A stretch of 64,000 nucleotides of DNA, taken from a bacterium. GTDB lineage: Bacteria > Electryoneota > RPQS01. The DNA lies in NCBI GenBank assembly GCA_023382385.1, contig JAHDVH010000002.1, forward strand, positions 136,219 through 200,218, written 5' to 3'. The notes under the pieces were generated by a model. It was not told where the DNA came from, made no database searches, and saw only the letters and a list, made by a program, of their open reading frames with translations. The position numbers and the translations under genes were made by a program. This document shows positions 1 to 64,000 of this stretch, in pieces (position 1 is the first letter of the stretch; each line of letters opens with the position of its first letter).

Positions 1-3000
1 GAAACGGAGTAAGCGGACCATGGACGCAGATTGGTGAGACGGCAGAGAGCACATTCGACTGGGTGGTGACTGAGCCGGTTACGTCGAATGCGCGATACCG
101 AGTGACGCTTGTCAACAAGCCGTGGGTGCAAGGCGCAGTGACATTCAACAGCAGCATAGTGGTTCCGCGACTGCACATCGTGTCGCCTGCGCAAGGCGAT
201 ACATTGGTTACGAATCGAGACATCACTTTGTCGTGGACTCGCGAGCATGTCAATGTGCCGGTAGATGTTTGGTTTGATCGCGGTTTGCCTGTAAGCGATA
301 TTGAGATCTTACGCGAAGGAGTTACGGGGGACTCGATTCACTGGACGGTAACACCTCCGCTTTCGGCCCACGCACGCTTCGTCCTGCGCACTTCGTCCGG
401 AATCTTTGTTGAAGAGGATGGCGACCGGATGTTTATCATCGCGGACCCGCTGCTTTCTGTGCTCACGCCGAACGGATCCGAGCAGTGGACCGTCGGTCAG
501 TCAGCCACAATCACATGGACTCGCGCTGCAGTGAACGATCCGGTTCGTGTAGAACTCAATCGGGACTACCCGAGCGGGAATTGGGAGAATCTGGCCTCGG
601 CCGTCGCGGGAAGCGAATTGATTTGGACTGTCAACGGGTCGGCATCCACTAATGCGCGGGTTAGAGTTACCTCGACTGTAGACGAAAACCTCAAAGACGC
701 ATCTGACGGACCGTTTACGATTATCATGCCGGAGATCGCTTTTACATCCGCATTTCCGGAAAGGGTTCCGATTGGATTCGCGCAGAGTTTGAGTTGGCAT
801 ACGGGTGATCTGACTGGAACCTTCAGTCTCTATCTTTCACGGAACGACGGTGCAAGTTACACAGAGACGATAGCTTCAGGCTTAAGCACAACACAGTTTA
901 GCTGGACGCCCTCAGGTTCAACGGCGGCACAGGCGAGACTGAAGATCCAAAGCGATGCCTTCCCGCAAGCGTATGCGGAGTCGCCGAGCTTCGTCCTTGC
1001 ACAGCCTGCCCTGACCGTGACTTCACCGCAGAGTGGGGAGACGTTTGCCTTGCGTGTTCCACTGACGATGCACTGGACGCGCACGGATCATCCGGCGGCA
1101 GTGAGAGTTGACCTGAACAGGAACTATCCGAGCGGCGCTTGGGAGACAATCGCAAGTTCCGTGAATGCCGATTCGTTCGTCTGGTCGGCAACTGGAGCCG
1201 CGACGGCCAACGCGCGCTTCCGTGTGACTTCACTCGTGAATGGAGCATGGAGTGACGTAGGCGACGGGAGCTTCGCACTTGCCGAAGCGAGCGTTTCGCT
1301 CGTATCACCAGAGTCGAGCACAGAGTTGGTGCTTGGTTCGCCGGTTCATATTGAATGGCAGCGCACGGCTTGGAGCGGAGCCGTGTCAGTGACTTTGAAC
1401 AGGACAGGTGGCGCGCAGACCGTCATCAGTGCGTCTGCTGTTCTTGACACTCTAACATGGACAGTTGGCGGAGCAGCCGCCGAGAATTCCTGGCTCGTGG
1501 TTCGTGCCCTTGCACAACCGGACTGGGCAGATAGTGTCATGCTATTGGGTCCCTATTCACCGAGCCTCGGCATTTCAGATCCGAGACAGAATGAGCGCTG
1601 CATTATCGGGGAAGCACACACAATACGCTGGACACGAAGCCACCTGCCGGAAGGAGTCGAGGTCTACTTGAATAGCGGCAATGGCTTCACTTTGCTGGGA
1701 GTTACAATTGCGGACAGCTTGAGTTTCACACCGCAAACTGAGGAAACTGAGGACGCACGTGTGTTGATTCGATCTGTAGCGCGTCCGGATGTCACGGATA
1801 CAAGCGGAGTATTCCGGCTTGTGGCTCCAAGGTTAACGCTGCTTGAAGGGACACCGCACGATTATCGCATCGGCATCGCCCGCGAGCTGTCGTGGCAGGC
1901 ACATGAGATAGTCGGTGAAGTCTCAGTTCAGTTATCGCGGGACGGAGACTCGGGACCTTGGGATGAGCTATACCGAGGCACAGGATCATCACTTGAGTGG
2001 ATTCCCGAGTTGCCCGAAACGGAAAGCGGGAGTATTCGAGTCATCAGTATCGAGGAGCCTCAATTCGCAGACACGCTCGATCAGATGATAACGCTCTATT
2101 GGCCGACGCTGGAGATTTCGAGGTCGCTCACAGCGGACACGCTATACACGGGTCAGACAGTTGATGTCCACGTAAGCGGCGCGCATATCTCAGAGCACAT
2201 CAGCGAAACCGTGAGCATTGCGCTGGAGCGCAATGGCATTCCGGAAGTGTTGGGCGAAGTTGTGGTGCCGGGAACACTATCAGTATTGCTGACGGCACCT
2301 CTGAGCGATCACGTGCTCTTCCGGGCCTTTGTGGACGGAGACGCCGACTTGAATGCGGCGACACCAGAGTTCGTGCTGCGAATGCCGACACTTCAGTGGG
2401 AGTCCGCGCCTGAGGGCGAGGTGTTTGCTGGAGACGAGGTATTGATCACATGGAACATCGAAGGATTACCATATGCCGTCGAACTCCTGCGGTATGATGT
2501 CAATGGAGAAACGGTTATTGTGCAGAACCTGACGAATGATAACTTCACGTGGACGGTGGAGGGACCAAGAGGTGAGACACAATTGATTGTCCGAGTCCCC
2601 GACGACCCGCAATGGGCGGACACGACTTCGCCTTTTACGGTGCGAGTTCCGGAACTTCTGTGGGCAACTCCAGTCGAAAGCGGCACGGATACGTCTGGTC
2701 AGAGTCTGCTTCTAAGCTGGAGTGCTTTGGACGGAGCGTCACCTGTGCAACTTGAAGCGGCATTTGACGGTGTTTGGGAAACGCTTGAAGCAACGCAGCA
2801 GGATACGAGTTATCTGTACGAACTTCCCTATCGCTCAGCTGAAACTCTACAGTTCCGAGTAACTTCACTTGTGCATTCAGGAGTCGCCGCGCTGTCACCA
2901 ATAAGGACACTCGTCGCACGTTCACTGGTTATTAATGCAGGCGGCGATGAAGTGTGGTACGTCGGAGAACAAAGGTGGATTCGCTGGTCACGCGAGCATG

Positions 3001-3782
3001 CGGAGGGTGAGGTTGAACTTGATGTAAGTTACGGAGATCGAGCAGAAGGCAGTTGGGTGGAACTTGCGACGAGTCAGTCGGACTCATTCCTCTGGACAGT
3101 TGAAGGTCCGGCAACTGAGTTTGCCGCGCTGAGAGTAAGGCTGGCAGGCGAGATTTCCGTTTTCGACACGACGGATGCTCCAATATCGATCAGATTGCCG
3201 AGCATCACAGTGATCGAACCAAACAATGGCGGCAGCTACGACATCGATCAGCAACTTCGTATTCGCTGGTCGAGCGAAGGCATTCCCGCGGGCGTGCACA
3301 TCGGCTTGTGGCGTGGCGCGCCTGTGAATGCGCTCGATACGCTTTTCCTCGCAGTGGAAAACGACGGAGAGCAGAACTGGCAGATAACAGGCCCTGAGGC
3401 GGACAGCTGCTATATTATCATCGTCTCCGAAACGGATACAAGCATTCACGACATCAGCGACGCACCGTTCCGCATCACGGGTGGCGTTAGCGCAAATCCA
3501 CGCAACGGCGAGCTGCCTACGGTGATCGCACTGGGTCAACCATACCCGAATCCGTTCAACGCGACGTTAACAGTACCTTTCGACTTGCCGCAACCAGCGC
3601 ATGTCACGATTACCGTGTTCGATGTGTTGGGACGTGAAGTCACACAACTCGTGAATGAGCTTAGGCCTGCTGGCAACTTGCGCGCGCAGTGGCAGGCGAT
3701 GCATGCGAGCAGCGGGATGTATTTTGTCCGCATGCAGGCTGCTGAATTCACAGATGTGAAGCGAGTCCAGCTAATAAAGTAA
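1..3782 (+). CDS. 5'-partial large secreted repeat protein (~10 tandem ~100-aa beta-sandwich-like modules) with a T9SS C-terminal sorting domain
   Basis: The reading frame is open from the window start to a stop at 3782. The recurring module is '..W(T/Q)R..V..PV.V.LNR.YPSG.WE.(L/I)AS.V.....W.V.G.A..NAR.RVTS'. The C-terminus 'PYPNPFNATLTVPFDL..VTITVFDVLGREV..GMYFVRMQA..KRVQLIK' is a typical Por-secretion CTD. Confidence 0.8.
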   Translation, partial: NGVSGPWTQIGETAESTFDWVVTEPVTSNARYRVTLVNKPWVQGAVTFNSSIVVPRLHIVSPAQGDTLVTNRDITLSWTREHVNVPVDVWFDRGLPVSDIEILREGVTGDSIHWTVTPPLSAHARFVLRTSSGIFVEEDGDRMFIIADPLLSVLTPNGSEQWTVGQSATITWTRAAVNDPVRVELNRDYPSGNWENLASAVAGSELIWTVNGSASTNARVRVTSTVDENLKDASDGPFTIIMPEIAFTSAFPERVPIGFAQSLSWHTGDLTGTFSLYLSRNDGASYTETIASGLSTTQFSWTPSGSTAAQARLKIQSDAFPQAYAESPSFVLAQPALTVTSPQSGETFALRVPLTMHWTRTDHPAAVRVDLNRNYPSGAWETIASSVNADSFVWSATGAATANARFRVTSLVNGAWSDVGDGSFALAEASVSLVSPESSTELVLGSPVHIEWQRTAWSGAVSVTLNRTGGAQTVISASAVLDTLTWTVGGAAAENSWLVVRALAQPDWADSVMLLGPYSPSLGISDPRQNERCIIGEAHTIRWTRSHLPEGVEVYLNSGNGFTLLGVTIADSLSFTPQTEETEDARVLIRSVARPDVTDTSGVFRLVAPRLTLLEGTPHDYRIGIARELSWQAHEIVGEVSVQLSRDGDSGPWDELYRGTGSSLEWIPELPETESGSIRVISIEEPQFADTLDQMITLYWPTLEISRSLTADTLYTGQTVDVHVSGAHISEHISETVSIALERNGIPEVLGEVVVPGTLSVLLTAPLSDHVLFRAFVDGDADLNAATPEFVLRMPTLQWESAPEGEVFAGDEVLITWNIEGLPYAVELLRYDVNGETVIVQNLTNDNFTWTVEGPRGETQLIVRVPDDPQWADTTSPFTVRVPELLWATPVESGTDTSGQSLLLSWSALDGASPVQLEAAFDGVWETLEATQQDTSYLYELPYRSAETLQFRVTSLVHSGVAALSPIRTLVARSLVINAGGDEVWYVGEQRWIRWSREHAEGEVELDVSYGDRAEGSWVELATSQSDSFLWTVEGPATEFAALRVRLAGEISVFDTTDAPISIRLPSITVIEPNNGGSYDIDQQLRIRWSSEGIPAGVHIGLWRGAPVNALDTLFLAVENDGEQNWQITGPEADSCYIIIVSETDTSIHDISDAPFRITGGVSANPRNGELPTVIALGQPYPNPFNATLTVPFDLPQPAHVTITVFDVLGREVTQLVNELRPAGNLRAQWQAMHASSGMYFVRMQAAEFTDVKRVQLIK

Positions 3783-3931
3783 AGTGCCCGGGCCGCTCCT
3801 TTGCCCAGGAGTGGCCCACTTGCCCAGGTGCGTCGGATGCCCTCCCGACGCACCGCCCTTATCAAGAGAGCGGTTCACTCATGTGAACCGCTCTCTCCGT
3901 GCTAATGAGCAGATAACATATTATTGCGGCT

Positions 3932-3963
3932 AAAAAAAGGCGACTCAGAAGAGTCGCCTTTTC
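3932..3963. terminator. bidirectional rho-independent terminator between convergent genes
   Basis: A-tract, 9-bp stem aggcgactc/gagtcgcct with loop agaa, then a T-tract. Confidence 0.7.
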
Positions 3964-3981
3964 TCGAAGAACTTCAAAAGA

Positions 3982-4440
3982 TTAGTTCACGGGCGGAGTG
4001 ACATTAACGTAGGTCACTTGCGTCGCAGGCCCGCTTCCAAAGTCATGGAAGAGATGCAAGGAATCATCTGACGCGTAGAGTTGCGACTCCCATGTGAAGG
4101 TGGTGTCGGCGGCAACTCCGTCGATGTGGTCTACCATGAAGGTAATATCGCCGGCTGAGTTTGCGGAGTAGTCACCTTCCCAAAGCACGTTGGCATCAAG
4201 CAGCGTGAACCACTCTTGGTAGGTAAATGTTCCGGACGAGGTGAAGCGCACTTTGACGCTGTCTGAACCAAGCTGCGGGCCGGCGTCCGTCGCCTGCCAG
4301 AAGCCCACGAGTCGCTCGCTGTAGGTCGGGGTAGGCGGGTTATTGTTGTCTTCATCGTCGTCATTCGAACATCCGACGGCAACGGCGATAACAACGGACA
4401 GACCCAGCGTAAGCAGGATGCGGCTAAGTTTCTTATTCAT
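3982..4440 (-). CDS. hypothetical lipoprotein
   Basis: Signal peptide plus lipobox 'AVAVGCSNDDDED'; no recognisable catalytic motifs. Confidence 0.6.
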   Translation of the reverse strand: MNKKLSRILLTLGLSVVIAVAVGCSNDDDEDNNNPPTPTYSERLVGFWQATDAGPQLGSDSVKVRFTSSGTFTYQEWFTLLDANVLWEGDYSANSAGDITFMVDHIDGVAADTTFTWESQLYASDDSLHLFHDFGSGPATQVTYVNVTPPVN

Positions 4441-4483
4441 ATATGTTGTCTCCTTATTGACGTGTTAAAACAAGGCAATCAGC

Positions 4484-5107
4484 CTACATCTTGGCGAGTT
4501 CTTCAGCGGCCTTCTTCGCGGCGGCCGTATTCTTGTACTCTGCCTTGGCCACAAACTCTTGCAAGGCTTTCTTCTTGAGGGCAGGATTCTTGAGATTCAT
4601 GATGCGCTTGAATTCGCTTTCGGCGGCAGTCTCGGCCATCCCAGCGGTCTCGCCCTTCGCCTTTTCGACCTGCTTCTTGGTGTCACTGATCTTCTTACCC
4701 ATTGAATCAGCGGCCATGGCAAGCGAATCATTGAGCATTTCCTGCTGCTTCAATTTTGCCTGCAGAGCCGCAGGAGACTCAGGATAGCGTGCAATCACTT
4801 CGTCATACTTGCCTTCGGCAAGAAGTGCTTCGGCCAACTTGTTCTTGGCTTCGCGTGCCAAGCGGTGGTCGGGGTACATTTCGATGATCGAATTGTACTT
4901 GCCTTCATTAAACATCTTCTCCAGCAGCTTGTCGGTCGCCTGTTGAACAATGGCCGCAAGTTCGGGCTTGTCTTTAAACTTGGCGATCAATTGTTCGTAC
5001 TGACCGGCATCCATCATTGACTGAGCTTCCTTCATCGGCGACGAGCATCCAACCAAGAATGCCATCACGGCGCCGGCCAGAAGCAGGGTAATCCATCCAC
5101 GCTTCAT
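4484..5107 (-). CDS. TPR-like repeat lipoprotein
   Basis: Probable start at the internal 'MKRGWITLLLAGAVMAFLVGCSSP' (lipobox). The rest is alpha-helical and Ala/Lys/Glu-rich with TPR-like 'GKY(D/N)..I..YP' repeats. Confidence 0.6.
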   Translation of the reverse strand: MKRGWITLLLAGAVMAFLVGCSSPMKEAQSMMDAGQYEQLIAKFKDKPELAAIVQQATDKLLEKMFNEGKYNSIIEMYPDHRLAREAKNKLAEALLAEGKYDEVIARYPESPAALQAKLKQQEMLNDSLAMAADSMGKKISDTKKQVEKAKGETAGMAETAAESEFKRIMNLKNPALKKKALQEFVAKAEYKNTAAAKKAAEELAKM

Positions 5108-5220
5108 ATTCACCTCCGGGTGTTTGTATATAATAAACAAATGTTTAGGGTTAGCTATTGGCGTGGGCTATTCCCACCTGCTAACAATTTATAGCATTTT
5201 CTCACTAAAGTCAAGCCTTA

Positions 5221-5904
5221 TCAAAGGGTTGAGTCCTCATGAATCGTGCCATCCTGCACTCTTAACACTCTCTGCATTGAGCGTGCGAGTTCCAAATTGT
5301 GTGTGGCAACGATCAACGTTGTACTGAGATCACGCGTTAAGGACAACAGAAGCTCTTGAACAGCATGTGCCGCTTCGCCATCGAGATTGCCAGTCGGCTC
5401 ATCCGCAATGACTAACGCAGGTGAGTTGATGAGCGCGCGTGCGACAGCCACACGCTGGCATTCGCCGCCTGACAGCTCGCCGGGCCGATGATGCAGGCGA
5501 TGGCCAAGTCCGACGAGAGTCAGAAGCTCTGTGGCGCGTGCCGAAGCACTATCGGCCGACTGACCGGCGAGTTGTGCAGGCATCAGCACATTTTCGAGCG
5601 CAGTGAACTCGGGCAACAGATGATGAGCCTGAAAAACGAAACCGACCTTGCGGCTTCGCAGTCCGGCGAGGCCATCGCTTGAAAGTTCAGAGAATGCCTG
5701 ACCGTCCAGAGAAATTTCACCGGAAGTCGCACGATCGAGCGCACCGAGCAGATGGAGCAGCGTGCTCTTCCCCACTCCGCTGGGTCCGACCACGGCAATT
5801 TGTTCGCCGCGCTCGATTGACAGAGTCACGTCGTGCAATACCGGAACGATGACGGCACCGAGAGAATACGATTTAGAGAGACGTTGTGTGGACAGCAAAC
5901 TCAT
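5221..5904 (-). CDS. ABC transporter ATP-binding protein, LolD/MacB/FtsE family
   Basis: Walker A 'GPSGVGKST', ABC signature 'LSGGECQRVAVARAL', Walker B 'LVIADEPTGNLD'. Confidence 0.85.
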   Translation of the reverse strand: MSLLSTQRLSKSYSLGAVIVPVLHDVTLSIERGEQIAVVGPSGVGKSTLLHLLGALDRATSGEISLDGQAFSELSSDGLAGLRSRKVGFVFQAHHLLPEFTALENVLMPAQLAGQSADSASARATELLTLVGLGHRLHHRPGELSGGECQRVAVARALINSPALVIADEPTGNLDGEAAHAVQELLLSLTRDLSTTLIVATHNLELARSMQRVLRVQDGTIHEDSTL

Positions 5905-6521
5905 GCGGACTTTCTCGCCACTCCGGCGTAGATGTACCCTTCGCTGCGCGGTATTCCTTGGGCAAAGAAGTTTTCGAGATGAACGATTTCGAGTCCTGAA
6001 CTCTTGATGTATCCAGCGATCTGCCGATCAATCGTGCAGCCGTCGAAGAGATATCTTGTAACACGACTGATCCGGCGTTGCCACTTCTGTAATTCCGGAT
6101 CGGGCGAGAGTCCGTGTTCGAAGAACACAAACTCTCCACCGGGTTTCAAGACTCGCACGACTTCCGAAAGAGCGCGGTCAATCTGTCGAATACTGCACAA
6201 CGTCCAAGTCGAAACAACGCAGTCGAACTCTTGGTCATCGAACGACAGCGATTCGGCCCTCATGTCAAGAAGTGTGACCGGAAGTACCGACTCGTGAATG
6301 GCCTTGACGGCTATTCTGCGCAACCCGGGATTGGGTTCAATTCCAACGACGGATTTCACGTCGCTCGAGTAGTGCGGCAGATTCAACCCCGAACCGAAGC
6401 CGATTTCAAGAACACTTCCATGCGCACGTTCCACCGACTTTGCTCGATAGCGCTCGTGCCGATTGGCACGCATGGCCCGATGGCAGAGGCGGGGCCATAG
6501 GGAGTCGCGCCAAAACCCCAT
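5901..6521 (-). CDS. class I SAM-dependent methyltransferase
   Basis: Motif I 'VLEIGFGSGLN' and 'VLKPGGEFVFFEH'. The start is taken at the internal Met so the gene abuts the upstream gene and overlaps the LolD-like stop by 4 bp. Confidence 0.7.
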   Translation of the reverse strand: MGFWRDSLWPRLCHRAMRANRHERYRAKSVERAHGSVLEIGFGSGLNLPHYSSDVKSVVGIEPNPGLRRIAVKAIHESVLPVTLLDMRAESLSFDDQEFDCVVSTWTLCSIRQIDRALSEVVRVLKPGGEFVFFEHGLSPDPELQKWQRRISRVTRYLFDGCTIDRQIAGYIKSSGLEIVHLENFFAQGIPRSEGYIYAGVARKSA

Positions 6522-6523
6522 AA

Positions 6524-6940
6524 CTACTCGAATTTGATTTCGATTGCTTTCGGTTCCGTCCCGATCTCGAACATCATGTCTTCCCACTTCGGCGGACCGA
6601 AGGTCTGTGCCTTTGCGCCGTTGGAGGCTGCACCCTTTTCTCGCGGCGGACCGTACCAATGGCGATCCATCTTCATGTTGGAGTTCTTATCGTGGTAAAC
6701 CGTCACGGCATACTGCCCCGGCGCCAGGTTTTCCGCAGTCCACGTTGCGCCGCCATTCACGATCGGAACACTGTAACGGCCGAGAGGTTTCTTATCTTTC
6801 CAAGCGTCGGCACCGGGCCACACGGAAACCACGAATTGCCCTTTATCCGACTCCAGTCCGGAAATGTTGACGGTGAGTGTCGCTCCGTCTTGTGCGTACA
6901 GGCTCGTCACCAGAATCAAGCACAGCATTCCTATTCGCAT
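6524..6940 (-). CDS. DUF2141-family secreted protein
   Basis: Signal peptide; 'GQYAVTVYHDKNSNMKMD...GPPKWEDM' matches the DUF2141 pattern. Confidence 0.65.
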   Translation of the reverse strand: MRIGMLCLILVTSLYAQDGATLTVNISGLESDKGQFVVSVWPGADAWKDKKPLGRYSVPIVNGGATWTAENLAPGQYAVTVYHDKNSNMKMDRHWYGPPREKGAASNGAKAQTFGPPKWEDMMFEIGTEPKAIEIKFE

Positions 6941-6943
6941 GCT

Positions 6944-7471
6944 TTATCCTTTCAAGAGATGGTTTACTTTGTTTTGAAAGCGGGTTCGAATGTCCTCGAC
7001 GCGTTTTCGGTTGACTCCAAGATCACCTCTCCCCAAACGGGAGGCAGAGCGAATCTCTATGCGCCCCGAAGTGTCATCGAGCCAGAATTCCGTGTCATCG
7101 CGAAATCCCCAGACCAACGAACGAAACTCCACATGCACATAGTCAACACGACTGACGAGCACATTAGCACGGGGAAGCTCGTTGATACACTCGAGGAGAA
7201 TCTGATAGGCGACTCTGCGGTCCATACCGATGAAGGCAATCGGTTCAATCTTGTGCAAGTCATCAGTTGCCTGGGATGACACACAGTTCGGAGTATCCGG
7301 GCATGGCTGCAGTCGGCCGTAAAAGACACCGAGTTTGGGCGGCATCGGACTCATGGCCTTGATCGACAGCCGCACGCCGATGAACAGGACAATCACAAGG
7401 ACGGTAAAAAGGAGCGAGATGGTCAGTCCTTGCTTGGTAAGCTTCATAAGTTGACTTGGTTCAAATTGCAA
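6944..7471 (-). CDS. DUF1499-family membrane protein
   Basis: N-terminal TM helix; 'CPDTPNCVSSQ' is the hallmark DUF1499 motif. Confidence 0.65.
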   Translation of the reverse strand: MQFEPSQLMKLTKQGLTISLLFTVLVIVLFIGVRLSIKAMSPMPPKLGVFYGRLQPCPDTPNCVSSQATDDLHKIEPIAFIGMDRRVAYQILLECINELPRANVLVSRVDYVHVEFRSLVWGFRDDTEFWLDDTSGRIEIRSASRLGRGDLGVNRKRVEDIRTRFQNKVNHLLKG

Positions 7472-7561
7472 TCCAAGGCAAATCTATGATTTTCGGAAGC
7501 ATCCCCTGCGAACGTTGTTTGGAGAGATAAGAGCAATTTGACAACCTCTCTTACTGTCCCA

Positions 7562-7879
7562 CTACGCGCTTGGCTCCCGAATCATGGTCAGAAGCATTTT
7601 CAGCGGTGTTAGGGCTTTGACCGCATGCGGGATGTTTGCAGGCATTACTACGAATTCACCCGCAGAGGCCCGAACAGGCATGCCGCCGATCAACAGTTCG
7701 ACCTCTCCGTCCAAAACATGGACCATTGCATCAAAAGGTGCAGAGTGCTCAGAAAGTTCTTGACCCTTGTCAAAAGCGAATAGGGTGATTGTGCCTGTGG
7801 TTTTTTTGACCAAAGTCCGGCTGACAACAGCCTCTGTGTTGACCTGAATGGAATTTGCAAGACTCACTTTCTCTGTCAT
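7562..7879 (-). CDS. cupin-domain protein
   Basis: 'HSAPFDAMVHVLDGEVELLIGG...FVVMPANIPHAV' is a cupin_2 two-motif signature. Start chosen at the internal MTEKVSL. Confidence 0.65.
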   Translation of the reverse strand: MTEKVSLANSIQVNTEAVVSRTLVKKTTGTITLFAFDKGQELSEHSAPFDAMVHVLDGEVELLIGGMPVRASAGEFVVMPANIPHAVKALTPLKMLLTMIREPSA

Positions 7880-8022
7880 AGTAGCGCCTTCTGATGCCGA
7901 AAACGGTGTGTTTTGCCTAAAGATAACAACTTGCTGACTGTGGAGCAAGCGGCTCTGACCCCGAAGGGGCAAATGGTACCAAAGTTGCGAAAAATCTACG
8001 GAAACAACCCCGAGGTGCTGAA

Positions 8023-8370
8023 ATGAACCGCTCAGGATGGCAATTACTGCTTTTCACACTCATTGCTGTGGCAGGGACGATGTTGACAACCACCTTTCAC
8101 CAGACGGCACAACAGGCTCAAACGAAGAGCAAGAGTCGAGCTCACAGCGAGGCCGAGAGCGGCATGGGAATCTACGATGCTCAAACAGCATCGTTGACGC
8201 CAGCAGTCCAGCGGGCGTTGAACGTAAGCCTTGAAACCCAGCGACGGTCAATTCATTCGCGTTACCTGATCGACGGCCTGACCAAGCAAGATGACGCGGA
8301 TTTGGCCTGCGAGGTGGCTGAAGGGCGTGCGCAGGTTGCAGTCAGCGATCGTGTGCAGGACCACAGATAG
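8023..8370 (+). CDS. hypothetical small secreted/membrane protein
   Basis: Intergenic ORF with an N-terminal hydrophobic segment; no recognisable motifs. Confidence 0.35.
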   Translation: MNRSGWQLLLFTLIAVAGTMLTTTFHQTAQQAQTKSKSRAHSEAESGMGIYDAQTASLTPAVQRALNVSLETQRRSIHSRYLIDGLTKQDDADLACEVAEGRAQVAVSDRVQDHR

Positions 8371-8475
8371 CTGATTAGCATAATCACACTTGAGACGGGT
8401 AGCCTAATCGGCTGCCTGTTGCTTCGTTCAGACTTTCACTATCAACGGAAGGGAACTGTTTCCAAAGACGGGAAC

Positions 8476-9522
8476 TTACGTACCCAATAGTTTTGCCAAT
8501 TCAGCAATGGCTCTTCCTTCCCAAACCGCAGCCTGTTCCACTTGCCTCGCAGCCTGTTCTCGACGGCCCATGTCTCTCCAATGATGAACATGCGCGTCAG
8601 GTCCCCTCAGTGCTTTTCCAGACTCTTCTCTTTCGTAGACGCGGCCAAGGTGCTTTTGGAAGTCGCGCCAAGCAATAGCTGACTGACCGTAGTTGGAACT
8701 TGCCTTCGCCAGGACTTGCCGTGGTTTTCCGCCAAATCGAGGCGCGACGCGGTCCAGAAACTGTTGCATATGAAATCGCCCGGTAGACTGATAGTGCAGC
8801 AACGGACCCATCCAGGACGGCGCACCGGATTTGGTGAAGTCCACCTCGCGATTGCGAAGGTCTTCGGCGAAGGCGTGGTATGCCGTAAGACCTACCTCGA
8901 CGTCATGAATAGACTCATGCCTCCAATTCGCGATTGCGCGGCGAACGATTTGCGGCAGTAGCTCCAACCAGTCCGGAGTCGTGGATTCCACGTAGTTCAC
9001 ACGCAACAGACTGTTGCTTTCATCGAGGTCGAGCTTCCATTCATGGCGGTCGCAGTCTTCACGAGTCAGCTCTTGATCGGGCAGCCGGTGTTGGAGCCGC
9101 AGAATGCTGTATGTCGGTTCAAACTTGGTTCTGACGGTACCGAATAGCAAAAGTGGATGACGAAAGCGCGCGAGACATATCGCTCCTGTCTCCAGCCAGT
9201 CACCTGCAATCTCGAATGCCTTAATCGCGGAAGATGGGGTCACTTCCGTCCATGTGATTCCAAGCGCACGTGACAAGGCCTGCAAAGGCTGGATGACGGA
9301 AGTTTCAGCAGCCCGAGCTGCCTCTCGATGATAAACAAACTGCAATGCCTGACCGCTCAGAACCTCCGTATCCCCCCAAGACAGCCTCACTCCATGCTGC
9401 TCAAGCAACACCCAGAGTCCAAACACGTACCCCGGCTCGTCTTCACCACAGAGTTGCCTAAGAACCTGTATCTGACCCGGGTAATTCTTGACGTAACTTA
9501 TAGATTTTGTGCGGCTTGGCAT
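8476..9522 (-). CDS. hypothetical protein, possibly BtrH_N/DUF4872-like
   Basis: The long ORF 8476..9858 is trimmed to the internal Met so it does not overlap the divergent subtilase start. Size (~349 aa) and pattern are loosely reminiscent of the BtrH_N + DUF4872 family; this assignment is weak. Confidence 0.4.
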   Translation of the reverse strand: MPSRTKSISYVKNYPGQIQVLRQLCGEDEPGYVFGLWVLLEQHGVRLSWGDTEVLSGQALQFVYHREAARAAETSVIQPLQALSRALGITWTEVTPSSAIKAFEIAGDWLETGAICLARFRHPLLLFGTVRTKFEPTYSILRLQHRLPDQELTREDCDRHEWKLDLDESNSLLRVNYVESTTPDWLELLPQIVRRAIANWRHESIHDVEVGLTAYHAFAEDLRNREVDFTKSGAPSWMGPLLHYQSTGRFHMQQFLDRVAPRFGGKPRQVLAKASSNYGQSAIAWRDFQKHLGRVYEREESGKALRGPDAHVHHWRDMGRREQAARQVEQAAVWEGRAIAELAKLLGT

Positions 9523-9718
9523 AACTACACGATACGAAACCTGTGATTGAGACTCAAGTAGGCTAAGATTTGCACGGGGAGGCACAAGCTCGAGAAGCCC
9601 GTGAGGATATCGCAAATGAATGAGAATAATATGGCTGGCCTGCTTGCCCTCCGGCGAGATCGTTTGTAAATTGTAGGTTACGGTGTCGAAAAAAACCTCT
9701 TGACTGGAGTACTTGGAA

Positions 9719-12253
9719 ATGCAACGTTGGTTATACTGGGGTCTCTTAAGTTTGCTGATTGCCATGACTGCGCAGGCCGCGCCGAACGTCGTGCCGGGGC
9801 AGGCGTTGGTCCGTTTTACTGAACCGACTTCCCTTGAAAATGCGAAACAACAGTTCAATCCGAATGAGTTTGAGATTGATCGCGTGCTTGTACAGAAGTT
9901 GGATATATACTTGGTGAAGTTTGACGAAAAGCTCGAGGTCGAGCTTGCTGTCGAAATGCTTCGCGGCTATCCTCAGGTCTTGTGGGCGCAAGCTGATCAC
10001 GTTTTGGAGCAACGTGCCGTCCCAAATGATCCGCAGTTCGGGAGCCAGTGGGATATGAGTCAAGCTTCAGATGCGGACATCGATGCGCCGGAAGCGTGGG
10101 ATATCACAACCGGCGGAACGGACATCCTGGGCAACCAGATTGTCGTGGCTGTCGTAGATGGCGGCTGCCTGACAACACATGCAGACCTGGCCACGAACAT
10201 CTGGCAGAATCTGGCAGAAGTGAATGGTGTGAACGGCGTGGATGACGACGGCAACGGCTACGTCGATGACAAGTATGGCTGGGATGCCTTTGCCAACGAT
10301 GGAACTATTCCCACAGACAATCACGGCACACACGTATCCGGGACGGTCGGAGCCAAAGGGAATAACGGTTCCATGGTTACCGGCGTCAACTGGAATGTCA
10401 AAATCATGCAGGTCGCAGCCGCCAGCAGTACGACGTCAATCATTTCGATAGGCTACGGCTACGTGCTGAATCAGAAGACGTTGTGGCTGAACTCAGGCGG
10501 CACACAGGGGGCAAACGTTGTTTCGACAAATTCGAGCTTTGGAGTTGACTTGGCGAACTGTCAGTCCGGCAGCTATCCTGTGTGGAACGATCTGTACAAT
10601 GCCATGGGGGAGGTCGGGATTCTCTCGGCTGCGGCGACGGCGAATGCCAACTACAATGTGGATGTGCAGGGTGACGTCCCGACGAGCTGCTCGAGTCCGT
10701 ACATTATCTCGGTAACAAATACGACAAGCACGGATGCAAAGAATTCCGGTGCTGCATACGGGGCAACGACGATTGATCTTGGAGCACCCGGCACGAACAT
10801 TCTCAGCACAACTTCTAACGGCAGCACTGGCAATCTGACCGGCACGTCGATGGCAACGCCTCACGTCGCGGGCGCGGTCGCGCTCATGCATGCGGCGGCC
10901 AGCGCGGGTTTTGCGAACTACTACATGCTTTATCCGGACTCTGCCGCACTGGCACTAAAACAAATGCTGTTAGACGGCACAGATCCGATTGCTGCCTTGC
11001 AAGGAATCACGGTGACAGGCGGCCGATTGAATCTGTTCAACGCCTGTCAGGCCATCAGTCAGTTTGTCGGATTAAACCCTCAAGAGCCGTTCATAACGTT
11101 GACCGGTGCCACGCAAAGTGACGCGATGACTGGAGACAACGACGGTAATTGGGAGCGTGGAGAAAGTGTGGCGATAGTGGTCACGCTTCTGAATATCGGT
11201 GAAGATGCACTGAATGTTACAGCGACTCTTTCGTCAGCCAGTCCGCATGTCACCATTCTTGACGGGCAAGCGTCATTAGGCAACATTCTGAACGGTGGAA
11301 CAGGCGACAACGGGGCGGATTTCTTCATCGTACAACTTGCCGTGAACGCTCCGCTCGAAGTGCAGATCGAGTTTACGGTAACCGTGGCAGCCGACAGTGG
11401 ATACACAAGAGAGTTGGCATTCTCGTTGGATGCCGCTCCGAAGGAGCAGTACTACCTTGAGACTTTCGAATCCGGCGCGGCCGGTTGGACACATCAAGCA
11501 GTCTCAGGAACGATTGACCAGTGGCATTTGTCGACTGAACAGGCAAACTCTCCTACCACCGCTTGGAAATGCGGAGACACAGGAACCGGTAATTATGCGA
11601 ACGCGCAGGACGCCGGTTTGGTTTCGCCGCCGCTGCTAATCAGCGCAGAGAGTGAGTTACGTTTTTGGCATTCCATGATCAGCGAACTCTCCGGCTTCTA
11701 TCCGGACTCTGCATATGACGGAGGAATTGTCGAAATTTCGGTCAATGGTGGGGCATTCACACAGATTGTTCCATCCGGCAACTATCCCAAGACCTATCGC
11801 ACGACTTCCGGTGGCGGGAGTCCATTTACCGGTCCGCTACCCGGAGTTGCATGCTTTGCCGGAACCATTAACGGAACTGAGTCCGTATTTGATCTCGCGG
11901 CCTATGCAGATGAGACCGTGCAGTTCAGATTCAGGTTTTCGAGCGACGCCAGCGGGAATCGCGAGGGATGGTATGTCGATGACATCCGGTTGTTCGGCGC
12001 GCCATTGGTTCTTGGCACTCCGGAACCGCCGGATGCTCTTGTGATTCTGAGCGAAGGGAGCGATGTCACTTTGCATTGGGCACCTTCATCCACAATCGGG
12101 GTGGTCTATACTATCTATATGAGCACAGATCCTGAAGTGGATCCGATCAACAATACGATTATCGCGCAAACAAGCGATACAACCTTCACGCACGTCGGCA
12201 TATTGGACTCTGAAGATTTCGTGACCTATCAGGTCGTCGCGACACATCCGTAA
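9719..12253 (+). CDS. secreted subtilisin-like serine peptidase (S8) with I9 propeptide and a C-terminal MAM/'choice-of-anchor J'-like domain
   Basis: Signal peptide 'MQRWLYWGLLSLLIAMTAQA'. Catalytic triad context 'VAVVDGG', 'DNHGTHVSGTV', 'GTSMATPHVAGAVAL'. No T9SS CTD. Confidence 0.9.
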   Translation: MQRWLYWGLLSLLIAMTAQAAPNVVPGQALVRFTEPTSLENAKQQFNPNEFEIDRVLVQKLDIYLVKFDEKLEVELAVEMLRGYPQVLWAQADHVLEQRAVPNDPQFGSQWDMSQASDADIDAPEAWDITTGGTDILGNQIVVAVVDGGCLTTHADLATNIWQNLAEVNGVNGVDDDGNGYVDDKYGWDAFANDGTIPTDNHGTHVSGTVGAKGNNGSMVTGVNWNVKIMQVAAASSTTSIISIGYGYVLNQKTLWLNSGGTQGANVVSTNSSFGVDLANCQSGSYPVWNDLYNAMGEVGILSAAATANANYNVDVQGDVPTSCSSPYIISVTNTTSTDAKNSGAAYGATTIDLGAPGTNILSTTSNGSTGNLTGTSMATPHVAGAVALMHAAASAGFANYYMLYPDSAALALKQMLLDGTDPIAALQGITVTGGRLNLFNACQAISQFVGLNPQEPFITLTGATQSDAMTGDNDGNWERGESVAIVVTLLNIGEDALNVTATLSSASPHVTILDGQASLGNILNGGTGDNGADFFIVQLAVNAPLEVQIEFTVTVAADSGYTRELAFSLDAAPKEQYYLETFESGAAGWTHQAVSGTIDQWHLSTEQANSPTTAWKCGDTGTGNYANAQDAGLVSPPLLISAESELRFWHSMISELSGFYPDSAYDGGIVEISVNGGAFTQIVPSGNYPKTYRTTSGGGSPFTGPLPGVACFAGTINGTESVFDLAAYADETVQFRFRFSSDASGNREGWYVDDIRLFGAPLVLGTPEPPDALVILSEGSDVTLHWAPSSTIGVVYTIYMSTDPEVDPINNTIIAQTSDTTFTHVGILDSEDFVTYQVVATHP

Positions 12254-12278
12254 ACTGGTTGTTTCTCGCAATAATTGT

Positions 12279-12316
12279 CAAGCCCCGATGTGTGTGCATC
12301 GGGGCTTGCCTTTTCA
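12279..12316. terminator. bidirectional intrinsic terminator
   Basis: 12-bp stem caagccccgatg/catcggggcttg with loop tgtgtg, then ccttttc; lies between convergent genes. Confidence 0.7.
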
Positions 12317-12341
12317 CGAGGAGTGTAGTGAAAGAGGTGCT

Positions 12342-13784
12342 TTAGTATCTTGGGAGTGAAGGGTCAATTTGTTCTGCCCACGCGCGGATACCACCTTCAA
12401 GGTTGTAGACCCGTTCAAATCCCGCCGCGCGCAACTGATGCCACGCGCGGGCGCTGCGCACACCGGTGTGACAGGATATAACAATTTCACGCTCTTTAAA
12501 CGGATAAAGTTCCGCTAATCTGAAGTCCAGTTCCGCCAGTGGAATATGCAAGTCTTCATCCAGTCGAGAAATCGCAAGCTCTTCATTATTGCGCACATCG
12601 AGCACCAGCGGTCGCGAGCCGTTTCCCGTCTGACGGCGCGCCTGCAGCTCATGCACCGTCATTTCGCGCACTTGCGTCAGCGCCTGTTCCTCATTGCGCA
12701 GTCCGCAGAACTGCACATAGTCAACAGGTTTCGTAATCGTCTGGTGCTTGCCGCACAACGGGCAATCCGGATCGCGCTTGAGTTCGAACTTTCGAAACGA
12801 CAGGTCAAGAGCATCGAAACGCAGCAGTGATCCTACGAGCGTAGTGCCGATTCCGAGCAGCAGTTTCAGCGCCTCATTTGCTTGAATGGAACCCACTATT
12901 CCCGGGAGCACGCCCAAAACTCCGCCTTCCGCGCAGGAAGGGACGAGCCCTACGGGCGGCGGTTCGGGGTAGAGGCACCGGTAGCAGGGACCATCGGCAT
13001 CGCAGAAGACGGAGATCTGCCCTTCGAACCGGTAGATACTCGCATAGACATTTCGTTTCTTGAGCAAGTAGCTCACGTCATTGACCAGATAACGCGTCGG
13101 AAAGTTGTCCGTGCCGTCGAGAAGCAAGTCGTAGGAAGCGGCTATGTCCATTGCGTTTTCCGACGTGAAGAATACGTCGTGCGTTTCGACATTCACATAC
13201 GGATTCAAATTGCTGATGAACGCCCGCGCGCTTTCAAGTTTGGACACGCCGACGGTACGACGTCCGTGGATGATTTGCCGCTGCAGGTTTGTTTCGTCCA
13301 CGACGTCCGCATCGACAATTCCAATTCTCCCGACACCTGCAGCGGCAAGATAGGCCAGTAAGGGCGAACCCAAGCCGCCGGCACCCACAACCAGCACGGA
13401 GGAACGTTTCAGCTTCAACTGACCGTCCACTCCCACTTCGGGCAAGAGCAGATGGCGGGAATATCGGCGGTACTCTTGAGTCGTCAGTCCATGCCCGTTC
13501 GACTGGGAGCCGCCCGCGATGGACGGAACTATTGTCAATTCTGCTCCTTTGACAAGTGCTGTCTCGTGCTTGTCCGGCAAGTGGCGAACATCCTGCTGCC
13601 CTAAATAGATGTTGACGAAACTCCGCAGCTTGCCGTCGCCGTCATACAGGTGTTTCTGTAACGCGGGGAATGCCGCGGTCAGGTTTAGCAAGGCTTCATT
13701 GACTGTGGCGGCATCCAGCTCTACGGAGGATTGGTCGCCGGTGAAACGGCGCAAGACGGTCGGTATTTGTATTGTGACGTTCAT
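12342..13784 (-). CDS. moeZ: fusion protein: N-terminal CysO/MoaD/ThiS-like sulfur-carrier (beta-grasp, internal Gly-Gly) + MoeZ/MoeB/ThiF E1-like adenylyltransferase + C-terminal rhodanese
   Basis: Residues 1-92 end in '...ELTIVPSIAGG', the MoaD/CysO C-terminal GG. The E1 domain has a nucleotide-binding 'VLVVGAGGLGSPLLAYLAAAGVG' and Zn cysteines 'CYRC...CPLCG'. The rhodanese domain has 'CHTGVRS' as its active Cys. Confidence 0.85.
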   Translation of the reverse strand: MNVTIQIPTVLRRFTGDQSSVELDAATVNEALLNLTAAFPALQKHLYDGDGKLRSFVNIYLGQQDVRHLPDKHETALVKGAELTIVPSIAGGSQSNGHGLTTQEYRRYSRHLLLPEVGVDGQLKLKRSSVLVVGAGGLGSPLLAYLAAAGVGRIGIVDADVVDETNLQRQIIHGRRTVGVSKLESARAFISNLNPYVNVETHDVFFTSENAMDIAASYDLLLDGTDNFPTRYLVNDVSYLLKKRNVYASIYRFEGQISVFCDADGPCYRCLYPEPPPVGLVPSCAEGGVLGVLPGIVGSIQANEALKLLLGIGTTLVGSLLRFDALDLSFRKFELKRDPDCPLCGKHQTITKPVDYVQFCGLRNEEQALTQVREMTVHELQARRQTGNGSRPLVLDVRNNEELAISRLDEDLHIPLAELDFRLAELYPFKEREIVISCHTGVRSARAWHQLRAAGFERVYNLEGGIRAWAEQIDPSLPRY

Positions 13785-14233
13785 CAGACGGCTACTCGCT
13801 TGTGAATGATTACCTTTTCTTCGTGATAGCTCGCGCGGTCGTCGGACAACTGGTAACTGCGCAGTTCCGCAGGCAAGGTATTGCGCACCGAAATAATGAC
13901 ATAGCTGTAATAGGGGAGCGCATGCTCTCGGTCATAGTCGGATGGTATCGCCGGATGATCGGGATGACTGTGATAGAAACCGAGCAGGTTCAGATCGACT
14001 TGCAGTGCATGACTCTCGGCATTCTGAAAGTCCTCCGGCGTAATCAAGAACCTGCGTTCCTTGTTGTCTGCGCGGCGGTTGTCGATTGGGTGCACTTCGT
14101 GAATCGTGCGCTCACTTCCGACTTCATGTCCGAACAGAAAGCCGCAGCACTCCTCGGGATAGGTGCGGGCCGCATGCTCTTCGATAGCCCTCCATTGCCG
14201 GTCGTGAAGATGGAGAATCCTGCGGCTGCTCAT
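13784..14233 (-). CDS. mec: Mec+/JAMM (MPN) family metalloprotease
   Basis: JAMM motif 'E..CGFLFG' ... 'YHSHPDHPAIPSDYD' (HxHx7Sx2D). Start ATG 14233 overlaps the cysM stop (ATGA); its own stop overlaps the moeZ-fusion start (ATGA). Confidence 0.8.
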   Translation of the reverse strand: MSSRRILHLHDRQWRAIEEHAARTYPEECCGFLFGHEVGSERTIHEVHPIDNRRADNKERRFLITPEDFQNAESHALQVDLNLLGFYHSHPDHPAIPSDYDREHALPYYSYVIISVRNTLPAELRSYQLSDDRASYHEEKVIIHKRVAV

Positions 14234-15195
14234 GCCTTGCCCTCCCAAAGAGGTGTGGACAGGTATTTCTCAGCACCGTCCGGGAAGATTGTTACGACAA
14301 TGCCTGAGTCCAGTGTAGCTGCAAGTTGCAAGGCTGCGGCACATGCCGCTCCGCTCGAAGTGCCGACCAGCAGCCCTTCTTCGGCGGCCAATCGCCTGCA
14401 GCACGTATACGCATCTTCGGTCGTGACTTCGAGTTCGATATCGGCAAGCGAGCCATCGTAGATTTCGGGGATATGCACGGAGGGGAGGTGCTTCAGTCCC
14501 TCCAGTCCATGTAATGGAGAGTCAGGTTGGAAGCTTGCGATCGTTACACGAGGGTTGCGTGCCTTCAGGTAGCGGCTGACTCCGGTGAACGTACCGGTGG
14601 TCCCCAGTCCAGACACAAAGTGCGTGATACTCCCATCGGTCTGCCGCCAGATTTCGGGGCCGGTCGAAGTGAGGTGTGCATTGACATTGGCCGGGTTCGC
14701 GTATTGATTCAGGTAACAATACTGTTCGGGGTAGCGTTGCGAGAGTTCACGCGCGACGACCTGCGCGCCGTCCGTTGATAGCAGCGGATCCGTGAAGATC
14801 AACTCGGCTCCATACGCGAGCAGCATTTGCTTTCGCTCGCGACTTGCGTTATCCGGCAGGCATAACGTCACCCCGATGCCCAGCGCTGCTCCGAGCATTG
14901 CCAGCGCGATTCCCGTGTTGCCACTGGTCGCTTCCAGAATGCGGGTTCGTTCGCTGATTCGACCGTCGCGCATTGCCGCAGACAGCATCGCCCAAGCGGC
15001 GCGGTCTTTGACTGATCCTCCCGGGTTCTTCCACTCCGCCTTCGCAAAAACTCGCACAGCTGGAGAAAGCCTCTCGGTCAGCGTTGTCAATTCTATCAGT
15101 GGAGTGTTTCCAATCAAGTGCACAAGCGGCGGGACACCGTGCTTTTGTCGCGCCGCGTGCGGCGCGAAAGTCATACTTGTCGCGGGGATGCTCAT
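14230..15195 (-). CDS. cysM: PLP-dependent cysteine synthase (CysM/CysK family); context suggests the thiocarboxylate-dependent CysM type
   Basis: PLP-lysine motif 'GGSVKDRAA', 'TSGNTGIALA', 'GTSSGAA'. First gene of the cysM-mec-cysO::moeZ operon. Confidence 0.9.
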   Translation of the reverse strand: MSIPATSMTFAPHAARQKHGVPPLVHLIGNTPLIELTTLTERLSPAVRVFAKAEWKNPGGSVKDRAAWAMLSAAMRDGRISERTRILEATSGNTGIALAMLGAALGIGVTLCLPDNASRERKQMLLAYGAELIFTDPLLSTDGAQVVARELSQRYPEQYCYLNQYANPANVNAHLTSTGPEIWRQTDGSITHFVSGLGTTGTFTGVSRYLKARNPRVTIASFQPDSPLHGLEGLKHLPSVHIPEIYDGSLADIELEVTTEDAYTCCRRLAAEEGLLVGTSSGAACAAALQLAATLDSGIVVTIFPDGAEKYLSTPLWEGKA

Positions 15196-15270
15196 CGTTT
15201 TGTCGTTTAGGCAGATTGCTTGTTTAGTGTTTGTTGACTTGAGGCCGATACAGGATTCCTGTCACAACAA

Positions 15271-15300
15271 AAAACCCCTGCGCATCTGCGAAGGGGTTTT
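15271..15300 (-). promoter_or_regulatory. terminator-like hairpin + U-tract inside the ~220-nt 5' leader of cysM (candidate attenuator or riboswitch expression platform)
   Basis: On the minus strand: AAAACCCCTTCGCAGATGCGCAGGGGTTTTTTG, ~75 nt upstream of the cysM ATG, with no upstream gene to terminate. Confidence 0.45.
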
Positions 15301-15513
15301 GCGATTCAGATTCGAATTTCCGCGGGTCAGTCACGGGCATAAGAAACTACACCACCTTCGCACATAGAGGGGCTGTGACAACAACACAGACAGGTGGCCA
15401 GTTTTTGGGTACGCATAAATACAAGATAACACCGCAGAGGGGGCGAAGTCAAGGCTGCACCGCGAGATTCTCAAATTTGCATTCCAGCCTCACACAATTC
15501 TAACAGAAGTTTA

Positions 15514-15549
15514 ACTCATTATATGAGTAATGCATGAGATACTTCTCAT
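15514..15549. promoter_or_regulatory. pair of palindromic sites sharing an ATGAG half-site in the porin-pst / cysM divergent promoter region
   Basis: ACTCAT-TAT-ATGAGT (perfect 15-bp palindrome) followed by ATGAG-ATACTT-CTCAT, within an AT-rich stretch ~120 bp upstream of the porin start. Confidence 0.4.
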
Positions 15550-15665
15550 CCAGAGACAGAAACTTCCTGAAAACAAGCAATTCCAGAGTTTGAGAAAGTG
15601 AGTAAATTGTGATAATTTGTGGTCATCAACTCTCTCTGACCCCTGCCACAACGCCTCCTCATAGA

Positions 15666-16727
15666 ATGTTGCGACTTACCCTCTTAACTCTTGTTTTTCT
15701 TGTGCCTCTGCTGGCCACAGCCGAGGATGAATTGCCCGCATGGCTTACAAAAACAAAGCTTTCCGGAGATTTTCGCTATCGCCACGAGGGAATCGACTTC
15801 GAAGGGGGTTCGGCAAGGTTCCGAAACCGTATTCGTTACCGCCTCGGTATCGAAACCATAGTAAATGAAAAAGTTAGAGTAGGTGCACGGTTCGCGAGCG
15901 GCACAGGCGACCCTCGTTCAACAAATCAGGACCTCGAGGACGGTTTCTCAGCAAAATCAATGAATTTGGATCGGGCATACTTTGAGTTGACACCCTCTGA
16001 CTCGTGGTGGGTCACTGCAGGCAAGTTCGGAAGCCCATTTGTTTACACCGATTTGCACTGGGATCCGGACGTAAATTTTGAGGGTGGAGCCGCCAAGTGG
16101 ATAAGTGGCGAAAACGTGAAACTCAGCGTAACCGGCGGTGCTCTATGGTTGGAACCGTACAAAGCGGAACACGGCAGTGGTATCTGGGTAGGACAGGTCT
16201 CAGCAGAAGGCAAACACGGATCGCAAGGGACATGGCTTGCAGCGGCGGGCCTTTACTCGTATGTCAATCGTGATATCTTGGCGGACTTGGGGGGATATGG
16301 GAACACTATCCTCCCAAACAATTCATTTCGTACAGATTTCGAGATTCTGGACGTTGTGCTTGGAGTAACGATGCCCGTAGGAAAGTCTAAGCTGACTGTA
16401 ACCGCCAATCCGGTGCTGAACACGGCAACATCCACGGATAATCTGGGCTGGATGGCCATGCTTAAGCTGAAAGGCAAGGTCTGGAAGCGCTCTTCATCCC
16501 TAACATATGACTATCGCCTGCTCGAGCCGGATGCGGTTTTTGGTGCGTTCACCGACAGCGATGCGGCTGGCGGAAGAACCGATCAACGCGGACACCGCAT
16601 TATGGCCGATTGGGAAATTCTGAAAGGTTTCACAGCCGGAGCAACTGCCTGCTTTAACACGCTGTCCGCTTCAGGCGATGGGGCTTGGTATCAGAGGTGG
16701 ATGGTCGACGGAGTAGTGAAGTTCTGA
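15666..16727 (+). CDS. outer-membrane beta-barrel porin, probably phosphate-selective (first gene of the pst locus)
   Basis: Signal peptide 'MLRLTLLTLVFLVPLLATA', alternating beta-strand pattern, C-terminal Phe ('VVKF'). Immediately upstream of pstS. Confidence 0.6.
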   Translation: MLRLTLLTLVFLVPLLATAEDELPAWLTKTKLSGDFRYRHEGIDFEGGSARFRNRIRYRLGIETIVNEKVRVGARFASGTGDPRSTNQDLEDGFSAKSMNLDRAYFELTPSDSWWVTAGKFGSPFVYTDLHWDPDVNFEGGAAKWISGENVKLSVTGGALWLEPYKAEHGSGIWVGQVSAEGKHGSQGTWLAAAGLYSYVNRDILADLGGYGNTILPNNSFRTDFEILDVVLGVTMPVGKSKLTVTANPVLNTATSTDNLGWMAMLKLKGKVWKRSSSLTYDYRLLEPDAVFGAFTDSDAAGGRTDQRGHRIMADWEILKGFTAGATACFNTLSASGDGAWYQRWMVDGVVKF

Positions 16728-16781
16728 GTTATGCTCACAGAACTCTAACAATCAATCGCTACTCTAACAATTCACCAAACA

Positions 16782-17660
16782 ATGGAGCAGAACATGTTTA
16801 CCTTTAGACGCAGTTTCATAGTAACGACAGGCTTAATCCTGCTTTTCGCCGTAGTCGGATGTGGCAAGAAGTCACAGGATGCCGCCTCAAAGACCTCGAT
16901 AGATATCAAGGGTTCTGACACGATGGTTAACCTGATGTCCGCGATGGCAGAGGGTTACATGAAAACACATCCGGGCAAGCAGGTTGCGGTAACGGGCGGA
17001 GGATCAGGAACCGGAATCGCGGCGCTGTTGAACGGCACGACAGATATCTGTGCATCTTCGCGCGAAATGTTGAGCAAAGAAATTGACCTTGCTAAACAGA
17101 AGGGTCTTGAACCACGCGAGTTTGTCATCGGGATGGACGGTTTAGCGGTGTTTGTTCACCCAAGTAATCCTGCTGATAGCCTGTCAATAGAGCAAATCAA
17201 GCAGATCTTCCAAGGTCAGATTACCGACTGGGCTCAAGTTGGCGGAAAGCCGGGGAGCATTGTTGTTCATTCACGCGAAAGCAATTCAGGCACGTACGTC
17301 TATTTCAAAGAGCACGTGCTAGGCAAGGGGGACTTTGCCAACTCGGCCCGTCTGATGACTTCGACGGCTGCGCTGGTGCAGGAGATTTCGACGAATACCG
17401 GTGCAATAGGTTACGGCGGAGAAGCGTATGGCCATGACAGCAAGGTAAAGATGCTGCATGTGCGTAAAGACGCCGAGTCTCCGGCAATCTTTCCGACTGA
17501 AGAGACCGTCCGTAATAAGGCGTATCCGATTGCCCGACCGCTGTTTCTATATACCAATGGCGAACCAAGCGGAGTGTTGCAGGAGTTCATCGAATTCTGT
17601 AACGGTCCGAGTGGACAGGCGATTGTGCGTGAAGTCGGCTACGTTCCACTGAAAGGATAG
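16782..17660 (+). CDS. pstS: phosphate ABC transporter substrate-binding protein PstS
   Basis: Lipobox 'VVGCG'; 'IKGSDTMVNL...VTGGGSGTGIAAL..GTTDI' matches the PstS family. Confidence 0.85.
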   Translation: MEQNMFTFRRSFIVTTGLILLFAVVGCGKKSQDAASKTSIDIKGSDTMVNLMSAMAEGYMKTHPGKQVAVTGGGSGTGIAALLNGTTDICASSREMLSKEIDLAKQKGLEPREFVIGMDGLAVFVHPSNPADSLSIEQIKQIFQGQITDWAQVGGKPGSIVVHSRESNSGTYVYFKEHVLGKGDFANSARLMTSTAALVQEISTNTGAIGYGGEAYGHDSKVKMLHVRKDAESPAIFPTEETVRNKAYPIARPLFLYTNGEPSGVLQEFIEFCNGPSGQAIVREVGYVPLKG

Positions 17661-17665
17661 CAACC

Positions 17666-18550
17666 TTGCCCGGACTGCCACGGCAGTATTGGAAAGCGCG
17701 GGCCATCCGCTACTTCTTCCAGATTTGTGCGGCGACATCTATTCTGATTGTCGTGCTCGTGTTCCTATTTCTCGGACGCGAGAGTCTGCCGTTCATCAGC
17801 AAATTCGGGATTGACGAACTCTTCAATCCGGTCTGGCAGCCCGTGTCCTTTGAAGATGAACAATTCGGGATTCTTCCACTCATCACAGGATCGCTGCTCG
17901 TCACATTCCTGGCGACGTTGTTTGCAGTTCCGTTTGGAGTTATTGCCGCAATCTATATCGCCGAGATGGCTTCCTCCGTGGAACGTGAAATCTGGAAACC
18001 TGTGATTGAGATGCTCGCGGGTATTCCGTCCGTCGTTCTCGGATTCTTCGGGCTGGTCGTCGTGGCACCGCTGGTCAAAGATGTCTTAGGTTTGGACTCC
18101 GGCCTGAATGCATTAACCGGCGCACTGCTCTTGGCCCTGATGGCGATTCCCACGATAATTACCATCTCAGAAGATGCGATACGCAACGTCCCGCAGTCTT
18201 ACAAGGAAGCCTCCTATTCACTCGGCGCATCCAAACTTCAGACTATCTGGAAGGTGACCGTGCCCGCCGCGCTTTCGGGAATCGTCGCGGCAGTCATGCT
18301 GGGAATCGGACGGGTCGTTGGCGAGACGATGGCGGTTATGATGGTTACCGGCAATGCTGCGATTCTCACACTCAGCCCGACACAGTCCGTGCGCACCATG
18401 ACGGCGACGGTGGCGGCAGAAATGGGCGAGGTGCCGTTCGGGAGCGACCACTATCACGCGCTGTTCGTAATCGGTGTCGTGCTGTTGCTGATGACGTTTT
18501 CGCTGAATATGATCGCTCAGCGCGTGCTTAAGAAATACCGGATCGGCTGA
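17666..18550 (+). CDS. pstC: phosphate ABC transporter permease PstC
   Basis: Multi-TM protein with ABC permease EAA-like loop 'EDAIRNVPQSYKEASYSLGASKLQT'. Confidence 0.9.
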   Translation: MPGLPRQYWKARAIRYFFQICAATSILIVVLVFLFLGRESLPFISKFGIDELFNPVWQPVSFEDEQFGILPLITGSLLVTFLATLFAVPFGVIAAIYIAEMASSVEREIWKPVIEMLAGIPSVVLGFFGLVVVAPLVKDVLGLDSGLNALTGALLLALMAIPTIITISEDAIRNVPQSYKEASYSLGASKLQTIWKVTVPAALSGIVAAVMLGIGRVVGETMAVMMVTGNAAILTLSPTQSVRTMTATVAAEMGEVPFGSDHYHALFVIGVVLLLMTFSLNMIAQRVLKKYRIG

Positions 18551-18555
18551 TCACC

Positions 18556-19416
18556 ATGAGCATGAAACCGCGCAATCTGACCGAACGCATCGTCTTTCAT
18601 TCGATGCTGGGTATTACGTATGCGATCCTGCTGGTCGTCGTGTATATCATTGCGGATGTGGTCGTCGGTGGTATCGGGACTATCTCGTGGGAGTTCCTGA
18701 CCGAAGCACCACGCAAGAGCGGCGAAGAGGGCGGCATCTGGCCGGTGATTGTCGGAACATTGTATCTGGTGATCGGGACGATAGCCTTTGCGCTGCCGCT
18801 TGGCATGGCTGGAGCGATATACCTCAGTGAGTATGCCAAGCAAGGACGATTGTCGCGCATGATCCGACTGTCTATCGTGACGTTAGCGGGTATTCCTTCG
18901 GTTGTTATTGGATTGTTTGGATTAGGCTTGTTTGTGATCTTTCTCGGGTTTGGCGCATCGATTCTTGCGGGCAGCATGACATTGGCCTGCATGATCCTCC
19001 CGACGATTATTGTCGCGAGTGAAGAAGCGCTGCGCTCCGTGCCGCAGTCGTTTCGTGAAGCGAGTCTCGCGCTGGGTGCGACTAAGTGGGAGACCATCCG
19101 CCGCAACGTTTTACCCTATGCGGTGCCGGGCATGATGACGGGGTCGATACTCGGTGTCGGCCGCGCCGCGGGGGAAACCGCACCGATTCTTTTGACTGTC
19201 GCGGCCTTCTTCCTCCCCACTCTTCCGCAGTCTGTGTTTGATCAGTGCATGGCCCTGCCCTATCACCTCTATATTCTGGCTACACAGCTTCCTGATATTG
19301 AGAAAGCCCGGCCCATGCAGTACGGCACGGCGCTTGTGCTGATTGCGGTCGTGCTCGGCTTCAATATGGCTGCAATCGTCATCCGATCCTACTTTCGTCG
19401 CAAGTATCGCTGGTAA
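18556..19416 (+). CDS. pstA: phosphate ABC transporter permease PstA
   Basis: '[25 protein letters not shown]' permease motif; sits in the canonical pstC-pstA-pstB order. Confidence 0.9.
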
Positions 19417-19418
19417 AA

Positions 19419-20183
19419 ATGTCCTCACAAGAATTCCATATTGTTGCTAAAGAGCTGAATTTTTATTACGGTTCTACGCAGGCGCTGTTTGATATCTCGA
19501 TTGAGCTCAAACGGAGCAAAGTCACCGCACTAATCGGCCCCTCCGGCTGCGGCAAGTCAACGTTCCTGCGCACGCTGAACCGGATGAATGATATCATTGA
19601 CGGGACGCGGCTGGAAGGCAAGATTCTGGTGGACGGGCTGGATATCTATACGGCATCCTCCAACGTGATTGACCTGCGGCGGAGAGTCGGGATGGTCTTT
19701 CAGAAGTCGAATCCCTTCCCCAAGTCCATTTACGAAAACGTCGCCTACGGCCCGCGCATTCACGGCGAGAAGAATCGCAGGACTCTTGATGACCTTGTGG
19801 AAGCGAGCCTGCGGCGGTCGGGGCTTTGGGAAGAGGTCAAGGACCGCCTTGCGGATAATGCGATGGGACTCTCGGGCGGCCAGCAACAGCGCCTTTGTAT
19901 TGCACGAGCACTTGCGGTGAATCCGGAAGTCCTGCTCATGGACGAGCCGGCTTCGGCACTGGACCCGCGCTCGACGGCGCGAATCGAAGACTTGATTGGA
20001 GAGCTGCGCGGCGATTACACAATTGTCATAGTGACTCATAACATGCAACAGGCCGCGCGCGTCTCGGATGACACCGCCTTTTTCTACGAAGGCCGCTTGA
20101 TCGAAGTCGGCCCGACAAAACAAATCTTCACGAACCCGAGTGAAAAGCAGACAGAAGACTACATTACCGGACGTTTCGGATAA
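19419..20183 (+). CDS. pstB: phosphate ABC transporter ATP-binding protein PstB
   Basis: Walker A 'GPSGCGKST', signature '[15 protein letters not shown]', Walker B '[11 protein letters not shown]'. Confidence 0.95.
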
Positions 20184-20261
20184 ACCGGACCTACTTGGCG
20201 CACGACGTATACGGGGCGCGGGAACGCCCTCTTTCTCTCACCTGACGGAAGGACCTCAATC

Positions 20262-20924
20262 ATGCCTGTACACCTGAGACGCGACCTTGACCGGCTGAAG
20301 CGCAAGATTCTGTCTTTTGGCGCCGCCGTGGAAGAGAACGCGCAGCTCGCGGTGACAGCCCTGCGGAATTTTGATCCGCAGCTTGCCCAGCGCGTCATCG
20401 AACGCGACGACCAGATTAATCAGGACGAAGTGGACATCGAGGACGAGTGTCTGAAAATCCTCGCGCTGCATCAGCCGGTTGCGATTGACCTACGCTACGT
20501 CATTACGGTCCTGAAAGTCAACAACGATTTGGAGCGCATCTCCGACTTCTCGGTCAACATCGCCAAGCGTGCGCGAACTTTGGCCAGACAGGAACCTGTG
20601 GCCCTGCCCAATGACCTGCTGGTTATCGCGCAGAAGTCTACGACCATGGTGAAGGCAGCGTTGGATGCGTTGGTCGAGCAGGATCCTGCTCGTGCGCGGC
20701 ACGTCTGTGCGTCGGATGACGAGGTGGACGACCTGCAGCGCAAACTGTACGACATCATCGTCCAGGAAATCCGCAATCATCCCGACCACGCCCCGCAATG
20801 GATGCAGGTCTTTTCGACCGTGCGCTATTTCGAGCGCATGGGTGACTTGGCCACGAACATCGCCGAAGACGTCATCTACTTGGTCGAGGGCGAAGTCATT
20901 CGGCATCGCGAGGCCGGAGCATAG
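20262..20924 (+). CDS. phoU: phosphate signalling/transport regulator PhoU
   Basis: Two PhoU repeats ('DQINQDEVDIEDECLKILALHQP', 'DLERISDFSVNIA', 'ERMGDLATNIAEDVIY'). Confidence 0.9.
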   Translation: MPVHLRRDLDRLKRKILSFGAAVEENAQLAVTALRNFDPQLAQRVIERDDQINQDEVDIEDECLKILALHQPVAIDLRYVITVLKVNNDLERISDFSVNIAKRARTLARQEPVALPNDLLVIAQKSTTMVKAALDALVEQDPARARHVCASDDEVDDLQRKLYDIIVQEIRNHPDHAPQWMQVFSTVRYFERMGDLATNIAEDVIYLVEGEVIRHREAGA

Positions 20925-20946
20925 TCCTCGAATTCTTTGAAATGCA

Positions 20947-20976
20947 AAAGCGGCGGCCCCATAGGGCCGCCGCTTT
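20947..20976. terminator. bidirectional intrinsic terminator (phoU / convergent giant gene)
   Basis: 13-bp stem aaagcggcggccc/gggccgccgcttt with loop cata, T-rich 3' flank. Confidence 0.7.
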
Positions 20977-21003
20977 GTTCAGTGAATGTATCGGTCTTGG
21001 CTA

Positions 21004-24000
21004 TTAATTGCCACTGCAATCTGCAGTCACGACGTAGTAGCGATAGCCGTCGAAGCCTGCAGCGCCATCGTAGACAACCGAAGCACCGTTCAGAGCAGGC
21101 ACCGTGTCGTCGAGGATGAACTGCGGATCAAGACCGTCGTCCGGATTTCCATCGTTATTCGGGTTGGTCGAGTACCAGATCTTGTAGTTTGCATCCTGCG
21201 GGGCCGTGAAATGCAGTTGAATGAAGTTCGGGGCATTTCCGGCCGACACCACATACGCGCGGAGGTCGGTCACCGGCAGGCACGGGACCACAGTCACAGG
21301 ACAGGCCACTGTCGGCTGGCACGGAGTACCGTCATCAGACACCGTGAACGCGAACGTTCCCGTACCGCTGCCAAATGCCGTAATCAACAGCTTGTACTCA
21401 GCATTCGCGACCGAACAGAACGACAACTGCGAAGCCAGAGCCGGCGTGGTGCAGAAGTCGTCATCGTTCGCGACACACAGCAAGCTTTCGCAGGTCTCGC
21501 CGCAGAACACGCCGATTTCAGAGTCATAGATGGTCAGCGCGTCACACAGTGCTACCGTCATCGTATTGCCCGTGCCGATGATGTTGTACCAGACACCGCC
21601 GACCGTCGCACCGTACCACGTCGCACACGCGGGCAATCCGGTTTCGGCCGTATAGCCGACATTCGTACCGACATACGTCTGACCAAGCGCCGGGACTAAG
21701 ACAGCGCCGGCACAGGCATCGCTTCCTTGCAAAATCTGCGGGCAGGGATTGGCCTCACAGGTCAAGCCTGCGTCCCACAGTCCACCAAGTGCCGTGCACT
21801 CAATCTGCATCAGGTTCGCGCACGCATCACCGTTGTCATAGCAGCAGCGGCCCACCGGGCAGGGAGCGGCCTCGCAAGTTGTCGTGGATGTCCATTGACC
21901 GGAAAGAGCATTACACTCTAACTGGGTATTGGTCGCACACGCCCCGATACCGTTGTCGAGATAGCAGCAACGACCCACCGGGCAGGGGCTGGTTGCGCAG
22001 GAGGCAGCATCATTCCACTGACCACCGAGTGCGGAACATTCGGCAGCCATGTTGTCCGTACAAGCAGCTACTCCGTTAAGCAGATAGCAGCAGCGGCCCT
22101 CCGGTGCGCAATCAACATAGTTTACGCAAGGGACACTATCGCGGATGGCAAGTTCGTACGGGCCGCCCGTACCGGAGCCGTAGCCGTCCACCATGACGTA
22201 GTATTCTCGGCCAAGTTCTGAGCAGAACCACTCTACCGACCTTGTTGAACTGACAGTGCATCCTGCGGTAAACGCATCGTCATTACCGCCCACACAGGTG
22301 AAGTTCTGACAATCGCTACTACATGTAACAAGGAGTTGCGAATCGAACGTCGTGTAGGAATTACAAAGCGACACAACAATAATGTTCCCGGTTCCGACTA
22401 CCTTGTACCATTTGTCGGGAGCGGTGTTCGATCCCAGATAATCATCGCCGTTAAAATTGGACTCACAGTCAAAGTTCGGATCGTTGTCCGTGCCTCCCAC
22501 CAACGTGCCGCGGACAGTTGCCGGCACCGGCAGCAGTGGTGCTTCCGCGCAGGTATTGCCGCCGTCAATGAACAGCGGGCAGGGGCTGGCTTCGCAGGTC
22601 GTCGTGCCGTCCCAAACGCCGCCGAGGACAGAGCAGTCGTAGGCACCGTTGTTCGCACAGCTATTCCCGCCGTCATAACAGCAACGGCCGATGGCGGTGC
22701 ACGGCGAAGTGGTCAGCGTATAGGCATCGCAACCCGTCGAACGGTCCACCATGATGTAATAGGTTCCGGCTGCCAACGGCACACACGACAACGTCACGGT
22801 GTCCTGAGAGATGTTTGCAAACCGAATACAGTTAAAGCTGTCCGGCGGACAGGACGTCGAAACCACGAGACCGCGAGTCGTTGTGGTCGAGGCAATCAAC
22901 TGAATATTCCACGCACCGTTCGTCGACGTCGTCCAGCGATAGATATAATCCTCGCTGGCATCGGCGGTGCCCAAGCAGGTGTTGGCCCAGTCGTTGATTG
23001 CGCCGCACGTCGTGCCGGCATCCACAAAGGCATCGGCCTGCGCTTCATCGTAACAGTCGCGCACCTGCACGGTCACGCGAAGAGTGTCGTTGGTCCGGTC
23101 CTGATCCGTTGCCAAATCCGTGTACATCAAAAGTTCATAGTCGCCGACAGATGCCGGAGCAGTTTCGGTTCCGGCAAAGTCGTGATCTTCACTCTGATTC
23201 AAGGCGAGCACGGCCGTATTCTCCGAAACCACCGGACCGCCGTTAAAACGATACTTGACCGGAGCGGATTGCGCATTGTTTCCAATGTTGCGGAACTGAC
23301 CCACGATGTTCATCACTTGGCTCGGACTGACCCGCAGCGGACTCGGTGACACCACGCTCACGGTCCGGAAATCGTTGTTGTTGAACAACTGATAGAACCA
23401 CACCGCGCGGCCGTCCAGGTTGTTCGTGTAAGCGGAATCGGCTGCCGTGCTGCAATAGTAGTTCAGTTGGTCAAGTCCGGCGGCAGAAGTATTCTGAATA
23501 CCGATTGTCGGCGAAATTCCGTTCGCGCTCGTGCCGGAGATCTTCTGGATTTGACGATACTGCAGCTTGATCCTGCCGTCGTTCCAGAGTTGAAGCTGAT
23601 AGTCGAGCAAATCGGTGCCGTTAGTGCAGCACGTGCCGACCGAGTCCCACGTAATCGTTACGTGGTCGGCGTATTGCTGATAGACTACGCGGCCGCCATC
23701 TGAGCTGGCGCCGGTGCTGGTATTTCCGTCGTCGAAGTACGGCATAATCGCAGCGACCGTGATTCCCGATGCGGGGCAGCCGTTGGACCACGAAGTGTTG
23801 GAGGCAGAAAGGCCAAACACACCGTTGGTGGAGGCCCAACCGGATGTGTAATTGGTTCCGAAGAAGTTGAAGGTAAATCCAAACGGCACACTTGCGGACG
23901 CATCGTCCGAGCTGGAAATTGCCGTCAACTCGATCGGAGCGTTCGGCTCTTCCCATGCGTAGGTCGCGGTGTCACCGCCGAGATTGTCCACCCAGCGGTA

Positions 24001-24606
24001 GCCGTAGACGTTCGGTCCGCCCTGGGCGTCCAGCGGCGTACGACCGTCGCGCGATCCTTCGATCTCAGCCAGAAACTCGCTGGCCACCAGTTCTTCCTTT
24101 TCCGAAGGAGTAAGTTGCTCTCCGGTCTGCATCCTTGCATAGAGCGACGCATGGCGCGCTTCCGGACCGCTGCTCTGGCTGACCAATGCGATGTAAGCAG
24201 GATCGTCTTTGCCTTTCAACAACCCGCTTTGCAGCAATTCGAGCCGCTCACGGTCAGACAGGAGACTGCCGTCGTTGTGCCGCTCGAGCAGCCGCTCATA
24301 ATACGCGGGGTCGGTCGAAGCACGCTCCTGCTCTTCAGCCAAGGCCCGGAACTTGCCTTCGTCTGCGCCATTGCTGAAAGCCGGCGCGGCTTCGCCAAGC
24401 TCGGCCAGCTCGGCAACCACTGCGGCGCGCTTGGCGAGCAGTTCATCGTTGCTCACGTCTTGGATGAGCATCGCATCAATCTCAGCAAGCGCAGTGCGCG
24501 CAGCCTCAATGCGGGACATTTTTCTTGCCGACTCGGTAGCGGTCGCGAAATACGCCGCACCCAGCAGCACGCTGGACATCACAATCAAGGATAGCCACTT
24601 CTTCAT
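21004..24606 (-). CDS. giant secreted protein (paralog A): conserved ~215-aa N-proximal domain, PPC (pre-peptidase C-terminal)-like beta-sandwich domains and four ~38-aa six-Cys 'GRCCY' modules
   Basis: Signal peptide 'MKKWLSLIVMSSVLLGAAYF'. PPC-like 'YYIMVDRSTGCDAYTLTTS' and 'YYVMVDGYGSGTGGPYELAIRD'. Repeats such as 'GRCCYLDNGIGACATNTQLECNALSGQWTSTTTCEAAPCP'. Confidence 0.8.
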   Translation of the reverse strand: MKKWLSLIVMSSVLLGAAYFATATESARKMSRIEAARTALAEIDAMLIQDVSNDELLAKRAAVVAELAELGEAAPAFSNGADEGKFRALAEEQERASTDPAYYERLLERHNDGSLLSDRERLELLQSGLLKGKDDPAYIALVSQSSGPEARHASLYARMQTGEQLTPSEKEELVASEFLAEIEGSRDGRTPLDAQGGPNVYGYRWVDNLGGDTATYAWEEPNAPIELTAISSSDDASASVPFGFTFNFFGTNYTSGWASTNGVFGLSASNTSWSNGCPASGITVAAIMPYFDDGNTSTGASSDGGRVVYQQYADHVTITWDSVGTCCTNGTDLLDYQLQLWNDGRIKLQYRQIQKISGTSANGISPTIGIQNTSAAGLDQLNYYCSTAADSAYTNNLDGRAVWFYQLFNNNDFRTVSVVSPSPLRVSPSQVMNIVGQFRNIGNNAQSAPVKYRFNGGPVVSENTAVLALNQSEDHDFAGTETAPASVGDYELLMYTDLATDQDRTNDTLRVTVQVRDCYDEAQADAFVDAGTTCGAINDWANTCLGTADASEDYIYRWTTSTNGAWNIQLIASTTTTRGLVVSTSCPPDSFNCIRFANISQDTVTLSCVPLAAGTYYIMVDRSTGCDAYTLTTSPCTAIGRCCYDGGNSCANNGAYDCSVLGGVWDGTTTCEASPCPLFIDGGNTCAEAPLLPVPATVRGTLVGGTDNDPNFDCESNFNGDDYLGSNTAPDKWYKVVGTGNIIVVSLCNSYTTFDSQLLVTCSSDCQNFTCVGGNDDAFTAGCTVSSTRSVEWFCSELGREYYVMVDGYGSGTGGPYELAIRDSVPCVNYVDCAPEGRCCYLLNGVAACTDNMAAECSALGGQWNDAASCATSPCPVGRCCYLDNGIGACATNTQLECNALSGQWTSTTTCEAAPCPVGRCCYDNGDACANLMQIECTALGGLWDAGLTCEANPCPQILQGSDACAGAVLVPALGQTYVGTNVGYTAETGLPACATWYGATVGGVWYNIIGTGNTMTVALCDALTIYDSEIGVFCGETCESLLCVANDDDFCTTPALASQLSFCSVANAEYKLLITAFGSGTGTFAFTVSDDGTPCQPTVACPVTVVPCLPVTDLRAYVVSAGNAPNFIQLHFTAPQDANYKIWYSTNPNNDGNPDDGLDPQFILDDTVPALNGASVVYDGAAGFDGYRYYVVTADCSGN
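23385..24055. repeat. paralogous DNA block, copy 1 (411 bp 100% identical, ~470 bp >=99%) shared with 27566..28235
   Basis: Direct base-by-base comparison: 23624..24034 is identical to 27804..28214. The flanks fall to ~85-90% identity and then diverge. Confidence 0.9.
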
Positions 24607-24881
24607 ACAATCACCTCAGGCGGTTTGGGTTTTTGACCCGGGACGGAACAACAAAAAGGGTCTGATGGACAGACTGGAAATTTCAGGTAGCAGATCTTAG
24701 GCGGGACATTCTAATCTACAAATCTAATGCAAAACTTGCCGGATTACAAGAGCTTTGGCGGGGCCGCAAAATTTCTCTTCCCGTTTCAGGCCCGCACAAT
24801 GTTCAAGCGGCCCGCGCATAACTGCACGGGCCGCTTGAGTTTACATTTCAACGGCCATTTCTGACCGAGGTGTCGGAGAGG

Positions 24882-27800
24882 TTACTGTGTCACAGTCAGG
24901 ACAAAGTCACCCGTCTGGCCGCCGAAGCCGCTGACGCGGATGTAATACTGCGTGCCATTGGTGGGCGTCGCCACGGTTCCGATCGTGTACAAGCCGTTGA
25001 TTGGGCAAGCCGAATCGTCGATACAGAACACTTCGGTTCCGCCGCATGATCCGTCGTAGCAACCCATCTTCGTGTCGTAGTTTGTGCCGTTATCGCACAG
25101 CGACATCGTAATCGGATTCGTGGACGTTGACGTATAGACGTACCACACATCAGGCACCGTGAAGATGCAGGAGGTCGGCTCTGCGCTGAACGTCGCACCA
25201 ACGGTCGTTCCGGAAACCGGCGTGTTGTTAAACACTTGGATTGCGTTGGCACATTCGTCATTCGGTCCCGCCACAGGGCACGGATTGGCAGCGCACGTTT
25301 GGAACTCGTTCCAAACGCCACCGAGCGCGGTGCATTCCGTCTGGAAGTTATCCACACAGTTCAAACCGCCGTTGTAGCAGCAGCGGCCAGTCGGCAGCGG
25401 CGGCGGACACGGATTCACTGCGCAGCTCTGGAACGGTCCGCCCCAGGTGCCGCCGAGTTCGGCGCAATCAGCCTGAGTCAGGTCGTCGCAGTTGTTGTTG
25501 TTGTTGTAGCAGCAACGGCCAACCGGTTCAGTGAACGGCGTGCAACCGGCCGTCACGACGAAGTAACGGTAGTTGTCGAAGCCCGGCGAAGCCTGATAAA
25601 CCACCGGACCAGCCGTGACGCCCAACAGGACGGTTTCAATCACGAAGTTGGGATCAGATCCGTCGTCCGGATTTCCGTCGTTGTTCGGGTTGTTCGAGTA
25701 CCAGATGGTGTAGTCTTCATCCTGCGGAGCCGTGAAATACAGCTTGTAGTTGTTCGGCAGGTTGCCGGCGGATTCCACCAGAATCGTCAGGTCGGTCACC
25801 GGATCGCACGGAGCTTCCTGACACGGACCGAAGTCGTAGATTGTCACGTTGTAGACACCACTGTTGCCGCTGGAGTAGTGACCGGCACGGATGTAATATG
25901 TGCCCGGGTTGAACAGACCGGCAACCATCGAACCGAATCCGGCAACCGGACGGAACAACGGATCGAGCCACGGAATCAGGTCGAGATCGGGGTTGCATCC
26001 CCAGTCATCGTTGCAATAGAGCGCCGTGCCGCAACAGGCATTGCTGACCGACAGATGCGGGTCGCAGAACGTGCTGTTGTCACCGAGGATCGCAATCCTG
26101 CGGCACTCGGTCAGCGTGAAGTAGTAGAACTGATCCGGGCCGGTGGAGTTCGGGAAGCCCGGACAATCATCCGCGCAAGCCAGTCCAACACAGGTCGGCG
26201 TCGCTGACGGGTTGCCGGCGGCGGCAGAGGCGCTGCCCATCGGCGGCACGACCATCAAGGTCGCCGTCGCGCAGTCGTCGTTGGTCGGCGGCGGCGGCGG
26301 GCACGGGCTGCCTGCGCAGGTCAGACCCTGCGTCCAGTTGCCACCCAGGGCGGTACATTCGGTCAACGTGTTGTCAATACAGCTTGAGTTGTTGTCATAG
26401 CAGCAGCGTCCCTGCGGCTCGCCGGCCGGCGTGCAGGTCAGCGTCAGCTTATAAAGCGACGGCGTCGGCAGACCAGTAAAGTTCCCATACGAACCGAACG
26501 CGACATAGCTTCCCGGTGCGAGCTGCAGCGCCGAAACGGACTGCGGTCCGGCTGCGCAGCTGGTAATGAAGGCGTTCGTGATGAAGAATGCCGAAGCGCA
26601 AGGATCGTGATCCACAATACCGAAGAGCAGGTTATCGAAGGACGACTGAGCCGTCAAGGTCACATCGCTGAACTCGGTAATCGTGAACAGGAACCAGTCC
26701 GTGTCACGGTAGCCGGTCGCATCACAGGTAAACGTCTGGGCACAGACCGTCTGACCGCACGCGATAGCGCCATAGAGCGGAGTCGCGAGGTTGCAACCGC
26801 CGTTGATGTCGCTCGTACCATTGGTGGCGCAGTAGTTCGGGAAGTCATCGGGTTCAATGACGTCATTTCCACCGCACGTCAGCGCGCAGAGATTCACGCA
26901 CGGCTCCGCCGCGCAGGACGTGCCGGCAGTCCAGACTCCGTTCAAGGCTGAGCAAGCCGCCGGAGAGTTGTCTGCGCATGCGGCACCATTGTTGTAGCAG
27001 CAGCGGCCGATTTCCGGAGTCGAGATGGACAGCGTGTACAGACCACTGCTTCCGCCGTAACCGTCTACCACGAAGTAGTACGTGTTGCCGGCAACAAGGT
27101 TAAGTCCCAGCAGCTGCGAAACAAATGGACTGGCATAGTTAGGTGCCGTGCAAGCGTCGTCGTTGCAGGCAAACGGAGTTCCCGGAGTTACCGCGTTCTC
27201 GTAAACATACATCTTGGTGTCATAGGCCGTCTGGCCTCCGCACAGCGTCGCATCGACCACCTGATTCGCACCCGGAGTATAGGCATACACCACATCCGGC
27301 GAGGTCGAACCGGTGAAGGGACAAACTTCGTCGTAGTTGTTCGTGAAGCCGACCGTCGTGCCGTTAGCCGAGTAAGGCAGCGAGGGGATGACAAAAGCAT
27401 TGCAGACGAGATCGCCAGCCACTGCTGTCGGGCACGGCGTTGCACAGGTGATATCAGCGGTAAATGTCCCGCCGAGTGCGGCACAATCAGTGATAAAGAC
27501 ACCGTCTACACAATTCGGTGCGCACGGGTTGGGGCCGTAGCAGCAGCGACCAGGAGTTGCTCCTCCCAAATAGAACCACACGGCGCGGCCGTCGAGGTTG
27601 TTCGTATAGGCCGTATCACCAGCCGTGTTACAATAGTAGTTCAGCTGGTCAAGTCCGGCGACAGAAGTATTCTGAATCCCGATCGTCGGCGAACTGCCGT
27701 TGGAACTCGTGCCGGTGATTCTCTGGATTTGACGATACTGCAGCTTGATCTTGCCGTTGTTCCAGATTTGAAGCTGATAGTCGAGCAAGTCGGTGCCGTT

Positions 27801-28661
27801 GGTGCAGCACGTGCCGACCGAGTCCCACGTAATCGTTACGTGGTCGGCGTATTGCTGATAGACTACGCGGCCGCCATCTGAGCTGGCGCCGGTGCTGGTA
27901 TTTCCGTCGTCGAAGTACGGCATAATCGCAGCGACCGTGATTCCCGATGCGGGGCAGCCGTTGGACCACGAAGTGTTGGAGGCAGAAAGGCCAAACACAC
28001 CGTTGGTGGAGGCCCAACCGGATGTGTAATTGGTTCCGAAGAAGTTGAAGGTAAATCCAAACGGCACACTTGCGGACGCATCGTCCGAGCTGGAAATTGC
28101 CGTCAACTCGATCGGAGCGTTCGGCTCTTCCCATGCGTAGGTCGCGGTGTCACCGCCGAGATTGTCCACCCAGCGGTAGCCGTAGACGTTCGGGCCGCCC
28201 TGGGCGTCCAGCGGGTTGCTTTCACGGCCGTTGGGGAACAGCATCGCTTCGAGGCGCTCGAACTCCGCCTTCTCAGTCGGCGTCAGTTGATAACCATCAT
28301 TCAGACGGTCGAGCAACGCGTGATACTGCACCTTTTCGGGCGCCACACCCAGCTCTTCCGCAGTTGCGGGAGCGACGTAGCCGGCCGGAGCTTCAGCAGA
28401 AACCGAAGGTCCGTCCATGCGCTGAACCTGCGCCGGAGCCTTGACCTCATTCATGCTGCTCAAAGATTGAATCTTTGCGTCAATTTCGTCAAAGCGCCCT
28501 TGCTGGGCGAGTTCTCGCTTGGCCTGAGCCAGTGATCTCTGTGCCTGCGGACTCAAACGCTTCGCGCTGTCGCTTTGGGTCGCGTAAGAATAGAACGCGA
28601 GCGAGCCACAACACAATAGCACGGCACACACATACCATAGCCATTTCTTGTTCATCTTCAC
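24882..28661 (-). CDS. giant secreted protein (paralog B) with the same architecture: at least six GRCCY six-Cys modules plus PPC-like domains
   Basis: Signal peptide 'MKMNKKWLWYVCAVLLCCGSLAF'. The N-proximal domain is ~95% identical to paralog A. 'GRCCYDNNSSCIDNTLTECTALGGNWTQGLTCAGSPCP' and related modules; C-terminal PPC-like 'YYIRVSGFGGQTGDFVLTVTQ'. Confidence 0.8.
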   Translation of the reverse strand: MKMNKKWLWYVCAVLLCCGSLAFYSYATQSDSAKRLSPQAQRSLAQAKRELAQQGRFDEIDAKIQSLSSMNEVKAPAQVQRMDGPSVSAEAPAGYVAPATAEELGVAPEKVQYHALLDRLNDGYQLTPTEKAEFERLEAMLFPNGRESNPLDAQGGPNVYGYRWVDNLGGDTATYAWEEPNAPIELTAISSSDDASASVPFGFTFNFFGTNYTSGWASTNGVFGLSASNTSWSNGCPASGITVAAIMPYFDDGNTSTGASSDGGRVVYQQYADHVTITWDSVGTCCTNGTDLLDYQLQIWNNGKIKLQYRQIQRITGTSSNGSSPTIGIQNTSVAGLDQLNYYCNTAGDTAYTNNLDGRAVWFYLGGATPGRCCYGPNPCAPNCVDGVFITDCAALGGTFTADITCATPCPTAVAGDLVCNAFVIPSLPYSANGTTVGFTNNYDEVCPFTGSTSPDVVYAYTPGANQVVDATLCGGQTAYDTKMYVYENAVTPGTPFACNDDACTAPNYASPFVSQLLGLNLVAGNTYYFVVDGYGGSSGLYTLSISTPEIGRCCYNNGAACADNSPAACSALNGVWTAGTSCAAEPCVNLCALTCGGNDVIEPDDFPNYCATNGTSDINGGCNLATPLYGAIACGQTVCAQTFTCDATGYRDTDWFLFTITEFSDVTLTAQSSFDNLLFGIVDHDPCASAFFITNAFITSCAAGPQSVSALQLAPGSYVAFGSYGNFTGLPTPSLYKLTLTCTPAGEPQGRCCYDNNSSCIDNTLTECTALGGNWTQGLTCAGSPCPPPPPTNDDCATATLMVVPPMGSASAAAGNPSATPTCVGLACADDCPGFPNSTGPDQFYYFTLTECRRIAILGDNSTFCDPHLSVSNACCGTALYCNDDWGCNPDLDLIPWLDPLFRPVAGFGSMVAGLFNPGTYYIRAGHYSSGNSGVYNVTIYDFGPCQEAPCDPVTDLTILVESAGNLPNNYKLYFTAPQDEDYTIWYSNNPNNDGNPDDGSDPNFVIETVLLGVTAGPVVYQASPGFDNYRYFVVTAGCTPFTEPVGRCCYNNNNNCDDLTQADCAELGGTWGGPFQSCAVNPCPPPLPTGRCCYNGGLNCVDNFQTECTALGGVWNEFQTCAANPCPVAGPNDECANAIQVFNNTPVSGTTVGATFSAEPTSCIFTVPDVWYVYTSTSTNPITMSLCDNGTNYDTKMGCYDGSCGGTEVFCIDDSACPINGLYTIGTVATPTNGTQYYIRVSGFGGQTGDFVLTVTQ
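27566..28235. repeat. paralogous DNA block, copy 2 (partner of 23385..24055)
   Basis: See copy 1. Identical spurious antisense ORFs (23621..23956 and 27649..28134) confirm the identity. Confidence 0.9.
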
Positions 28662-28739
28662 TCCTTCATGTTTTGGGGGGTCAGATGTCTTAACCCCGTC
28701 TACGGATGGACAAAACCTGCACGCCTGACGGCGAACCGT

Positions 28740-28960
28740 CAGTACCCTTTACAATATCAAATATAATTGCCAGCAAAATAGGATGTCAACAGGAGATTGG
28801 TTGAAATGACACAATTCTCTCTTTTGCATCTACTATTACAAACTCTTAAAATTCAATCAGATAAATTGAAAGTCATGTTGATTTAATTCTCGGTAAAAAT
28901 CTTAACTTTCGCTATTCTATCTATTTATTATACTTGACCCATTCATTCAACAATCTGCGT
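28740..28960. promoter_or_regulatory. ~220-bp AT-rich (~30% GC) non-coding island upstream of paralog B
   Basis: Strong compositional contrast with the ~60% GC surroundings. It lies between the start of the 24882..28661 gene and the terminus of the signalling cassette. Confidence 0.5.
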
Positions 28961-29062
28961 CAAACTAACGCCTCCTCTACACTGTGAATCATTTTGCGCA
29001 GAATGCAACCGCCTCGATGGTCGTCGAGGCGGATCATCGCGTTTCCCGAAGGTCTTGAAGAG

Positions 29063-29488
29063 TCAGACGTGCGCCGCACTCCGCAAGGCCTGAAAATACG
29101 ATTTCGTGAACAGGCTCAGATCGTTGCCGGCAGGCGAGAAATCCTTGTACAGAATCGCGCTTGCGCCAAGCGATTTGAGTTCGTCCGACACGGACGGTTG
29201 ATCAAAGATCGGCAATCCTGTCACCACCACCACGCCCGCACGCACATTGTCTTCCAGCAGTTTCATCAGCACGCTGCGCCCGCTCATGCGCGGCATTTCG
29301 AGATCGAGGGACACGACGTCCGGCTTCACGGTCTTGACAGCTTCGAGACACTCGTCTCCGTCCGCCACCGACCCTGCAAACTCGAACCCTTCCTCGCGCT
29401 CCACCAGCGCCTGCAACACCCTGCGCACAACCGGATTGTCATCGGCAATCAAAACTCTCACGTTGCGTCCCCCTTTTGGAACGGACAT
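29063..29488 (-). CDS. single-domain CheY-like response regulator receiver protein
   Basis: 'VRVLIADDNPVVRRVL' ... 'PDVVSLDLEMPRMSG' ... 'VVVVTG' (Asp pocket, phospho-acceptor D, T/K motifs). Confidence 0.8.
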   Translation of the reverse strand: MSVPKGGRNVRVLIADDNPVVRRVLQALVEREEGFEFAGSVADGDECLEAVKTVKPDVVSLDLEMPRMSGRSVLMKLLEDNVRAGVVVVTGLPIFDQPSVSDELKSLGASAILYKDFSPAGNDLSLFTKSYFQALRSAAHV

Positions 29489-29494
29489 TTACAA

Positions 29495-30442
29495 TTACTC
29501 CGCAGTTGCCATCTTGATAAACTCACGGGCACGGTCAATATTTTCTTCGATGTCGGTGACAAACGCCGGGATGTCGAGCGACAGGATTGCGGGATTCTCC
29601 TGCGCCACAACTTCCCACGCGGGGTCCTGCGCCAGATGGGCGTTCACACGTTCGCGCAGACTCTTGCTCAGAATAGCACGCGCCAAACTGGACGCCAGAT
29701 GCACGATTGCCGTCAGGACGCTGTGTTCCGGTGCCAGATGCGGCTGATGATGGTAGCGGATGCTTTCCACAATGGAATTCGGCAGCGACCACTTTTCAGC
29801 CAGCCACGCGCCGACTTCCGCATGGTCCGTGCCGAGCACCTTCTGCTCCGCGACGATTGAGGGAAGTCCCTCCTGCTCCGCGATTTTGAAAGCCTGCCCC
29901 AACTCATTGGGGAAGTATTGATGCAGGACAATTTTACCGATGTTATGCAGCAGTCCGGACGTGAACTCGATACCGTGCAGTCGCATTTGCAGCTTCGAGG
30001 CCAGCACGCGCGCGATTTCACCCGTGCCCGCGCTATGTTCCCAGAATGTCTCGCGCGAAAAAGCCGTGCCGCCGTCCAGCACGGGGAAAGCCTTGAACAC
30101 CGAAATCGATGTCACCAGATTTGAGACTTCGCGCATCCCCAGCACGACAAGCGCCATGTTCAGCGATTCGACTCGCCGCGGCATGCCGTAGAACGCGCTG
30201 TTCGAAACGCGCAGGATTTTGCTCGTCATGGACGGATCGTTGCGAATGATCCGCACGATTTCCGACATCCCCGCCAGCGGATCGTTCGCGAGCCGCGAGA
30301 CTTCCATCGCCAGCAGCGGCAGCGTCGGCAAGTCATGCGCATCCCGCAGCCGCTGCATCACAAATTTGCTCCGCGCGGAGTCTCCTGTGATCAGGTCATC
30401 TGCCGTCGGGACGGAAACGAAACTATGCGAAGAGTGATTCAT
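29495..30442 (-). CDS. HDOD-domain signalling protein
   Basis: 'LPTLPLLAMEVSRLANDP...EIVRIIRNDPSMTSKILRVSNSAFYG...LGTDHAEVGAWLAEKWSLP' matches the HDOD (HD-related output domain) pattern. Start set at the internal ATG 30442 (MNHSSH). Confidence 0.8.
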   Translation of the reverse strand: MNHSSHSFVSVPTADDLITGDSARSKFVMQRLRDAHDLPTLPLLAMEVSRLANDPLAGMSEIVRIIRNDPSMTSKILRVSNSAFYGMPRRVESLNMALVVLGMREVSNLVTSISVFKAFPVLDGGTAFSRETFWEHSAGTGEIARVLASKLQMRLHGIEFTSGLLHNIGKIVLHQYFPNELGQAFKIAEQEGLPSIVAEQKVLGTDHAEVGAWLAEKWSLPNSIVESIRYHHQPHLAPEHSVLTAIVHLASSLARAILSKSLRERVNAHLAQDPAWEVVAQENPAILSLDIPAFVTDIEENIDRAREFIKMATAE

Positions 30443-30459
30443 GAAATCTCCAATAATGA

Positions 30460-30924
30460 TCATACATCGAGAGATGTATTTAACTTGTCCAGGTTCAGCC
30501 AGAATACGTCGCCGTAGCGCGTGACGGTGCGCGCGCGGACGGGCAGCGGGGCGACAGACAGCTCCTGATGCAGCCACGCGCGCGGATGAACCGGGATCAC
30601 TTCATCGGCGTGATCAAACGCCAACCCAAGCGGACCGTCCACCGTGTCCACCAGTGCGATAGTCGCAGAGCCGTTACGGTGTGAATTTTCTGTTCCGATG
30701 ACATGACGCATGTCAAGCACCGGCACTCGACCGAACGCCAGTTGAACTTCTCCGGAATAGTCCGGATTCGACGTGGGAATCAGGGGTAATCCTACGAACA
30801 GACCGCGCACTTCGTCCACGGTCAGGCCAACCCGCCAGCCACCTAAGCGGAAGCACACGAGTTTTGTGGGGGGTGCGGCGGGCGCGGCTGCGGGCCGCCG
30901 GCGAATGGGAGGTGCTGAGACCAT
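30460..30924 (-). CDS. CheW-like adaptor domain protein
   Basis: 'LVCFRLGGWRVGLTVDEVRGL' is a CheW-like core; the N-terminus is Pro/Ala-rich. Confidence 0.7.
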   Translation of the reverse strand: MVSAPPIRRRPAAAPAAPPTKLVCFRLGGWRVGLTVDEVRGLFVGLPLIPTSNPDYSGEVQLAFGRVPVLDMRHVIGTENSHRNGSATIALVDTVDGPLGLAFDHADEVIPVHPRAWLHQELSVAPLPVRARTVTRYGDVFWLNLDKLNTSLDV

Positions 30925-30925
30925 C

Positions 30926-31120
30926 TTATTGCTGCTTTAGTTTTTTCTCGAGTCCCAGCAGCAGACGTGCGGCAATTCTGTTGGGGCTGGACTTGCCGTT
31001 CTCCCAACGGTTGACCGTTGAAAAGGTCACGCCGATGAGATGTGCGAAGTCTTCCTGTGTCAGCTGCATGCGCTGCCGGATCTGGCGGATACGCTCAGCG
31101 TCCATTCTCATTTGTTCCAA
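30926..31120 (-). CDS. XRE-family helix-turn-helix transcriptional regulator (64 aa)
   Basis: 'IRQRMQLTQEDFAHLIGVTFSTVNRWENGKSSP' is a Cro/C1-type HTH. Confidence 0.7.
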   Translation of the reverse strand: MEQMRMDAERIRQIRQRMQLTQEDFAHLIGVTFSTVNRWENGKSSPNRIAARLLLGLEKKLKQQ

Positions 31121-31342
31121 TGGTTTCTCCGGTCTGAAGGTACTTTGTGTTCATAACCATGACTCAATGTGCAATCAGTGGGCCATTGCGAACCCTATAG
31201 CTCGCACGTGTTCGGGATTACACATAAAAGTATATAAAATCAGTAAGTTAGAAAATGATGGGTGCGCCATACTGTGACTTATCTTAGAAAGTCTACCCTT
31301 CCTTCTGCGTCTCTCGCGAGCGCGTTGCCCTGCAACTCGGGC

Positions 31343-31370
31343 AAAAAAAAGACCCGGCAGCGGACGGGTC
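31343..31370 (-). terminator. intrinsic terminator for the 31417..32046 gene
   Basis: gacccg/cgggtc stem preceded on the + strand by an A8 tract (a T-tract on the minus strand). Confidence 0.6.
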
Positions 31371-31416
31371 ATGAACGGTTAGTTACAGGATAGCATGCGG
31401 GTCCGGCCCGCCGGAA

Positions 31417-32046
31417 TCAGTCCGCATACAAACCTCCGGTTTGCTCCAGCCAATTCGCGATCTCGTCTGACAGAGTGGGAATATCATCAGACGTCACATC
31501 CAGTCTGAGCACCGGCAGCATGCTTCGTTGGGCAAGTTCGATCAAATACTCCTGTTCACGAAGGAAAATGGATAGATTGTCATACTGCGCAGGATTGCCG
31601 GACACTTTCAGACGTTCTTCGCGCGCCGCCTCGAATGTTCCGGGACGCCGCACACAAAGGATAATCCGGAAACCGAGCGGCAGCAGACGCTCCTCCAGCC
31701 AGCGGAAATCATAGTCGCGCTGGCAATACAGGTGCTGGTGCATGATAGTTGAGAGATGAAAGCGGTCGACAATCCACGAGTAGTAGCGCAGCAATTCAAA
31801 CAGTCTCGCCCACGTGGCATACGTTTCCAGTGCCATTGACTCTTCCTGCGGCTCGAAGTTTATCAATCCTCGACCCCACGGAAAATTCGAGAACGCGCAC
31901 CACTCGCCGGACACGAGCGGTGACGGATAGCGATACTTGCGCGGCCCGACGATACGGGGATGCTCGTTCAGGGCAAACGCCAAGTCAGTTTTGTGCGTCA
32001 GGCGGGTGCCTTCGAGCAGGATCTTGGGAACGAGCTTTCGGCTCAT
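31417..32046 (-). CDS. hypothetical protein (no recognisable family)
   Basis: A 209-aa ORF whose start overlaps the tatC stop by 4 bp; no motifs I can assign. Confidence 0.5.
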   Translation of the reverse strand: MSRKLVPKILLEGTRLTHKTDLAFALNEHPRIVGPRKYRYPSPLVSGEWCAFSNFPWGRGLINFEPQEESMALETYATWARLFELLRYYSWIVDRFHLSTIMHQHLYCQRDYDFRWLEERLLPLGFRIILCVRRPGTFEAAREERLKVSGNPAQYDNLSIFLREQEYLIELAQRSMLPVLRLDVTSDDIPTLSDEIANWLEQTGGLYAD

Positions 32047-32777
32047 GAGGGCTTGCTGGTCTTCTTGCGGCGCGCTTCCAGCAGCACACCGATCCAGATG
32101 GCGGTTTCATAGAGAACAATCATGGGCGCCACCATCAGCATCATGGTCAGCGCGTCGGTGGTGGGAGTCGCCAGCGCGGCCAGAATGAAAATCACGACAA
32201 TCGCGATGCGGCGATGCCTGCGGAAGAATGCCGAACTCACCAGACCTGTGGCTATCAATAGCCCCATCACCAGCGGCAGTTGGAAGATGACGCCAAACGC
32301 CAGCAGCAGGAACAACACCAGACTGATATAGCTGTTGAGCGACCAGAAGTTCTGCAGGCCCACTTCGGCGAACGAACCCAGAAACTGCAGAGCGGTAGGC
32401 AGAATCATCCACGAGAACGCCACGCCGCCCCAGAACAGTATCGTGGAGATGGCCACAATCGGCCACAGCCAGAGTTTTTCTTTCTTGCGCAGTCCCGGTC
32501 CCACAAAACCATACAACTGCCAGGCGACAAACGGTGAGGAGACCAGCAGCCCCAGCAGAATCGCAATCTTGATCTCGATGACGAACCCTTCAGACGGCCC
32601 GAGCAGCGAGAGCGTGCCGGGCACGGCCTCGCGAAACGGCTGCATCAGGAAGTCGCGCGCGCGGTCTGACAGGGCAAAACCGACTCCGGCACCGACGGCC
32701 ACGAACAGCGTGCTGCGCAGTATTCGCTTACGCAGTTCGTCGAGATGGTCCCAGAAAGTTACAGCTTGGTCAGTCAC
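32043..32777 (-). CDS. tatC: twin-arginine translocase subunit TatC
   Basis: 'FWDHLDELRKRIL' N-terminus and six TM helices. Confidence 0.9.
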   Translation of the reverse strand: MTDQAVTFWDHLDELRKRILRSTLFVAVGAGVGFALSDRARDFLMQPFREAVPGTLSLLGPSEGFVIEIKIAILLGLLVSSPFVAWQLYGFVGPGLRKKEKLWLWPIVAISTILFWGGVAFSWMILPTALQFLGSFAEVGLQNFWSLNSYISLVLFLLLAFGVIFQLPLVMGLLIATGLVSSAFFRRHRRIAIVVIFILAALATPTTDALTMMLMVAPMIVLYETAIWIGVLLEARRKKTSKPS

Positions 32778-32848
32778 GTGACGGGGTGGATAGGGCGAAG
32801 GTGGTGGATCTGGTTTTGGGGCAGACTTGCTTTGTTGAGTGTCAGGAG

Positions 32849-33607
32849 TTACTTTGCAGGAGCGGTGCCGCCTAATCCGAACGGATTGAAACGGGTGCCC
32901 TTATCGTAGATGTCCACCTGCTCGCGCCGCTTCAGGAAGCCGACGATTGCATAAGTCATGGGCGTCAGCACGATTTCGACACCGCACTTGAACATGTAGT
33001 TAAAGGCAATCATCAGCCACAGCTCACGCGCGGGAACGATGCCCGCGAAAGCGATCACCACGAACAGTCCGGTATCCACCGCCTGTCCGGCGAGCGTCGA
33101 GCTGATGGTGCGCAGCCACAACACGCGGCCTTGCGTTGCGACTTTCAGTTTAGCCAGAATTACGGAGTTGGTGAACTCGCCGAACAGATAGGCGATTAAC
33201 GAAGCGAGCACGATACGCGGCACAAATCCCAGTATCGCCTCGAAGGCTTCCTGATTCGGCCAGATTGAGGCGGGCGGCATTGCCGCGACGACTGCGAAGG
33301 TCAGAGCGGCGAGCACATTGGCCGCAAATCCCATCCAGATAATCCGCCGCGCCCGTCCGAAGCCGTAGACTTCGGTCAGCACATCGCCGAAAATGTAGCT
33401 CAACGGGAACAGGAACGTCCCGCCGTCAAAGGGAAAGATTCCGAATCCGACGAGCTTGGTTGCCGCGACATTCGAAATCAACAGAATTGCGACGAACAGT
33501 CCACCGATGAGGTCATAGTAGCGCAGACCTTGCGGGAGATCACCGGGCAGAACGATTCTCTGGGAGTCGGGCATGCGGGCTTGGTTAGGGAAGGGACTTG
33601 AATTCAA
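32849..33607 (-). CDS. yhhQ: queuosine precursor transporter, YhhQ/DUF165 family
   Basis: 'SYIFGDVLTEVYGFGRARRIIWMGF' is the YhhQ signature; multi-TM. Alternative start at 33574. Confidence 0.8.
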   Translation of the reverse strand: MNSSPFPNQARMPDSQRIVLPGDLPQGLRYYDLIGGLFVAILLISNVAATKLVGFGIFPFDGGTFLFPLSYIFGDVLTEVYGFGRARRIIWMGFAANVLAALTFAVVAAMPPASIWPNQEAFEAILGFVPRIVLASLIAYLFGEFTNSVILAKLKVATQGRVLWLRTISSTLAGQAVDTGLFVVIAFAGIVPARELWLMIAFNYMFKCGVEIVLTPMTYAIVGFLKRREQVDIYDKGTRFNPFGLGGTAPAK

Positions 33608-33629
33608 TGCGTAGGGAATCTATCAACTC

Positions 33630-34706
33630 TTGGCGGGAAAAGCAACTTTGCGCGACTTCAGCTTTGAGCAGCAGATAGCGGTGCGGGCGAGCGAGCTGGG
33701 GTTCGACCTGTGCGGTGTATCGCGAGCCGAAGCCCCGCAGCGCGGTGCGCATTTCCGCTCGTGGCTTGCCGAAGGCATGGCCGGCACGATGACCTATTTG
33801 AACCGCACGGCGGAACGCAGACTCGACCCGCAGAAGGTGCTGCCGGGAGTTCGCAGTTTCATTTCGGTCGGACAGTCTTATTTCACGGGATTGTTGCCCG
33901 ACGAGGTGCGGCAGGACCCGTCACGCGGGATAATTGCCAGCTACGCATGGGGTCAGGACTATCACGACTTGATGGGGCATGCGCTTGCAGAGCTTGCCGA
34001 CTTTGTGCAGTCACTTGCGCGGGATGTTCAGACGAAGAGCTACGTGGATACAGGGCCGGTGTTGGAGCGCGAAGTCGCAGAGCGCGCGGGGCTGGGATTC
34101 ATCGGGAAGAACACGCTGTTGATTCATCCGCGCATGGGCTCGCAGCTGTTTCTCGGAGAGATCTTGACGACACTCGAGCTTGTGCCGACAAGTGCGCCGC
34201 GGATGCCGTCCTGCGGGAGTTGCACGAGATGTTTGGAGAGTTGTCCGACGTATGCTTTTCCGACTGCGTATGTGCTGGATTCGCGAAAGTGCATTTCTTA
34301 CCTGACAATTGAGTATCGCGGCTCTATTCCAATTGAGCTTCGCTCAAGAATAGGCAATCATGTCTTCGGCTGCGACGATTGTCAGACTTGCTGTCCGTGG
34401 GTGAATCGTTTCTCAACCCGCACACGCCAGCAAGCATACGAGAATGTGCTGGAAAGGAAAGCTCCGAGACTGACAAGACTTGCCAAGCTGACCGAAACTG
34501 AGTTCCTGGAAATGTTCAGAAGGAGTCCGGTGCTCAGACCGAAGTATGAAGGGTTCATGCGGAATGTGGCTGTTGCCCTCGGCAACTGGAAGTCGCGTGA
34601 TGCGCTGGATGCGCTTGCGCCGTTGGCAAATCATGAGAGTTTGCTGGTGCGCGAGCACGCGGAGTGGGCGGTCCGAGCTATTCTTGAAGCGATTGAGGAC
34701 AAGTAA
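33630..34706 (+). CDS. queG: tRNA epoxyqueuosine reductase QueG
   Basis: Two 4Fe-4S motifs 'CGSCTRCLESCP' and 'CDDCQTCCP', plus a C-terminal HEAT-like region. Confidence 0.9.
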   Translation: MAGKATLRDFSFEQQIAVRASELGFDLCGVSRAEAPQRGAHFRSWLAEGMAGTMTYLNRTAERRLDPQKVLPGVRSFISVGQSYFTGLLPDEVRQDPSRGIIASYAWGQDYHDLMGHALAELADFVQSLARDVQTKSYVDTGPVLEREVAERAGLGFIGKNTLLIHPRMGSQLFLGEILTTLELVPTSAPRMPSCGSCTRCLESCPTYAFPTAYVLDSRKCISYLTIEYRGSIPIELRSRIGNHVFGCDDCQTCCPWVNRFSTRTRQQAYENVLERKAPRLTRLAKLTETEFLEMFRRSPVLRPKYEGFMRNVAVALGNWKSRDALDALAPLANHESLLVREHAEWAVRAILEAIEDK

Positions 34707-34923
34707 CGGAAGAAATTCTGCGGACAGCGGAGACCTTGGCGGCAGCGAGGGCCTGGAGCTGAGGTAGAGAAGGCAGACGAATTGGACATAATATACGACA
34801 GAATATAGAAGTTGTCAAGAAAATTTTGGCAAATTAACAAACAAATGTAAACATTTGTTCAGTATGTTATTGCACCGGATTGGCACTGGACTTACACACA
34901 AAACTACCGAAGCCGAGAGGCGT

Positions 34924-34952
34924 TCGAGGATAGAAAAGGGCAGCCGTCGGGC
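34924..34952. terminator. bidirectional intrinsic terminator (queG / NtrC-like gene)
   Basis: aaaa-gggcagcc-gtcg-ggctgccc-ttttt. Confidence 0.7.
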
Positions 34953-34981
34953 TGCCCTTTTTCCGTGGTTTTAGTCGGGAT

Positions 34982-36454
34982 TTACTCGTCTTCGGGATGA
35001 AGGTCAATCCCTAAGTCTTTGGCCTTCTTCCAGAGAGTGGTGCGGTCGATTTGCAGCACGCGCGCGGCTTTCAGCACATGGCCGTTGGCGGCGAGCATCG
35101 CATTCTCGATGAATTGCTTTTCGAAGGCACGGACTGCCTGCTTCAGCGGGCCGAGGGTCATCGCGGCCTCCGGCAACGTGCCGTTTCCGTTGTTCGAGGC
35201 CGGTGCGGAATGCGGCGCCGCCTGGGGCAACGGATAATTGGTCGGCGGAGTCAGACTGTAGTTTTCCGTCGAAGCAATCGGCTGTTTGAGGAACTGCATG
35301 GTCGCCGCAGTGATGGTCGTTCCCGATGACGCGAGAATGGCGCGTTCGATGACGTTTTCCAGTTCGCGGACGTTGCCGGGCCACGGATGCGAAAGCAGCA
35401 TGGCCATCGCGTCGTCAGTGAAGGTGAAGTGTCCCTTCTGCAGGCGGCCGCCGATTTTGTCGAGGAAGTGCGCGCAGAGCATCGGGATGTCTTCCTTGCG
35501 CTCGCGGAGCGGCGGAATCGTGATGGGTACGACATTCAGCCGATAATAGAGATCCATGCGGAAGCGCCCTTCCTGAATCATTCGTTCGAGGTCGCGGTTG
35601 GTCGCCGTGACGACGCGAATGTTGACAGGAATTTTGCGGCTGCCGCCGAGCCGTTCGATTTCGCGATCCTGCAGGACGTTGAGCAGTTTGACCTGCGTGG
35701 AGAGTGAGAGCTCGCCGATTTCATCCAGAAAGATCGTGCCGCCGTTGGCCTGTTCAAACTTTCCGATGCGGGTTTGCTTGGCATCGGTGAAGGCGCCTTT
35801 TTCGTGACCGAAGAGCTCGGATTCGAGCAAGGTTTCTGGCAACGCGGCGCAGTTGACCTTGACGAACGGCTTTTCAGAGCGCGGGCCTTCGAAGTGCAGG
35901 GCACGGGCAACGAGTTCCTTGCCGGCGCCGGTTTCCGCGCGAATCAGGACCGTCGTATCGACGAACGCGACTTCGCGGATAGCATCAAAGACTTTGTGCA
36001 TGGCGGGCGAGCGTCCCACAAGTCCGCCGAGTTTGTGATCCCCGCCGAGCCGGCGCTTGAGCTTTTCCACTTCCCCCACGAGGCGAAGATTGGAAAGCGC
36101 AGCCTCGACCGTCCGCGCGAGCAGACGTGGTTCGAGGGGCTGGGATACAAAGTTAGTGGCGCCGTTCTCCATGGCTTCGACAATCCGCTCGGAGCGATCA
36201 TTCTCCGAGTAGATGACGACGGGCAGGCGCAGGTGACGTGAGCGGATGTCCCCGATCAGGGAGACACCCGAAGTCCCCTTCAAGTCCAAATCACAGAGGA
36301 CGACGTCAACGGTTTCGGTCTCCAGGCGGTTGAGCACATTGCCCGGATCAGTTTCCGTGAGGACGCGATATCCTCCCTCGGCGCGCAGCGAACTCGAGAC
36401 GTGTTCGAGCGCGGAAGTTTCCTCGTCTACAATCAGCAGTGTCGGTTCCGACAT
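34982..36454 (-). CDS. sigma-54-dependent response regulator (NtrC family: receiver + AAA+ + Fis-type HTH)
   Basis: Receiver 'LLIVDEE...DVVLCDLDL'. AAA+ 'RAETGAGKELVARALH', GAFTGA loop 'GHEKGAFTDA', 'ESELFGHEKGAFT'. C-terminal HTH. Start at the internal ATG 36454 (MSEPTLLIVDEE), which has an upstream GGAGA. Confidence 0.9.
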   Translation of the reverse strand: MSEPTLLIVDEETSALEHVSSSLRAEGGYRVLTETDPGNVLNRLETETVDVVLCDLDLKGTSGVSLIGDIRSRHLRLPVVIYSENDRSERIVEAMENGATNFVSQPLEPRLLARTVEAALSNLRLVGEVEKLKRRLGGDHKLGGLVGRSPAMHKVFDAIREVAFVDTTVLIRAETGAGKELVARALHFEGPRSEKPFVKVNCAALPETLLESELFGHEKGAFTDAKQTRIGKFEQANGGTIFLDEIGELSLSTQVKLLNVLQDREIERLGGSRKIPVNIRVVTATNRDLERMIQEGRFRMDLYYRLNVVPITIPPLRERKEDIPMLCAHFLDKIGGRLQKGHFTFTDDAMAMLLSHPWPGNVRELENVIERAILASSGTTITAATMQFLKQPIASTENYSLTPPTNYPLPQAAPHSAPASNNGNGTLPEAAMTLGPLKQAVRAFEKQFIENAMLAANGHVLKAARVLQIDRTTLWKKAKDLGIDLHPEDE

Positions 36455-36826
36455 TTTCCGGGTCTCCCGTTTCCAATGTCCATTCGTTACTATCCATAAT
36501 ACATCCTTTCCCTCGGCAAAAGCTGGGCCGAGCTGATACATCGCAACCTCCTTGTTCATCCGTTACAACATCGGGAAAGCCCCGAGAACTGAATCTGCTA
36601 TCCTCCTTGAAATACAGGGGAAGGGTTAGTTTGTCAACATAACAGTTTGCAGAGCAAAAGCCAAAGAGTCAAGGGAAAAGGGCTAAAAATGTCGAGAACT
36701 TTCTACGGGGAATAAAGACTCCAAATTTGACAATTCAGGCTCAGGAAGGTATATTTCTAATTCGGGAATTTTGGGTATGTTGCAAAGGGCAAACGTACCG
36801 GACGGGCTTACAAACTCCATAACAAC

Positions 36827-37714
36827 ATGAATTTCTATACTGGTTTATGGGTCGCGGTGGTGACCCCGTTCAGAAAAGGGCAGATTGACGAGGCGGCCCT
36901 GCAAAATCTGGTCACTGAGCTTGCGAATCGCGGAACAGACGGGTTTGTGCCGCTGGGGACAACCGGGGAAGCATCCGTCCTCTCACGGGAGGAGCGGAGA
37001 CGGGTCATCCAGTTGGTTTTGGAGGCTGCAAAAGGGCGGCCTGTCGTCCCGGGCTGTGGCACAAATTCCACAGAGCAAACGATAGAATTGGTGCGGGAGG
37101 CCAAGCAACTGGGCGTCCAAGGTGCTATGGTTATCACACCGTATTACAACAAACCGACTCAAGAGGGCCTGTATGCCCACTTCAAAGCGGTGCACGACGC
37201 ATCGGATTTGCCGCTGATGCTCTATAATGTGCCGGGTCGGACCAGCGTCAACATGCTTCCGGAGACCGCAGTGCGGCTGGCCGAGCTGCCGAGAGTAGCC
37301 TCTTTGAAAGAGGCTTCAGGCAATCTTGACCAGATTTCCGAGATTTGCCACCGAGTAGAGAGCAAGATAACTGTCCTCTCGGGCGATGATTCGCTGACCC
37401 TGCCGATTCTGGCGGTGGGAGGCGTGGGGGTTGTGTCGGTTGCCGCGCACGTCTGCACGGACGTAATGAAAGGGATGTTGAGCGCGTTTTCGCGGGCGGA
37501 TCTGGAAACCGCAAGGTTGCTGCATCATACGCTGCAGCCGCTGGCGAAGGCGATGTTCCTCGAAACGAGTCCCGCTCCGGTGAAATTCGCACTTTCGGAA
37601 TTAGGGAAGATCGCGAACGAACTGCGCCTGCCGCTGGTGCCGGTCAAGGCCGAAACGGAGGCCAAGATTCGCGCAGCTATCGCAGCGTATCTGGAGCCGG
37701 TCTATGTCGCATAG
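36827..37714 (+). CDS. dapA: 4-hydroxy-tetrahydrodipicolinate synthase
   Basis: 'VTPF...VPLGTTGE' and 'YYNKPTQEGLYAHF' match DapA. Confidence 0.9.
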   Translation: MNFYTGLWVAVVTPFRKGQIDEAALQNLVTELANRGTDGFVPLGTTGEASVLSREERRRVIQLVLEAAKGRPVVPGCGTNSTEQTIELVREAKQLGVQGAMVITPYYNKPTQEGLYAHFKAVHDASDLPLMLYNVPGRTSVNMLPETAVRLAELPRVASLKEASGNLDQISEICHRVESKITVLSGDDSLTLPILAVGGVGVVSVAAHVCTDVMKGMLSAFSRADLETARLLHHTLQPLAKAMFLETSPAPVKFALSELGKIANELRLPLVPVKAETEAKIRAAIAAYLEPVYVA

Positions 37715-38426
37715 CAAGCAGCCGATTCATGCCGCACTGTTCGGTGCAGCGGGGAGAATGGGGAAAGTAATCTTGCACGAGACCCGGCTGAGCGGCCGGA
37801 TTAAAGTGACCAATGCCTACGATCCTGCTGGTGCGGGGATGTATTTTGACGACTTGCTGATCCAGCCGAACTGCTACGGCATGCACGACCACGTGGAAGT
37901 GGCGATTGATTTTTCTCTGGCCAAGGCGGTGGAGGAGAATGTCAGATACTGCCGCAAAGCCGGAGTGAACTATGTGTGCGGCGTGACGGGACTCTCGGAG
38001 ACGACCCATCACGCGCTGCGTGAGGCGGCCAAGGAGATTGCCGTGCTGTGGGCACCGAACATGTCTCCGGCGATGAATGTGCTGTTTGCACTGGCTGCGG
38101 AAGCCACGGCCGCACTGCCTGAATACAAGGTCTATCTATCCGAGTCGCATCACACCCAGAAGCTGGATGCGCCGTCGGGCACGGCGGTGCGCATAAGCGA
38201 GATTGTGCAGGACACGATTGGCCGGAAGCCGGAAGTGTTCTCTCTGCGCATGGGAGACGTGGTCGGCGAGCACACGCTGGTCCTGGGCGGACACGGCGAA
38301 CGGTTGGAAATCACGCATCGTGCCGATTCGCGCGCGGTGTTTGCGCACGGTGCCTTGCGCGCGGCGGAGTGGCTGGTCGGACAACCGGCAGGGTTTTACA
38401 GCATGGCGGACGTGCTGGGGTTATGA
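37704..38426 (+). CDS. dapB: 4-hydroxy-tetrahydrodipicolinate reductase
   Basis: 'ALFGAAGRMGK' NAD(P)-binding N-terminus and 'ESHHTQKLDAPSGTA' match DapB. Overlaps dapA by 11 bp. Confidence 0.9.
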   Translation: MSHSKQPIHAALFGAAGRMGKVILHETRLSGRIKVTNAYDPAGAGMYFDDLLIQPNCYGMHDHVEVAIDFSLAKAVEENVRYCRKAGVNYVCGVTGLSETTHHALREAAKEIAVLWAPNMSPAMNVLFALAAEATAALPEYKVYLSESHHTQKLDAPSGTAVRISEIVQDTIGRKPEVFSLRMGDVVGEHTLVLGGHGERLEITHRADSRAVFAHGALRAAEWLVGQPAGFYSMADVLGL

Positions 38427-40171
38427 TCAAGGCGCGTAACATGCGTTACGTCTTACTCTCTTTGCTGCTTTCTTCCATTTCTTTCTCCCAGTCCATCCCA
38501 CCGGATTCGGTGTGGACGTTTGCGTACGATGACGGCGGGGATGAATTCTTTTACGACGCATTGGAATTGGAGGACGGATATCTGCTGTGCGGCAGGGCTG
38601 GCGCAGATGCGTTGTTGCTCAAGATTGGCCGTGACGGGCGTGTTGTTTGGCAGCAGAGGTTTGCCTTCGACCAGCCGCGCAGGTTCACGAAGCTACCATC
38701 AGTCGGCCGCGTCTGGGGAGAAATCACGAATTCAACCGGCACCGGGCAAAACATCTTCAAAGTTCATTTTGATTCTTTGGGCCGGTTTGTTGAAGAGGAA
38801 GTCATTGGCGATGAAGCCGCACCTCTGCGTGTGCTGGCTGAAGCAACGACGACATACTCTGACGATGAAGAGGGTTACTTATTGGTTTACACAAGCCGCG
38901 TGGCGGGTGAAACCGAAAACTCGATCTTCCGGTATGAGTGCTGCGGCACAGTTTCCAACACGCAGCTGACCAGCGGACGCGGTGACCTTGCGCTTGCGGA
39001 AGACAGGCATTTCGATTTTGCCATCTGCGGGAGGACTCGAGAGCAGGATAGCTACAGTCTTGACGGACTTCTTGTTTGGAGACGCTATCCAGAAGATCCG
39101 GCCGACTTGTTTCGACGTGCGGAATACGGCGGTTCGGAAGATGATTGGTTTAACGATCTCACGGGACAAGACGGTTTGACACCCTATGTTTTGTGCGGCG
39201 GCAGTCGCAGTGAATCAAACGGATCATCGGACTTGTGGGTAATGGGCGTATCGGACACGGGAGCCGTGCGCTGGTCGCGCCACTTCGGCGGTCTTTCCTA
39301 TGAAGACGGCGTGGAAATTGTCAGCTCTGACGATGACGGTTTTATCATCGCGGGGAATTTTTCATCTGAAGATATCGACTTCGAGCAATCGGATTTCTGG
39401 CTGCTGAAGGTTGATGAGAACGGCGACAGCGTGTGGTCGGTGCTGGCGGGCGGAGAAGAAGCGGATCGTTGCGAGGGGATGATCCAGACGGAGCACGGAT
39501 TTCTGCTGTTCGGCGCGTCGCAATCATTTGCCGTGCCGGGGTGGGACGCCTGCGCGATGCTGTTGGCCTATGTGCCGGACCTTGCTGCGGCGCCATCGAG
39601 TTTGAATTTCGGACCGGTGCAAGTCGGAGACAGCGCGACGCGGGTGCTGCATCTTATCAACACGGGTTCGAACACGCTGACAGTGACGGATATACAAGGG
39701 ACGGATGCCTATCACGCGAATTTCAACGGTCCCGCGACCATTGCACTGGGCGAAACACTGAGCGTCACGACGGTATTTACACCGCCGAGCACGGGGAATC
39801 ACGTGGACACACTACGCATATTCAGCGACGCGATTTCCGGAGTGAAGATTGTGCGTTGTCTGGGCGCGGGACTTGTAGCGCATGCCGACGACGCCGGCTT
39901 GCTGCCGCGAGCGTTTGCCTTGCATCCTCCCTACCCGAATCCGTTCAACCCCGGCACGAGTATCTCGTTTGACTTGCCGCGCGATTCGGAGATGACAATG
40001 GAAATTTACGATGTGTCAGGCCGGTTGGTCCGAACGTTGTTCGCAGGGTCGCTCCCGGCCGGCAGCCATCGCATGGTGTTTGAGGCGGACGCGTTGGCGA
40101 CAGGACTGTATTTCGCAGCACTGCGTGCGGGCGAGTATCACGGTGTGCAAAAGCTGATGCTGGTGAAGTGA
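38423..40171 (+). CDS. secreted beta-propeller-like protein with T9SS C-terminal sorting domain
   Basis: Signal peptide 'MIKARNMRYVLLSLLLSSISFSQS'. C-terminal 'PYPNPFNPGTSISFDL...MEIYDVSGRLV..GLYFAAL...KLMLVK'. Start overlaps the dapB stop (ATGA). Confidence 0.75.
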   Translation: MIKARNMRYVLLSLLLSSISFSQSIPPDSVWTFAYDDGGDEFFYDALELEDGYLLCGRAGADALLLKIGRDGRVVWQQRFAFDQPRRFTKLPSVGRVWGEITNSTGTGQNIFKVHFDSLGRFVEEEVIGDEAAPLRVLAEATTTYSDDEEGYLLVYTSRVAGETENSIFRYECCGTVSNTQLTSGRGDLALAEDRHFDFAICGRTREQDSYSLDGLLVWRRYPEDPADLFRRAEYGGSEDDWFNDLTGQDGLTPYVLCGGSRSESNGSSDLWVMGVSDTGAVRWSRHFGGLSYEDGVEIVSSDDDGFIIAGNFSSEDIDFEQSDFWLLKVDENGDSVWSVLAGGEEADRCEGMIQTEHGFLLFGASQSFAVPGWDACAMLLAYVPDLAAAPSSLNFGPVQVGDSATRVLHLINTGSNTLTVTDIQGTDAYHANFNGPATIALGETLSVTTVFTPPSTGNHVDTLRIFSDAISGVKIVRCLGAGLVAHADDAGLLPRAFALHPPYPNPFNPGTSISFDLPRDSEMTMEIYDVSGRLVRTLFAGSLPAGSHRMVFEADALATGLYFAALRAGEYHGVQKLMLVK

Positions 40172-40737
40172 GAATCCTGCTTGGGGTGCTTCTTGGCGCA
40201 CTGCTGCTGGCGGCGTGCGAGAGCGATGATAAACCATCGCAGGGTCAGTCTTACGAAATCGTTGCGGGGGACACGCTGATTACGATTCCCGCAACAGCAG
40301 CGGCCTTTGCGACCGAGCGCTTTGAGCTGCAAGCCTATCTGTTGCGCGAGTATCAGGTCGCGCGCGATCCGAATCTTCCGCGCGACGGAGGCTCGCCGTT
40401 CGCCGGCACGCTGCTCGAGTGGAAGTCTCTACCGTGGAGCGTCCGGCAGACCTTTCTTATCGCGCCCTACACCCACGACGTGTTGACGGACTCACTCGCG
40501 CTCTATTTCTACATGATCGGCACATACGGCACGCAATTCGGCTACGGCTGGAGGGATACGTACGATTCTGAGGCGGACTTGTGGAATAGTGCTCTGAGGC
40601 CGTGGCTCCGCCCTGCGGATTCGACCTTGACACCGGACAACCCCGGAACACTTGAGTTTGACGGAGGATTGGGCGACATGATTGAGTATCGGGGAATGTG
40701 GGGATTTGAATTGCTAATGGAAATTTCTCGAAATTGA
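40168..40737 (+). CDS. hypothetical lipoprotein
   Basis: 'MRILLGVLLGALLLAACESDD' lipobox. Confidence 0.55.
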   Translation: MRILLGVLLGALLLAACESDDKPSQGQSYEIVAGDTLITIPATAAAFATERFELQAYLLREYQVARDPNLPRDGGSPFAGTLLEWKSLPWSVRQTFLIAPYTHDVLTDSLALYFYMIGTYGTQFGYGWRDTYDSEADLWNSALRPWLRPADSTLTPDNPGTLEFDGGLGDMIEYRGMWGFELLMEISRN

Positions 40738-40741
40738 ATAG

Positions 40742-41917
40742 ATGCCGAACCTGATCATCCAGAAATACGGTGGGAAGACACTCGCGACGCCCGAAGATAT
40801 CTTGCAGGTGGCGCGGCTGGTGCATGAGCGCGTTAAGAACGGAACTCAAGTCGTCGTCGTGGTTTCGGCACTGGCGGACACAACGGATCAATATGTGGCG
40901 ATGGCGCGGTCGGTCAATCCGCAGCCGCGCGGCCGTGAATTGGACGTGCTGCTCTCGACTGGTGAACGCGTGGCGATTGCGATGCTCGCGCTCGCATTGA
41001 ATTCAATTGAGAACGACATCGCCGTCTCCCTGACGGGTGCGCAGGCGGGCATCATCACGGATACGCTGCACACAGCGGCACGGATTGTGGACGTGCGGCC
41101 GTTACGGGTGCGTGAAGTACTCGAGCAGGGCAGGATACCGGTGATTGCGGGCTATCAGGGAATTACTACCGACAAGAATATTTCGACGCTCGGACGTGGT
41201 GGCACGGACGCAACGGCTGTTGCATTGGCCGTGGCGCTGGGCGCGGAGCGGGTGGAATTTATGAAAGATGTCGCCGGAGTGGCCAGCGCAGATCCGAAGC
41301 TGGTTACTACGGCACGGATTCTGCCCAGTCTTGACTATCAGGATGCGCTGGCAATGATGGGTTGCGGGGCAAAGATTTTGCAGGTTCCGGCAGTCGAGAT
41401 GGCCGCCGAATTCAAGATGGAGCTTGCGATCGGCAACTCCAAGACCGGCGTGGCGGGCACGATTATCACGGATAAACCACTGGCGCGCCGGACACTTGCG
41501 GCGATTGTGCATACGCCGGCCGCACTTCTGACAATGGACCGCATGGAGTTCAACTTTGTGGAGCGCGGCTTGCGGGAACAGGGGATCCTGCCGCTCTACC
41601 TGCGCGGCGGCGAGCAGCCGCTGGCCGTCTTCAAGGGCAGCGATGAGCCTCACCTGCTGTTTCCACGGTTTGCGGCAAGATTGGAGCGGTCTTACGACGC
41701 GATTTCGCTGTTCGGACCGGGTGCCGGGGGTGTTGGGATGCTGGCGGATCGCGTGGCGGGTTGCCTTGAACCCTATCGAGCAAGTTTGCGGGAAGAATTG
41801 TATCTTGAGGATCGTCTGATTTTGCTGGCCCCTCATTCGATTGCCGGTGAACTTGTGCGCCAATTGCACGAACTATGTCTAAGCATTGACCACACCGACG
41901 TTCATGCACAAAAATAA
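40742..41917 (+). CDS. lysC: aspartate kinase
   Basis: 'IIQKYGGKTLATPEDI..', 'VVVVSA', ACT-domain region; completes the lysine branch together with dapA and dapB. Confidence 0.9.
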   Translation: MPNLIIQKYGGKTLATPEDILQVARLVHERVKNGTQVVVVVSALADTTDQYVAMARSVNPQPRGRELDVLLSTGERVAIAMLALALNSIENDIAVSLTGAQAGIITDTLHTAARIVDVRPLRVREVLEQGRIPVIAGYQGITTDKNISTLGRGGTDATAVALAVALGAERVEFMKDVAGVASADPKLVTTARILPSLDYQDALAMMGCGAKILQVPAVEMAAEFKMELAIGNSKTGVAGTIITDKPLARRTLAAIVHTPAALLTMDRMEFNFVERGLREQGILPLYLRGGEQPLAVFKGSDEPHLLFPRFAARLERSYDAISLFGPGAGGVGMLADRVAGCLEPYRASLREELYLEDRLILLAPHSIAGELVRQLHELCLSIDHTDVHAQK

Positions 41918-41990
41918 CTCTTGCGTCACCGGCTGTGTTGGGGAGAGCTTCGCCGATTGACCTATTGCTACTCATTCTAAGAATCACACC

Positions 41991-43568
41991 GTGACAACGC
42001 AACTTTACCCAGACACCCCGCCCGTGACTGTGCGTGTCGGATTGCTCGAAGGTTATGAGCGCGCGACATTCAAGTACTCGGGGCGCTATAGGATCGAGAC
42101 GCGCTCCGGTCAGCTTTTGCGCGAATCGGACGAGTCGGACTTGAAGTGGCGAGTCCTTCGGGAGAAAAGCACACCCACGAAGTTCCTGTTCAGTGTGCTG
42201 GCAGCGTCGTTCAAGTCGAATGCTGAAGCCATGGAGCTCGCCGAGTCGTTCGAAGCGAAAGGCCTATCAGCGGCCATCCGGCAGGTCGGTGGACCGATTG
42301 AAATCGACGGTGAGATTATCGGGGACAACACACTGTATCGCGTGCAAGTCGGCAATTTCACAGCAGAAGAGCCTGCGCGTGAACTGCTGTCCAAGCTTGA
42401 ACTGGAGTTTGCGCCGCGATTGGTCCGCGAGGTTTTGGTGCATGCGTCCGGCAAACTTGAGATGTTCGACCAAAGCCTCGAACAGCATTTTGAGAGCGAG
42501 GATGGTTTCCGCTTGGTGCCGGACAACCGCGACTGCCGCGTGACGATATACGGCGTGCGGATGAATTCGGGATTTTCCTACGAGCCGACGGAAGACCGAG
42601 TCTACAGCGGCGCGATCGAGTTTTACATCGATCACGAGGGGTATATTGCCGCGCTGACGGAAATACCGATCGACCGGTATTTGCGGGGAGTTGTCGGAGC
42701 GGAAATGCCGCCCGAGTTTCCGGACGAGGCACTGCGTGCGCAGGCGATTGCCTCGCGGAGTCTGGTGATTGCACAAAAGAGCTACAAGCACCTCAACGAT
42801 CAGTTTGAACTGTGCGCACACGTGCACTGCCAGATTTACAGCGGCGTGACACACGAAAACGACCGGATCGTCGAAGCGGTGACCGCGACGCGCGGATTGG
42901 TGCTGACGCATGAGGGGTCGCTCGTGGACGCGCACTTCACTGCAGTTTGCGGTGGTCACACGGAGGATGTGCAGACCACCTGGATGACACCTCCGCTCTT
43001 TGACGGGAAAGGCGTGCCGTGCGATTGCACCGGCACGCTTGAAGTTCCGGATTTGCGCACGGAGACAGGCGTCCGCAAGTGGATTCAATCGCGACCGAAT
43101 TCGTGCTGTAATCTCGAGAGTTCGGATTTGCCTGTAACGCGCAATTACGGCCGGAGACACTTTCGCTGGGAAACAACCCTGCTCCGTTCCGAATTGGAAG
43201 AGATTCTGATGACGAAGACGGGAGTTGACGTTGGCATGATCTACGACATCGTGCCGATCAAACGGGGCTGCAGCGGCCGACTGATGGAGGTCGAGGTGCT
43301 CGGCTCGCTGACCAACATGCGCATCAAGCGTCAGCTTACGATTCGCCGGTTGTTAGCACACACGGCTCTCGAAAGTTCGGCATTTCTGGTCGAGGTGTTG
43401 TACGACGACAAGGGGAATCCGATGGAACTCGTCCTGACTGGGGCGGGTTGGGGGCACGGTGTGGGGCTGTGTCAGGCAGGCGCGGCGCGTATGGCGCTGG
43501 ACGGCAAGAGCGCCGAACAGATTCTCGCGCACTATTATCCGGGCTGCAAAATTGAAAAGAAGTATTAG
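41991..43568 (+). CDS. SpoIID/LytB-domain protein (amidase enhancer family)
   Basis: 'YLRGVVGAEMPPEFPDEALRAQAIASRSLV...HCQIYSG' is the SpoIID core. Confidence 0.8.
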   Translation: MTTQLYPDTPPVTVRVGLLEGYERATFKYSGRYRIETRSGQLLRESDESDLKWRVLREKSTPTKFLFSVLAASFKSNAEAMELAESFEAKGLSAAIRQVGGPIEIDGEIIGDNTLYRVQVGNFTAEEPARELLSKLELEFAPRLVREVLVHASGKLEMFDQSLEQHFESEDGFRLVPDNRDCRVTIYGVRMNSGFSYEPTEDRVYSGAIEFYIDHEGYIAALTEIPIDRYLRGVVGAEMPPEFPDEALRAQAIASRSLVIAQKSYKHLNDQFELCAHVHCQIYSGVTHENDRIVEAVTATRGLVLTHEGSLVDAHFTAVCGGHTEDVQTTWMTPPLFDGKGVPCDCTGTLEVPDLRTETGVRKWIQSRPNSCCNLESSDLPVTRNYGRRHFRWETTLLRSELEEILMTKTGVDVGMIYDIVPIKRGCSGRLMEVEVLGSLTNMRIKRQLTIRRLLAHTALESSAFLVEVLYDDKGNPMELVLTGAGWGHGVGLCQAGAARMALDGKSAEQILAHYYPGCKIEKKY

Positions 43569-43574
43569 GACATC

Positions 43575-44727
43575 ATGAAGTCAGAAGAATTGTCACAGTT
43601 GATTGGTGAGCATCGCTCGAAGTTAGAGACGCTGCGGAGGTCGCTTTGACTACGGTCGAAGGCTTTCCGAAATAGAAAAACTCGAAACGCTGTCCGGCGG
43701 CGCGGGATTCTGGGACGACCAGGAACGCGCGCAGAAAGTGCTCAGGCAGATTTCCGAACACAAATCGTGGGTGGAAGCGTTCAAGAAGGTCGAAGCCGCG
43801 CTCGGTGACCTCGACGCGTTGCGCGAGTTAGCGGAGGAGTCACCCGACGCATTTGGTGCAAACGATTTGGACAGCGAAGCGCAGAAGTTCGTCGTTCTGT
43901 TCGATGAACTCGAAACCCGCGCGATGCTGAAGGATCCAAACGACTCCAAGAACGCGATTATCCATATTCATCCCGGTGCGGGCGGCACAGAGTCGGCGGA
44001 TTGGGCCTTAATGCTCTACAGAATGTATCTGCGTTGGCTGGAAGCACGCGGCTGGAAGGTGGATGTTCTGGATTTTGAGCCTGCGGAAGAAGCGGGGATC
44101 AAATCCGCAGTCTTGGAAGTGCAGGGTGAGTTTGCCTACGGTTATTGCAAAGCGGAGACGGGTGTGCACCGGCTCGTGCGAATTTCTCCGTTCGATTCCA
44201 ACGCGCGGCGTCACACGTCATTTGCCAGTGTGTTTGTTTATCCTGAAGTGGAGGAGGTTCCGGAGATAGAAATTCGCCCGGAGGACTTACGGATAGACAC
44301 GTTTCGCGCATCGGGAGCGGGCGGACAGCACGTAAACCGGACAGAGTCGGCGATTCGCATCACGCACGTTCCCACGAACATCGTCGTGACGTGCCAGACG
44401 GACCGCTCGCAACACCGCAACCGCGACTCGGCGATGAAAGTGTTGCTGGCGCGGCTGTATCAACGCTATCTGGACGAAGAGAAAGCCAAGAACGCAAACA
44501 TTGAGAATCAGAAAACCGACATTGCGTGGGGGCATCAGATTCGCTCCTACGTGTTTCAACCCTATCAGATGGTAAAAGATCACCGGACCGGCGTGGAAAC
44601 TTCGAATATTCAAAAGGTGATGGACGGAGACCTGGACGAGTTTGTGCGCGCCTTCCTGCTGCTTGGAGCACAGGGCAAGTTCGCGCGCTCGCGCGCACAG
44701 GCGAGTAGTGAAGACGAAGAATTGTAG
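43575..44727 (+). CDS. prfB: peptide chain release factor 2, requiring a +1 programmed ribosomal frameshift at 43644..43650
   Basis: Frame 0: MKSEELSQLIGEHRSKLETLRRSL-UGA. The site CTT TGA C (43644-43650) is preceded by the SD-like GGAGG (43636-43640). The +1 frame continues 'DYGRRLSEIEKLETLSGGAGFWDD...' into the 43738 ORF, which contains SPF ('RISPFD') and GGQ ('SGAGGQHVNR'). Confidence 0.9.
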
Positions 44728-44759
44728 AGTCCTTTTCTAAACAATATTCGAGGAAACAC

Positions 44760-46817
44760 ATGAAGCGAATTGCGGTATTGTTGTTGATGCTGACCTTGTT
44801 TGTTGCGGTCGCCTTGGCCAAACAGAAGTCCAATACGGGCGTTGAAGAGCCGTACTACGAGTACGTGCAGAATCAAGCTCTGGTGGGGTTCAGGCAGGAG
44901 GCAACGCAAGCGAAGATTCAGGAAATCGTGTCTCGCGCCGGCGGAACGATTGAACAGTACTCAGACTTGCTTGATTTCTACCTGATCGAAGTTGCCGACG
45001 TGAAGTCTGCGGTTCAGTTCTTCCGTTCGCAAAGTGAGGTGTTGTGGGCAAACTACAATTACATCGCCCGCGCACATTGGGTGCCGAACGATCAGTTTTA
45101 CTCGTTTCAGTGGCACTATCCGTTGATCGGGATGGAGCAGGCCTGGGACATTTCGCGCGGCAATCCGAACGTAGTGGTCGCCGTGCTGGACCAGGGATAC
45201 CAGTTTGATCATGAGGACTGGACGGGAATTCAGACAACCGGCCCGTACGATTTCATCGGCAACGACAACAACCCGTCAGAACCGAATCTGGAAGACTCAC
45301 ACGGGATGCATGTCGGCGGGACTATCTTTGCGCGCACGAACAACACGACGGGAGTTGCAGGCATCGCGCCGCTTTGCACGCTGATGCCGATCCGCGTGTT
45401 GGATAATGAAGGATCCGGTTCGCTGGCGGCGATTGCCAACGGATTTGCATGGGCTGCACAGCAGGGCGCAGATGTGCTGAACGCGTCGCTGGGATTCAGC
45501 ATTCAGAACAACCAGCCGCCGCAGGACCCGGGACAGCCGCTGACCGGTGCTATTCAGCAGTGCGCCAACGCGAATGTGATCATGGCTGTTTCCTCGGGCA
45601 ACGATAACGCTGATTACGTTTCGTATCCTGCGGCTTACCCCGCCTGCATCGCGGTCGGCGCCACAGCCTATAACAACGCGATCGCGCCCTATTCCAACAG
45701 GGGCACGGCGTTGGACGTCACAGCGCCCGGCGGAAACACCGGCGAGGATTTGAATCAGGATGGTTACATTGACGGCGTGCTCTCTACCGTGCGTGCGGCC
45801 TCGCAAGGCGGCGATTACTACACGTTCTGGCAAGGCACATCGATGGCGTCACCGCATGTTGCAGGATTGGCGGCGTTGATTTTGGCAAACGGCTGTCCGC
45901 CGGATCAAGTGCGCAATGCGATCGAATCCACGTGTGTTGACCTCGGCGCACCCGGCTGGGACGTTGTATTCGGTTACGGACGCATCAACGCGCATGCTGC
46001 GTTGCAATACAACTGTCAGGGCGGCGGCGGTGAAACGACGCTCTTCAGTGGACCGATGGACAGCGCCCAAGAAGGCTGGACGGTGGAAGAGGACGGCGCC
46101 GATGGCGTCGGCTGGCGATTCCTGAATTCGGGCAATCCCGACTGCGGTAATCAGCCGCATAGCGGACAGAATGGGCTGTGGCACGACGACGAGCAAGGAG
46201 TCGGCATGCAGGACGATTGGCTGTTCACTCCGCAAATCGCAATTCCCGCAAACGCAACGCAGGTCACTCTCAGTTTCTGGCAGCGCAATTGCTACGTGCC
46301 GGGCTACTATGTTCTGCACGCGCTGTATTATTCGACGAACGGTCAGCAATTCACGCAGGTGGCCGAGTTCAACGCAAACGTTCCGGCGTGGGAGCAGATC
46401 AATGTGAACGCGACATCGCTGGCCGGAAACAACGTGTATTTCGCATGGCGTTATCGCGGCGATTACGCAACCGAGTGGTTTCTGGACGACGTAGTGGTCA
46501 CGGCGCAAATCGGCACGGGCGTGTCGCGCGATGCGGATATCACGATTCCCGAACAGTTTACGCTGGGTAATCCGTATCCGAATCCGTTCAACAACATGGT
46601 GCAAATTCCGTTTGAGCTTGCGACTCCGCAGGAGATCACGCTTGCCGTCTATAACGTGCTCGGTCAGCGCGTCGCCACGCTCGTGAATCACGAGAAGCTT
46701 GAGGCCGGGTCGCATCGCATGACTTGGAATGGTGAAAGCGCGGCGAGCGGTCTATTCCTCGTGCAGCTGCAAAGTGGAAGCAAAGTCGCAACGCAGAAGA
46801 TTCTGCTGGTGAAGTAG
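44760..46817 (+). CDS. subtilisin-like serine peptidase (S8) with MAM-like domain and T9SS C-terminal sorting domain
   Basis: Signal peptide. Triad context 'VVAVLDQGY', 'DSHGMHVGGT', 'GTSMASPHVAGLAAL'. C-terminal 'NPYPNPFNNMVQIPFEL..LAVYNVLGQRV..GLFLVQL..KILLVK'. Confidence 0.9.
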   Translation: MKRIAVLLLMLTLFVAVALAKQKSNTGVEEPYYEYVQNQALVGFRQEATQAKIQEIVSRAGGTIEQYSDLLDFYLIEVADVKSAVQFFRSQSEVLWANYNYIARAHWVPNDQFYSFQWHYPLIGMEQAWDISRGNPNVVVAVLDQGYQFDHEDWTGIQTTGPYDFIGNDNNPSEPNLEDSHGMHVGGTIFARTNNTTGVAGIAPLCTLMPIRVLDNEGSGSLAAIANGFAWAAQQGADVLNASLGFSIQNNQPPQDPGQPLTGAIQQCANANVIMAVSSGNDNADYVSYPAAYPACIAVGATAYNNAIAPYSNRGTALDVTAPGGNTGEDLNQDGYIDGVLSTVRAASQGGDYYTFWQGTSMASPHVAGLAALILANGCPPDQVRNAIESTCVDLGAPGWDVVFGYGRINAHAALQYNCQGGGGETTLFSGPMDSAQEGWTVEEDGADGVGWRFLNSGNPDCGNQPHSGQNGLWHDDEQGVGMQDDWLFTPQIAIPANATQVTLSFWQRNCYVPGYYVLHALYYSTNGQQFTQVAEFNANVPAWEQINVNATSLAGNNVYFAWRYRGDYATEWFLDDVVVTAQIGTGVSRDADITIPEQFTLGNPYPNPFNNMVQIPFELATPQEITLAVYNVLGQRVATLVNHEKLEAGSHRMTWNGESAASGLFLVQLQSGSKVATQKILLVK

Positions 46818-46857
46818 CCTAAGCTTGACTCCCCACACGGTAACGCTACCGGCAGTA

Positions 46858-47985
46858 ATGACTGCCGACGAGGCGAAAGCGCACCGGCCGACGTTCGCCC
46901 GCATATTTCGTGATGCGATCGCCGAGAACTTTGAGCGGTTTCGCCAACTGGCACCGGAGTCAATGCTGATGGCGGTCGTGAAAGCCGATGCCTACGGGCA
47001 CGGCCTGCTGCATTGCGCGCGACTCTTCGGCGAGTTGGGCGCAGATTACCTCGGAGTTGGCTTTGTCGAAGAGGGAATCAAGCTACGACAGACGGGAATT
47101 CAAGAGCGGATTCTCGTGCTGGGTGGCATCGTCGGATCGCAGATCGACTTGTTTCTTGAGTACGATCTCGATCTGACGGCCAGCTCGGTTTTCAAGCTCG
47201 AAGCGATTGAGCGCGAGGCCGGCGCATCGGGCAAGATTGCGCACGTTCATTTGAAGATTGACACCGGCATGAACCGTATCGGGCAGAACTTCCGAACGGC
47301 CGAGCAGTTGTTCAGAGCAGCACGTGCGTCGCGTCATGTGCATGTGGCGGGCATCTATTCGCATCTGGCGACGGCAGAAGATGCGGATACAGCGTTTGCT
47401 CGAATGCAGATTGAACGATTTCGGCAGGTGTGCGAACTTGCCGAGAGTCTGGGGTTGCGCGACACTGCGTATCATCTGGCGAATTCCGCCGGAGCGATCC
47501 GGTTTGCGGATGCGCGGCTGAGCATGATTCGACCGGGCATCGGGCTGTATGGCCAGCACGCCGCACCATACCTTCAAGCGGAATTTCCATTGCGTGCCGC
47601 ACACCAATTGGTTAGCGAGATCGTGTTCGTCAAAGGTGTGCGAAAAGGCGAGGGAGTCAGCTACAATTTGAAGTGGACGGCCCCGGAAAATGTCTGGGTG
47701 GCCACCGTGCCTGTGGGATACGGAGACGGTTATCCGCGCGTGCTGTCGAACAAGACGCACGTGCTGATTGGCGGAAAGCGTTATCCGATCGTCGGAACCG
47801 TGTGCATGGATCAGTTCATGGTCAACCTCGGGCACGACAAGCACGACATCGGCGAAGAAGTTGTGCTCTGGGGCAGACAGGGAAGTGAAGAGATCACGCT
47901 CTGGGAGCTTTGCGAAGCGGGTGGATTCATTCCTTATGAATTGCCGATTTACCTGACGGGCCGTGTTCCGCGGCTGTTCGTGTGA
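46858..47985 (+). CDS. alr: alanine racemase
   Basis: PLP motif 'AVVKADAYGHG' and a C-terminal beta-domain. Start chosen at ATG 46858, which precedes the conserved 'RPTFARI'. Confidence 0.9.
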   Translation: MTADEAKAHRPTFARIFRDAIAENFERFRQLAPESMLMAVVKADAYGHGLLHCARLFGELGADYLGVGFVEEGIKLRQTGIQERILVLGGIVGSQIDLFLEYDLDLTASSVFKLEAIEREAGASGKIAHVHLKIDTGMNRIGQNFRTAEQLFRAARASRHVHVAGIYSHLATAEDADTAFARMQIERFRQVCELAESLGLRDTAYHLANSAGAIRFADARLSMIRPGIGLYGQHAAPYLQAEFPLRAAHQLVSEIVFVKGVRKGEGVSYNLKWTAPENVWVATVPVGYGDGYPRVLSNKTHVLIGGKRYPIVGTVCMDQFMVNLGHDKHDIGEEVVLWGRQGSEEITLWELCEAGGFIPYELPIYLTGRVPRLFV

Positions 47986-48536
47986 TTCGTCTTGCCAACC
48001 CCGCTGATGCGGAAGCCTGTCTGCGGATTTATGCACCGATCATCGAGCGGACGGCTATCAGCTTTGAGTTGGTTGTGCCCTCCATCGAGACATTCGCCAA
48101 GCGCATCGAGACGACTTCGCGCGTCTACCCGTATCTGGTTTGGGAAAAAGATGGCGACGTGCGCGGCTTTGTCTATGCGACGCGTTATCGCGAGCGCGCG
48201 GCTTACGATTGGATTTGCGAGTCGGCAATCTATCTCGAAGAGAATATGCAGGGCAGAGGGCTCGGAAGGAAGCTCTACAGGAAGCTCTTCGAATGCCTGA
48301 GGGCAATGGGCATGGTTTCAGTCGTGGGCGGGATTCGTTCAGGCTCTCCAAGCGCGGAGTTCCATCGTCGAATCGGGTTCAAGCCGGTCGGCCGTATTCC
48401 CTACGCGGGTTTTAAGTTTGGCGAGTGGCACGACGTGGAGTTCTGGCAGTTCGAGTTGCAGCAACCTGTGCCCCTCTCCCCTGCTCCGCTTAAACCGTTT
48501 CCACAGGTTGCGCACCTGATTACTTTCGATGAATAA
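47982..48536 (+). CDS. GNAT-family N-acetyltransferase (phosphinothricin-acetyltransferase-like)
   Basis: Acetyl-CoA-binding motif 'MQGRGLGRKLYRKLFECL'. Confidence 0.8.
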   Translation: MIRLANPADAEACLRIYAPIIERTAISFELVVPSIETFAKRIETTSRVYPYLVWEKDGDVRGFVYATRYRERAAYDWICESAIYLEENMQGRGLGRKLYRKLFECLRAMGMVSVVGGIRSGSPSAEFHRRIGFKPVGRIPYAGFKFGEWHDVEFWQFELQQPVPLSPAPLKPFPQVAHLITFDE

Positions 48537-49305
48537 AGTCGCGTTGATTACCGGCGCGTCGGGCGGCATCGGACTGGAGTTAGCCAGAGTGTTTGCCCGC
48601 GACGGAGTGAATCTCGTGCTGGCGGCACGCAACCGCGAGAAATTGGATTCGCTTGCCGCAGAGCTAAGCAAAGCTCACGCAGTAGAGGTTCGCACCATTG
48701 CCGTGGATTTGAGCGAAGCCGGTTCAGCACAGCGGCTCTTTGAAGAAACCACGCGGGACAATCTTGAGATAGACTACCTGGTGAACAATGCGGGATTCGG
48801 GAAGTTCGGCAGATTCGTCGAGCTGCCGACGGAGGAAGTGCTGGCCATGCTCGAACTCAATTGCCGGTCACTGACTGTCTTGTCTCAGCTATTCGGTCGC
48901 ACGATGAACGCTCGGCGCTCCGGGAGAATTCTGAATGTCGCTTCGACGGCGGCATTTCTCCCCGGTCCCTTGATGGCTGTGTATTATGCAAGCAAGAGCT
49001 ATGTGCTCATGCTGTCCGAAGCCTTGAACAACGAGTTTCGCGGCAGCGGCGTGACAGTTACCTGCCTTTGCCCAGGGCCGACGCCGACAGGTTTTCAGGC
49101 GCGTGCCGGCAATCGTACATCCGGCGTGCGTGCCTTTGCTGCGACTTCGGCCGAACAGGTGGCGATGGCGGGTTACCGCGGGATGCTGAGAGGCAAGTCC
49201 GTCGTGGTTCCGGGAGTAGTGAACAAAGTAATTACTCTTGGTGTGCGCTGTTTGCCGCGTGATGTCGTCACTGCACTTTCCCGTTTTGTGTCCGAGTCGC
49301 GTTAA
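48529..49305 (+). CDS. SDR-family short-chain dehydrogenase/reductase
   Basis: 'ALITGASGGIGLELAR' Rossmann motif, 'NNAG', and the catalytic 'YYASKSYV' (Y-x3-K). Confidence 0.85.
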   Translation: MNKVALITGASGGIGLELARVFARDGVNLVLAARNREKLDSLAAELSKAHAVEVRTIAVDLSEAGSAQRLFEETTRDNLEIDYLVNNAGFGKFGRFVELPTEEVLAMLELNCRSLTVLSQLFGRTMNARRSGRILNVASTAAFLPGPLMAVYYASKSYVLMLSEALNNEFRGSGVTVTCLCPGPTPTGFQARAGNRTSGVRAFAATSAEQVAMAGYRGMLRGKSVVVPGVVNKVITLGVRCLPRDVVTALSRFVSESR

Positions 49306-49415
49306 GATTCTTTCAGAATAACTGCCACAAAGTCCTGCTTCACGTACTCTCTTTGTCAGGAACGGTTGGGTGTCGCCGTCCAAAGTCTAATTTCTCGAAA
49401 GATTCAGGAGGCGGC

Positions 49416-51611
49416 ATGCCGTTGTTGGGACTACTCTTACTCATGGTGTTTGCGGGAATTGCGGCAGCGGATCGGGACGGCTACGAAATCACCGCGCAAC
49501 TTCGGCGCGAACCGCTGGTGCTGGACGGCCGCCTCGAACCTGCGTGGTTCTCGGGCGGAAAAGCGGAGAATTTCGTGCAGCGCGAACCGGGCTATCCGGC
49601 ACCGTCTACGCTGGCATCCGAAGTATATGTTCTGTACGATGCGGATGCTCTCTACGTCGGCTACATGCTCTTTGACACCGCGCCGGACAGCATTCAAGGA
49701 CAGATTCAGCGACGCGACAACGATGCGAACTCGGATTTTGTGGACTTCTATTTAGATACTTTCCACGATCTGCGCAGCGGCTACTGGTTTACCGTCACGG
49801 CAGCGGGAGTGCAAGCCGAAGGCACGTTCTTCAGCGAAAACAATCTGAGCAATTCGTGGGATGCCGTGTGGGAATCCGCCGTGGCCCGAACGGATAGCGG
49901 CTGGAGCTGTGAGTTGCGCATTCCGTTTCAGATTCTGCGGCACGGCGGACCGCGCAGCGACGGGTGGGGAGTCGGATTTGCTCGCAAAATCTTTCGCAAG
50001 AATGAAGCGGGGTTTTGGCCGCCGGTAGATCCGGAAATCGGTTGGAAGGCTTCTAATATCGGCGTGCTGCACGGACTCGACAAAATCGCGCCCTCCGCGC
50101 ACGTCGAGATCCTGCCGCATGCGGTGGGCCGCTGGGATGCTCCAACAGGCGAACCTTGGCGAACGGAAAACGAATGGGAGAATCTCGGACTTACGGTCAA
50201 GTATGTCCCCTCGGCTGCGCTGAGTATTGACGCGGCCTATCAGCCCGACTTTGCGCAGGTGGACGTAGACGAGGCTGTGATAAATCTGTCCGACTATCCG
50301 GTGTTTCTGGAAGAAAAGCGGCCGTTCTTTCTGGAGTCGAAAGAATACTTTGAGGAGACTCCTTACCGCTTCGTCTACACGCGGCGCGTGACGGACCCCG
50401 ACTACGGCGGGCGAGTGAATGTCCAGCACGGGCGATTTAAACTCAGCGCACTGGCGGCAAAGAACCGTCTTTCCTATGGGGATATGTTCGGCGAACGGCA
50501 CGAGATTCTGCAGGACGCGGTGACCGGAAGGTCCTCTGTCGATTTTGCAAGGCGTCACCGGCTTGGAGTGACGTGGACGTATTTGAATCAAACCGGTTAC
50601 AGTTCCGCTGCGGCAGGCGTGGATGCGCGGTTCAGATTCAGAGAGCGGGATAGGCTGTGGTTTTGGTTGGCAGGAGTCGAGCGCTCTGGGGATCCCGATC
50701 AGCATTGGTGGCGCACGCACGAGGTGAAGGACGAACAGCCGGTGGAAGCACGAACGTCCTATCTACGAGATTGGGGACCGGTGCGCACAGATCTCGCGTT
50801 AGCCTATCGCGGCACAGACTTCGATATCAATGACTTGGGCTGGGGCGATGCGTCAAACACCATACGGCAGTCCTTCTGGTTGGGGGACAACTATTTTGTC
50901 AATAGCAGATATCTGCGTAACATCGGCTTCGATGTCAACGCGTTTCACGCAACGCTGACTGACCGCACGGCATCAGAAGGTTGGGCAAATTTCAACATTT
51001 TCGCCACGACCAGCTCCAATTGGAGCTTCGGCGGAGGTGGAGAGTGGGGCGATGTGTTCCGGCGACGCTACGTGGGACCTGCAGGCGGCGAGTTTCGCGA
51101 TAATTTCGGCAGCTTCGATCTCGAGTATTACAAGCACTTTTACCACTGGGCGTGGCTGTGGAGTGACGAAACCAAGCCATACCGCTACGGCACCGATGCG
51201 CGATACCGGAGCTTTCGCGACGGAGAGTTGGTCAATTTGGAGCCGGAAGCGTCTTGGCGACCACGTTCCAACATTGAACTCGCAGGCGGCATGTCATGGA
51301 ACCGCGTTTGGCATGCGCGGGATTTTGACGACCAGACAACGGACTTCCGCAATTGGATACTCAGAGGTGTATGGTCACCAAGTCTGCACATGTCGTTTCG
51401 CGGAACTCTGCAATGGATCGAAGAAAGTTACTTTCCCTCTGAAGTCGGGCTGTTTTTCGCCAATCTCCTGATGGCTTACAACTGGCATCCCGGCAGTTGG
51501 TTTTATTTGGTCTATGACGAATCCGCGCGCAGCATCGACCCGCTCGATAAGAGCATGCCCGGCGACCGCACGCTGCGTGCGAAGTTGACATATTTCTTCA
51601 CGGTGCCTTAA
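49416..51611 (+). CDS. DUF5916/CBM9-like domain secreted hydrolase-family protein
   Basis: Signal peptide 'MPLLGLLLLMVFAGIAAA'. The N-terminal 'LDGRLEPAW...YVLYDADALYVGY...DFVDFYLDTFHD' resembles the carbohydrate-binding-family-9-like / DUF5916 family. SD AGGAGG lies upstream. Confidence 0.7.
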   Translation: MPLLGLLLLMVFAGIAAADRDGYEITAQLRREPLVLDGRLEPAWFSGGKAENFVQREPGYPAPSTLASEVYVLYDADALYVGYMLFDTAPDSIQGQIQRRDNDANSDFVDFYLDTFHDLRSGYWFTVTAAGVQAEGTFFSENNLSNSWDAVWESAVARTDSGWSCELRIPFQILRHGGPRSDGWGVGFARKIFRKNEAGFWPPVDPEIGWKASNIGVLHGLDKIAPSAHVEILPHAVGRWDAPTGEPWRTENEWENLGLTVKYVPSAALSIDAAYQPDFAQVDVDEAVINLSDYPVFLEEKRPFFLESKEYFEETPYRFVYTRRVTDPDYGGRVNVQHGRFKLSALAAKNRLSYGDMFGERHEILQDAVTGRSSVDFARRHRLGVTWTYLNQTGYSSAAAGVDARFRFRERDRLWFWLAGVERSGDPDQHWWRTHEVKDEQPVEARTSYLRDWGPVRTDLALAYRGTDFDINDLGWGDASNTIRQSFWLGDNYFVNSRYLRNIGFDVNAFHATLTDRTASEGWANFNIFATTSSNWSFGGGGEWGDVFRRRYVGPAGGEFRDNFGSFDLEYYKHFYHWAWLWSDETKPYRYGTDARYRSFRDGELVNLEPEASWRPRSNIELAGGMSWNRVWHARDFDDQTTDFRNWILRGVWSPSLHMSFRGTLQWIEESYFPSEVGLFFANLLMAYNWHPGSWFYLVYDESARSIDPLDKSMPGDRTLRAKLTYFFTVP

Positions 51612-51661
51612 CGCTTTTCGGACGATTGGCCCGCGCTCCGGCACGACTTTATCCCGCACAA

Positions 51662-53170
51662 ATGTCTGAACATAACGAAACACAAGAACTCTCTGATCTC
51701 CTGAGACTGCGCCGCGAAAAGCTGGATACGCTCCGCAGTCACGGAGTCAACCCCTACCCGTATTCGTTCGCCAAGACTGTTCACATTCCGGAACTCATCG
51801 AGAAGTTCGAGAGTATTCAGGAAAATGAAGAGCACGCAGGACCCGAATTCGCCATCGCCGGCCGGATCGTGTCCGTGCGCATCATGGGCAAGGCTGCTTT
51901 CTGTCATGTGCGCGACGAATTCGGGATGATACAGGTCTACGTGCAGCGCGACCGCATCGGCGACGAAGCCTTCGCCCTGTTCAAGCTCTTTGACATTTCC
52001 GATTGGATCGGCGTGCGCGGCACGGCTTTCGTCACCAAGACGGGCGAAAAGTCGTTGCGCGCAATCGAAGTGGTGATGCTTTCAAAGAGTGTGCGTCCGC
52101 TGCCGGTCGTCAAGCAGCAGGGCGACGATGTGTTCGACGCGTTCACCGACAAGGAATCGCGCTATCGCCAGCGCTACATAGACCTTGCGGTGAATCCCGA
52201 GAATCGCGAAATTTTCCGCACTCGCGCAAGAATCATCAGTGCCGTGCGCGAATTCCTCGATGCGCGCGGCTATCTGGAAGTCGAGACTCCCGCGCTGCAG
52301 CCACTCTATGGCGGCGCGTTGGCGCGGCCCTTCATCACCCACTACAACGCCCTCGACCGTACGTTCTATCTGCGCATCGCCGATGAGCTATACCTGAAGC
52401 GGCTACTCGTCGGCGGTTTCGAGAAAGTCTATGAAATCTGCAAGGACTTCCGCAATGAGGGCATGGATCGATTCCACAATCCGGAATTCACGATGCTCGA
52501 GTTTTACGAGGCGTTCGCGGATTTCGAGATGATCATGAATCTCTCCGAGGAGCTCTTTCGCCACGTCGCGCGGCGCGCGCTCGGCACCACCGAAGTCACC
52601 TATCAGGGCAAGACTGTGGACTTCGGCAAGCCGTTTCGGCGGGTGAGATTTTTCGACTTGCTGAAGGAAGCGACGGGCAAGGATCTGCTCGGGATTCCGC
52701 TTGCGGAATTGGGCGAGATTGCCAAAGCACACGACGTCGAAATCACGCGCGAAATGGGCGAGGGCAAAATTCTGGACGAGATGATGAAGACGCTCGTGCG
52801 GCCCAAGCTGCTCGAACCGACATTCATCTATGACTATCCGCTCTCGCTGTCGCCGCTGGCCAAGAAGCATCGCAGCGACCCTCGTCTGGTCGAGCGTTTT
52901 CAACCTTTCGCACTGGGTTTTGAGTTGGGCAACGCCTTCTCTGAGTTGAACGACCCGATAGATCAGCGCGAGCGCTTCGAAGCTCAGCGCAAGCTCAAGG
53001 AAGCCGGCGACGAAGAGACTCAGCCGATTGACGAGGACTTTCTCGCGGCGCTCGAATACGGCATGCCCCCCACCGGCGGCATGGGTATCGGCATTGATCG
53101 TCTGACGATGCTCTTGACCGATCAGGATTCGATCCGCGAAGTGATTTTGTTTCCGCACTTGAGAAGCTAA
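51662..53170 (+). CDS. lysS: lysine--tRNA ligase (class II)
   Basis: Class-II motifs 'FRNEGMDRFHNPEFTMLEFY' and 'GGMGIGIDRLTML'; N-terminal OB-fold anticodon-binding domain. Confidence 0.95.
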   Translation: MSEHNETQELSDLLRLRREKLDTLRSHGVNPYPYSFAKTVHIPELIEKFESIQENEEHAGPEFAIAGRIVSVRIMGKAAFCHVRDEFGMIQVYVQRDRIGDEAFALFKLFDISDWIGVRGTAFVTKTGEKSLRAIEVVMLSKSVRPLPVVKQQGDDVFDAFTDKESRYRQRYIDLAVNPENREIFRTRARIISAVREFLDARGYLEVETPALQPLYGGALARPFITHYNALDRTFYLRIADELYLKRLLVGGFEKVYEICKDFRNEGMDRFHNPEFTMLEFYEAFADFEMIMNLSEELFRHVARRALGTTEVTYQGKTVDFGKPFRRVRFFDLLKEATGKDLLGIPLAELGEIAKAHDVEITREMGEGKILDEMMKTLVRPKLLEPTFIYDYPLSLSPLAKKHRSDPRLVERFQPFALGFELGNAFSELNDPIDQRERFEAQRKLKEAGDEETQPIDEDFLAALEYGMPPTGGMGIGIDRLTMLLTDQDSIREVILFPHLRS

Positions 53171-53238
53171 AGCTGTCCACTCCTCTTTTCATCGCCACAC
53201 GCTACCTGAGAGCTCGCACGCACGGCGGGTTTATCTCC

Positions 53239-54390
53239 TTGATAACCTACCTGTCGGTGGGTGGAGTGACCATCGGCACCGCCGCGTTGATCATTGTGCT
53301 TTCGGTGATGAACGGTTTTGAAACGGAAGTGCGGGCGCGGATTCTCGGCGCGGATGCGCATTTGCGGCTGGAGACGTTCAATCCAGAAGGATTGCCCGCG
53401 TGGGACGTGGCGCGCGACATCGTGCGCGAATCGCCTGACGTCACAGGAGTTGCGCCATACGTATTTGAAAAGGGGATGGTGCGCGCGGGGAAACGCTCTG
53501 AGGCGGCGGCGTTTCGCGGTGTGGATGAAGCTTCGTTGAGCGAAGTGTCCGATTTGCCGAAGCACATGCGCCGCGGTGAATTGATTCTTAAGCGTGACGG
53601 ATTGCCCGGCATCGTGTTGGGTCGTTTCCTTGCCGAACGTCTGGGCGTAGCGCCGGGCGATACGGTGGCCGTTTTCTCGCCCGCCGGGGTCACCGGCCCG
53701 CTCTCAACCCCGCAGGTCAAGCAGTTCGTGCTCTCCGGCATCTTTCAGACGGGGCTGTTCGAATTCGACGACGTGCTGGCCTATGTGGATCTCGAGACGG
53801 CGCAGAAGGTCTTTCTTCGCGGAGACAGAGTCGACGGTCTCGAAATCAAGATCAAGGACATCTTCGCGGCGGATCGTGTGCGCGAAGAGATTGAAGACAA
53901 GTTCAACGCGGAGTATTTCGTCCGCACGTGGCAGGAGTTGCGCTCCACCCTCTATTCATGGATGAAGATCGAGAAGTGGATGTGGACGATTATCCTGTCC
54001 ATTATCATCATCGTGGCGGCGTTCAATATTCTGTCCACGCTGATCATGGTTTCCATGGAAAAGCGCAGGGACATCGGCATACTGAAAGCGATGGGCGCGC
54101 GCGACCGCGACATCGCCGCCGTGTTTTCGTTGCAGGGACTGATCGTCGGAGTCAGCGGCGCGGTGCTCGGGACTCTGCTCGGATTCCTCGTGTGTTTCGG
54201 ACAGCTGCGATATAAATGGGTGTCCCTGCCTTCCGACATCTATTTTCTCGACGCGCTTCCCGTGCAGATGCAGCCGCTCGACTTTGTGATTGTCATCGTG
54301 ATTGCCATCACTCTCGCCTATCTGGGTTCGCTCTATCCGGCGCGCAAGGCTTCGCAGCTCTCGCCCGTGGAGGCAATTCGTGAAGGCTGA
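53239..54390 (+). CDS. lipoprotein-releasing system permease LolC/E family (FtsX-like); the true N-terminus probably lies upstream of the first canonical start (~53173)
   Basis: 'LSVMNGFE', a large periplasmic loop and a C-terminal FtsX 4-TM region. The conserved N-terminal helix 'LSTPLFIATRYLRARTHGGFISL' is encoded in-frame at 53173-53238 with no ATG, GTG or TTG. Confidence 0.85.
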   Translation: MITYLSVGGVTIGTAALIIVLSVMNGFETEVRARILGADAHLRLETFNPEGLPAWDVARDIVRESPDVTGVAPYVFEKGMVRAGKRSEAAAFRGVDEASLSEVSDLPKHMRRGELILKRDGLPGIVLGRFLAERLGVAPGDTVAVFSPAGVTGPLSTPQVKQFVLSGIFQTGLFEFDDVLAYVDLETAQKVFLRGDRVDGLEIKIKDIFAADRVREEIEDKFNAEYFVRTWQELRSTLYSWMKIEKWMWTIILSIIIIVAAFNILSTLIMVSMEKRRDIGILKAMGARDRDIAAVFSLQGLIVGVSGAVLGTLLGFLVCFGQLRYKWVSLPSDIYFLDALPVQMQPLDFVIVIVIAITLAYLGSLYPARKASQLSPVEAIREG

Positions 54391-55852
54391 GCTTGAACGG
54401 CAGGCCGTTCCCGGGTATGTGATCTTCGTGGTCGCCGCGGCGGCATTGTGTGTAAGAGTTCCCTATCTCGACTATAGTTTCTACGGCGACGAGGGTTTCT
54501 CGATCCTGCGCGACAGCAGCAGGTTGATTACGGATACCGAGGACCGCTTTCGACCGCTGTTCTTTGCATTGCTGTATGTGTGGCGGCAAATCGGATTTGA
54601 GGGAGAACTTGGCCTGCGGCTGCTTCCTCTGTTCTTTGGGATTCTGCAGGTGCCGTTGGCGTTCCTCGTGGGACGTAAGCTGCGCGACGACCGATTGGGT
54701 GTGATTCTGGCTGTGCTGGTTGCCGCGTCGCCGATGCTGATTGAGTTCTCGCAGGAATTGCGAATGTATTCGATGGTCGCGGCGATCGCGCTGACCCAAG
54801 CCTACGTGCTGCTGCTCCTGCTCGAGCGCTTTACTTGGCTGCGCTGGGCGGCGTTTGTCCTGATCGCATTAGCCGGAGTCTACACTCACCTGCTTTACTG
54901 GCTCTTTCTGGCGGGCACGGCAATCACGTTTCTGCGCGCGTACGGGCGAGTGCCGCTCTGGAAAGGCTGGGGCGCTTTGGCGGTAACGGTGCTCCTTTAC
55001 TTGCCTAATCTGCCGAATCTGCTGCGGTTTCAGGAGCGCAGAGGCGGTGAGTATATCATGGATTTCGCAAGTTCGCTGCCGAAACTTATCGCGGCGTTCA
55101 CTGTCGGCTTCAATTATTTCTTTCTGGGTGAACAGGGAGCGGGACGGGCGGTCGGCATCAGGGAATTGGTGATGAACCTGCCTTTAGCGATGATTGCCAT
55201 CGTCGCAGGGGGCATCGTGTTGTGGAAGTTTGTGTGGCTGCACACGCGCAGCGAAGGTAAAGACGGGCTATGGCTGGGACACGAGCTGTTTACCTTCCCC
55301 GTTCTGCTGGCCACGCTGGCCAGTGCAATCACAGGACAGTATTTCCTGCAGCCGAAGTATTTGATCTTCTCGACACCGTTCGCGCTGTTGTTCATCGCGT
55401 TGGCCTACGACGACCTGCGCAACCTTCGTGCGCGGCAGGTGTTGACTGCGCTGGGCGGATTGATCGTGGTGATCGCGCTGGTGCATTACTGGCAGCCCGC
55501 AAACTACGGACGCAAGGAGAATTGGCGCACGGCGGCGGAGATTCTCTCAACATCGGTCGGCGATTCAACCGCGCTGGTGCTTCTGCCTGGTCACTACAGA
55601 TTGTTGAACTACTACGCGCCGGGTATCCAGCAGCACTGGACCCAGCTTGACATACGGAACGATGAAGCTGAAACCGCCCGGAAGCTCTCGGAGCTTGCTG
55701 CGACGAAGCAATATATCTATTATTTGCGGCACGATGTTGTGCAGAATCTTCAGGACCCACAGGACAAAATTATACAGTATCTTGACCGTTCCGGCAAACA
55801 GCGGACGGCCACGCAACTGAATCCACGATTCAAACTTTATCGCTGGGGTTAG
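54380..55852 (+). CDS. GT-C fold membrane glycosyltransferase (ArnT/PMT-like, family 39/83-type)
   Basis: Multi-TM protein with a 'DYSFYGDEGFS' DE-type motif in the first periplasmic loop. Start tentatively at GTG 54380, overlapping the lolE-like stop; the raw ORF begins at 54302. Confidence 0.65.
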   Translation: MKAELERQAVPGYVIFVVAAAALCVRVPYLDYSFYGDEGFSILRDSSRLITDTEDRFRPLFFALLYVWRQIGFEGELGLRLLPLFFGILQVPLAFLVGRKLRDDRLGVILAVLVAASPMLIEFSQELRMYSMVAAIALTQAYVLLLLLERFTWLRWAAFVLIALAGVYTHLLYWLFLAGTAITFLRAYGRVPLWKGWGALAVTVLLYLPNLPNLLRFQERRGGEYIMDFASSLPKLIAAFTVGFNYFFLGEQGAGRAVGIRELVMNLPLAMIAIVAGGIVLWKFVWLHTRSEGKDGLWLGHELFTFPVLLATLASAITGQYFLQPKYLIFSTPFALLFIALAYDDLRNLRARQVLTALGGLIVVIALVHYWQPANYGRKENWRTAAEILSTSVGDSTALVLLPGHYRLLNYYAPGIQQHWTQLDIRNDEAETARKLSELAATKQYIYYLRHDVVQNLQDPQDKIIQYLDRSGKQRTATQLNPRFKLYRWG

Positions 55853-56332
55853 ATGTTACTTTCACGTCCCACTACCTACGCCATTCGTGCGGTGCTCTGC
55901 CTTGCCAGACACAATTCCGATCAGCCGTTGCTCGCGCCATCGATCGCCCAGGCGGAGCAACTGCCCTCATCCTTTCTCTCGAAGCTGCTGCGTTCGCTCT
56001 CCGAGGCGGGCATCCTTCAGTCGTCGCGCGGACCGGGCGGCGGCTTCAAGCTGGCGAAGCCGCTCGATCAAATCAGATTGCGGGATATTTCCGTGCTGTT
56101 TGACGGCGTGTCGCTGGCGAACGAGTGTCTGCTCGGTTATGGCAAGTGTGAAGATACGACACCTTGCCCCGTGCACAAACTCTGGGGACCGCGCAAACAG
56201 CAGGTCGAGGACTTTCTGAATACCACGACGATCGCGGACCTATTGGCGCTCGATACGCGCAGACTGGCTCCGATTCTGGAAGAACCCAAACGCGGCAGGC
56301 GACGCATCAAACCGCGACCCGGCGAAGCGTAG
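55853..56332 (+). CDS. Rrf2-family (IscR-like) transcriptional regulator
   Basis: wHTH 'SIAQAEQLPSSFLSKLLRSL' and the three-Cys cluster 'CLLGYGKCEDTTPCPVH'. Confidence 0.85.
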   Translation: MLLSRPTTYAIRAVLCLARHNSDQPLLAPSIAQAEQLPSSFLSKLLRSLSEAGILQSSRGPGGGFKLAKPLDQIRLRDISVLFDGVSLANECLLGYGKCEDTTPCPVHKLWGPRKQQVEDFLNTTTIADLLALDTRRLAPILEEPKRGRRRIKPRPGEA

Positions 56333-56369
56333 AGCTTCACAGAAGTTCGTTGGGGTTGAGATGGATACT

Positions 56370-56404
56370 AAGCAGGCCGCGCATACGCACGGCCCGCTTC
56401 TTTT
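56370..56404 (+). terminator. intrinsic terminator after the rrf2-family gene
   Basis: aagcaggcc/ggcccgctt stem (1 mismatch) followed by CTTCTTTT. Confidence 0.55.
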
Positions 56405-56421
56405 AGCTGTGTGGCAGTCGC

Positions 56422-56958
56422 CTATCTGCCGTCGGCAATGAAGAAGAGGTAGTATACATTGGCAACGATAGCGAGCTGTCCGGCCACCGAGGCGATATCG
56501 GCGACAAGCTGCCAGCCGGAGCCGTGAACGACGATCGTGTCTTCGGGTTTGAGGTCAGGTATCAACCGCTTTTCACCGGTCTTGGTATACTTGCGCACGT
56601 TAACTGTGATAACTTCTTGGGATCCGGTATCCTCGCTGCGCACAACCTTGACGTCCGAGAGTCGCGAGCGCGGGCTTGGTCCGCCGGCCAGCGACATCAG
56701 CGAAATCAAATCGGTCTTAGCGGGCACGTAATACTGCCCGGGCCGTCCGACCCGTCCCCAGATATTGACACGGATCAGCAATTCGTTCGACTCGTTCAGA
56801 TAGTACTTGCTGCCTTCACCCACGCGCCGCACCTGCGGGATCTTGTAGGGAACGGCCCCAACCTCAACACTCGACTGCGCGAGCAGAGGGGCAGTCACAC
56901 AGACGAGCAGCAGCGCGGAAATAACAGCGCGCACGTAGAAATTGTTAACCAGCCTCAT
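56422..56958 (-). CDS. polysaccharide export (Wza-like Poly_export/SLBB domain) periplasmic protein
   Basis: Signal peptide 'MRLVNNFYVRAVISALLLVCVTAPLLAQS'. 'YKIPQ...LIRVNIWGRVGRPGQYYVP..TDLISLMSLAGGP' is an SLBB fold pattern. Confidence 0.7.
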   Translation of the reverse strand: MRLVNNFYVRAVISALLLVCVTAPLLAQSSVEVGAVPYKIPQVRRVGEGSKYYLNESNELLIRVNIWGRVGRPGQYYVPAKTDLISLMSLAGGPSPRSRLSDVKVVRSEDTGSQEVITVNVRKYTKTGEKRLIPDLKPEDTIVVHGSGWQLVADIASVAGQLAIVANVYYLFFIADGR

Positions 56959-56974
56959 TGGGCCTCCAGTTTCC

Positions 56975-57808
56975 TCACTCCTGATAGACAAAAGTCGTAT
57001 AGACAGATGAACCAGCCAGCGCGACATCGTGCGTGTCGGAAGCGGCGAGGCTCACGGCGTTCAGTTGCCAAACATACGTGCAGTCATTCACCATTGGACC
57101 CGTAGCACCGCCCGAGCCAAGCCCGACGGAGTTCTGCTGGCCGTAGAGAATCACCTGATGGTCCCAGACGAGCGAATCCCGACCATACCACTGCGAATAG
57201 ACACGCAGCTTGTAATAGGACAGGAACGTGCTCACACCTCCGATGGGATAACTCCAGCTTAGCCGGTAGTCATCCGCCGCGAATCGTGAAACCGTCAGAT
57301 TGTACGGGTTCCACATTAACCGGTAATAAACGGAGTCGCTCCAGCCACTTCGATTGCCGGCTGTGTCGTAGGCCAGCACCTGCCACCAATATCCGCGCAT
57401 CGTTCCCTGATCATTTGGCGCAAGCGCGTTCGACGGATTGCCGAACTGATCAAACCCGCGATCAACCCACGACAGAATTTCCGTGTCCGGAATCTCCACG
57501 CCCACTGCAACGTCCGCAACGGTGATGGCATCGTTCGAACCTGTGTGTTCATGCCAGCGCCGGACCCGATAACCGACCACATCCGGCTCCGTATTGCGGT
57601 ACCATTCGAGCCTCACCCAGTAATTGCTTTCACTCGGAGTCGGCTCTGCGCGGATGCCTGACTGCGGATAGCTGGCGTCATCCGAACGCGGCACCAGCAC
57701 CGGGTTCTGCGGTGGAATGTTATCAGTGCTCTCTGTGTCATCGCCGCAGCCAACGAACACGGCAAAAACACATACGAGAATTGACAATGTCAGGACTTTC
57801 ATAGGCAA
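56975..57808 (-). CDS. hypothetical lipoprotein with FN3-like repeats
   Basis: 'MKVLTLSILVCVFAVFVGCGDD' lipobox; Trp/Tyr-rich beta-rich body. Confidence 0.5.
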   Translation of the reverse strand: MPMKVLTLSILVCVFAVFVGCGDDTESTDNIPPQNPVLVPRSDDASYPQSGIRAEPTPSESNYWVRLEWYRNTEPDVVGYRVRRWHEHTGSNDAITVADVAVGVEIPDTEILSWVDRGFDQFGNPSNALAPNDQGTMRGYWWQVLAYDTAGNRSGWSDSVYYRLMWNPYNLTVSRFAADDYRLSWSYPIGGVSTFLSYYKLRVYSQWYGRDSLVWDHQVILYGQQNSVGLGSGGATGPMVNDCTYVWQLNAVSLAASDTHDVALAGSSVYTTFVYQE

Positions 57809-57809
57809 C

Positions 57810-58868
57810 TCACTTCAGCTTGATGGATAAGCTGACTCGGTGCGTGGTGCCCAGGTCGCGCGCATAGTAGGCGTAATCGGCGGTCACGCGCCACAGAGCG
57901 ATTCCCGCACCGGCGGACCATTCGTCGTGCCACAGTCCACCGCGCAGAAACAGCACATTTTCGAACGCATACTCGATTCCCGTGTGACGGCGGCGCTCGT
58001 AGCGCTTTTCCGTTTCATAAGCCAGCGTCAGGCGGCTGTTGCGGCCCGGCATTTTCTGTTCGAGCGAAATTGAGCTGTAGATATTTCGCGGCACAGCATC
58101 CTTCACTCCTTCACCCCAATCCACTTCTGTCCGCGTCGCGTCCTTGACAACGATACCGTAACTAAGCCGTGCCTTCCACGCTTCGTAAACGATCTCATCC
58201 ATCGGGAAACGCACCTGCGCGCCAGCGTCCACGCCGATTCCCGTGCCGGAAGCCGTACCCAGTTTTTGATTGATGAGCTTGAGATTGACGCCGATCGGCA
58301 CTTCGACGGGCATGGTGAAGTACGACCAGCCCCAGTCAATATTAAACTGATTGTATTTGGCGAACGTAAAGAAAAGAGCGGATTCGCTGTCCGAAAACAG
58401 TCCGCGCGGCGCGGCACCCGTTGCCAGCAGATACTCCTGCACCGAGTTGACGTAAATCGTATCGCCGTTCACAATGACGTAACGCAAGGACGGCGGGCGC
58501 GAGAGAATGTCGGCCACAACTTGATCGTAATTGGGATGCTGTTCAATATCCGGCACGCCCAACCGCACATAATTCACGGCAAAGACCGAACCCGTCACGG
58601 GCAGCGTGATGCCTGTGGACGAGAAGTTCGCCAATCCATCCCACAAATCCGCGTACATTCCGGTAGCCTGAATGCCGGAAACAAAGCCCATTCCCGCGGG
58701 GTTCCAATAAAAGCTCGACCCGTCGTAGGTATGCGAGGCCATCGCTCCGCCCATGGCAATTCCGCGCGCGCCTACACCCAGTTCGAGAAACTCTCCGGCG
58801 TATTTCGCGGCAATTGCAGGAAGCGATAGAAGCAGCAATAGTGTGATGCTGACAAAGAATCGTTTCAT
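57810..58868 (-). CDS. porV: PorV/PorQ-like FadL-type outer-membrane beta-barrel (T9SS shuttle protein)
   Basis: Signal peptide. The N-terminal 'AGEFLELGVGARGIAMGGAMAS...YWNPAGM' resembles the PorV family N-terminus. Sits immediately downstream of the porU-like gene with an ATGA overlap. Confidence 0.65.
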   Translation of the reverse strand: MKRFFVSITLLLLLSLPAIAAKYAGEFLELGVGARGIAMGGAMASHTYDGSSFYWNPAGMGFVSGIQATGMYADLWDGLANFSSTGITLPVTGSVFAVNYVRLGVPDIEQHPNYDQVVADILSRPPSLRYVIVNGDTIYVNSVQEYLLATGAAPRGLFSDSESALFFTFAKYNQFNIDWGWSYFTMPVEVPIGVNLKLINQKLGTASGTGIGVDAGAQVRFPMDEIVYEAWKARLSYGIVVKDATRTEVDWGEGVKDAVPRNIYSSISLEQKMPGRNSRLTLAYETEKRYERRRHTGIEYAFENVLFLRGGLWHDEWSAGAGIALWRVTADYAYYARDLGTTHRVSLSIKLK

Positions 58869-61800
58869 TTGCGCACCTTTGCCAGCTTGACGATGGTCTC
58901 GATCTCTTCCTTGCCTTGCTTGGCGATGATCTTCGCGAAGTAGACACCGTTTGCCACTTCCTCGCCCTTGTCGTCGCGGCCGTCCCATTGCAGCGTCCGG
59001 TAGTTGACCGTCGCGCGTTCAATTTCGCGCAATGTGCGGATATGTCGTCCGGACACGGTGTAGATCTTGGCTTCCGTGAATTGATCCGTGACTCCCGTCA
59101 ACACATAAGCAATGGTTGTGTTTTGCGCAAACGGGTTGGGATAGTTAATCGCCCATTCAAAACCGAAGTCCCGCCGCACGTCAAACTGCGCGTCGTAGGT
59201 CGACGTATTGCCGTGATTGTCTGTGGCGATCACCCGCAGCACATGCGTTCCGGGTTCAAGGTCGGGTTCGATCATCGCACTCAGCGTGTTCGCGGTCCAC
59301 GACTCGTCGTTCCATGTGATCAAACTTGGTGAAATTGTATCACCGTCGAGAATCAAATGAAATGCCGTGTCGTTTCGCATCACGCCAGCCGGATCACGGA
59401 AGGTCGTAAAGATCTGTGGACGGCTGGGAACAATGGCTCCCTGCGTGTAGCGCAGGCCGCCGATACTGACTTCGATGGTCGGTCCCTGTGCGTCAAAGAC
59501 GCGAAACAGAGCCAACTCTCCAAGCGTGGCAACTTCCCCTGACACGCGCAGGTGCCACGTCACCAATGTGTCAAGCGAAGGATTTCCCGGATTCAGTATG
59601 CGCGTCGAGTCGGTTGGAATTCGCGTGACCGTCGTATTGCGCGCGCGCACCCACTGTTTGAGCTTCGGGTCTCGCGCATATATCGCATAGTTTGCCGACG
59701 GAACCTGACTGCGCAGCGTGTCGCGGCCATCAAGCGATATGGTCACCATCGCGCGGAAACTGTCGGACAGCGAACCGAGCGAATCGTCGAACAACGCCGA
59801 AAAGACGCCGTGGGTGCTTTGCGTGAACGGCCTGCGCAGACCCTTACTCGAGAGTTCCGCCTGCTGAGCTTGTGTTAGCAGCACGGGCTGCGAATAACCT
59901 ATGGCTGCGCTGTCCCGCGGCAGAATTCCCGGGAAAACGCGCACTTCGAGCGTATCATTGCCGGTCACGGACCAGTATTTGTGCGGCCCGACGTTTAACG
60001 GTCTGGTCAGGAAGGTTCCCAGCTGCCGCGTGGCCGGATAGTAGCTCGGCATGTTGATTTCGAACGTGCGCGAGTTGTTGCCTTCGCGGGTTTCGCGAAT
60101 CAGATTGTCCGGATCGATGGTGATGTTGACGTTCCAGAGTCCGGGACGGAATTCCGTGGGAATCCACGCTTCGCGCTCATATTCACCGAACGACAGGTTG
60201 GGCAGCAGATGATTCACCGTAAACGAGTCGACGCGCACGGTGATGGTGTTCCCGCCGGACGTGTAGGTTGAATCACGCGTCGCGGTCAAACGAATCGTGA
60301 CATTGTCCAACTGCGCGGTGCTGCCCGTGCGCTGTACGGAAAACGGCTGATAATAGTAAGGCCGGCGGCCTCCGCGCTGTGCGGGCGACGCCGAAATCAC
60401 GAACGAGAGATTAAAATCGGGAGAGCGTTCCAGCGGCAGACTGAAATAATCTGATTCGAACTCCGTGCCGCCGACAGGCGTCACAAAGAACTTCACACGA
60501 TAGGTCGCGCCTTCAAAGTCATACGGGCCGATGTCTCTCACAGTTGTGTATACGCTCGGCGCGGTCTCCACCATACTCATCGTGTCCAGTCTGACTGGCC
60601 CCTGCGCCGGAGTGTAGAGTCCACGGAATCTCACGCTCTGAATTGCGTCCAGATGCAGGATAAGCGACTGGACACGGAACGGTTCACCGCTGAACGCGAC
60701 CGAATCCGGAACGGCTTCGATATCGAGAAACTGCACGGTGGAGAGACTATCGGCAAGATAAATTGGGAATCTGCCGATGGCGTTGCGCCTGAGCGCAGGA
60801 TTAGTCACATAGACCACCACATTGCCACGCGGAGTGACAAAACGATTCAGCGGTACGGCATCCGATGTACAGATTTGAGTCGTGTAGAACTGCGGGTCTA
60901 TCTGATTCTGATTGAAGGCCGGACTAAACGTGGTCACCAGCACTGGTGAGCCGAAGTTCGACGGCCGGCGCCGGTCGCCGTTGTAGGGCAGCACATAGGC
61001 GTAAGTCACGGTGGACGAATTCTGCTGCCACGGCAGGGTCATGATAACACGCAGGGAGTCCGGATTTCCCAGGCTGTCCCGCGATCTGACGATGTTGGAT
61101 TCAGCAAAAATGCGCGGCTCGAACTCTTCCTGAGGAATCTGCAGTTTTACACCCGGGTCACCGAGCAGATTCATCATCATCATCATCGAGTAATTCGAAC
61201 TCCAGCCGAGCGGAGTACTGCTCGCGCTCCACCAGCGCGCTTTGTTCAGCGCGGCGGCTTCGCCCATCGTGTAGCCCGGCTGCTGGAGGAAGAAGTCGTA
61301 AAGCCTGCGCTGCATGGATTGCCCGGCGATAGCCCATCCGACTCCTGAAGAACTGTAGAATCCAATCGCGCCGACAATGTCGTTGTTGTTATTGCGCGCA
61401 AACAGGAAGGCTTCGCCGAGTACCGAAGCCTGGCTGCGGTCATCGAACGCGCCGACATAGCAGGTGAAGTTCGTGATAAAGGGGAACGACTCGCGGTTGT
61501 TCAACAGGCGCACACCGCCGACGTTAATCAGCGAACTTCCCGACCACACACCACCGCCGCCGTGTCCGTTGTAATTTGCTGCCACACAACCGTCGCGCAA
61601 GGCGTCCCGCAGCGCAATCGGCCCCTGTCCGGCGGGAATGCTGTCGAGATACACGCGGGTCACATTCACCGTGGTGTTTTCCACCATGGCCTTCACCGCA
61701 GGTTCGGAAAACGCGGCGACGAAATCGAGCGGAGGAGGACCGGAGTCGTAGTAGTCCGCAACCATCAGCACGTTGCTCGGGGTGCGGTTCTCAAAGTCCG

Positions 61801-64000
61801 GGTCGGTCTCGTAGATGAACACCTTTCGGACGTAAGTGCCCAGTTCCTGCGGCGTCCGGCAGGAGATTCGCCCGACGGCGATGTCCGGTATGATGTCCCA
61901 GTGCGGTCCCGAGATGCAGCCCATGATATAGTCGGCGGAGGAGACTCCGAAGGCATAGGTCGGAATAGCAAAGGTGGGAATCTGATTTCCCGGAATGTTG
62001 TTCTCTCGCTGTTCCAGCACGGCGTCGCCGACCAGACAGAGATGCGTGGGCCGCACACTCCAGTGGTCGTAGGCGTACATCATAAAGTCGCGCAAAGCGT
62101 AGGGCGTTATCAGTCCGCCGGAGAACTGTTCATAGACTTCAGACAGCGGAATCGTTAACACAGAGTTGTTGAAGTTGATACGCCGCAGACTGTCCAGCAG
62201 CCGCACAGACGTATCGGCATAGAACGGGTCGTAGACGACCATCACATATTCCGCGCCGGGATGATTACGCAAGTCCACTTGCACGGAGTCCGGCACCACC
62301 AGAAATGGCTGCGCGATGTAATTTTCGCCGAACACCAGCACATCACGCGGCCCGTCGGACACAAGCGGGAATCTCACTGCCCAGCTTGCGGACTCATCCG
62401 CGGGAGTGACGCGGCGCGTTTCCAGATTGGTCAGGCGACTGTGTCCGAGCTTCCAGACTTGAATATTCTGTGACGGGAAGCCGCGAATATCGTACGCGGC
62501 CGTGTCTCCGACGTTGCGATTGAAGTCGAAGCGAAATTCGCCGTTGCGCGAGCGCATGTCACGCTCATACTCAACCTCGAACCAGTTGACCAGAATCTTG
62601 TCGGCGGTACCGGCAATTTGATTTCCCGGGACGTGAACGGTAATCACGTTGTTGCCGTTCACAAGGTTTGAGGTCAGGATGTTGTTTGTCCCCGCTGTCC
62701 GGTCGGTTTCAAAGATAATCGGAGCTTGGCCTCCCCATTGCGGTGCGGGGTCGCTCGCGTGCTGCCGTCCGGCGGTTAAGCCGTTGTCCGACAGGCCGTT
62801 CAAGGAGACACGGACGTAATGGTTATACCCCGGAGTCGAGCTGAATCCGGTCAGACAGGCGCGCACAACCACCGGTTCAAAACTGAAGGGAGCGTTGGGA
62901 TTGGGAAATGGCAGATAGGCTTCGAAATCGCGTGACGAGAGTGCGTCAATGCGCTCGCCCCAGAACCAGTGGTCCTGCAACAGATTATGCGGGCCTTTGC
63001 GATAGAGGTCCGCTCCGAGCACGCTCGAGAGCTGGCTCAGTCGGTCAAAATAGCGATCGCGTTCGAAGTGCAGCTTCACACGCACGCTGCGCACCGGCTG
63101 GAGATTCCAGACGGACTGCCACGTGCCGTTGACTTCGCCCATGCGCAGCCCGGGCCGCCCGTCGCCCCAAAAGAGCTGATAGCAATTTTCGCTGGAGAAC
63201 GGGTCCTGCCAGAGCGATGGAATACTTTCTACGTACGTACGCTCATTGCGTTCGCCGAAGAAGTCGATGTGGTCAAACTCATCGAAACGTCCGTCTTCCT
63301 GACCTTCGACAACGATAGGAATCTCGCGTCCCTTATTCCAGATATGCAGGTCCCACGGGGTAATCTGGTCAATCGGCACACCCATCGTCCGCAGATACTC
63401 CCCGGTCAGCCGGATGATACTGGTTTCGCGGACGTAGATGCGCCAACGATTGACGTTGAAAATCGGGAAGTCGTCATCCAAAGCGAAGCGTTCGCGCTCT
63501 TCGCGGACGTCCGGCCGACGAGTGGGCAGGGCAGTATCTGCGAACTTCCCCAGCATTTTCCGCAGAGTGTGGTTCTCATTGTAGCTGTCCGGCAATCGCA
63601 TTTCGTTATTTGACGAAATAGGCAATGAGACTTGCAGCCTTGCTCTCGTGAGAACCCTGCCAACTCCCGTTAATGTATTGATTTGCACGGGATTGACGTG
63701 TAGTGACATGAGCCGATGACCGCGGTAAATCCCGGCCTCTGTGACTTCTGCCACACGTTCAGGACGCGTGCCGGAGACTTTTTCGGTCCGGCGCATCCGT
63801 TCCCGCATAGACAAGCCCGCCAGCGGATCAACCTTCGCCCAGAAGGTGTCGGGACTCGACGAGCTGGGGCGTTCATCCACAATGAAGTCCTCAGGCATCG
63901 GCAAGCATTCACCGAGATTCAGCGGTTCATACTCCGCTTCCACCAGCGTGACCGTCACCTGACCTGGCAATGCCTCGAAAAGCTCGGCCGCCCTCGGCAG
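58865..64000 (-). CDS. porU: 5'-partial PorU-like gingipain-family (C25) T9SS C-terminal signal peptidase, >1700 aa, with its own CTD
   Basis: C25-like catalytic region 'ANYNGHGGGGVWSG...FITNFTCYVGAFDD'. C-terminal 'INYPNPFAQNTTIAYVL...GVYFAKIIA..KLAKVRK'. The frame is open to the window end, so the true start lies beyond 64000. Confidence 0.8.
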   Translation of the reverse strand: MPRAAELFEALPGQVTVTLVEAEYEPLNLGECLPMPEDFIVDERPSSSSPDTFWAKVDPLAGLSMRERMRRTEKVSGTRPERVAEVTEAGIYRGHRLMSLHVNPVQINTLTGVGRVLTRARLQVSLPISSNNEMRLPDSYNENHTLRKMLGKFADTALPTRRPDVREERERFALDDDFPIFNVNRWRIYVRETSIIRLTGEYLRTMGVPIDQITPWDLHIWNKGREIPIVVEGQEDGRFDEFDHIDFFGERNERTYVESIPSLWQDPFSSENCYQLFWGDGRPGLRMGEVNGTWQSVWNLQPVRSVRVKLHFERDRYFDRLSQLSSVLGADLYRKGPHNLLQDHWFWGERIDALSSRDFEAYLPFPNPNAPFSFEPVVVRACLTGFSSTPGYNHYVRVSLNGLSDNGLTAGRQHASDPAPQWGGQAPIIFETDRTAGTNNILTSNLVNGNNVITVHVPGNQIAGTADKILVNWFEVEYERDMRSRNGEFRFDFNRNVGDTAAYDIRGFPSQNIQVWKLGHSRLTNLETRRVTPADESASWAVRFPLVSDGPRDVLVFGENYIAQPFLVVPDSVQVDLRNHPGAEYVMVVYDPFYADTSVRLLDSLRRINFNNSVLTIPLSEVYEQFSGGLITPYALRDFMMYAYDHWSVRPTHLCLVGDAVLEQRENNIPGNQIPTFAIPTYAFGVSSADYIMGCISGPHWDIIPDIAVGRISCRTPQELGTYVRKVFIYETDPDFENRTPSNVLMVADYYDSGPPPLDFVAAFSEPAVKAMVENTTVNVTRVYLDSIPAGQGPIALRDALRDGCVAANYNGHGGGGVWSGSSLINVGGVRLLNNRESFPFITNFTCYVGAFDDRSQASVLGEAFLFARNNNNDIVGAIGFYSSSGVGWAIAGQSMQRRLYDFFLQQPGYTMGEAAALNKARWWSASSTPLGWSSNYSMMMMMNLLGDPGVKLQIPQEEFEPRIFAESNIVRSRDSLGNPDSLRVIMTLPWQQNSSTVTYAYVLPYNGDRRRPSNFGSPVLVTTFSPAFNQNQIDPQFYTTQICTSDAVPLNRFVTPRGNVVVYVTNPALRRNAIGRFPIYLADSLSTVQFLDIEAVPDSVAFSGEPFRVQSLILHLDAIQSVRFRGLYTPAQGPVRLDTMSMVETAPSVYTTVRDIGPYDFEGATYRVKFFVTPVGGTEFESDYFSLPLERSPDFNLSFVISASPAQRGGRRPYYYQPFSVQRTGSTAQLDNVTIRLTATRDSTYTSGGNTITVRVDSFTVNHLLPNLSFGEYEREAWIPTEFRPGLWNVNITIDPDNLIRETREGNNSRTFEINMPSYYPATRQLGTFLTRPLNVGPHKYWSVTGNDTLEVRVFPGILPRDSAAIGYSQPVLLTQAQQAELSSKGLRRPFTQSTHGVFSALFDDSLGSLSDSFRAMVTISLDGRDTLRSQVPSANYAIYARDPKLKQWVRARNTTVTRIPTDSTRILNPGNPSLDTLVTWHLRVSGEVATLGELALFRVFDAQGPTIEVSIGGLRYTQGAIVPSRPQIFTTFRDPAGVMRNDTAFHLILDGDTISPSLITWNDESWTANTLSAMIEPDLEPGTHVLRVIATDNHGNTSTYDAQFDVRRDFGFEWAINYPNPFAQNTTIAYVLTGVTDQFTEAKIYTVSGRHIRTLREIERATVNYRTLQWDGRDDKGEEVANGVYFAKIIAKQGKEEIETIVKLAKVRK

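What the first reader, a model, noticed from the sequence alone, without database searches (positions are those of the whole stretch)
21004..28661. Tandem pair of ~1200-aa secreted proteins built from an unrecognised 6-Cys 'GRCCY' module plus PPC domains
Both genes (minus strand, head-to-tail) encode a signal peptide, a coiled-coil-like segment and a highly conserved ~215-aa domain ('GGPNVYGYRWVDNLGGDTATYAWEEPN...GTCCTNGTDLLDYQLQ...'). This is followed by alternating PPC-like beta-sandwich domains and repeated ~38-aa modules of the form [P/E]xGRCCYx5Cx7-8Cx2LGGxWx5-7CxxxPCP. There are four copies in paralog A and at least six in paralog B, two of them tandem. I do not recognise this module as a named domain. 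Six conserved cysteines suggest three disulfides in an extracellular ligand-binding or adhesion repeat. Neither protein has a T9SS CTD, so they would leave the cell by another route.
Basis: seen in the sequence. Interest (0 to 1): 0.7.

Follow-up and report, generated by a model that had tools for sequence, protein, structure and literature searches.

The report
Secreted proteins with unnamed six-cysteine repeat
Two neighbouring genes of an uncultured bacterium encode large exported proteins built from beta-sandwich domains separated by a small six-cysteine module. The module has no name in the domain libraries searched, yet it occurs in more than a thousand other bacterial protein families, so this is a useful annotation gap rather than a new kind of biology.

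Summary
Two intact minus-strand genes, A (21004-24606, 1200 aa) and B (24882-28655/28661, 1257/1259 aa), share a near-identical ~215-aa domain and carry a 39-42-aa module, P-x-G-R-C-C-Y...C...C-x2-L-G-G-x-W...C...P-C.

Copy numbers need correcting. A has four copies (one single, three tandem). B has five, not six or more. The total is nine.

No Pfam-A, NCBIfam or PDB sequence matches the module. A profile of it finds 1392 protein clusters, with up to 31 copies per protein. GRCCY is therefore a subtype of a widespread unannotated G-[AR]-C-C-[FYL] six-Cys repeat. Named examples come from Phycisphaerae and Calditrichota, and partner domains are all extracellular.

The 215-aa domain is a remote NIDO (nidogen-like) relative. 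The tandem pair and its flanking genes are conserved in related genomes and evolve under purifying selection (dN/dS about 0.17). A 392-nt identical tract shows gene conversion from B into A.

Best reading: Sec-exported, non-enzymatic binding or matrix proteins in which the module is a disulfide-stapled spacer. The function itself is inferred.

The parts
21004..24606 (-). Gene A, 1200 aa (identical to NCBI 'hypothetical protein KJZ99_04935 [bacterium]'). GAGGTG Shine-Dalgarno-like sequence 5 nt before the ATG.
24882..28661 (-). Gene B, maximal ORF 1259 aa. The probable start is ATG 28655 (1257 aa), preceded by AAGGAG.
24538..24606 (-). A aa 1-23: putative Sec signal peptide (MKK, hydrophobic core, ATA|TE). 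Unusually well conserved across the family.
   Evidence: read from the sequences; no predictor run
24040..24537 (-). A aa 24-189: Ala/Glu/Leu-rich linker with the repeated motif Y-x2-LL-x-R-x3-G-x2-L-[ST]-x2-E-[KR]-x2-L. No family match.
   Evidence: helical or coiled-coil character not tested
23392..24039 (-). A aa 190-405: NIDO-like all-beta domain. 23624-24015 is 100% identical in DNA to B 27802-28193.
23056..23382 (-). A aa 409-517: Ig-like, probably CARDB-like domain.
   Evidence: no Pfam hit above threshold; family profile against PDB: best hit 2l0d_A, 'Cell surface protein', E 0.025
22702..23055 (-). A aa 518-635: Cys-containing beta-sandwich 1 (PPC-like, sub-threshold).
22579..22695 (-). 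A module 1 (aa 638-676).
22111..22569 (-). A aa 680-832: beta-sandwich 2, homologous to B aa 414-548.
21742..22104 (-). A modules 2-4 in tandem (aa 835-875, 876-916, 917-955).
21322..21735 (-). A aa 958-1095: beta-sandwich 3, homologous to B's last domain.
21016..21282 (-). A aa 1109-1197: 89-aa Cys-bracketed C-terminal domain (C-x-P-V-x-D-L...NPNNDGNPDDG...YYVVTADC). Family unassigned.
27570..28217 (-). B aa 149-364: NIDO-like domain.
27432..27557 (-). B module 1 (aa 369-410; variant with two extra Cys).
27018..27422 (-). B aa 414-548: beta-sandwich 1.
26898..27014 (-). B module 2 (aa 550-588).
26427..26894 (-). B aa 590-745: beta-sandwich 2. The equivalent domain of the more distant B-type relative P0019 passes the PPC cut-off.
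26301..26417 (-). B module 3 (aa 749-787).
25821..26285 (-). B aa 793-947: beta-sandwich 3 (GBD_T9SS_assoc-like, 20.2 bits against a cut-off of 27).
25542..25808 (-). B aa 952-1040: the same 89-aa Cys-bracketed domain, here internal.
25278..25526 (-). B modules 4-5 in tandem (aa 1046-1085, 1090-1128).
24885..25262 (-). B aa 1134-1259: C-terminal beta-sandwich 4 (GBD_T9SS_assoc 24.4 bits, PPC 20.8 bits; both sub-threshold).
28760..28789 (-). Promoter-like site TTGACA-18-TATATT (11 of 12 matches), about 100 nt upstream of B.
   Evidence: consensus match only
24803..24838 (-). Very stable GC-rich hairpin between B and A (-36.3 kcal/mol for 24795-24850, z -7.7) with no U-tract. Possible terminator or RNA-stability element.

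Best explanation
A and B are real, expressed-type genes for Sec-exported, very acidic, Cys-rich (58 and 73 Cys), non-enzymatic multidomain proteins of the cell envelope or exterior. The host is an uncultured bacterium that uses T9SS.

Layout of each protein:
1. Signal peptide.
2. Ala/Glu/Leu-rich stalk.
3. A distal NIDO-like beta domain.
4. A chain of PPC/GBD-like beta-sandwich domains, plus a CARDB-like Ig domain in A and an 89-aa Cys-bracketed domain in both.

The 39-42-aa G-R-C-C-Y module is an independently folding mini-domain: a beta-hairpin, a short helix and a third strand. It is most likely stapled by three disulfides formed in the periplasm after Sec export. It belongs to a large, so far unannotated G-[AR]-C-C-[FYL] six-Cys repeat family used in secreted proteins of Planctomycetota (Phycisphaerae), Calditrichota and related uncultured lineages.

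Inferred role of the module: a rigid, protease-resistant spacer between the binding domains. Single copies separate the sandwiches and tandem copies extend the reach, in the way EGF or Sushi modules work in animal matrix proteins. The proteins as a whole would then act as adhesin, matrix or substrate-capture proteins.

The locus evolves by domain-cassette exchange and gene conversion between the two paralogues.

Shown: gene reality, architecture, module family membership and spread, high-confidence fold, remote NIDO relationship, synteny, gene conversion.
Inferred: disulfide formation, final location, spacer role, binding function.
For: - Intact ORFs with ribosome-binding sites.
- Conserved synteny CheW-HDOD-RR-[B-like]-[A-like]-PhoU-PstBAC in GCA_964269295.1 and in Logan assemblies.
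- dN/dS 0.17 (B) and 0.16 (A C-terminal part) against a strain whose flanks are 98% identical.
- Nine module copies with independent E-values of 1e-10 to 1e-18.
- The 39-position profile finds 1392 clusters at E<=1e-3, 400 at <=1e-10, with up to 31 copies per protein.
- In 1365 instances, five of the six Cys columns are occupied in essentially every instance. The sixth is scored in 83%, probably because its spacing varies.
- AF2 gives pLDDT 97.2 for a single module.
- No Pfam, NCBIfam or PDB sequence match to the module, even in proteins with many copies.
- Co-occurring domains in 51 other module proteins are all extracellular: GBD_T9SS_assoc, Por_Secre_tail, GEVED, Laminin_G_3, P_proprotein, PPC, Peptidase_S8, dockerin. 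A homologue, P0020, carries a T9SS CTD.
- No catalytic domain was detected in A or B.
- NIDO link: the A2 profile hits 243 proteins, several of which pass the NIDO cut-off.
- Gene conversion: 392-nt exact identity between A and B. A's middle 2.1 kb is not collinear with the 98%-identical sister strain.
- Acidic composition: D+E 137 against K+R 55 in A, 115 against 40 in B.
Against: - No direct evidence for expression, location or binding.
- The signal peptide was judged by eye. Its unusual conservation could mean an uncleaved signal anchor.
- There is no known outer-membrane translocation signal, so the proteins may stay periplasmic.
- The spacer role rests on analogy. A conserved aromatic residue after LGG and arrays of up to 31 copies elsewhere could equally indicate that the module itself binds something.
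The only hint is four instances that lack Cys2 and Cys6 together.
- PPC/GBD assignments of the sandwiches are sub-threshold in the window proteins.
Confidence: 0.5

Rival explanations
1. The six-Cys module is itself the functional binding unit, for example a small lectin-like or mineral- or protein-binding knot that gains avidity through repetition. The beta-sandwiches would then be the scaffold.
For: Besides Cys and Gly, an aromatic residue (W/Y/F after L-G-G-x) is conserved. Other proteins consist almost entirely of the repeat, with 20-31 copies, as avidity-based binders do.
Against: The invariant positions are those expected of a structural core (6 Cys, 2-3 Gly, 1 aromatic), and the surface positions vary freely. 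In A and B most copies sit singly between larger domains, like linkers.
Confidence: 0.25
2. The proteins are not released or surface-exposed. They would stay in the periplasm or be tethered to the inner membrane by an uncleaved N-terminal signal anchor, acting as an envelope scaffold.
For: There is no T9SS CTD, although other proteins in the same window carry one. The N-terminal hydrophobic segment is more conserved than typical cleaved signals: 20 of 25 residues match between A and P0007, against 50% identity overall.
Against: Relatives with the same N-terminal domain carry T9SS CTDs, dockerins or PEP-CTERM signals, which points to an extracellular life. Plausible AXA cleavage sites are present.
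Confidence: 0.15
3. The cysteines coordinate metal (Zn or Fe-S) rather than forming disulfides, making these metal-binding or redox proteins.
For: Cys density is high (4.8-5.8%).
Against: - Sec-type export signal.
- No CxxC or His motifs.
- The spacing and the CC doublet are typical of disulfide knots.
- Compact high-confidence fold without cofactor.
- Exclusively extracellular partner domains.
Confidence: 0.05
4. The genes are decaying or are artefacts of assembly or annotation.
For: Repeats and a 392-nt identical tract could in principle cause mis-assembly.
Against: Independent assemblies reproduce the locus. The frames are uninterrupted over 1200 and 1259 codons. dN/dS is about 0.17. Identity decays gradually on either side of the identical tract.
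Confidence: 0.02

Closest known systems
Unnamed G-[AR]-C-C-[FYL] six-Cys repeat of Phycisphaerae, Calditrichota and uncultured-bacterium 'hypothetical proteins' (e.g. MBX3396098.1, MCO6439236.1, MCB9357778.1)
   Same: Same profile and same six Cys columns. Same length (about 37-46 aa). The GRCCY and GACC subtypes occur together in one protein (P0023). Same alternation with PPC/GBD-like sandwiches.
   Different: A and B use only the G-R-C-C-Y subtype, which makes up about 20% of instances, and combine it with an N-terminal NIDO-like domain.
NIDO (nidogen-like) domain, Pfam PF06119
   Same: The profile of the 215-aa domain retrieves bacterial proteins that pass the NIDO gathering score (27-42 bits against 25). 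The motifs F-P-F-Y-G...S-T-N-G and W-D-D resemble NIDO hallmarks; that resemblance is from my own recollection of the model. The context is extracellular.
   Different: The window domains themselves give no Pfam hit. In relatives the match covers only model positions 2-57 of 186. No solved structure was available for comparison.
PPC (PF04151) and GBD_T9SS_assoc (PF23759) beta-sandwich domains
   Same: The intervening domains give weak hits to both. B-type family members (P0017, P0019) and the Phycisphaerae protein P0023 pass the cut-offs.
   Different: The hits are sub-threshold in A and B, and several sandwiches have no hit at all. The domains carry extra Cys pairs.
Eukaryotic six-Cys spacer modules (EGF-like, Sushi, LDL-A)
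   Same: About 40 aa, six Cys, tandem or interspersed use in large extracellular proteins. This analogy underlies the spacer hypothesis and comes from established knowledge, not from a test here.
   Different: No sequence match to any Pfam Cys-rich family at E<=10, apart from a spurious Ornatin hit (16.9 bits against a cut-off of 25). The CC doublet and the hairpin-helix-strand topology differ.
iRhom homology domain (IRHD) of iRhom1/2 (PDB 8snl_B, 9xy4_A)

Membership tests
Unnamed G-x-C-C six-Cys repeat family (defined here by profile A1) | Significant match of each copy to the 39-position profile | tested here: met
   Nine copies, independent E-values 1.7e-10 to 2.5e-18. These copies helped build the profile, so the independent support is the 1392 outside hits.
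Unnamed G-x-C-C six-Cys repeat family (defined here by profile A1) | Six conserved Cys: a CC doublet plus four single Cys at fixed spacing | tested here: met
   All nine window copies have them. In 1365 outside instances the Cys columns are occupied in about 100% (83% for the last, where spacing varies).
Unnamed G-x-C-C six-Cys repeat family (defined here by profile A1) | Independent compact fold | tested here: met
   AF2 on one module with 55 aligned copies: pLDDT 97.2, strands 3-9 and 12-18, helix 20-25, strand 29-31. This is a prediction only.
Unnamed G-x-C-C six-Cys repeat family (defined here by profile A1) | Three intramodule disulfides | not testable with these tools
   Model coordinates are not returned. 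The only hint is the joint loss of Cys2 and Cys6 in four instances.
Pfam PPC (PF04151) | Score at or above the gathering cut-off of 25.9 bits | tested here: not met
   A whole protein 14.8 bits; A aa 518-640 16.6 bits; B aa 1132-1259 20.8 bits. B-type family members P0017 (26.4) and P0019 (37.9) pass, so remote homology is likely.
Pfam GBD_T9SS_assoc (PF23759) | Score at or above the gathering cut-off of 27 bits | tested here: not met
   B aa 790-950 20.2 bits; B aa 1132-1259 24.4 bits. P0017 (27.9), P0019 (28.6) and P0023 (49.2) pass.
Pfam NIDO (PF06119) | Direct match of the window domain at or above 25 bits | tested here: not met
   No hit at E<=10 for A aa 190-408. P0020's copy scores 13.3 bits.
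Pfam NIDO (PF06119) | Transitive homology through intermediate sequences | tested here: inconclusive
   The A2 profile hits P0170 (E 1e-55), P0177, P0192, P0204, P0235 and P0252. These pass NIDO at 27-42 bits, but over model positions 2-57 of 186 only.
T9SS cargo (type A CTD PF18962/TIGR04183; type B PF13585) | C-terminal sorting domain | tested here: not met
   No hit on the C-terminal segments at E<=10. Positive controls lie in the same window: 63-3782 and 44760-46817.
CARDB (PF07705) | Pfam match, or a relative among solved CARDB structures | tested here: inconclusive
   No Pfam hit. The family profile A5 against PDB gives 2l0d_A 'Cell surface protein' as best hit, E 0.025, covering positions 8-98 of 102.
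Known Cys-rich modules in Pfam (EGF, LDL-A, EB, granulin, antistasin/ornatin, Myxococcus Cys-rich repeat and others) | Any HMM match at or above its gathering score | tested here: not met
   The only hit is Ornatin at 16.9 bits against 25. Nothing was found in proteins with 14, 23 or 31 copies or in 51 further proteins.
iRhom homology domain | Significant structural or sequence similarity | tested here: inconclusive
Sec (SPase I) secreted protein | n-h-c signal peptide with an AXA site | not tested
   Judged by eye from the sequences; no predictor was available.

The most novel reading that the evidence does not exclude
The bacterial six-Cys module would be the prokaryotic counterpart of a sub-structure of the eukaryotic iRhom homology domain. 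The authors of the ADAM17/iRhom2 structure described that fold as having no known relative (PMC11248996). If so, this widespread bacterial repeat family would give the IRHD its first structural relatives and a possible evolutionary origin.

A more modest but still new reading: the repeat is an undescribed domain superfamily with a new small disulfide fold.
Probability: 0.07. Interest if true: 0.75.

Novelty: new variant of a known kind. Interest (0 to 1): 0.4.

Why it matters
- At least 1392 protein clusters at 50% identity carry a repeat that the libraries searched here (Pfam-A, NCBIfam) do not model. Many are very large 'hypothetical proteins' from Planctomycetota, Calditrichota and unclassified wastewater or marine bacteria. 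Naming and modelling the repeat would improve annotation of the secreted proteomes of these poorly known phyla.
- The module is small and folds with very high predicted confidence, so it may be useful as a disulfide-stabilised scaffold.
- The locus is a clear example of tandem surface-protein paralogues that are remodelled by gene conversion and domain-cassette exchange between strains 98% identical in their flanks.
- None of this overturns current understanding. It fills a gap.

Tried and rejected
- The search for homologous proteins with the 39-position module alignment returned nothing (12 candidates). The word index does not suit such a short, variable profile. The exhaustive representative search did the job instead.
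- The search for related loci in genome contigs with protein A found no relative. With the N-domain alignment it found 12 loci, but their titles are placeholders ('uncultured Alphaproteobacteria bacterium', 'MAG: bacterium'), so the phylum of the window stays unresolved.
- An exact look-up of protein A in the contig index failed.
- Foldseek against AFDB50 was unavailable, so the NIDO and module folds could not be compared with predicted structures.
- Literature searches for 'GRCCY', for Cys-rich repeats in Planctomycetes and for bacterial NIDO domains found nothing relevant.
- Considered and rejected: EGF, LDL-A, EB or granulin identity (no HMM match); T9SS cargo (no CTD); lipoprotein (no lipobox, with Cys preceded by L or C rather than G/A/S); pseudogene or artefact.


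Full report
**Observation.** The window holds two long minus-strand ORFs in tandem: A (21004-24606, 1200 aa) and B (24882-28661, 1259 aa). B's GTG at 28661 lies inside a perfect AAGGAG that sits six bases before ATG 28655. The near-identical orthologue P0014 begins at that ATG, so B is probably 1257 aa. A has a GAGGTG five bases before its ATG. A regular-expression scan and a profile scan both find the G-R-C-C-Y module four times in A (aa 638, 835, 876, 917; the last three in tandem) and five times in B (aa 369, 550, 749, 1046, 1090; the last two in tandem). Per-copy independent E-values are 1.7e-10 to 2.5e-18, and no other ORF of the 64-kb window matches. The total is nine copies. The ~215-aa domain (A 190-405, B 149-364) is about 95% identical between the paralogues.

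**Are the genes real?** Protein A is identical to an NCBI MAG protein, 'hypothetical protein KJZ99_04935 [bacterium]', on a 2.9-Mb contig. Only 22 full-length relatives were found among 5.8 billion clusters, all from uncultured bacteria. The locus is conserved. In GCA_964269295.1 and in several Logan assemblies the order is CheW, HDOD, response regulator, B-like gene, A-like gene, then convergent PhoU-PstB-PstA-PstC-PstS, exactly as in the window. Against a strain whose flanks are 98.2-98.3% identical in DNA, dN/dS is 0.17 for B and 0.16 for the C-terminal 370 codons of A. PhoU and PstB show no non-synonymous changes at all. The genes are therefore functional but evolve faster than their housekeeping neighbours.

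**The module.** An alignment of 55 distinct copies from the family has nine invariant columns: G3, C5, C6, Y7, C15, C23, G28, C36 and C41. Nothing at or above gathering score was found in Pfam-A or NCBIfam, neither on the window proteins nor on the isolated tandem triple at E<=10. The only hit was a spurious Ornatin match, 16.9 bits against a cut-off of 25. A profile search of PDB sequences was also negative.

The exhaustive profile search of 1.84 billion cluster representatives found 1392 proteins at E<=1e-3, 400 at <=1e-10 and 62 at <=1e-30, with up to 31 copies in one protein. In the best 147 proteins, 931 near-complete instances were classified. G-A-C-C-[FLY] is the commonest form and G-R-C-C-Y makes up about a fifth. 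With relaxed thresholds, 1365 instances show five of the six Cys columns occupied in essentially every case and the last column in 83%, where its spacing varies. Both subtypes occur within one Phycisphaerae protein, P0023. The named examples are 'hypothetical proteins' of Phycisphaerae and Calditrichota, or 'proprotein convertase P-domain-containing protein [bacterium]'.

Proteins with 14, 23 or 31 copies, and 51 further module proteins, still give no Pfam or NCBIfam match over the repeat. Their other domains are all extracellular: GBD_T9SS_assoc, Por_Secre_tail, GEVED, DUF5818, Laminin_G_3, P_proprotein, PPC, Peptidase_S8, dockerin and SdrD_B. However, it is a subtype of a large, unannotated repeat family rather than a peculiarity of these genes.

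The domains between modules are homologous to one another and give sub-threshold PPC and GBD_T9SS_assoc hits. The B-type family members P0017 and P0019 pass both cut-offs. A also has an Ig-type domain whose family profile best matches 2l0d_A at E 0.025; I recall that entry as a CARDB-domain structure, which is memory rather than a test. An 89-aa Cys-bracketed domain with an N-P-N-N-D-G-N-P-D-D-G loop is C-terminal in A and internal in B, and has no Pfam or PDB relative. No catalytic domain was found.

**Secretion.** The window encodes clear T9SS cargo. Por_Secre_tail domains are present in 63-3782 and 44760-46817. The window also holds a C25 gingipain-like peptidase with a sub-threshold FlgD_ig-like hit at its C-terminus (20.6 bits against 27). 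A distant homologue, P0020, has a T9SS CTD. A and B have none. They have plausible Sec signals, judged by eye. With 58 and 73 Cys they would fold oxidatively in the periplasm. How, or whether, they cross the outer membrane is unknown.

**Evolution of the pair.** A and B share a 392-nt stretch of perfect DNA identity (A 23624-24015 and B 27802-28193), flanked by decaying identity. In the sister strain (L002), whose flanks are 98% identical, the A-position gene (P0003, 1432 aa) has a different N-domain type and an extra CARDB-plus-sandwich unit. The window's A N-domain instead matches the B-type domain (92.6% identity to L002's B). Another variant, P0002, lacks one tandem module. The locus is therefore remodelled by gene conversion and cassette gain or loss, which is typical of exposed surface proteins.

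**Mechanism.** The best-supported reading is that these are exported, non-enzymatic binding or matrix proteins. Disulfide-stapled mini-domains would act as rigid spacers between beta-sandwich binding domains, with a NIDO-like head. I give this about 0.5. The structural statements are well supported, but the functional ones are inferred from architecture and from partner domains. The rivals are that the module is itself the binder (0.25), that the proteins are retained in the periplasm or inner membrane (0.15), that the Cys bind metal (0.05), and that the genes are artefacts or decaying (0.02).

**Verdict.** The novelty lies in an unmodelled but widespread small domain family and in a tidy case of paralogue gene conversion, not in a new kind of system. 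Interest is 0.4.

Noticed in passing
window 23624-24015 and 27802-28193 (minus strand): A 392-nt stretch is exactly identical between genes A and B, inside the NIDO-like domain, with identity decaying on both sides. This indicates recent gene conversion between the tandem paralogues.
   Followed up: yes
window 22122-24224, compared with L002 12432-15230: A sister strain whose flanks are 98% identical carries a 1432-aa gene at the A position (P0003). It has a different N-domain type and an extra CARDB-plus-sandwich unit. The middle of gene A is a swapped cassette.
   Followed up: partly
window 24803-24838 (minus strand): A very stable GC-rich hairpin lies 45 nt after B's stop codon (-36.3 kcal/mol, z -7.7 against shuffles). 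It has no U-tract. It could be a terminator, a processing site or an RNA-stability element between B and A.
   Followed up: partly
window 28655-28666: AAGGAG followed by ATG 28655 suggests that B starts two codons downstream of the GTG that opens the maximal ORF.
   Followed up: yes
window 63-3782 (+), 44760-46817 (+), 58865-63970 (-): Three large secreted-type proteins. One combines Kre9/Big_7 Ig domains with Por_Secre_tail. One is an S8 subtilase with Por_Secre_tail. One is a 1701-aa C25 (gingipain-like) peptidase with sub-threshold CARDB (21.5 bits against 22.7) and FlgD_ig-like C-terminal (20.6 against 27) hits. The first two show that the genome uses T9SS.
   Followed up: partly
window 15609-20924 (+) and 29063-30924 (-): A pstSCAB-phoU phosphate-transport cluster lies convergent to gene A, and a CheW-HDOD-response regulator cluster lies upstream of B. 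Both neighbourhoods are conserved with the tandem pair in a genome only about 50% identical in protein A (L001).
   Followed up: partly
window 21016-21282 and 25542-25808 (minus strand): An 89-aa domain bracketed by Cys at both ends, with an invariant acidic loop N-P-N-N-D-G-N-P-D-D-G that looks like a calcium-binding loop. It has no Pfam or PDB relative. It is C-terminal in A-type proteins and internal in B-type proteins.
   Followed up: partly
A aa 100-180 (window ~24067-24309); B aa 110-140: A conserved helical motif, Y-x2-LL-x-R-x3-G-x2-L-[ST]-x2-E-[KR]-x2-L, lies just before the NIDO-like domain and is repeated twice in A. A similar leader, together with a 'KKxW...LLCC' N-terminus, appears in the Phycisphaerae protein P0023.
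   Followed up: no
window 24719-24726 (minus strand): TAGATTTG, about 113 nt upstream of A's ATG, fits the Bacteroidota-type -7 promoter motif TAnnTTTG (my own knowledge of that motif). It could easily be a chance match.
   Followed up: no
window 12342-13784 (-): A single ORF combines ThiS, ThiF and rhodanese domains, a fused sulfur-carrier and activating-enzyme arrangement.
   Followed up: no
   Followed up: partly

Follow-up and report, generated by a model that had tools for sequence, protein, structure and literature searches.

A probable gene conversion tract in the shared domain of two tandem genes for predicted bacterial surface proteins

The tandem genes and their proteins

The window analyzed here is a stretch of 64,000 nucleotides (64 kb) of bacterial DNA, and positions are given in its coordinates. 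It carries two tandem genes on the minus strand, W1 and W2, which are predicted from their translations to encode large secreted, adhesin-like surface proteins. Gene 1 (W1; 21004..24606, minus strand; GenBank MCL4305237.1) encodes 1200 amino acids according to the ORF list and its translation. The protein features, in this order, a signal peptide, a helical leader, a 215-residue N-terminal domain (residues 191–405), and a CARDB-like region. The remainder consists of PPC-like modules alternating with four Cys-rich "GRCCY" linkers of ~41 residues each and ends in an Fn3-like module. No Pfam family matches W1 at E ≤ 0.01, the match to PPC being weak.

Gene 2 (W2; 24882..28655, minus strand; GenBank MCL4305238.1) encodes 1257 amino acids from the ATG at 28655, which is taken as the start here; the ORF list uses the GTG at 28661. 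W2 likewise carries a signal peptide, and its 215-residue domain (residues 148–362) is directly followed by a GRCCY linker and PPC-like modules, with five linkers in total. Both genes are full-length ORFs. A promoter-like site is located at 28789–28760 (11/12 matches). Neither W1 nor W2 has a detectable T9SS C-terminal sorting domain (Por_Secre_tail or another CTD) as judged by Pfam, even at E ≤ 10, or by NCBIfam; such domains are present on other proteins of the 64-kb window. An Rfam scan of the window yielded no RNA family, and a literature search by assembly accession gave no match.

The shared domain-coding block

Comparison of the window with itself by BLASTN, for which an earlier note on this DNA had suggested a dot-plot, yields a single ungapped alignment of 645 bp between 23392–24036 and 27570–28214 at 95.5% identity (29 mismatches). 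In gene 1, this block spans 23392..24036 on the minus strand and corresponds to codons 191–405, in frame and ungapped, as judged by the self-match, a codon table, and a four-way alignment; its partner in gene 2 spans 27570..28214 on the same strand (self-match and codon table). The block encodes the entire 215-residue domain (PLDAQGGPNVYGYRW...AVWFY), an N-terminal β-sandwich domain, of which W1 and W2 hold the only two copies in the window.

Outside both ends of the block, the DNA of W1 and W2 is not alignable. Above 24036, the identity drops abruptly to ~51% in a gapped alignment, and below 23392 it is ~45%, where the two proteins carry different domains. The earlier note described an identity island inside diverged tandem paralogs that are ~85% identical in the flanks and similar at the protein level beyond. 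The island is real, and its flank on the low-coordinate side (3′ in the sense of the genes) is close to that description with 87.9% over 232 bp. The high-coordinate side is not, similarity at the protein level does not continue beyond the flank, and DNA homology is limited to this one domain-coding block. The borders of the block are sharp and in frame and recur identically in the four-way alignment in the pair of orthologs R1 and S2, introduced below; because this pair, 84% identical to each other, shows the same borders, the block predates these strains.

The domain belongs to a family of 2588 representative proteins matching at E ≤ 0.001, for which there is no Pfam model. Near-invariant columns across distant homologs include GGP..GY, DD, TNG, and WDD, and a hypervariable patch lies within the domain at nt 222–289. 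A profile of the 215 residues matches chain D of PDB entry 8gl6 over residues 36–191 with E = 9.1e-17; a Foldseek search against the PDB returned no match at E ≤ 0.001.

The identity island

The island occupies the 5′ part of the block in the sense of the genes. This part, tract A (domain nt 1–413), spans 23624..24036 in gene 1 and 27802..28214 in gene 2, both on the minus strand, and differs at 1 of 413 bp between the genes. The exact run is 392 bp long (23624–24015 = 27802–28193, offset 4178) and not 411 bp as noted earlier; the pairing of 23624..24034 with 27804..28214 given at that time implies an offset of 4180, at which the sequences are only 18.5% identical. The earlier count of four mismatches in ~470 bp at ≥99% identity is reproduced over 23581–24036 (4/456 bp, 99.1%). 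The sole mismatch of tract A lies at 24016 on the minus strand (partner 28194) and is followed by 20 further identical bases up to 24036/28214. At this position, the variable-site table gives A for W1 and R1 and C for W2 and S2; hence, it is a retained paralog-specific site, at which the last event has its 5′ limit. The 3′ part of the block, tract B (23392..23623, minus strand; partner 27570–27801), carries 28 mismatches in 232 bp and is either unconverted or older.

Such a distribution of differences was not obtained by chance: among 100,000 permutations, none produced a mismatch-free gap of 392 bp and none a run of 62 concordant polymorphic sites. Third codon positions of W1 and W2 differ at 1 of 137 sites in tract A versus 17 of 78 in tract B (Fisher p = 1.2e-7), and dS amounts to 0.02 versus 0.40. 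Silent sites are thus homogenized as well, and therefore selection at the protein level cannot account for the island.

Orthologs and the mosaic tract

Close relatives were located by an exhaustive search of representative proteins and a cluster look-up, followed by retrieval of their contigs, and their syntenic loci provide the decisive comparison. Only one ortholog proxy per gene could be used, namely R1 (L003) for gene 1 and S2 (L022) for gene 2. Other routes did not lead to close relatives: a search of genome contigs with the domain gave only a 41% match; a search of metagenome contigs returned nothing with a single protein as query and ≤43% identity over the full domain with an alignment; and a homologous-protein search with the domain or the gene 1 cassette did not return the close relatives known from the other searches.

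In tract B, the quartet-informative sites (n = 20) are distributed 19:0:1 in favor of (W1,R1)|(W2,S2), that is, according to orthology. In tract A (positions 22–413), the distribution is 0:5:0 and the paralogs group with each other as (W1,W2)|(R1,S2). This comparison with related genomes had also been suggested earlier, and its change of topology, together with the homogenized silent sites, bears out the note's proposal of recent intergenic conversion or concerted evolution.

Over the 413 bp of the tract, the window sequence differs from S2 at 22 sites and from R1 at 56 sites—36.5 of the latter being synonymous—and S2 differs from R1 at 64. The shared sequence is a mosaic. At its edges, 18/18 informative sites are gene-2-like, and all 22 differences between W2 and S2 fall into the center (domain positions 81–324), where the two are 9% different. 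In this center, 28 sites are S2-like, 11 R1-like, 5 neither, and 5 unique to the window. The direction of transfer is therefore ambiguous, and explaining the pattern takes two or more events or else an allele outside the sample. Polarization with the outgroups N2, J1, and E1 was tried and discarded since these are too diverged to be reliable (about 30–40% at the nucleotide level).

Cassette polymorphism among strains

The locus swaps whole domain cassettes between strains. The domain of gene 1 lies in an allele-specific 5′ cassette (23031..24337, minus strand; W1 nt ~270–1576), as delimited by the W1–S1 identity profile, BLASTN of the locus, translations of S1, T1, and U1, and BLASTP of the domain. 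This cassette is common only to the window and the distant strain R. In the S strains, which match the window at 98.6% identity over a 14.5-kb stretch that contains gene 2, the gene 1 cassette is replaced by one encoding a 40%-identical "b-type" domain. The domain of gene 2 lies in a second allele-specific cassette (27016..28354, minus strand; BLASTN of the locus). The R, T, and U strains are devoid of it, and all that their gene 2 of 1192 amino acids retains is a "PLDQGG" stub, which is joined to a PPC-like module.

In the set of relatives found, the alternative 5′ cassettes of the two genes occur in four combinations, and the window genome alone has this domain type in W1 as well as in W2. 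Its haplotype is seen in one genome only according to the cluster look-up, and related strains with different cassettes are present in several public samples. A further proposal is tentative and rather doubtful: The locus, which adjoins phoU, might be a dedicated diversification hotspot for modular surface proteins of Calditrichota-like bacteria, in which N-terminal cassettes of a-type, b-type, or none are reshuffled together with PPC-like modules between strains and tandem paralogs. Copies of the same type that meet in one genome would then start to convert each other, and the island would be a snapshot of an ongoing system tuning adhesion or evading phages or predators and not a one-off accident.

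Origin of the island

The island most probably represents an interlocus gene conversion tract, produced by non-reciprocal homologous recombination of the RecA type between W1 and W2—a reading to which we assign a probability of roughly 0.8. It is favored because the topology switches at the tract border, from orthology in tract B to grouping of the paralogs in tract A. As the sole DNA homology of the two genes, the 645-bp block would have served as the recombination substrate, and the paralog, at a distance of 4.2 kb, was probably the template for repair of a break or gap. The last event would have homogenized about 392–413 bp in the 5′ part of the block. One limit of this stretch is given by the 5′ end of homology and the retained site 24016, and the other lies between domain positions 396 and 414; the 232 bp on the 3′ side would have kept the older paralog divergence. 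Since the edges of the shared sequence are gene-2-like and its center is mixed, conversion may well have been repeated and have run in both directions. The event probably followed the inter-strain recombination that gave rise to the window haplotype. The mechanism is ordinary; the instance is new.

The assembly caveat of the earlier note stands, yet an artefact of assembly or polishing, in which the reads of one paralog corrected the other or the consensus is a chimera of merged strains, is unlikely. The repeat is indeed exact and exceeds the length of a short read, this haplotype is known from a single genome, and a mixed-strain sample is conceivable as strains with differing cassettes occur in several public samples. 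However, the locus lies inside a contig of 2,907,566 bp, so the assembler spanned both copies, and cross-mapping is seldom expected for copies that are 5–14% diverged. The shared sequence also copies neither S2 nor R1 nor any other sampled strain, and the tract stops at a retained paralog-specific site with the reading frame kept. It is very unlikely that one gene recently received all 645 bp of the domain from the other in a single copy-in and that the 3′ part then diverged rapidly: Within the block, divergence changes 60-fold (0.24% in 413 bp versus 12% in 232 bp), which needs a second, nested event, tract B follows orthology, and the presence of the same block with the same borders in S2 and R1 places it before these strains. 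The coincidence of block borders with domain borders and the non-homologous flanks would fit such a copy-in, as would the fact that gene 2 lacks the domain in the strains R, T, and U; the stub in R2, however, points to loss and not to primary absence.

Programmed diversification by a diversity-generating retroelement (DGR) or a silent-cassette system of antigenic variation is brought to mind by the surface-type proteins, the hypervariable patch, and the variation of cassettes between strains, yet it is hardly credible here. The mismatches comprise 12 substitution types without adenine bias, on which grounds the DGR reading was rejected; among the genes called up to 10 kb to the left and right of gene 1, none carries a Pfam family of reverse transcriptases or recombinases; each copy is a full-length ORF with a signal peptide and not a promoterless cassette; and the 64-kb window holds no third copy of the domain. 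The smallest weight, close to nil, falls to the reading that strong purifying selection, acting on the domain's N-terminal half, keeps the copies identical in the absence of any sequence transfer. In line with such selection, no other part of the protein family is as conserved as this domain, but this reading is refuted by the silent-site data given above, and in the same tract the window sequence has 56 differences to R1 and 22 to S2.

Implications

The locus provides a clean, comparatively dated case of segmental gene conversion from an uncultured lineage and shows that modular surface-protein genes with no other relationship can have a single common domain-coding block as their only substrate for recombination. 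Since the mechanism is a textbook one, it opens no new question. The exact repeat of 392 bp breaks short-read assemblies and confuses read mapping and variant calling at this position, and the locus points to an uncharacterized domain family that has no Pfam model.

Comparison with known systems

Chain D of PDB 8gl6 is labeled RemA, a T9SS gliding adhesin of the RemA/RemZ type from Flavobacterium johnsoniae, and the profile match indicates that the 215-residue domain is distantly related to the N terminus of this gliding adhesin homolog. RemZ is a homolog of the mobile lectin RemA (PMC10994853). W1 and W2 resemble these proteins in the homologous N-terminal domain and in being large and modular with a signal peptide, and the genome has T9SS sorting domains. 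Unlike RemA/RemZ, no T9SS CTD is detected in W1 and W2 by Pfam or NCBIfam, the GRCCY linkers and PPC-like modules are unrelated, and the organism looks Calditrichota-like, in contrast to the Bacteroidota host.

The template and variable repeats of DGRs share with this locus two near-identical repeats, one of them in a surface-protein gene, and clustered differences. Here, however, the differences are not restricted to adenines, no reverse-transcriptase Pfam family was detected among the genes within 10 kb of gene 1, and the 645-bp repeat is coding in both copies.

Antigenic variation by conversion from silent cassettes is known from pilE/pilS of Neisseria and vlsE of Borrelia. As in these systems, segmental and probably non-reciprocal recombination would alter part of a surface-protein gene, with a mosaic as the result. 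In contrast to them, the partners at this locus are two complete genes, and the 64-kb window contains no array of silent, partial cassettes; a dedicated initiating element was not detected, and there is one tract with no sign of high-frequency switching.

Ectopic gene conversion and concerted evolution of bacterial paralogs are represented by tufA/tufB of Salmonella and by the rRNA operons. Ectopic (interlocus) conversion in prokaryotes has been surveyed (PMC6053082). The present case differs from the tuf and rRNA cases in that homology is confined to one 645-bp domain block inside otherwise non-alignable genes, of which only part is homogenized, in that fast-evolving surface-protein genes and not conserved housekeeping genes are affected, and in that the two-copy state is polymorphic among strains. 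It agrees with them in the intragenomic transfer, which is probably non-reciprocal, the homogenized silent sites, and the sharp tract borders—and, within the tract, the window paralogs are closer to each other than either is to its ortholog.

Architecture of the tandem genes

The tandem adhesin-like genes W1 (gene 1; 21004–24606, minus strand) and W2 (gene 2; 24882–28655, minus strand) are open reading frames of 1200 and 1257 aa and are flanked by a response-regulator/HDOD pair on one side and the phoU-pstBACS operon on the other. Both proteins feature a signal peptide, PPC-like modules, and four or five ~41-aa GRCCY linkers (W1 aa 640, 837, 878, and 919; W2 aa 369, 550, 749, 1046, and 1090); at usual thresholds, Pfam and NCBIfam yield no family match, with a weak PPC match. 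The Cys-rich linker, 'GRCCY..C..C..LGG.W..C..PCP', has no Pfam model and, in the two proteins as in all relatives, lies between PPC-like modules. T9SS sorting domains also occur in proteins coded in the window: further large secreted proteins lie at 63–3782, 44760–46817, and 58865–63970, two of which carry a C-terminal sorting domain of the T9SS kind (one is an S8 peptidase), and a 1701-aa C25 (gingipain-type) peptidase is among the large secreted proteins. DapA shares 84% identity with a protein from a MAG labeled Calditrichaeota.

BLASTN of the window against itself gives an ungapped 645-bp alignment of 23392–24036 (W1) with 27570–28214 (W2) at 95.5% identity. In both genes this block keeps the reading frame (W1 aa 191–405; W2 aa 148–362) and codes for exactly one 215-aa domain, 'PLDAQGGPNVYGYRW...GRAVWFY'. 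Upstream are helical leaders, weakly similar between W1 and W2 (DNA ~51%, gapped alignment); downstream, a CARDB-like region in W1 faces a Cys-rich GRCCY linker in W2 (DNA ~45%). The ~85% flanks described in an earlier note are thus found on one side of the near-identical stretch only, the other side having ~51% (gapped), and with dissimilar surroundings, the block is an isolated stretch of DNA homology rather than the most similar part of a longer homologous region. Across the 64 kb the same self-comparison shows just one further repeat, an older one (21015–21285 and 25541–25811, 72%), which codes for an Fn3-like module, 'PC.PVTDL...YYVVTA.C', that is C-terminal in W1 and internal in W2.

The 215-aa domain matches 2,588 representative proteins at E ≤ 0.001. 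Its AlphaFold model is an all-beta sandwich (pLDDT 87), for which a search of solved structures gave no convincing neighbor. A 24-member profile matches residues 36–191 of PDB chain 8gl6_D ('RemA') at E = 9e-17; the paper of PDB 8gl6 (PMC10994853) describes the T9SS substrate RemZ as homologous to the gliding adhesin RemA, and the structure resolves the C-terminal domain of RemZ only. This N-terminal domain is common to W1/W2 and RemA/RemZ; RemA-family membership is not assigned to W1/W2 because no T9SS C-terminal domain is detected in them with Pfam and NCBIfam.

An identity island with homogenized silent sites

Within the block, tract A (23624–24036, domain nt 1–413) is near-identical, and tract B (23392–23623) carries 28 mismatches in 232 bp (87.9% identity). 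The pairing of 23624–24034 with 27804–28214 (offset 4180) as identical does not hold, identity there being 18.5%; a scan of offsets has one sharp maximum, at 4178. At this offset an exact run exists, of 392 bp (23624–24015 = 27802–28193) instead of the claimed 411 bp; 24016 is mismatched, and the match then resumes to 24036, giving 1 mismatch in 413 bp. The count of 4 mismatches given for 23581–24055 is correct, with the end at 24036 (4/456 bp). The 29 mismatches depart strongly from a random distribution: of 100,000 permutations, 0 yield the 392-bp mismatch-free gap and 0 yield the run of 62 concordant sites seen in a four-sequence alignment with 116 polymorphic sites; analytic approximations give about 3–5e-11.

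Tract A (413–414 bp) contains one or two differences, all synonymous. Third-codon positions differ between W1 and W2 at 1 of 137 sites in tract A versus 17 of 78 in tract B (Fisher p = 1.2e-7), and dS (Nei–Gojobori) is 0.02 and 0.40, respectively. Since silent sites are near-identical in tract A, constraint at the protein level cannot yield the island and is ruled out as its cause. The W1–W2 mismatches spread over 12 substitution types without adenine bias, and called genes within 10 kb either side of gene 1 contain no Pfam family of reverse transcriptases or recombinases; these results thus give no indication of a DGR or of a system driven by a recombinase.

Locus haplotypes of relatives

Syntenic loci of close relatives were recovered via exact-protein look-ups. 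The S strains (L022–L028) are 98.6% identical to the window across 14.5 kb that wholly include gene 2; strain R (L003) and the T/U strains (L029–L034) are about 87–94% identical. Genes 2 and 1 both carry an a-type domain in the window haplotype; in S, gene 2 is a-type and gene 1 carries the alternative b-type (40% aa identity); in R, gene 2 lacks the domain apart from a 'PLDQGG' stub and gene 1 is a-type; in T/U, gene 2 lacks it and gene 1 is b-type. Among the relatives found, two a-type copies occur in the window haplotype only. The allele-specific cassettes span about 1.3 kb in either gene (gene 1, W1 nt ~270–1576, window ~23031–24337; gene 2, 27016–28354), and the four haplotypes imply cassette exchange between strains at this phoU-adjacent locus (window 21004–28661; L003, L022–L034).

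Gene 2 of strains R (L003:6148–9726) and T (L029:10001–13579), and likewise of the U strains, lacks both the 215-aa domain and the first linker; the stub fused to a PPC-like module in R, T, and U resembles a junction left by deletion or replacement. PPC-like modules are swapped block-wise at window ~22057–22581 and ~21241–21756 (W1 nt ~2026–2550 and ~2851–3366), inside orthologs otherwise 90–100% identical, with 52–68% identity to the strain R gene-1 ortholog, R1, and 55–65% to S1 (W1 nt 2117–2476), and gene-1 orthologs vary in whether they have one of the GRCCY linkers, which indicates shuffling of modules between orthologs. At the same site, more distant relatives have three tandem paralogs (JGI 3300009868, L004:1747–14290) or two (GCA_054403255.1, L005:299–7253), with domain types distributed differently over leader types; the N2 example joins a gene-2-type leader to an a-type domain (71–72% identity).

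Probable gene conversion and its direction

One ortholog proxy was used per paralog: R1 for W1, and S2, gene 2 of the S strains, for W2. R1 and S2 align over the 645-bp block with identical borders (84%), so the block predates these strains, and the identity island arose later as an event nested in it. Differences in tracts B and A, respectively, are 22 and 56 for W1–R1, 7 and 22 for W2–S2, 25 and 23 for W1–S2, 41 and 57 for W2–R1, and 40 and 64 for S2–R1. Quartet-informative sites grouping (W1,R1)/(W2,S2), (W1,W2)/(R1,S2), and the third way number 19, 0, and 1 in tract B versus 0, 5, and 0 in tract A (positions 22–413): the tree topology changes where tract A meets tract B, a classical hallmark of interlocus gene conversion. 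Raised local identity, silent-site homogenization, and phylogenetic incongruence coincide here, and recent conversion between the tandem paralogs, as proposed earlier, is supported. At 24016, where W1 equals R1 and W2 equals S2, a paralog-specific difference has survived that marks how far the last event reached on the 5′ side. Over the final 76 bp of the block (23392–23467, domain nt 570–645), W1 differs from R1 at 1 site and from W2 at 12, an unusually low divergence for orthologs at this locus.

At the edges of tract A (positions 22–80 and 325–413), W1 has the S2 state at 18/18 sites where S2 and R1 differ, versus 17/40 in tract B, so gene 1 carries gene-2-type sequence there. The center (positions 81–324) has 28 S2-like and 11 R1-like sites, 5 with neither state, and 5 unique to W; all 22 W2–S2 differences of tract A fall in it (9% versus 2.2% gene-wide). 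To explain such a shared mosaic, two or more events running opposite ways are required, or else a third allele outside the sample. Tract A has the highest W1–R1 dS (0.50; 0.19–0.36 in neighboring segments), which fits partial replacement of gene-1 sequence, though a hypervariable patch supplies much of this dS. The patch (window 23748–23815, domain nt 222–289) codes for the loop 'GLSASNTSWSNGCPASGITVAAIM' and differs from R1 at 25 of 68 nt and from S2 at 8.

The pattern is most likely explained by homologous RecA-type repair or recombination templated by the paralog at a distance of 4.2 kb; the tract's 5′ edge is set back about 20 bp from the 5′ end of the sole available W1–W2 homology. As only the window haplotype has two a-type copies among the relatives found, conversion would have started after inter-strain recombination had assembled it. 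This haplotype is known from one genome, and polishing or strain merging could have produced an identical stretch, yet such an artifact is improbable: the locus lies within a 2.9-Mb contig (2,907,566 bp, of GCA_048500335.1), the shared sequence matches no sampled strain exactly, and cross-mapping would be rare between copies 5–14% diverged.

Comparison with known systems

Bacterial tuf genes and rRNA operons are examples of conversion or concerted evolution between paralogs. Ectopic conversion and concerted evolution of bacterial paralogs are well documented (e.g., PMC6053082), and the window tract, which works alike, is a further instance. Of greater interest than the conversion itself, though still within expectation for surface-protein loci, is its setting: the cassette polymorphism, the module shuffling between orthologs, and the unannotated domain family. 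Pilin- or Vls-type antigenic variation is alike in outcome only, the W1/W2 system having no silent cassettes in the 64-kb window.

Follow-up and report, generated by a model that had tools for sequence, protein, structure and literature searches.

A compact four-gene cassette in the 64-kb stretch of DNA analyzed here (the window) is best explained, with slightly better than even confidence, as a terminator-bounded sigma-54 operon encoding a lineage-conserved transcription-control module that is built on an XRE-HDOD pair and chemotaxis-derived input adaptors. The cassette occupies positions 31120 to 29063 of the minus strand and encodes an XRE helix-turn-helix (HTH) protein, a CheW-like protein, an HDOD protein and a receiver, separated by intergenic gaps of 1, 17 and 6 nt, respectively. 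A preliminary description of this DNA had reported a co-directional and tightly packed set of four genes, and all four are found as follows:

30926..31120, minus strand: XRE-family HTH protein, 64 aa, TTG start (Pfam HTH_3, 47.9 bits)
30460..30924, minus strand: divergent CheW-like adaptor, 154 aa, beginning 1 nt past the HTH stop codon
29495..30442, minus strand: HDOD protein, 315 aa, with a conserved C-terminal extension (Pfam HDOD, 204.5 bits)
29063..29488, minus strand: stand-alone receiver of the CheB N-terminal type, 141 aa (Pfam Response_reg, 66 bits)

A conserved cassette predicted to form its own operon

The same four genes, in unchanged order, are shared by six or more distinct related genomes and by many metagenome contigs, so the conservation of gene neighborhood that had been put forward as a check on the cassette is indeed observed. 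The HTH gene carries a GGAG sequence 6 nt 5' of its TTG start, and both the TTG and the GGAG are conserved. Codon differences in this gene comprise 20-28 synonymous against 1-2 non-synonymous changes. Because the gene order recurs in relatives and the codon changes in the HTH gene are mostly synonymous, we conclude from the sequences that the cassette genes are real and not chance open reading frames. For the HDOD gene, there is an alternative start at 30463 with an ATGA overlap.

The cassette is predicted to be a transcription unit of its own, with a terminator upstream, a sigma-54 promoter and a hairpin after the receiver gene, and to form one conserved operon under that promoter in its hosts, which are uncultured FCB-group bacteria. 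The features that define the unit are:

31343..31370, minus strand: predicted intrinsic terminator of the upstream TatC-p209 unit (stem GACCCG...CGGGTC, then T8)
31195..31200, minus strand: CTATAG element, located 12-17 nt 5' of the -24 GG and the only conserved block ahead of the core promoter
31170..31185, minus strand: predicted sigma-54 (-24/-12) promoter TGGCCCactgaTTGCA (TGGCCC-N5-TTGCA)
29009..29032, minus strand: GC-rich hairpin with a 9-bp stem, 3' of the receiver stop codon

In related loci, a hairpin followed by a T-run occupies the position of the TatC-p209 terminator, which is predicted to shield the cassette from read-through, and the same is true of the position after the receiver gene. 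The post-receiver hairpin (minimum free energy -23.3 kcal/mol over a 68-nt stretch; z = -1.8) is probably a weak terminator that closes the operon. A search of positions 28000-32000 against Rfam gave no match to an RNA element, and the composition of the cassette has no mobile-element signature.

A sigma-54 promoter at a fixed position

The preliminary description missed the conserved promoter that is predicted to drive the module, and what it called an AT-rich island is an intergenic promoter region of ~300 nt with 32-36% GC. We called a sigma-54 promoter where a GG-N10-GC element fits TGGCAC-N5-TTGCW and lies at a fixed distance from the gene, and the cassette element does both. It is the sole match to the strict pattern in the window, with both strands searched. 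In 35 of 35 non-redundant orthologous loci, which span at least five deep lineages, the element lies 63-70 nt 5' of the conserved TTG start, against a chance expectation of ~2.4e-5 per position (from the window-wide expectation for a loose pattern). The GG, GC and TT of the element are invariant across these loci (2.0 bits); the form found here is GGCCC-N5-TTGC and that of most relatives is GGCAC-N5-TTGC. The loose pattern is not enriched window-wide (4 matches versus 3.07 expected), and therefore the promoter call rests on positional conservation across loci and not on the count within the window.

A search 5' of the promoter for upstream activator sites and inverted repeats found nothing conserved except CTATAG, which is a candidate operator for the XRE protein. 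The conservation of this element is moderate (~1.1 bits at two positions among the 35 non-redundant promoters), and this, together with the failure to find an enhancer site, points against our best explanation. As a separate observation, a KSB1-like group has an inverted CATAGG downstream of the -12 element.

The window contains only one other two-component gene:

34982..36559, minus strand: orphan NtrC-type sigma-54 activator with receiver, AAA+ and HTH_8 domains (Sigma54_activat, 240 bits)

This gene lies ~4 kb upstream of the cassette, a position that is conserved in the source clade, and its product is a candidate activator of the cassette promoter; the window does not include rpoN. Three features count against our best explanation: the activator has GAFTDA in place of the GAFTGA motif, its receiver has a Lys-to-Gln change, and the gene is unlinked to the cassette in four related loci (L021, L022, L024 and L025). 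In Ca. Electryonea, a PAS kinase and an NtrC-type activator are directly followed by the HDOD ortholog.

The XRE-HDOD pair is the constant core

Comparison across loci indicates that the constant core of the cassette is the XRE-HDOD pair, and that the CheW-like protein and the receiver are variable, swappable accessories, a division that had previously gone unnoticed. An HDOD gene lies downstream in all 24 orthologous HTH loci with enough downstream DNA, compared to none of 49 generic XRE loci. The HTH and HDOD genes stand alone in L025, L040 and L042, and the receiver is absent from L022 and L053. In L024, L054 and L055, a HEAT protein and a 231-aa protein replace the CheW-like protein, and Hpt and full CheB proteins are also present; the sister-lineage order is HTH-HEAT-HDOD-Hpt-CheB.

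The HTH protein is 97-98% identical within the clade, where TatC from the same genomes is 77-81% and the CheW-like protein 53-62% identical, and it retains 71-88% identity to sister lineages. It resembles the C-terminal HTH domain of the antitoxin MqsA (TIGR03830, positions 64-119 of 127; 47.6 bits versus a cut-off of 61.8). We rejected an MqsA-type antitoxin identity, given that the 64-aa protein comprises the HTH part only, falls below this cut-off and has no MqsR. More broadly, it is extremely improbable that the cassette is a toxin-antitoxin or anti-phage defense module with an MqsA-like antitoxin. The HTH protein does match MqsA-family and other antitoxin HTH models, along with weak generic matches to defense-system HTH models. 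However, there is no specific PADLOC match, no zinc-binding N-domain and no MqsR-like toxin as a neighbor (the neighbors encode the CheW-like protein and p209), the only part of MqsA matched is its C-terminal HTH, below cut-off, and the cassette shows stable chromosomal synteny and strong purifying selection across deep lineages with no mobile-element composition.

The HDOD protein matches PF08668 over the full length of the model (positions 1-196 of 196), and also matches Pfam HD (35.6 bits) and the HDIG model (33.6 bits versus a cut-off of 27.6). Among solved structures, the HDOD protein 3HC1 is the nearest (E = 3.1e-31), and its pocket holds two irons bound by five His and one Asp. The H...HD...H...HH motifs of the two proteins align, and the five His in the cassette motifs WEHS, LLH(N), DHAE and YHH fall on the 3HC1 His, marking a candidate metal pocket. 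At the HD motif, all 24 source-clade sequences have HN and 91 others have HD.

It is conceivable, albeit improbable, that the real output of the cassette is the HDOD protein, acting as a two-metal phosphohydrolase that degrades, for instance, a nucleotide messenger, with the receiver and the CheW-like protein controlling the enzyme and the XRE protein serving only as operon repressor. HD-GYP relatives are c-di-GMP phosphodiesterases, which speaks for such an activity. The 91 family members that keep both the His positions and the HD Asp matching 3HC1 also speak for it, as does the passing of the HD and HDIG models. However, HN replaces HD across the source clade while the operon is still under strong selection, the literature we retrieved contains no HDOD domain with demonstrated catalytic activity, and SadB is an adaptor that works with no ligand binding. 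Nor would an enzymatic output explain the conservation of the XRE protein, which greatly exceeds that of the supposed enzyme.

Chemotaxis-type accessories with no linked kinase

The CheW-like protein scores 29.8 bits with Pfam CheW (PF01584), above the gathering score of 23.5, over profile positions 2-132 of 138. Its Pro/Ala-rich N-terminus (MVSAPPIRRRPAAAPAAPP), which had been described before, is present and kept in homologs. The protein belongs to a very small family and is the fastest-evolving product of the operon. The family profile matches the PDB CheW 2qdl (E = 5.9e-10) and E. coli CheW (E = 1.6e-4). An AlphaFold model from a 13-sequence alignment is of low confidence (mean pLDDT 57, with the C-terminal third below 50) and serves as a coarse fold check only; its top 18 Foldseek matches are all CheW or CheA-P5 (best E = 8.4e-7).

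In CheW, the conserved Glu38-Arg62 salt bridge aligns the receptor and kinase sites (Ortega et al. 2013, PMC3828127); the R62A variant of CheW keeps partner binding, but chemotaxis of the cells is impaired. In the CheW-like protein, Glu38 is retained and the equivalent of Arg62 is Ala63; homologs have A, P, S or K at this position, with Ser in the L021/L022 type. The preliminary description had pictured a scaffold that plugs into a Che system. Membership in the CheW family is consistent with this, whereas the absence of the signaling residue Arg62 weakens the idea of plugging into a Che array.

The receiver has the fold score, acidic pair, acceptor Asp, Thr/Ser and Lys of a stand-alone response regulator, and its phospho-acceptor set (DD in ADD, D in SLDLEMP, T in VVVTG and K in ILYKDF) is conserved in all orthologs. 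The name CheY, used for it earlier, is not established, as the receiver is most like the N-terminal receiver of CheB. The CheB receiver is its best NCBIfam match (68 bits, positions 3-130 of 357; the CheY model gives 36.6 bits), and in L024, where a full CheB occupies the same position, the receiver half of that CheB is 31% identical to the cassette receiver.

Neither Pfam scans of all large open reading frames in the window nor the precomputed Pfam matches for 10 kb to each side of the cassette contain a HisKA, HATPase_c, Hpt, CheA or MCPsignal domain, and there are no CheR or flagellar genes in the 64 kb. The statement that no kinase, MCP or CheA lies in reach thus holds across the window, and no complete che operon is present within ~29-33 kb on either side. 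Similarly, in ~10 related genomes there is no complete che operon, CheA, MCP, CheR or flagellar gene within 7-10 kb of the cassette. With the related L024 CheB as query, the best 120 matches listed include no source-clade CheB. The original picture, a compact module that combines chemotaxis-type proteins with HDOD and has no kinase within the window, is supported, and its genes are predicted to be co-transcribed; overall, the observation is confirmed and its interpretation is supported in part. Given a conserved sigma-54 operon with an XRE-HDOD core and swappable chemotaxis parts, we conclude that the cassette is a new arrangement of known signaling domains and does not represent a displaced fragment of a chemotaxis cluster.

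A rather unlikely alternative is that a canonical chemosensory array is encoded at another site in the genome and that the cassette supplies outlying accessory parts for it. In that case, the CheW-like protein would bind CheA and receptors, CheA would phosphorylate the CheB-type receiver, and the HDOD protein would act on the array pathway, perhaps in adaptation or in a phosphatase-like capacity, leaving autoregulation as the only role of the XRE protein. The CheW fold and Pfam membership, the nearness of the receiver to CheB receivers, and the Hpt and full CheB of the L024-type variant all argue for such a role. The earlier suggestion that HDOD proteins are chemosensory accessories also fits the gene contexts of other loci: L107 has a complete flagellar/che operon with HDOD directly after CheB and a HEAT protein as well, and L026 reads CheD-HDOD with overlapping genes. 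The HDOD genes in these two contexts weigh against our best explanation. Against an array accessory stand the missing CheA, MCP, CheR and flagellar genes within 64 kb, and within 7-10 kb in the relatives. Furthermore, the CheW-like protein has no Arg62, evolves fastest and is dispensable in sister lineages, and strict linkage to a near-invariant XRE protein and a sigma-54 promoter is atypical of che accessories.

The giant secreted proteins downstream

Two giant secreted proteins are encoded directly downstream, and their control by the module had been suggested. The adjacency is kept in the source clade, L021 and L022; the control has no direct support. Control of these proteins as the main task of the module, which would fit our best explanation as a specific target, is unlikely. 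In its favor, the source clade, L021 and L022 all have a homologous giant gene directly downstream of the cassette despite differing upstream neighbors, other variants likewise adjoin very large secreted proteins, and the -10 region of the giant gene (CTATATTTG in several clade members) resembles CTATAG. However, the giant gene sits behind the closing hairpin of the cassette and has its own conserved sigma-70-type promoter (TTGACA-N17/18-TATATT, 11/12 matches), with no sigma-54 site 5' of the gene. A search for motifs common to the two promoters gave only a loose CTATA likeness that overlaps the -10 box. The window encodes many large T9SS-type proteins along its whole length, and in L024 and L025 the neighbors belong to other protein families. 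Lastly, the conserved block that holds the cassette and the giant gene also includes the phoU-pst operon, and because the whole block is syntenic, adjacency alone proves little and may be plain synteny.

Proposed working and significance

In the working that we propose for the transcription-control module, the fixed core would consist of the sigma-54 promoter with CTATAG, the near-invariant 64-aa XRE protein and an HDOD protein that keeps the His ligands of the two-metal site. Two accessories from a chemosensory pathway would be added to this core, the CheW-like protein as an input adaptor and the CheB-type receiver as a phosphorylation input, which other lineages replace or lack. An enhancer-binding activator, with the orphan NtrC-type protein 4 kb upstream as the candidate, would turn the operon on. 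The XRE protein would bind DNA, most likely at CTATAG in its own promoter and possibly at further targets, and the HDOD protein would set the activity or stability of the XRE protein on a metal or redox signal. We suggest the HDOD protein as the XRE partner because of the analogy with SadB and AmrZ and the strict linkage of the XRE and HDOD genes. A kinase or Hpt protein from another locus may phosphorylate the receiver, whose acceptor residues are intact, and the CheW-like protein may tether the receiver to the HDOD protein.

More tentatively, the XRE-HDOD pair could be an undescribed sigma-54-wired switch, in which a metal-binding HDOD protein is the sensing partner of an XRE repressor and chemosensory leftovers (CheW-like protein, CheB-type receiver, Hpt and HEAT) have been recruited as interchangeable input adaptors. 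Equally tentatively, the targets of such a switch might include the adjacent giant T9SS-type surface proteins. If this is true, HDOD would gain a defined role as a transcription-factor partner, and a chemotaxis pathway would have been reduced to a gene-control device lacking CheA and receptors.

HDOD is a common bacterial signaling domain of mostly unknown function, with phenotypes for only a few proteins (SadB, MmoQ, GsmR and Cj0248). In the literature searched, HDOD and CheW are named together only incidentally; we found no paper for the related assembly GCA_013360195 and nothing useful on chemotaxis in Calditrichota. The comparative data link one HDOD family to a sigma-54 promoter, a near-invariant DNA-binding protein and, variably, chemotaxis-type phosphorylation inputs. 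These fixed partners therefore provide a testable hypothesis, namely that the HDOD protein is a transcription-factor partner, and the cassette parts are all small, making reconstitution in E. coli feasible. The locus also indicates that CheW, the CheB receiver, Hpt and HEAT are separable from CheA and receptors and can be re-used for gene control. Consequently, “CheW” and “CheY” calls in genomes of uncultured FCB-group bacteria should not be taken to indicate chemotaxis.

Comparison with known systems

MmoS/MmoQ and MmoR form the copper switch of the soluble methane monooxygenase in Methylococcus capsulatus, and the MmoQ structures (PDB 3LJX and 3P3Q) match the cassette HDOD protein at E ~5e-16. 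As in the cassette, an HDOD-type regulator with a phosphorylation input is found beside a sigma-54-dependent activator (MmoR, RpoN). However, MmoQ is a two-component regulator with its kinase MmoS adjacent, whereas the cassette has an HDOD gene followed by a separate receiver gene and no linked kinase. The Mmo system also lacks XRE and CheW-like proteins, and in the cassette it is the HDOD operon itself that is the predicted sigma-54 target.

SadB of Pseudomonas aeruginosa is an HDOD adaptor that controls the small DNA-binding protein AmrZ post-translationally and needs no ligand in the HDOD pocket, and it is our model for the proposed XRE-HDOD partnership. SadB has an N-terminal YbaK-like domain and has lost most of the pocket His, while the cassette HDOD protein is single-domain with five His. 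AmrZ is a ribbon-helix-helix protein encoded elsewhere, and SadB-AmrZ has no sigma-54 promoter, CheW or receiver.

The che operon of L107 (FlhA-FlhF-FlhG-FliA-HEAT-CheR-CheY-CheY-CheA-CheW/CheZ-CheB-HDOD) shares a CheW domain, a CheB-type receiver and HDOD with the cassette, and HEAT with the sister variant. Complete che operons that end in HDOD are the likely evolutionary source of the cassette accessories. Relative to L107, CheA, MCP, CheR and flagellar genes are all missing from the cassette, which has gained the XRE gene and the sigma-54 promoter; identity between the two HDOD proteins is only ~30%.

CheV combines a CheW domain and a receiver in one adaptor. In the cassette, by comparison, the CheW-like protein and the receiver have a gene each, with the HDOD gene between them, the receiver resembles that of CheB, and the CheW-like protein has no Arg62 and no array partners nearby. 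Finally, the Che3-CrdA system of Myxococcus xanthus is a chemosensory pathway with an NtrC-type sigma-54 activator as its output, and Che3 includes a full set of CheA, CheW and MCP and is not known to include an XRE or HDOD protein. As proposed for the cassette, chemotaxis-type parts are here tied to sigma-54 gene control and not to motility. The order differs, however, in that the predicted sigma-54 step of the cassette lies upstream of the Che-like parts.

A compact operon with no linked kinase

A preliminary description had placed four co-directional genes between 29063 and 31120 with no kinase, MCP or CheA in reach. We find all four genes there, on the minus strand, separated in order by gaps of 1, 17 and 6 nt, and the second statement extends to the whole 64-kb window: Pfam searches of all large ORFs returned no histidine kinase, CheA, Hpt, MCP, CheR or flagellar gene. 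The sole further two-component part in the window is an orphan sigma-54 activator.

Cassette genes and flanking features (Pfam scores)
36559-34982, minus strand: orphan NtrC-type sigma-54 activator
31370-31351, minus strand: strong terminator closing TatC and a conserved 209-aa gene, upstream of the cassette
31120-30926, minus strand: XRE-type helix-turn-helix (HTH) protein, 64 aa; TTG start with GGAG 6 nt upstream; HTH_3, 47.9 bits
30924-30460, minus strand: CheW-like protein, 154 aa; CheW, 29.8 bits against a GA of 23.5, match almost full-length
30442-29495, minus strand: HDOD protein, 315 aa; HDOD, 204.5 bits; HD, 35.6 bits
29488-29063, minus strand: receiver, 141 aa; Response_reg, 66 bits

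The receiver gene is followed by a GC-rich hairpin of 9 bp and then by about 300 nt at 32-36% GC. Comparison with related loci shows the cassette to be a predicted operon bounded by terminators and preceded by a sigma-54 promoter. The HDOD stop and receiver start lie in one frame (TAA TTG TAA ATG, 29488-29497, minus strand), which could be the trace of an earlier HDOD-receiver fusion. The 209-aa gene (31417-32046, minus strand) overlaps the TatC stop by 4 nt and has no Pfam or NCBIfam match; because it is kept (74-81%) beside TatC in every genome of the source clade, it may encode an unrecognised Tat-associated protein. At a related locus, L018 (7465-9650), about 2.2 kb is inserted between this gene and the cassette promoter. 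The insert carries an ORF with a T9SS-like C-terminal sorting sequence at its end, and the promoter remains with the HTH gene despite it. T9SS sorting domains are also frequent in the window, in agreement with the FCB group.

A conserved sigma-54 promoter

Predicted promoter elements of the cassette
31185-31170, minus strand: sigma-54 promoter TGGCCCactgaTTGCA, about 50 nt 5' of the HTH start
31200-31195, minus strand: CTATAG element, 12-17 nt upstream of the GG and less conserved than the sigma-54 element

With both strands searched, the strict -24/-12 pattern matches once in the window, at this promoter. A looser pattern is not enriched there (4 found, 3.07 expected), and the case for the promoter therefore rests on conservation. 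The element recurs at the equivalent place in all relatives retrieved by protein look-up and in 28/28 metagenome loci that have an orthologous HTH and sufficient upstream DNA. Across 35 non-redundant promoters in total, the GG, TT and GC positions are invariant and the element lies 63-70 nt before the conserved TTG start; the source clade reads GGCCC, compared with the canonical GGCAC of most lineages. With a chance rate of about 2.4e-5 per position, to meet the pattern again within an 8-nt range of positions in at least five deep lineages goes far beyond chance. CTATAG is a candidate operator, and the KSB1-like group has an inverted CATAGG directly downstream of the -12. A search upstream of CTATAG found no conserved activator site. 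In one lineage (L038 and L039), the orthologous HTH gene begins with ATG and has no canonical sigma-54 site at the distance seen elsewhere; a second, more divergent HTH gene follows it before the contig ends.

An XRE-HDOD core with variable accessories

The cassette genes differ widely in how well they are conserved within the source clade.

Identity to the window protein in the source clade
HTH: 97-98%
Sigma-54 activator: 83-85%
TatC: 77-81%
HDOD: 75-80%
Receiver: 71-73%
CheW-like: 53-62%

Codon differences in the HTH gene are 20-28 synonymous versus 1-2 non-synonymous. The CheW-like family is tiny: 5.8 billion proteins contain 13 clusters of it, and a set of 1.84 billion yields only two representative clusters below 1e-30. 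HDOD has the larger family (279 clusters at E <= 1e-10), with members labelled Calditrichota, KSB1, Delongbacteria and Electryonea, and its gene contexts vary.

Gene order at related loci
Source clade and L021: HTH-CheW-HDOD-receiver
L022: HTH-CheW-HDOD, without receiver
L025: HTH-HDOD alone
L024: HTH-231aa-HEAT-HDOD-Hpt-CheB, with full CheB
Ca. Electryonea: PAS kinase, NtrC-type activator, HDOD
L026 (more distant HDOD family member): CheD-HDOD

For a reciprocal test, metagenomes were scanned with an HTH alignment and the loci annotated with locally built HMMs. An orthologous HTH occurs at 31 loci. In 24 of these the sequence reaches far enough downstream, and every one has a same-strand HDOD gene, with CheW between the two in 19, direct adjacency in 2 and the HEAT type in 3; at a further three loci the contig stops inside the CheW gene. 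Conversely, HDOD, CheW or receiver genes were found at none of 49 loci with a merely generic XRE protein. The comparison thus shows a strict linkage of the XRE and HDOD genes and a fixed core of sigma-54 promoter, XRE protein and HDOD protein, to which the CheW-like protein and receiver are lineage-variable accessories. At locus L013 (10485-11428, Aved_18-Q3 MAG) a frameshift splits the HDOD gene into ORFs of 268 and 46 aa; this is either a pseudogene or an error of long-read assembly.

State of the individual proteins

The HTH protein aligns with MqsA-type proteins in their C-terminal HTH half only, below the family cut-off, and a toxin-antitoxin or defence module was rejected. The Pro/Ala-rich N-terminus previously noted in the CheW-like protein is present and, being kept in homologues, is coding. 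This protein is a homologue of CheW: the profile of its family hits 2qdl (5.9e-10), and in a Foldseek search with a weak model (pLDDT 57) CheW or CheA-P5 makes up all of the best 18 hits. It retains Glu38, and the Arg62 position is Ala, never Arg in homologues. In CheW the Arg62-Glu38 salt bridge is conserved, and R62A impairs chemotaxis although binding persists (PMC3828127). By this comparison we consider the protein a non-canonical CheW. The cassette could possibly be an accessory to a Che array whose genes lie elsewhere, since HDOD and CheB-type parts occur in che operons. This reading loses weight because Arg62 is missing, because the CheW-like gene evolves fast and is dispensable, and because the cassette is linked to an XRE protein and sigma-54.

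The best match of the receiver labelled "CheY" is the N-terminal receiver of CheB rather than the CheY models. Because it keeps every phospho-acceptor residue, a phosphodonor is to be expected, and comparison shows a competent receiver. For the HDOD protein the nearest match is 3HC1, a Geobacter HDOD protein (E 3.1e-31) in whose pocket one Asp and five His hold two irons (PMC12075610). All five aligned His are kept across the HDOD family, and the HD Asp is Asn in 24/24 source-clade sequences versus Asp in 91 others. That HDOD is an enzyme and the real output of the cassette is very unlikely in our judgement: the metal ligands favour it, but the HN change is clade-wide and catalysis is shown for no HDOD protein in the retrieved literature.

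Proposed working of the cassette

The organisms are uncultured, and beyond the comparative facts we infer the following mechanism. An enhancer-binding activator would switch the operon on, and the orphan protein of NtrC type at a distance of 4 kb is a candidate; Electryonea, with kinase and activator directly before HDOD, supports this link. The XRE protein would bind DNA, probably at CTATAG and possibly at further targets, and the HDOD protein, by analogy with SadB, would be its partner, setting its activity or stability. A kinase or Hpt protein encoded at an unlinked site would phosphorylate the receiver, whose signal would enter via the CheW-like adaptor; HEAT, Hpt and CheB would take the role of these two in the variant of L024 type. 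The part types of the cassette and its variants (CheW, CheB receiver, Hpt, HEAT, HDOD) can all belong to a complete che operon, for example L107, and the accessory and variant parts therefore look like chemosensory-pathway remnants re-used for gene control. Every proposed step is open to testing by reconstitution.

In the candidate activator, GAFTDA replaces GAFTGA, the sigma-54 contact motif, across the clade, and the conserved Lys of its receiver is Gln (FVSQPL). The Electryonea homologue has a normal GAFTGA; the loci compared were L013, L014, L016, L018, L020 and L027. The gene's leader (36500-36700, minus strand) is very highly conserved at the DNA level among clade members. One sigma-54-like element, TGGCTTttgctCTGCA, lies upstream of the gene and another, GGCCCagcttTTGC, within the annotated first 15 codons, a possible sign of autoregulation or of a wrongly called start.

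The adjacent giant proteins

The preliminary description also raised control of the two neighbouring giant secreted proteins by the cassette. Adjacency is retained in three lineages, but the giant gene is preceded by a promoter of its own and by no sigma-54 site, and it belongs to a larger syntenic block with phoU-pst; we think such control unlikely.

Promoter of the first giant gene
28662-28800 region, minus strand: near-consensus TTGACA-N18-TATATT, in the low-GC stretch of about 300 nt

A conserved GTGT...TTT..AACCA block precedes this promoter (L013, L014, L016 and L020 compared), and 3' of it the leader of about 100 nt has a conserved hairpin of the ACTGGTG...CACCAG type. The giant proteins (21004-24606 and 24882-28661, minus strand; 1200 and 1259 aa) are paralogues with 61% identity across the first ~400 residues and repeated Cys-rich modules. 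Neither has a Pfam match, and orthologues give merely faint T9SS-associated hits.

Comparison with known systems

None of the domains is new. What the literature searched does not describe is the architecture, the wiring to sigma-54 and the XRE-HDOD core: we found no XRE-CheW-HDOD-receiver operon in it and only an incidental HDOD-CheW link. CheV and che operons ending in HDOD share parts with the cassette but not its logic. For instance, L107 (GCA_039793565.1, JBAMLK010000004.1, 3553-11905), a complete flagellar/che operon, reads HEAT-CheR-CheY-CheY-CheA-CheW/CheZ-CheB-HDOD, where a HEAT-repeat protein of 626 aa precedes CheR, CheW and CheZ are fused, and HDOD comes directly after CheB; this order shows that HDOD and HEAT proteins can be members of che operons. 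The closest working analogues include MmoS/MmoQ with MmoR, where an HDOD regulator stands beside sigma-54 control, and SadB-AmrZ, where an HDOD adaptor controls the small DNA-binding transcription factor AmrZ.
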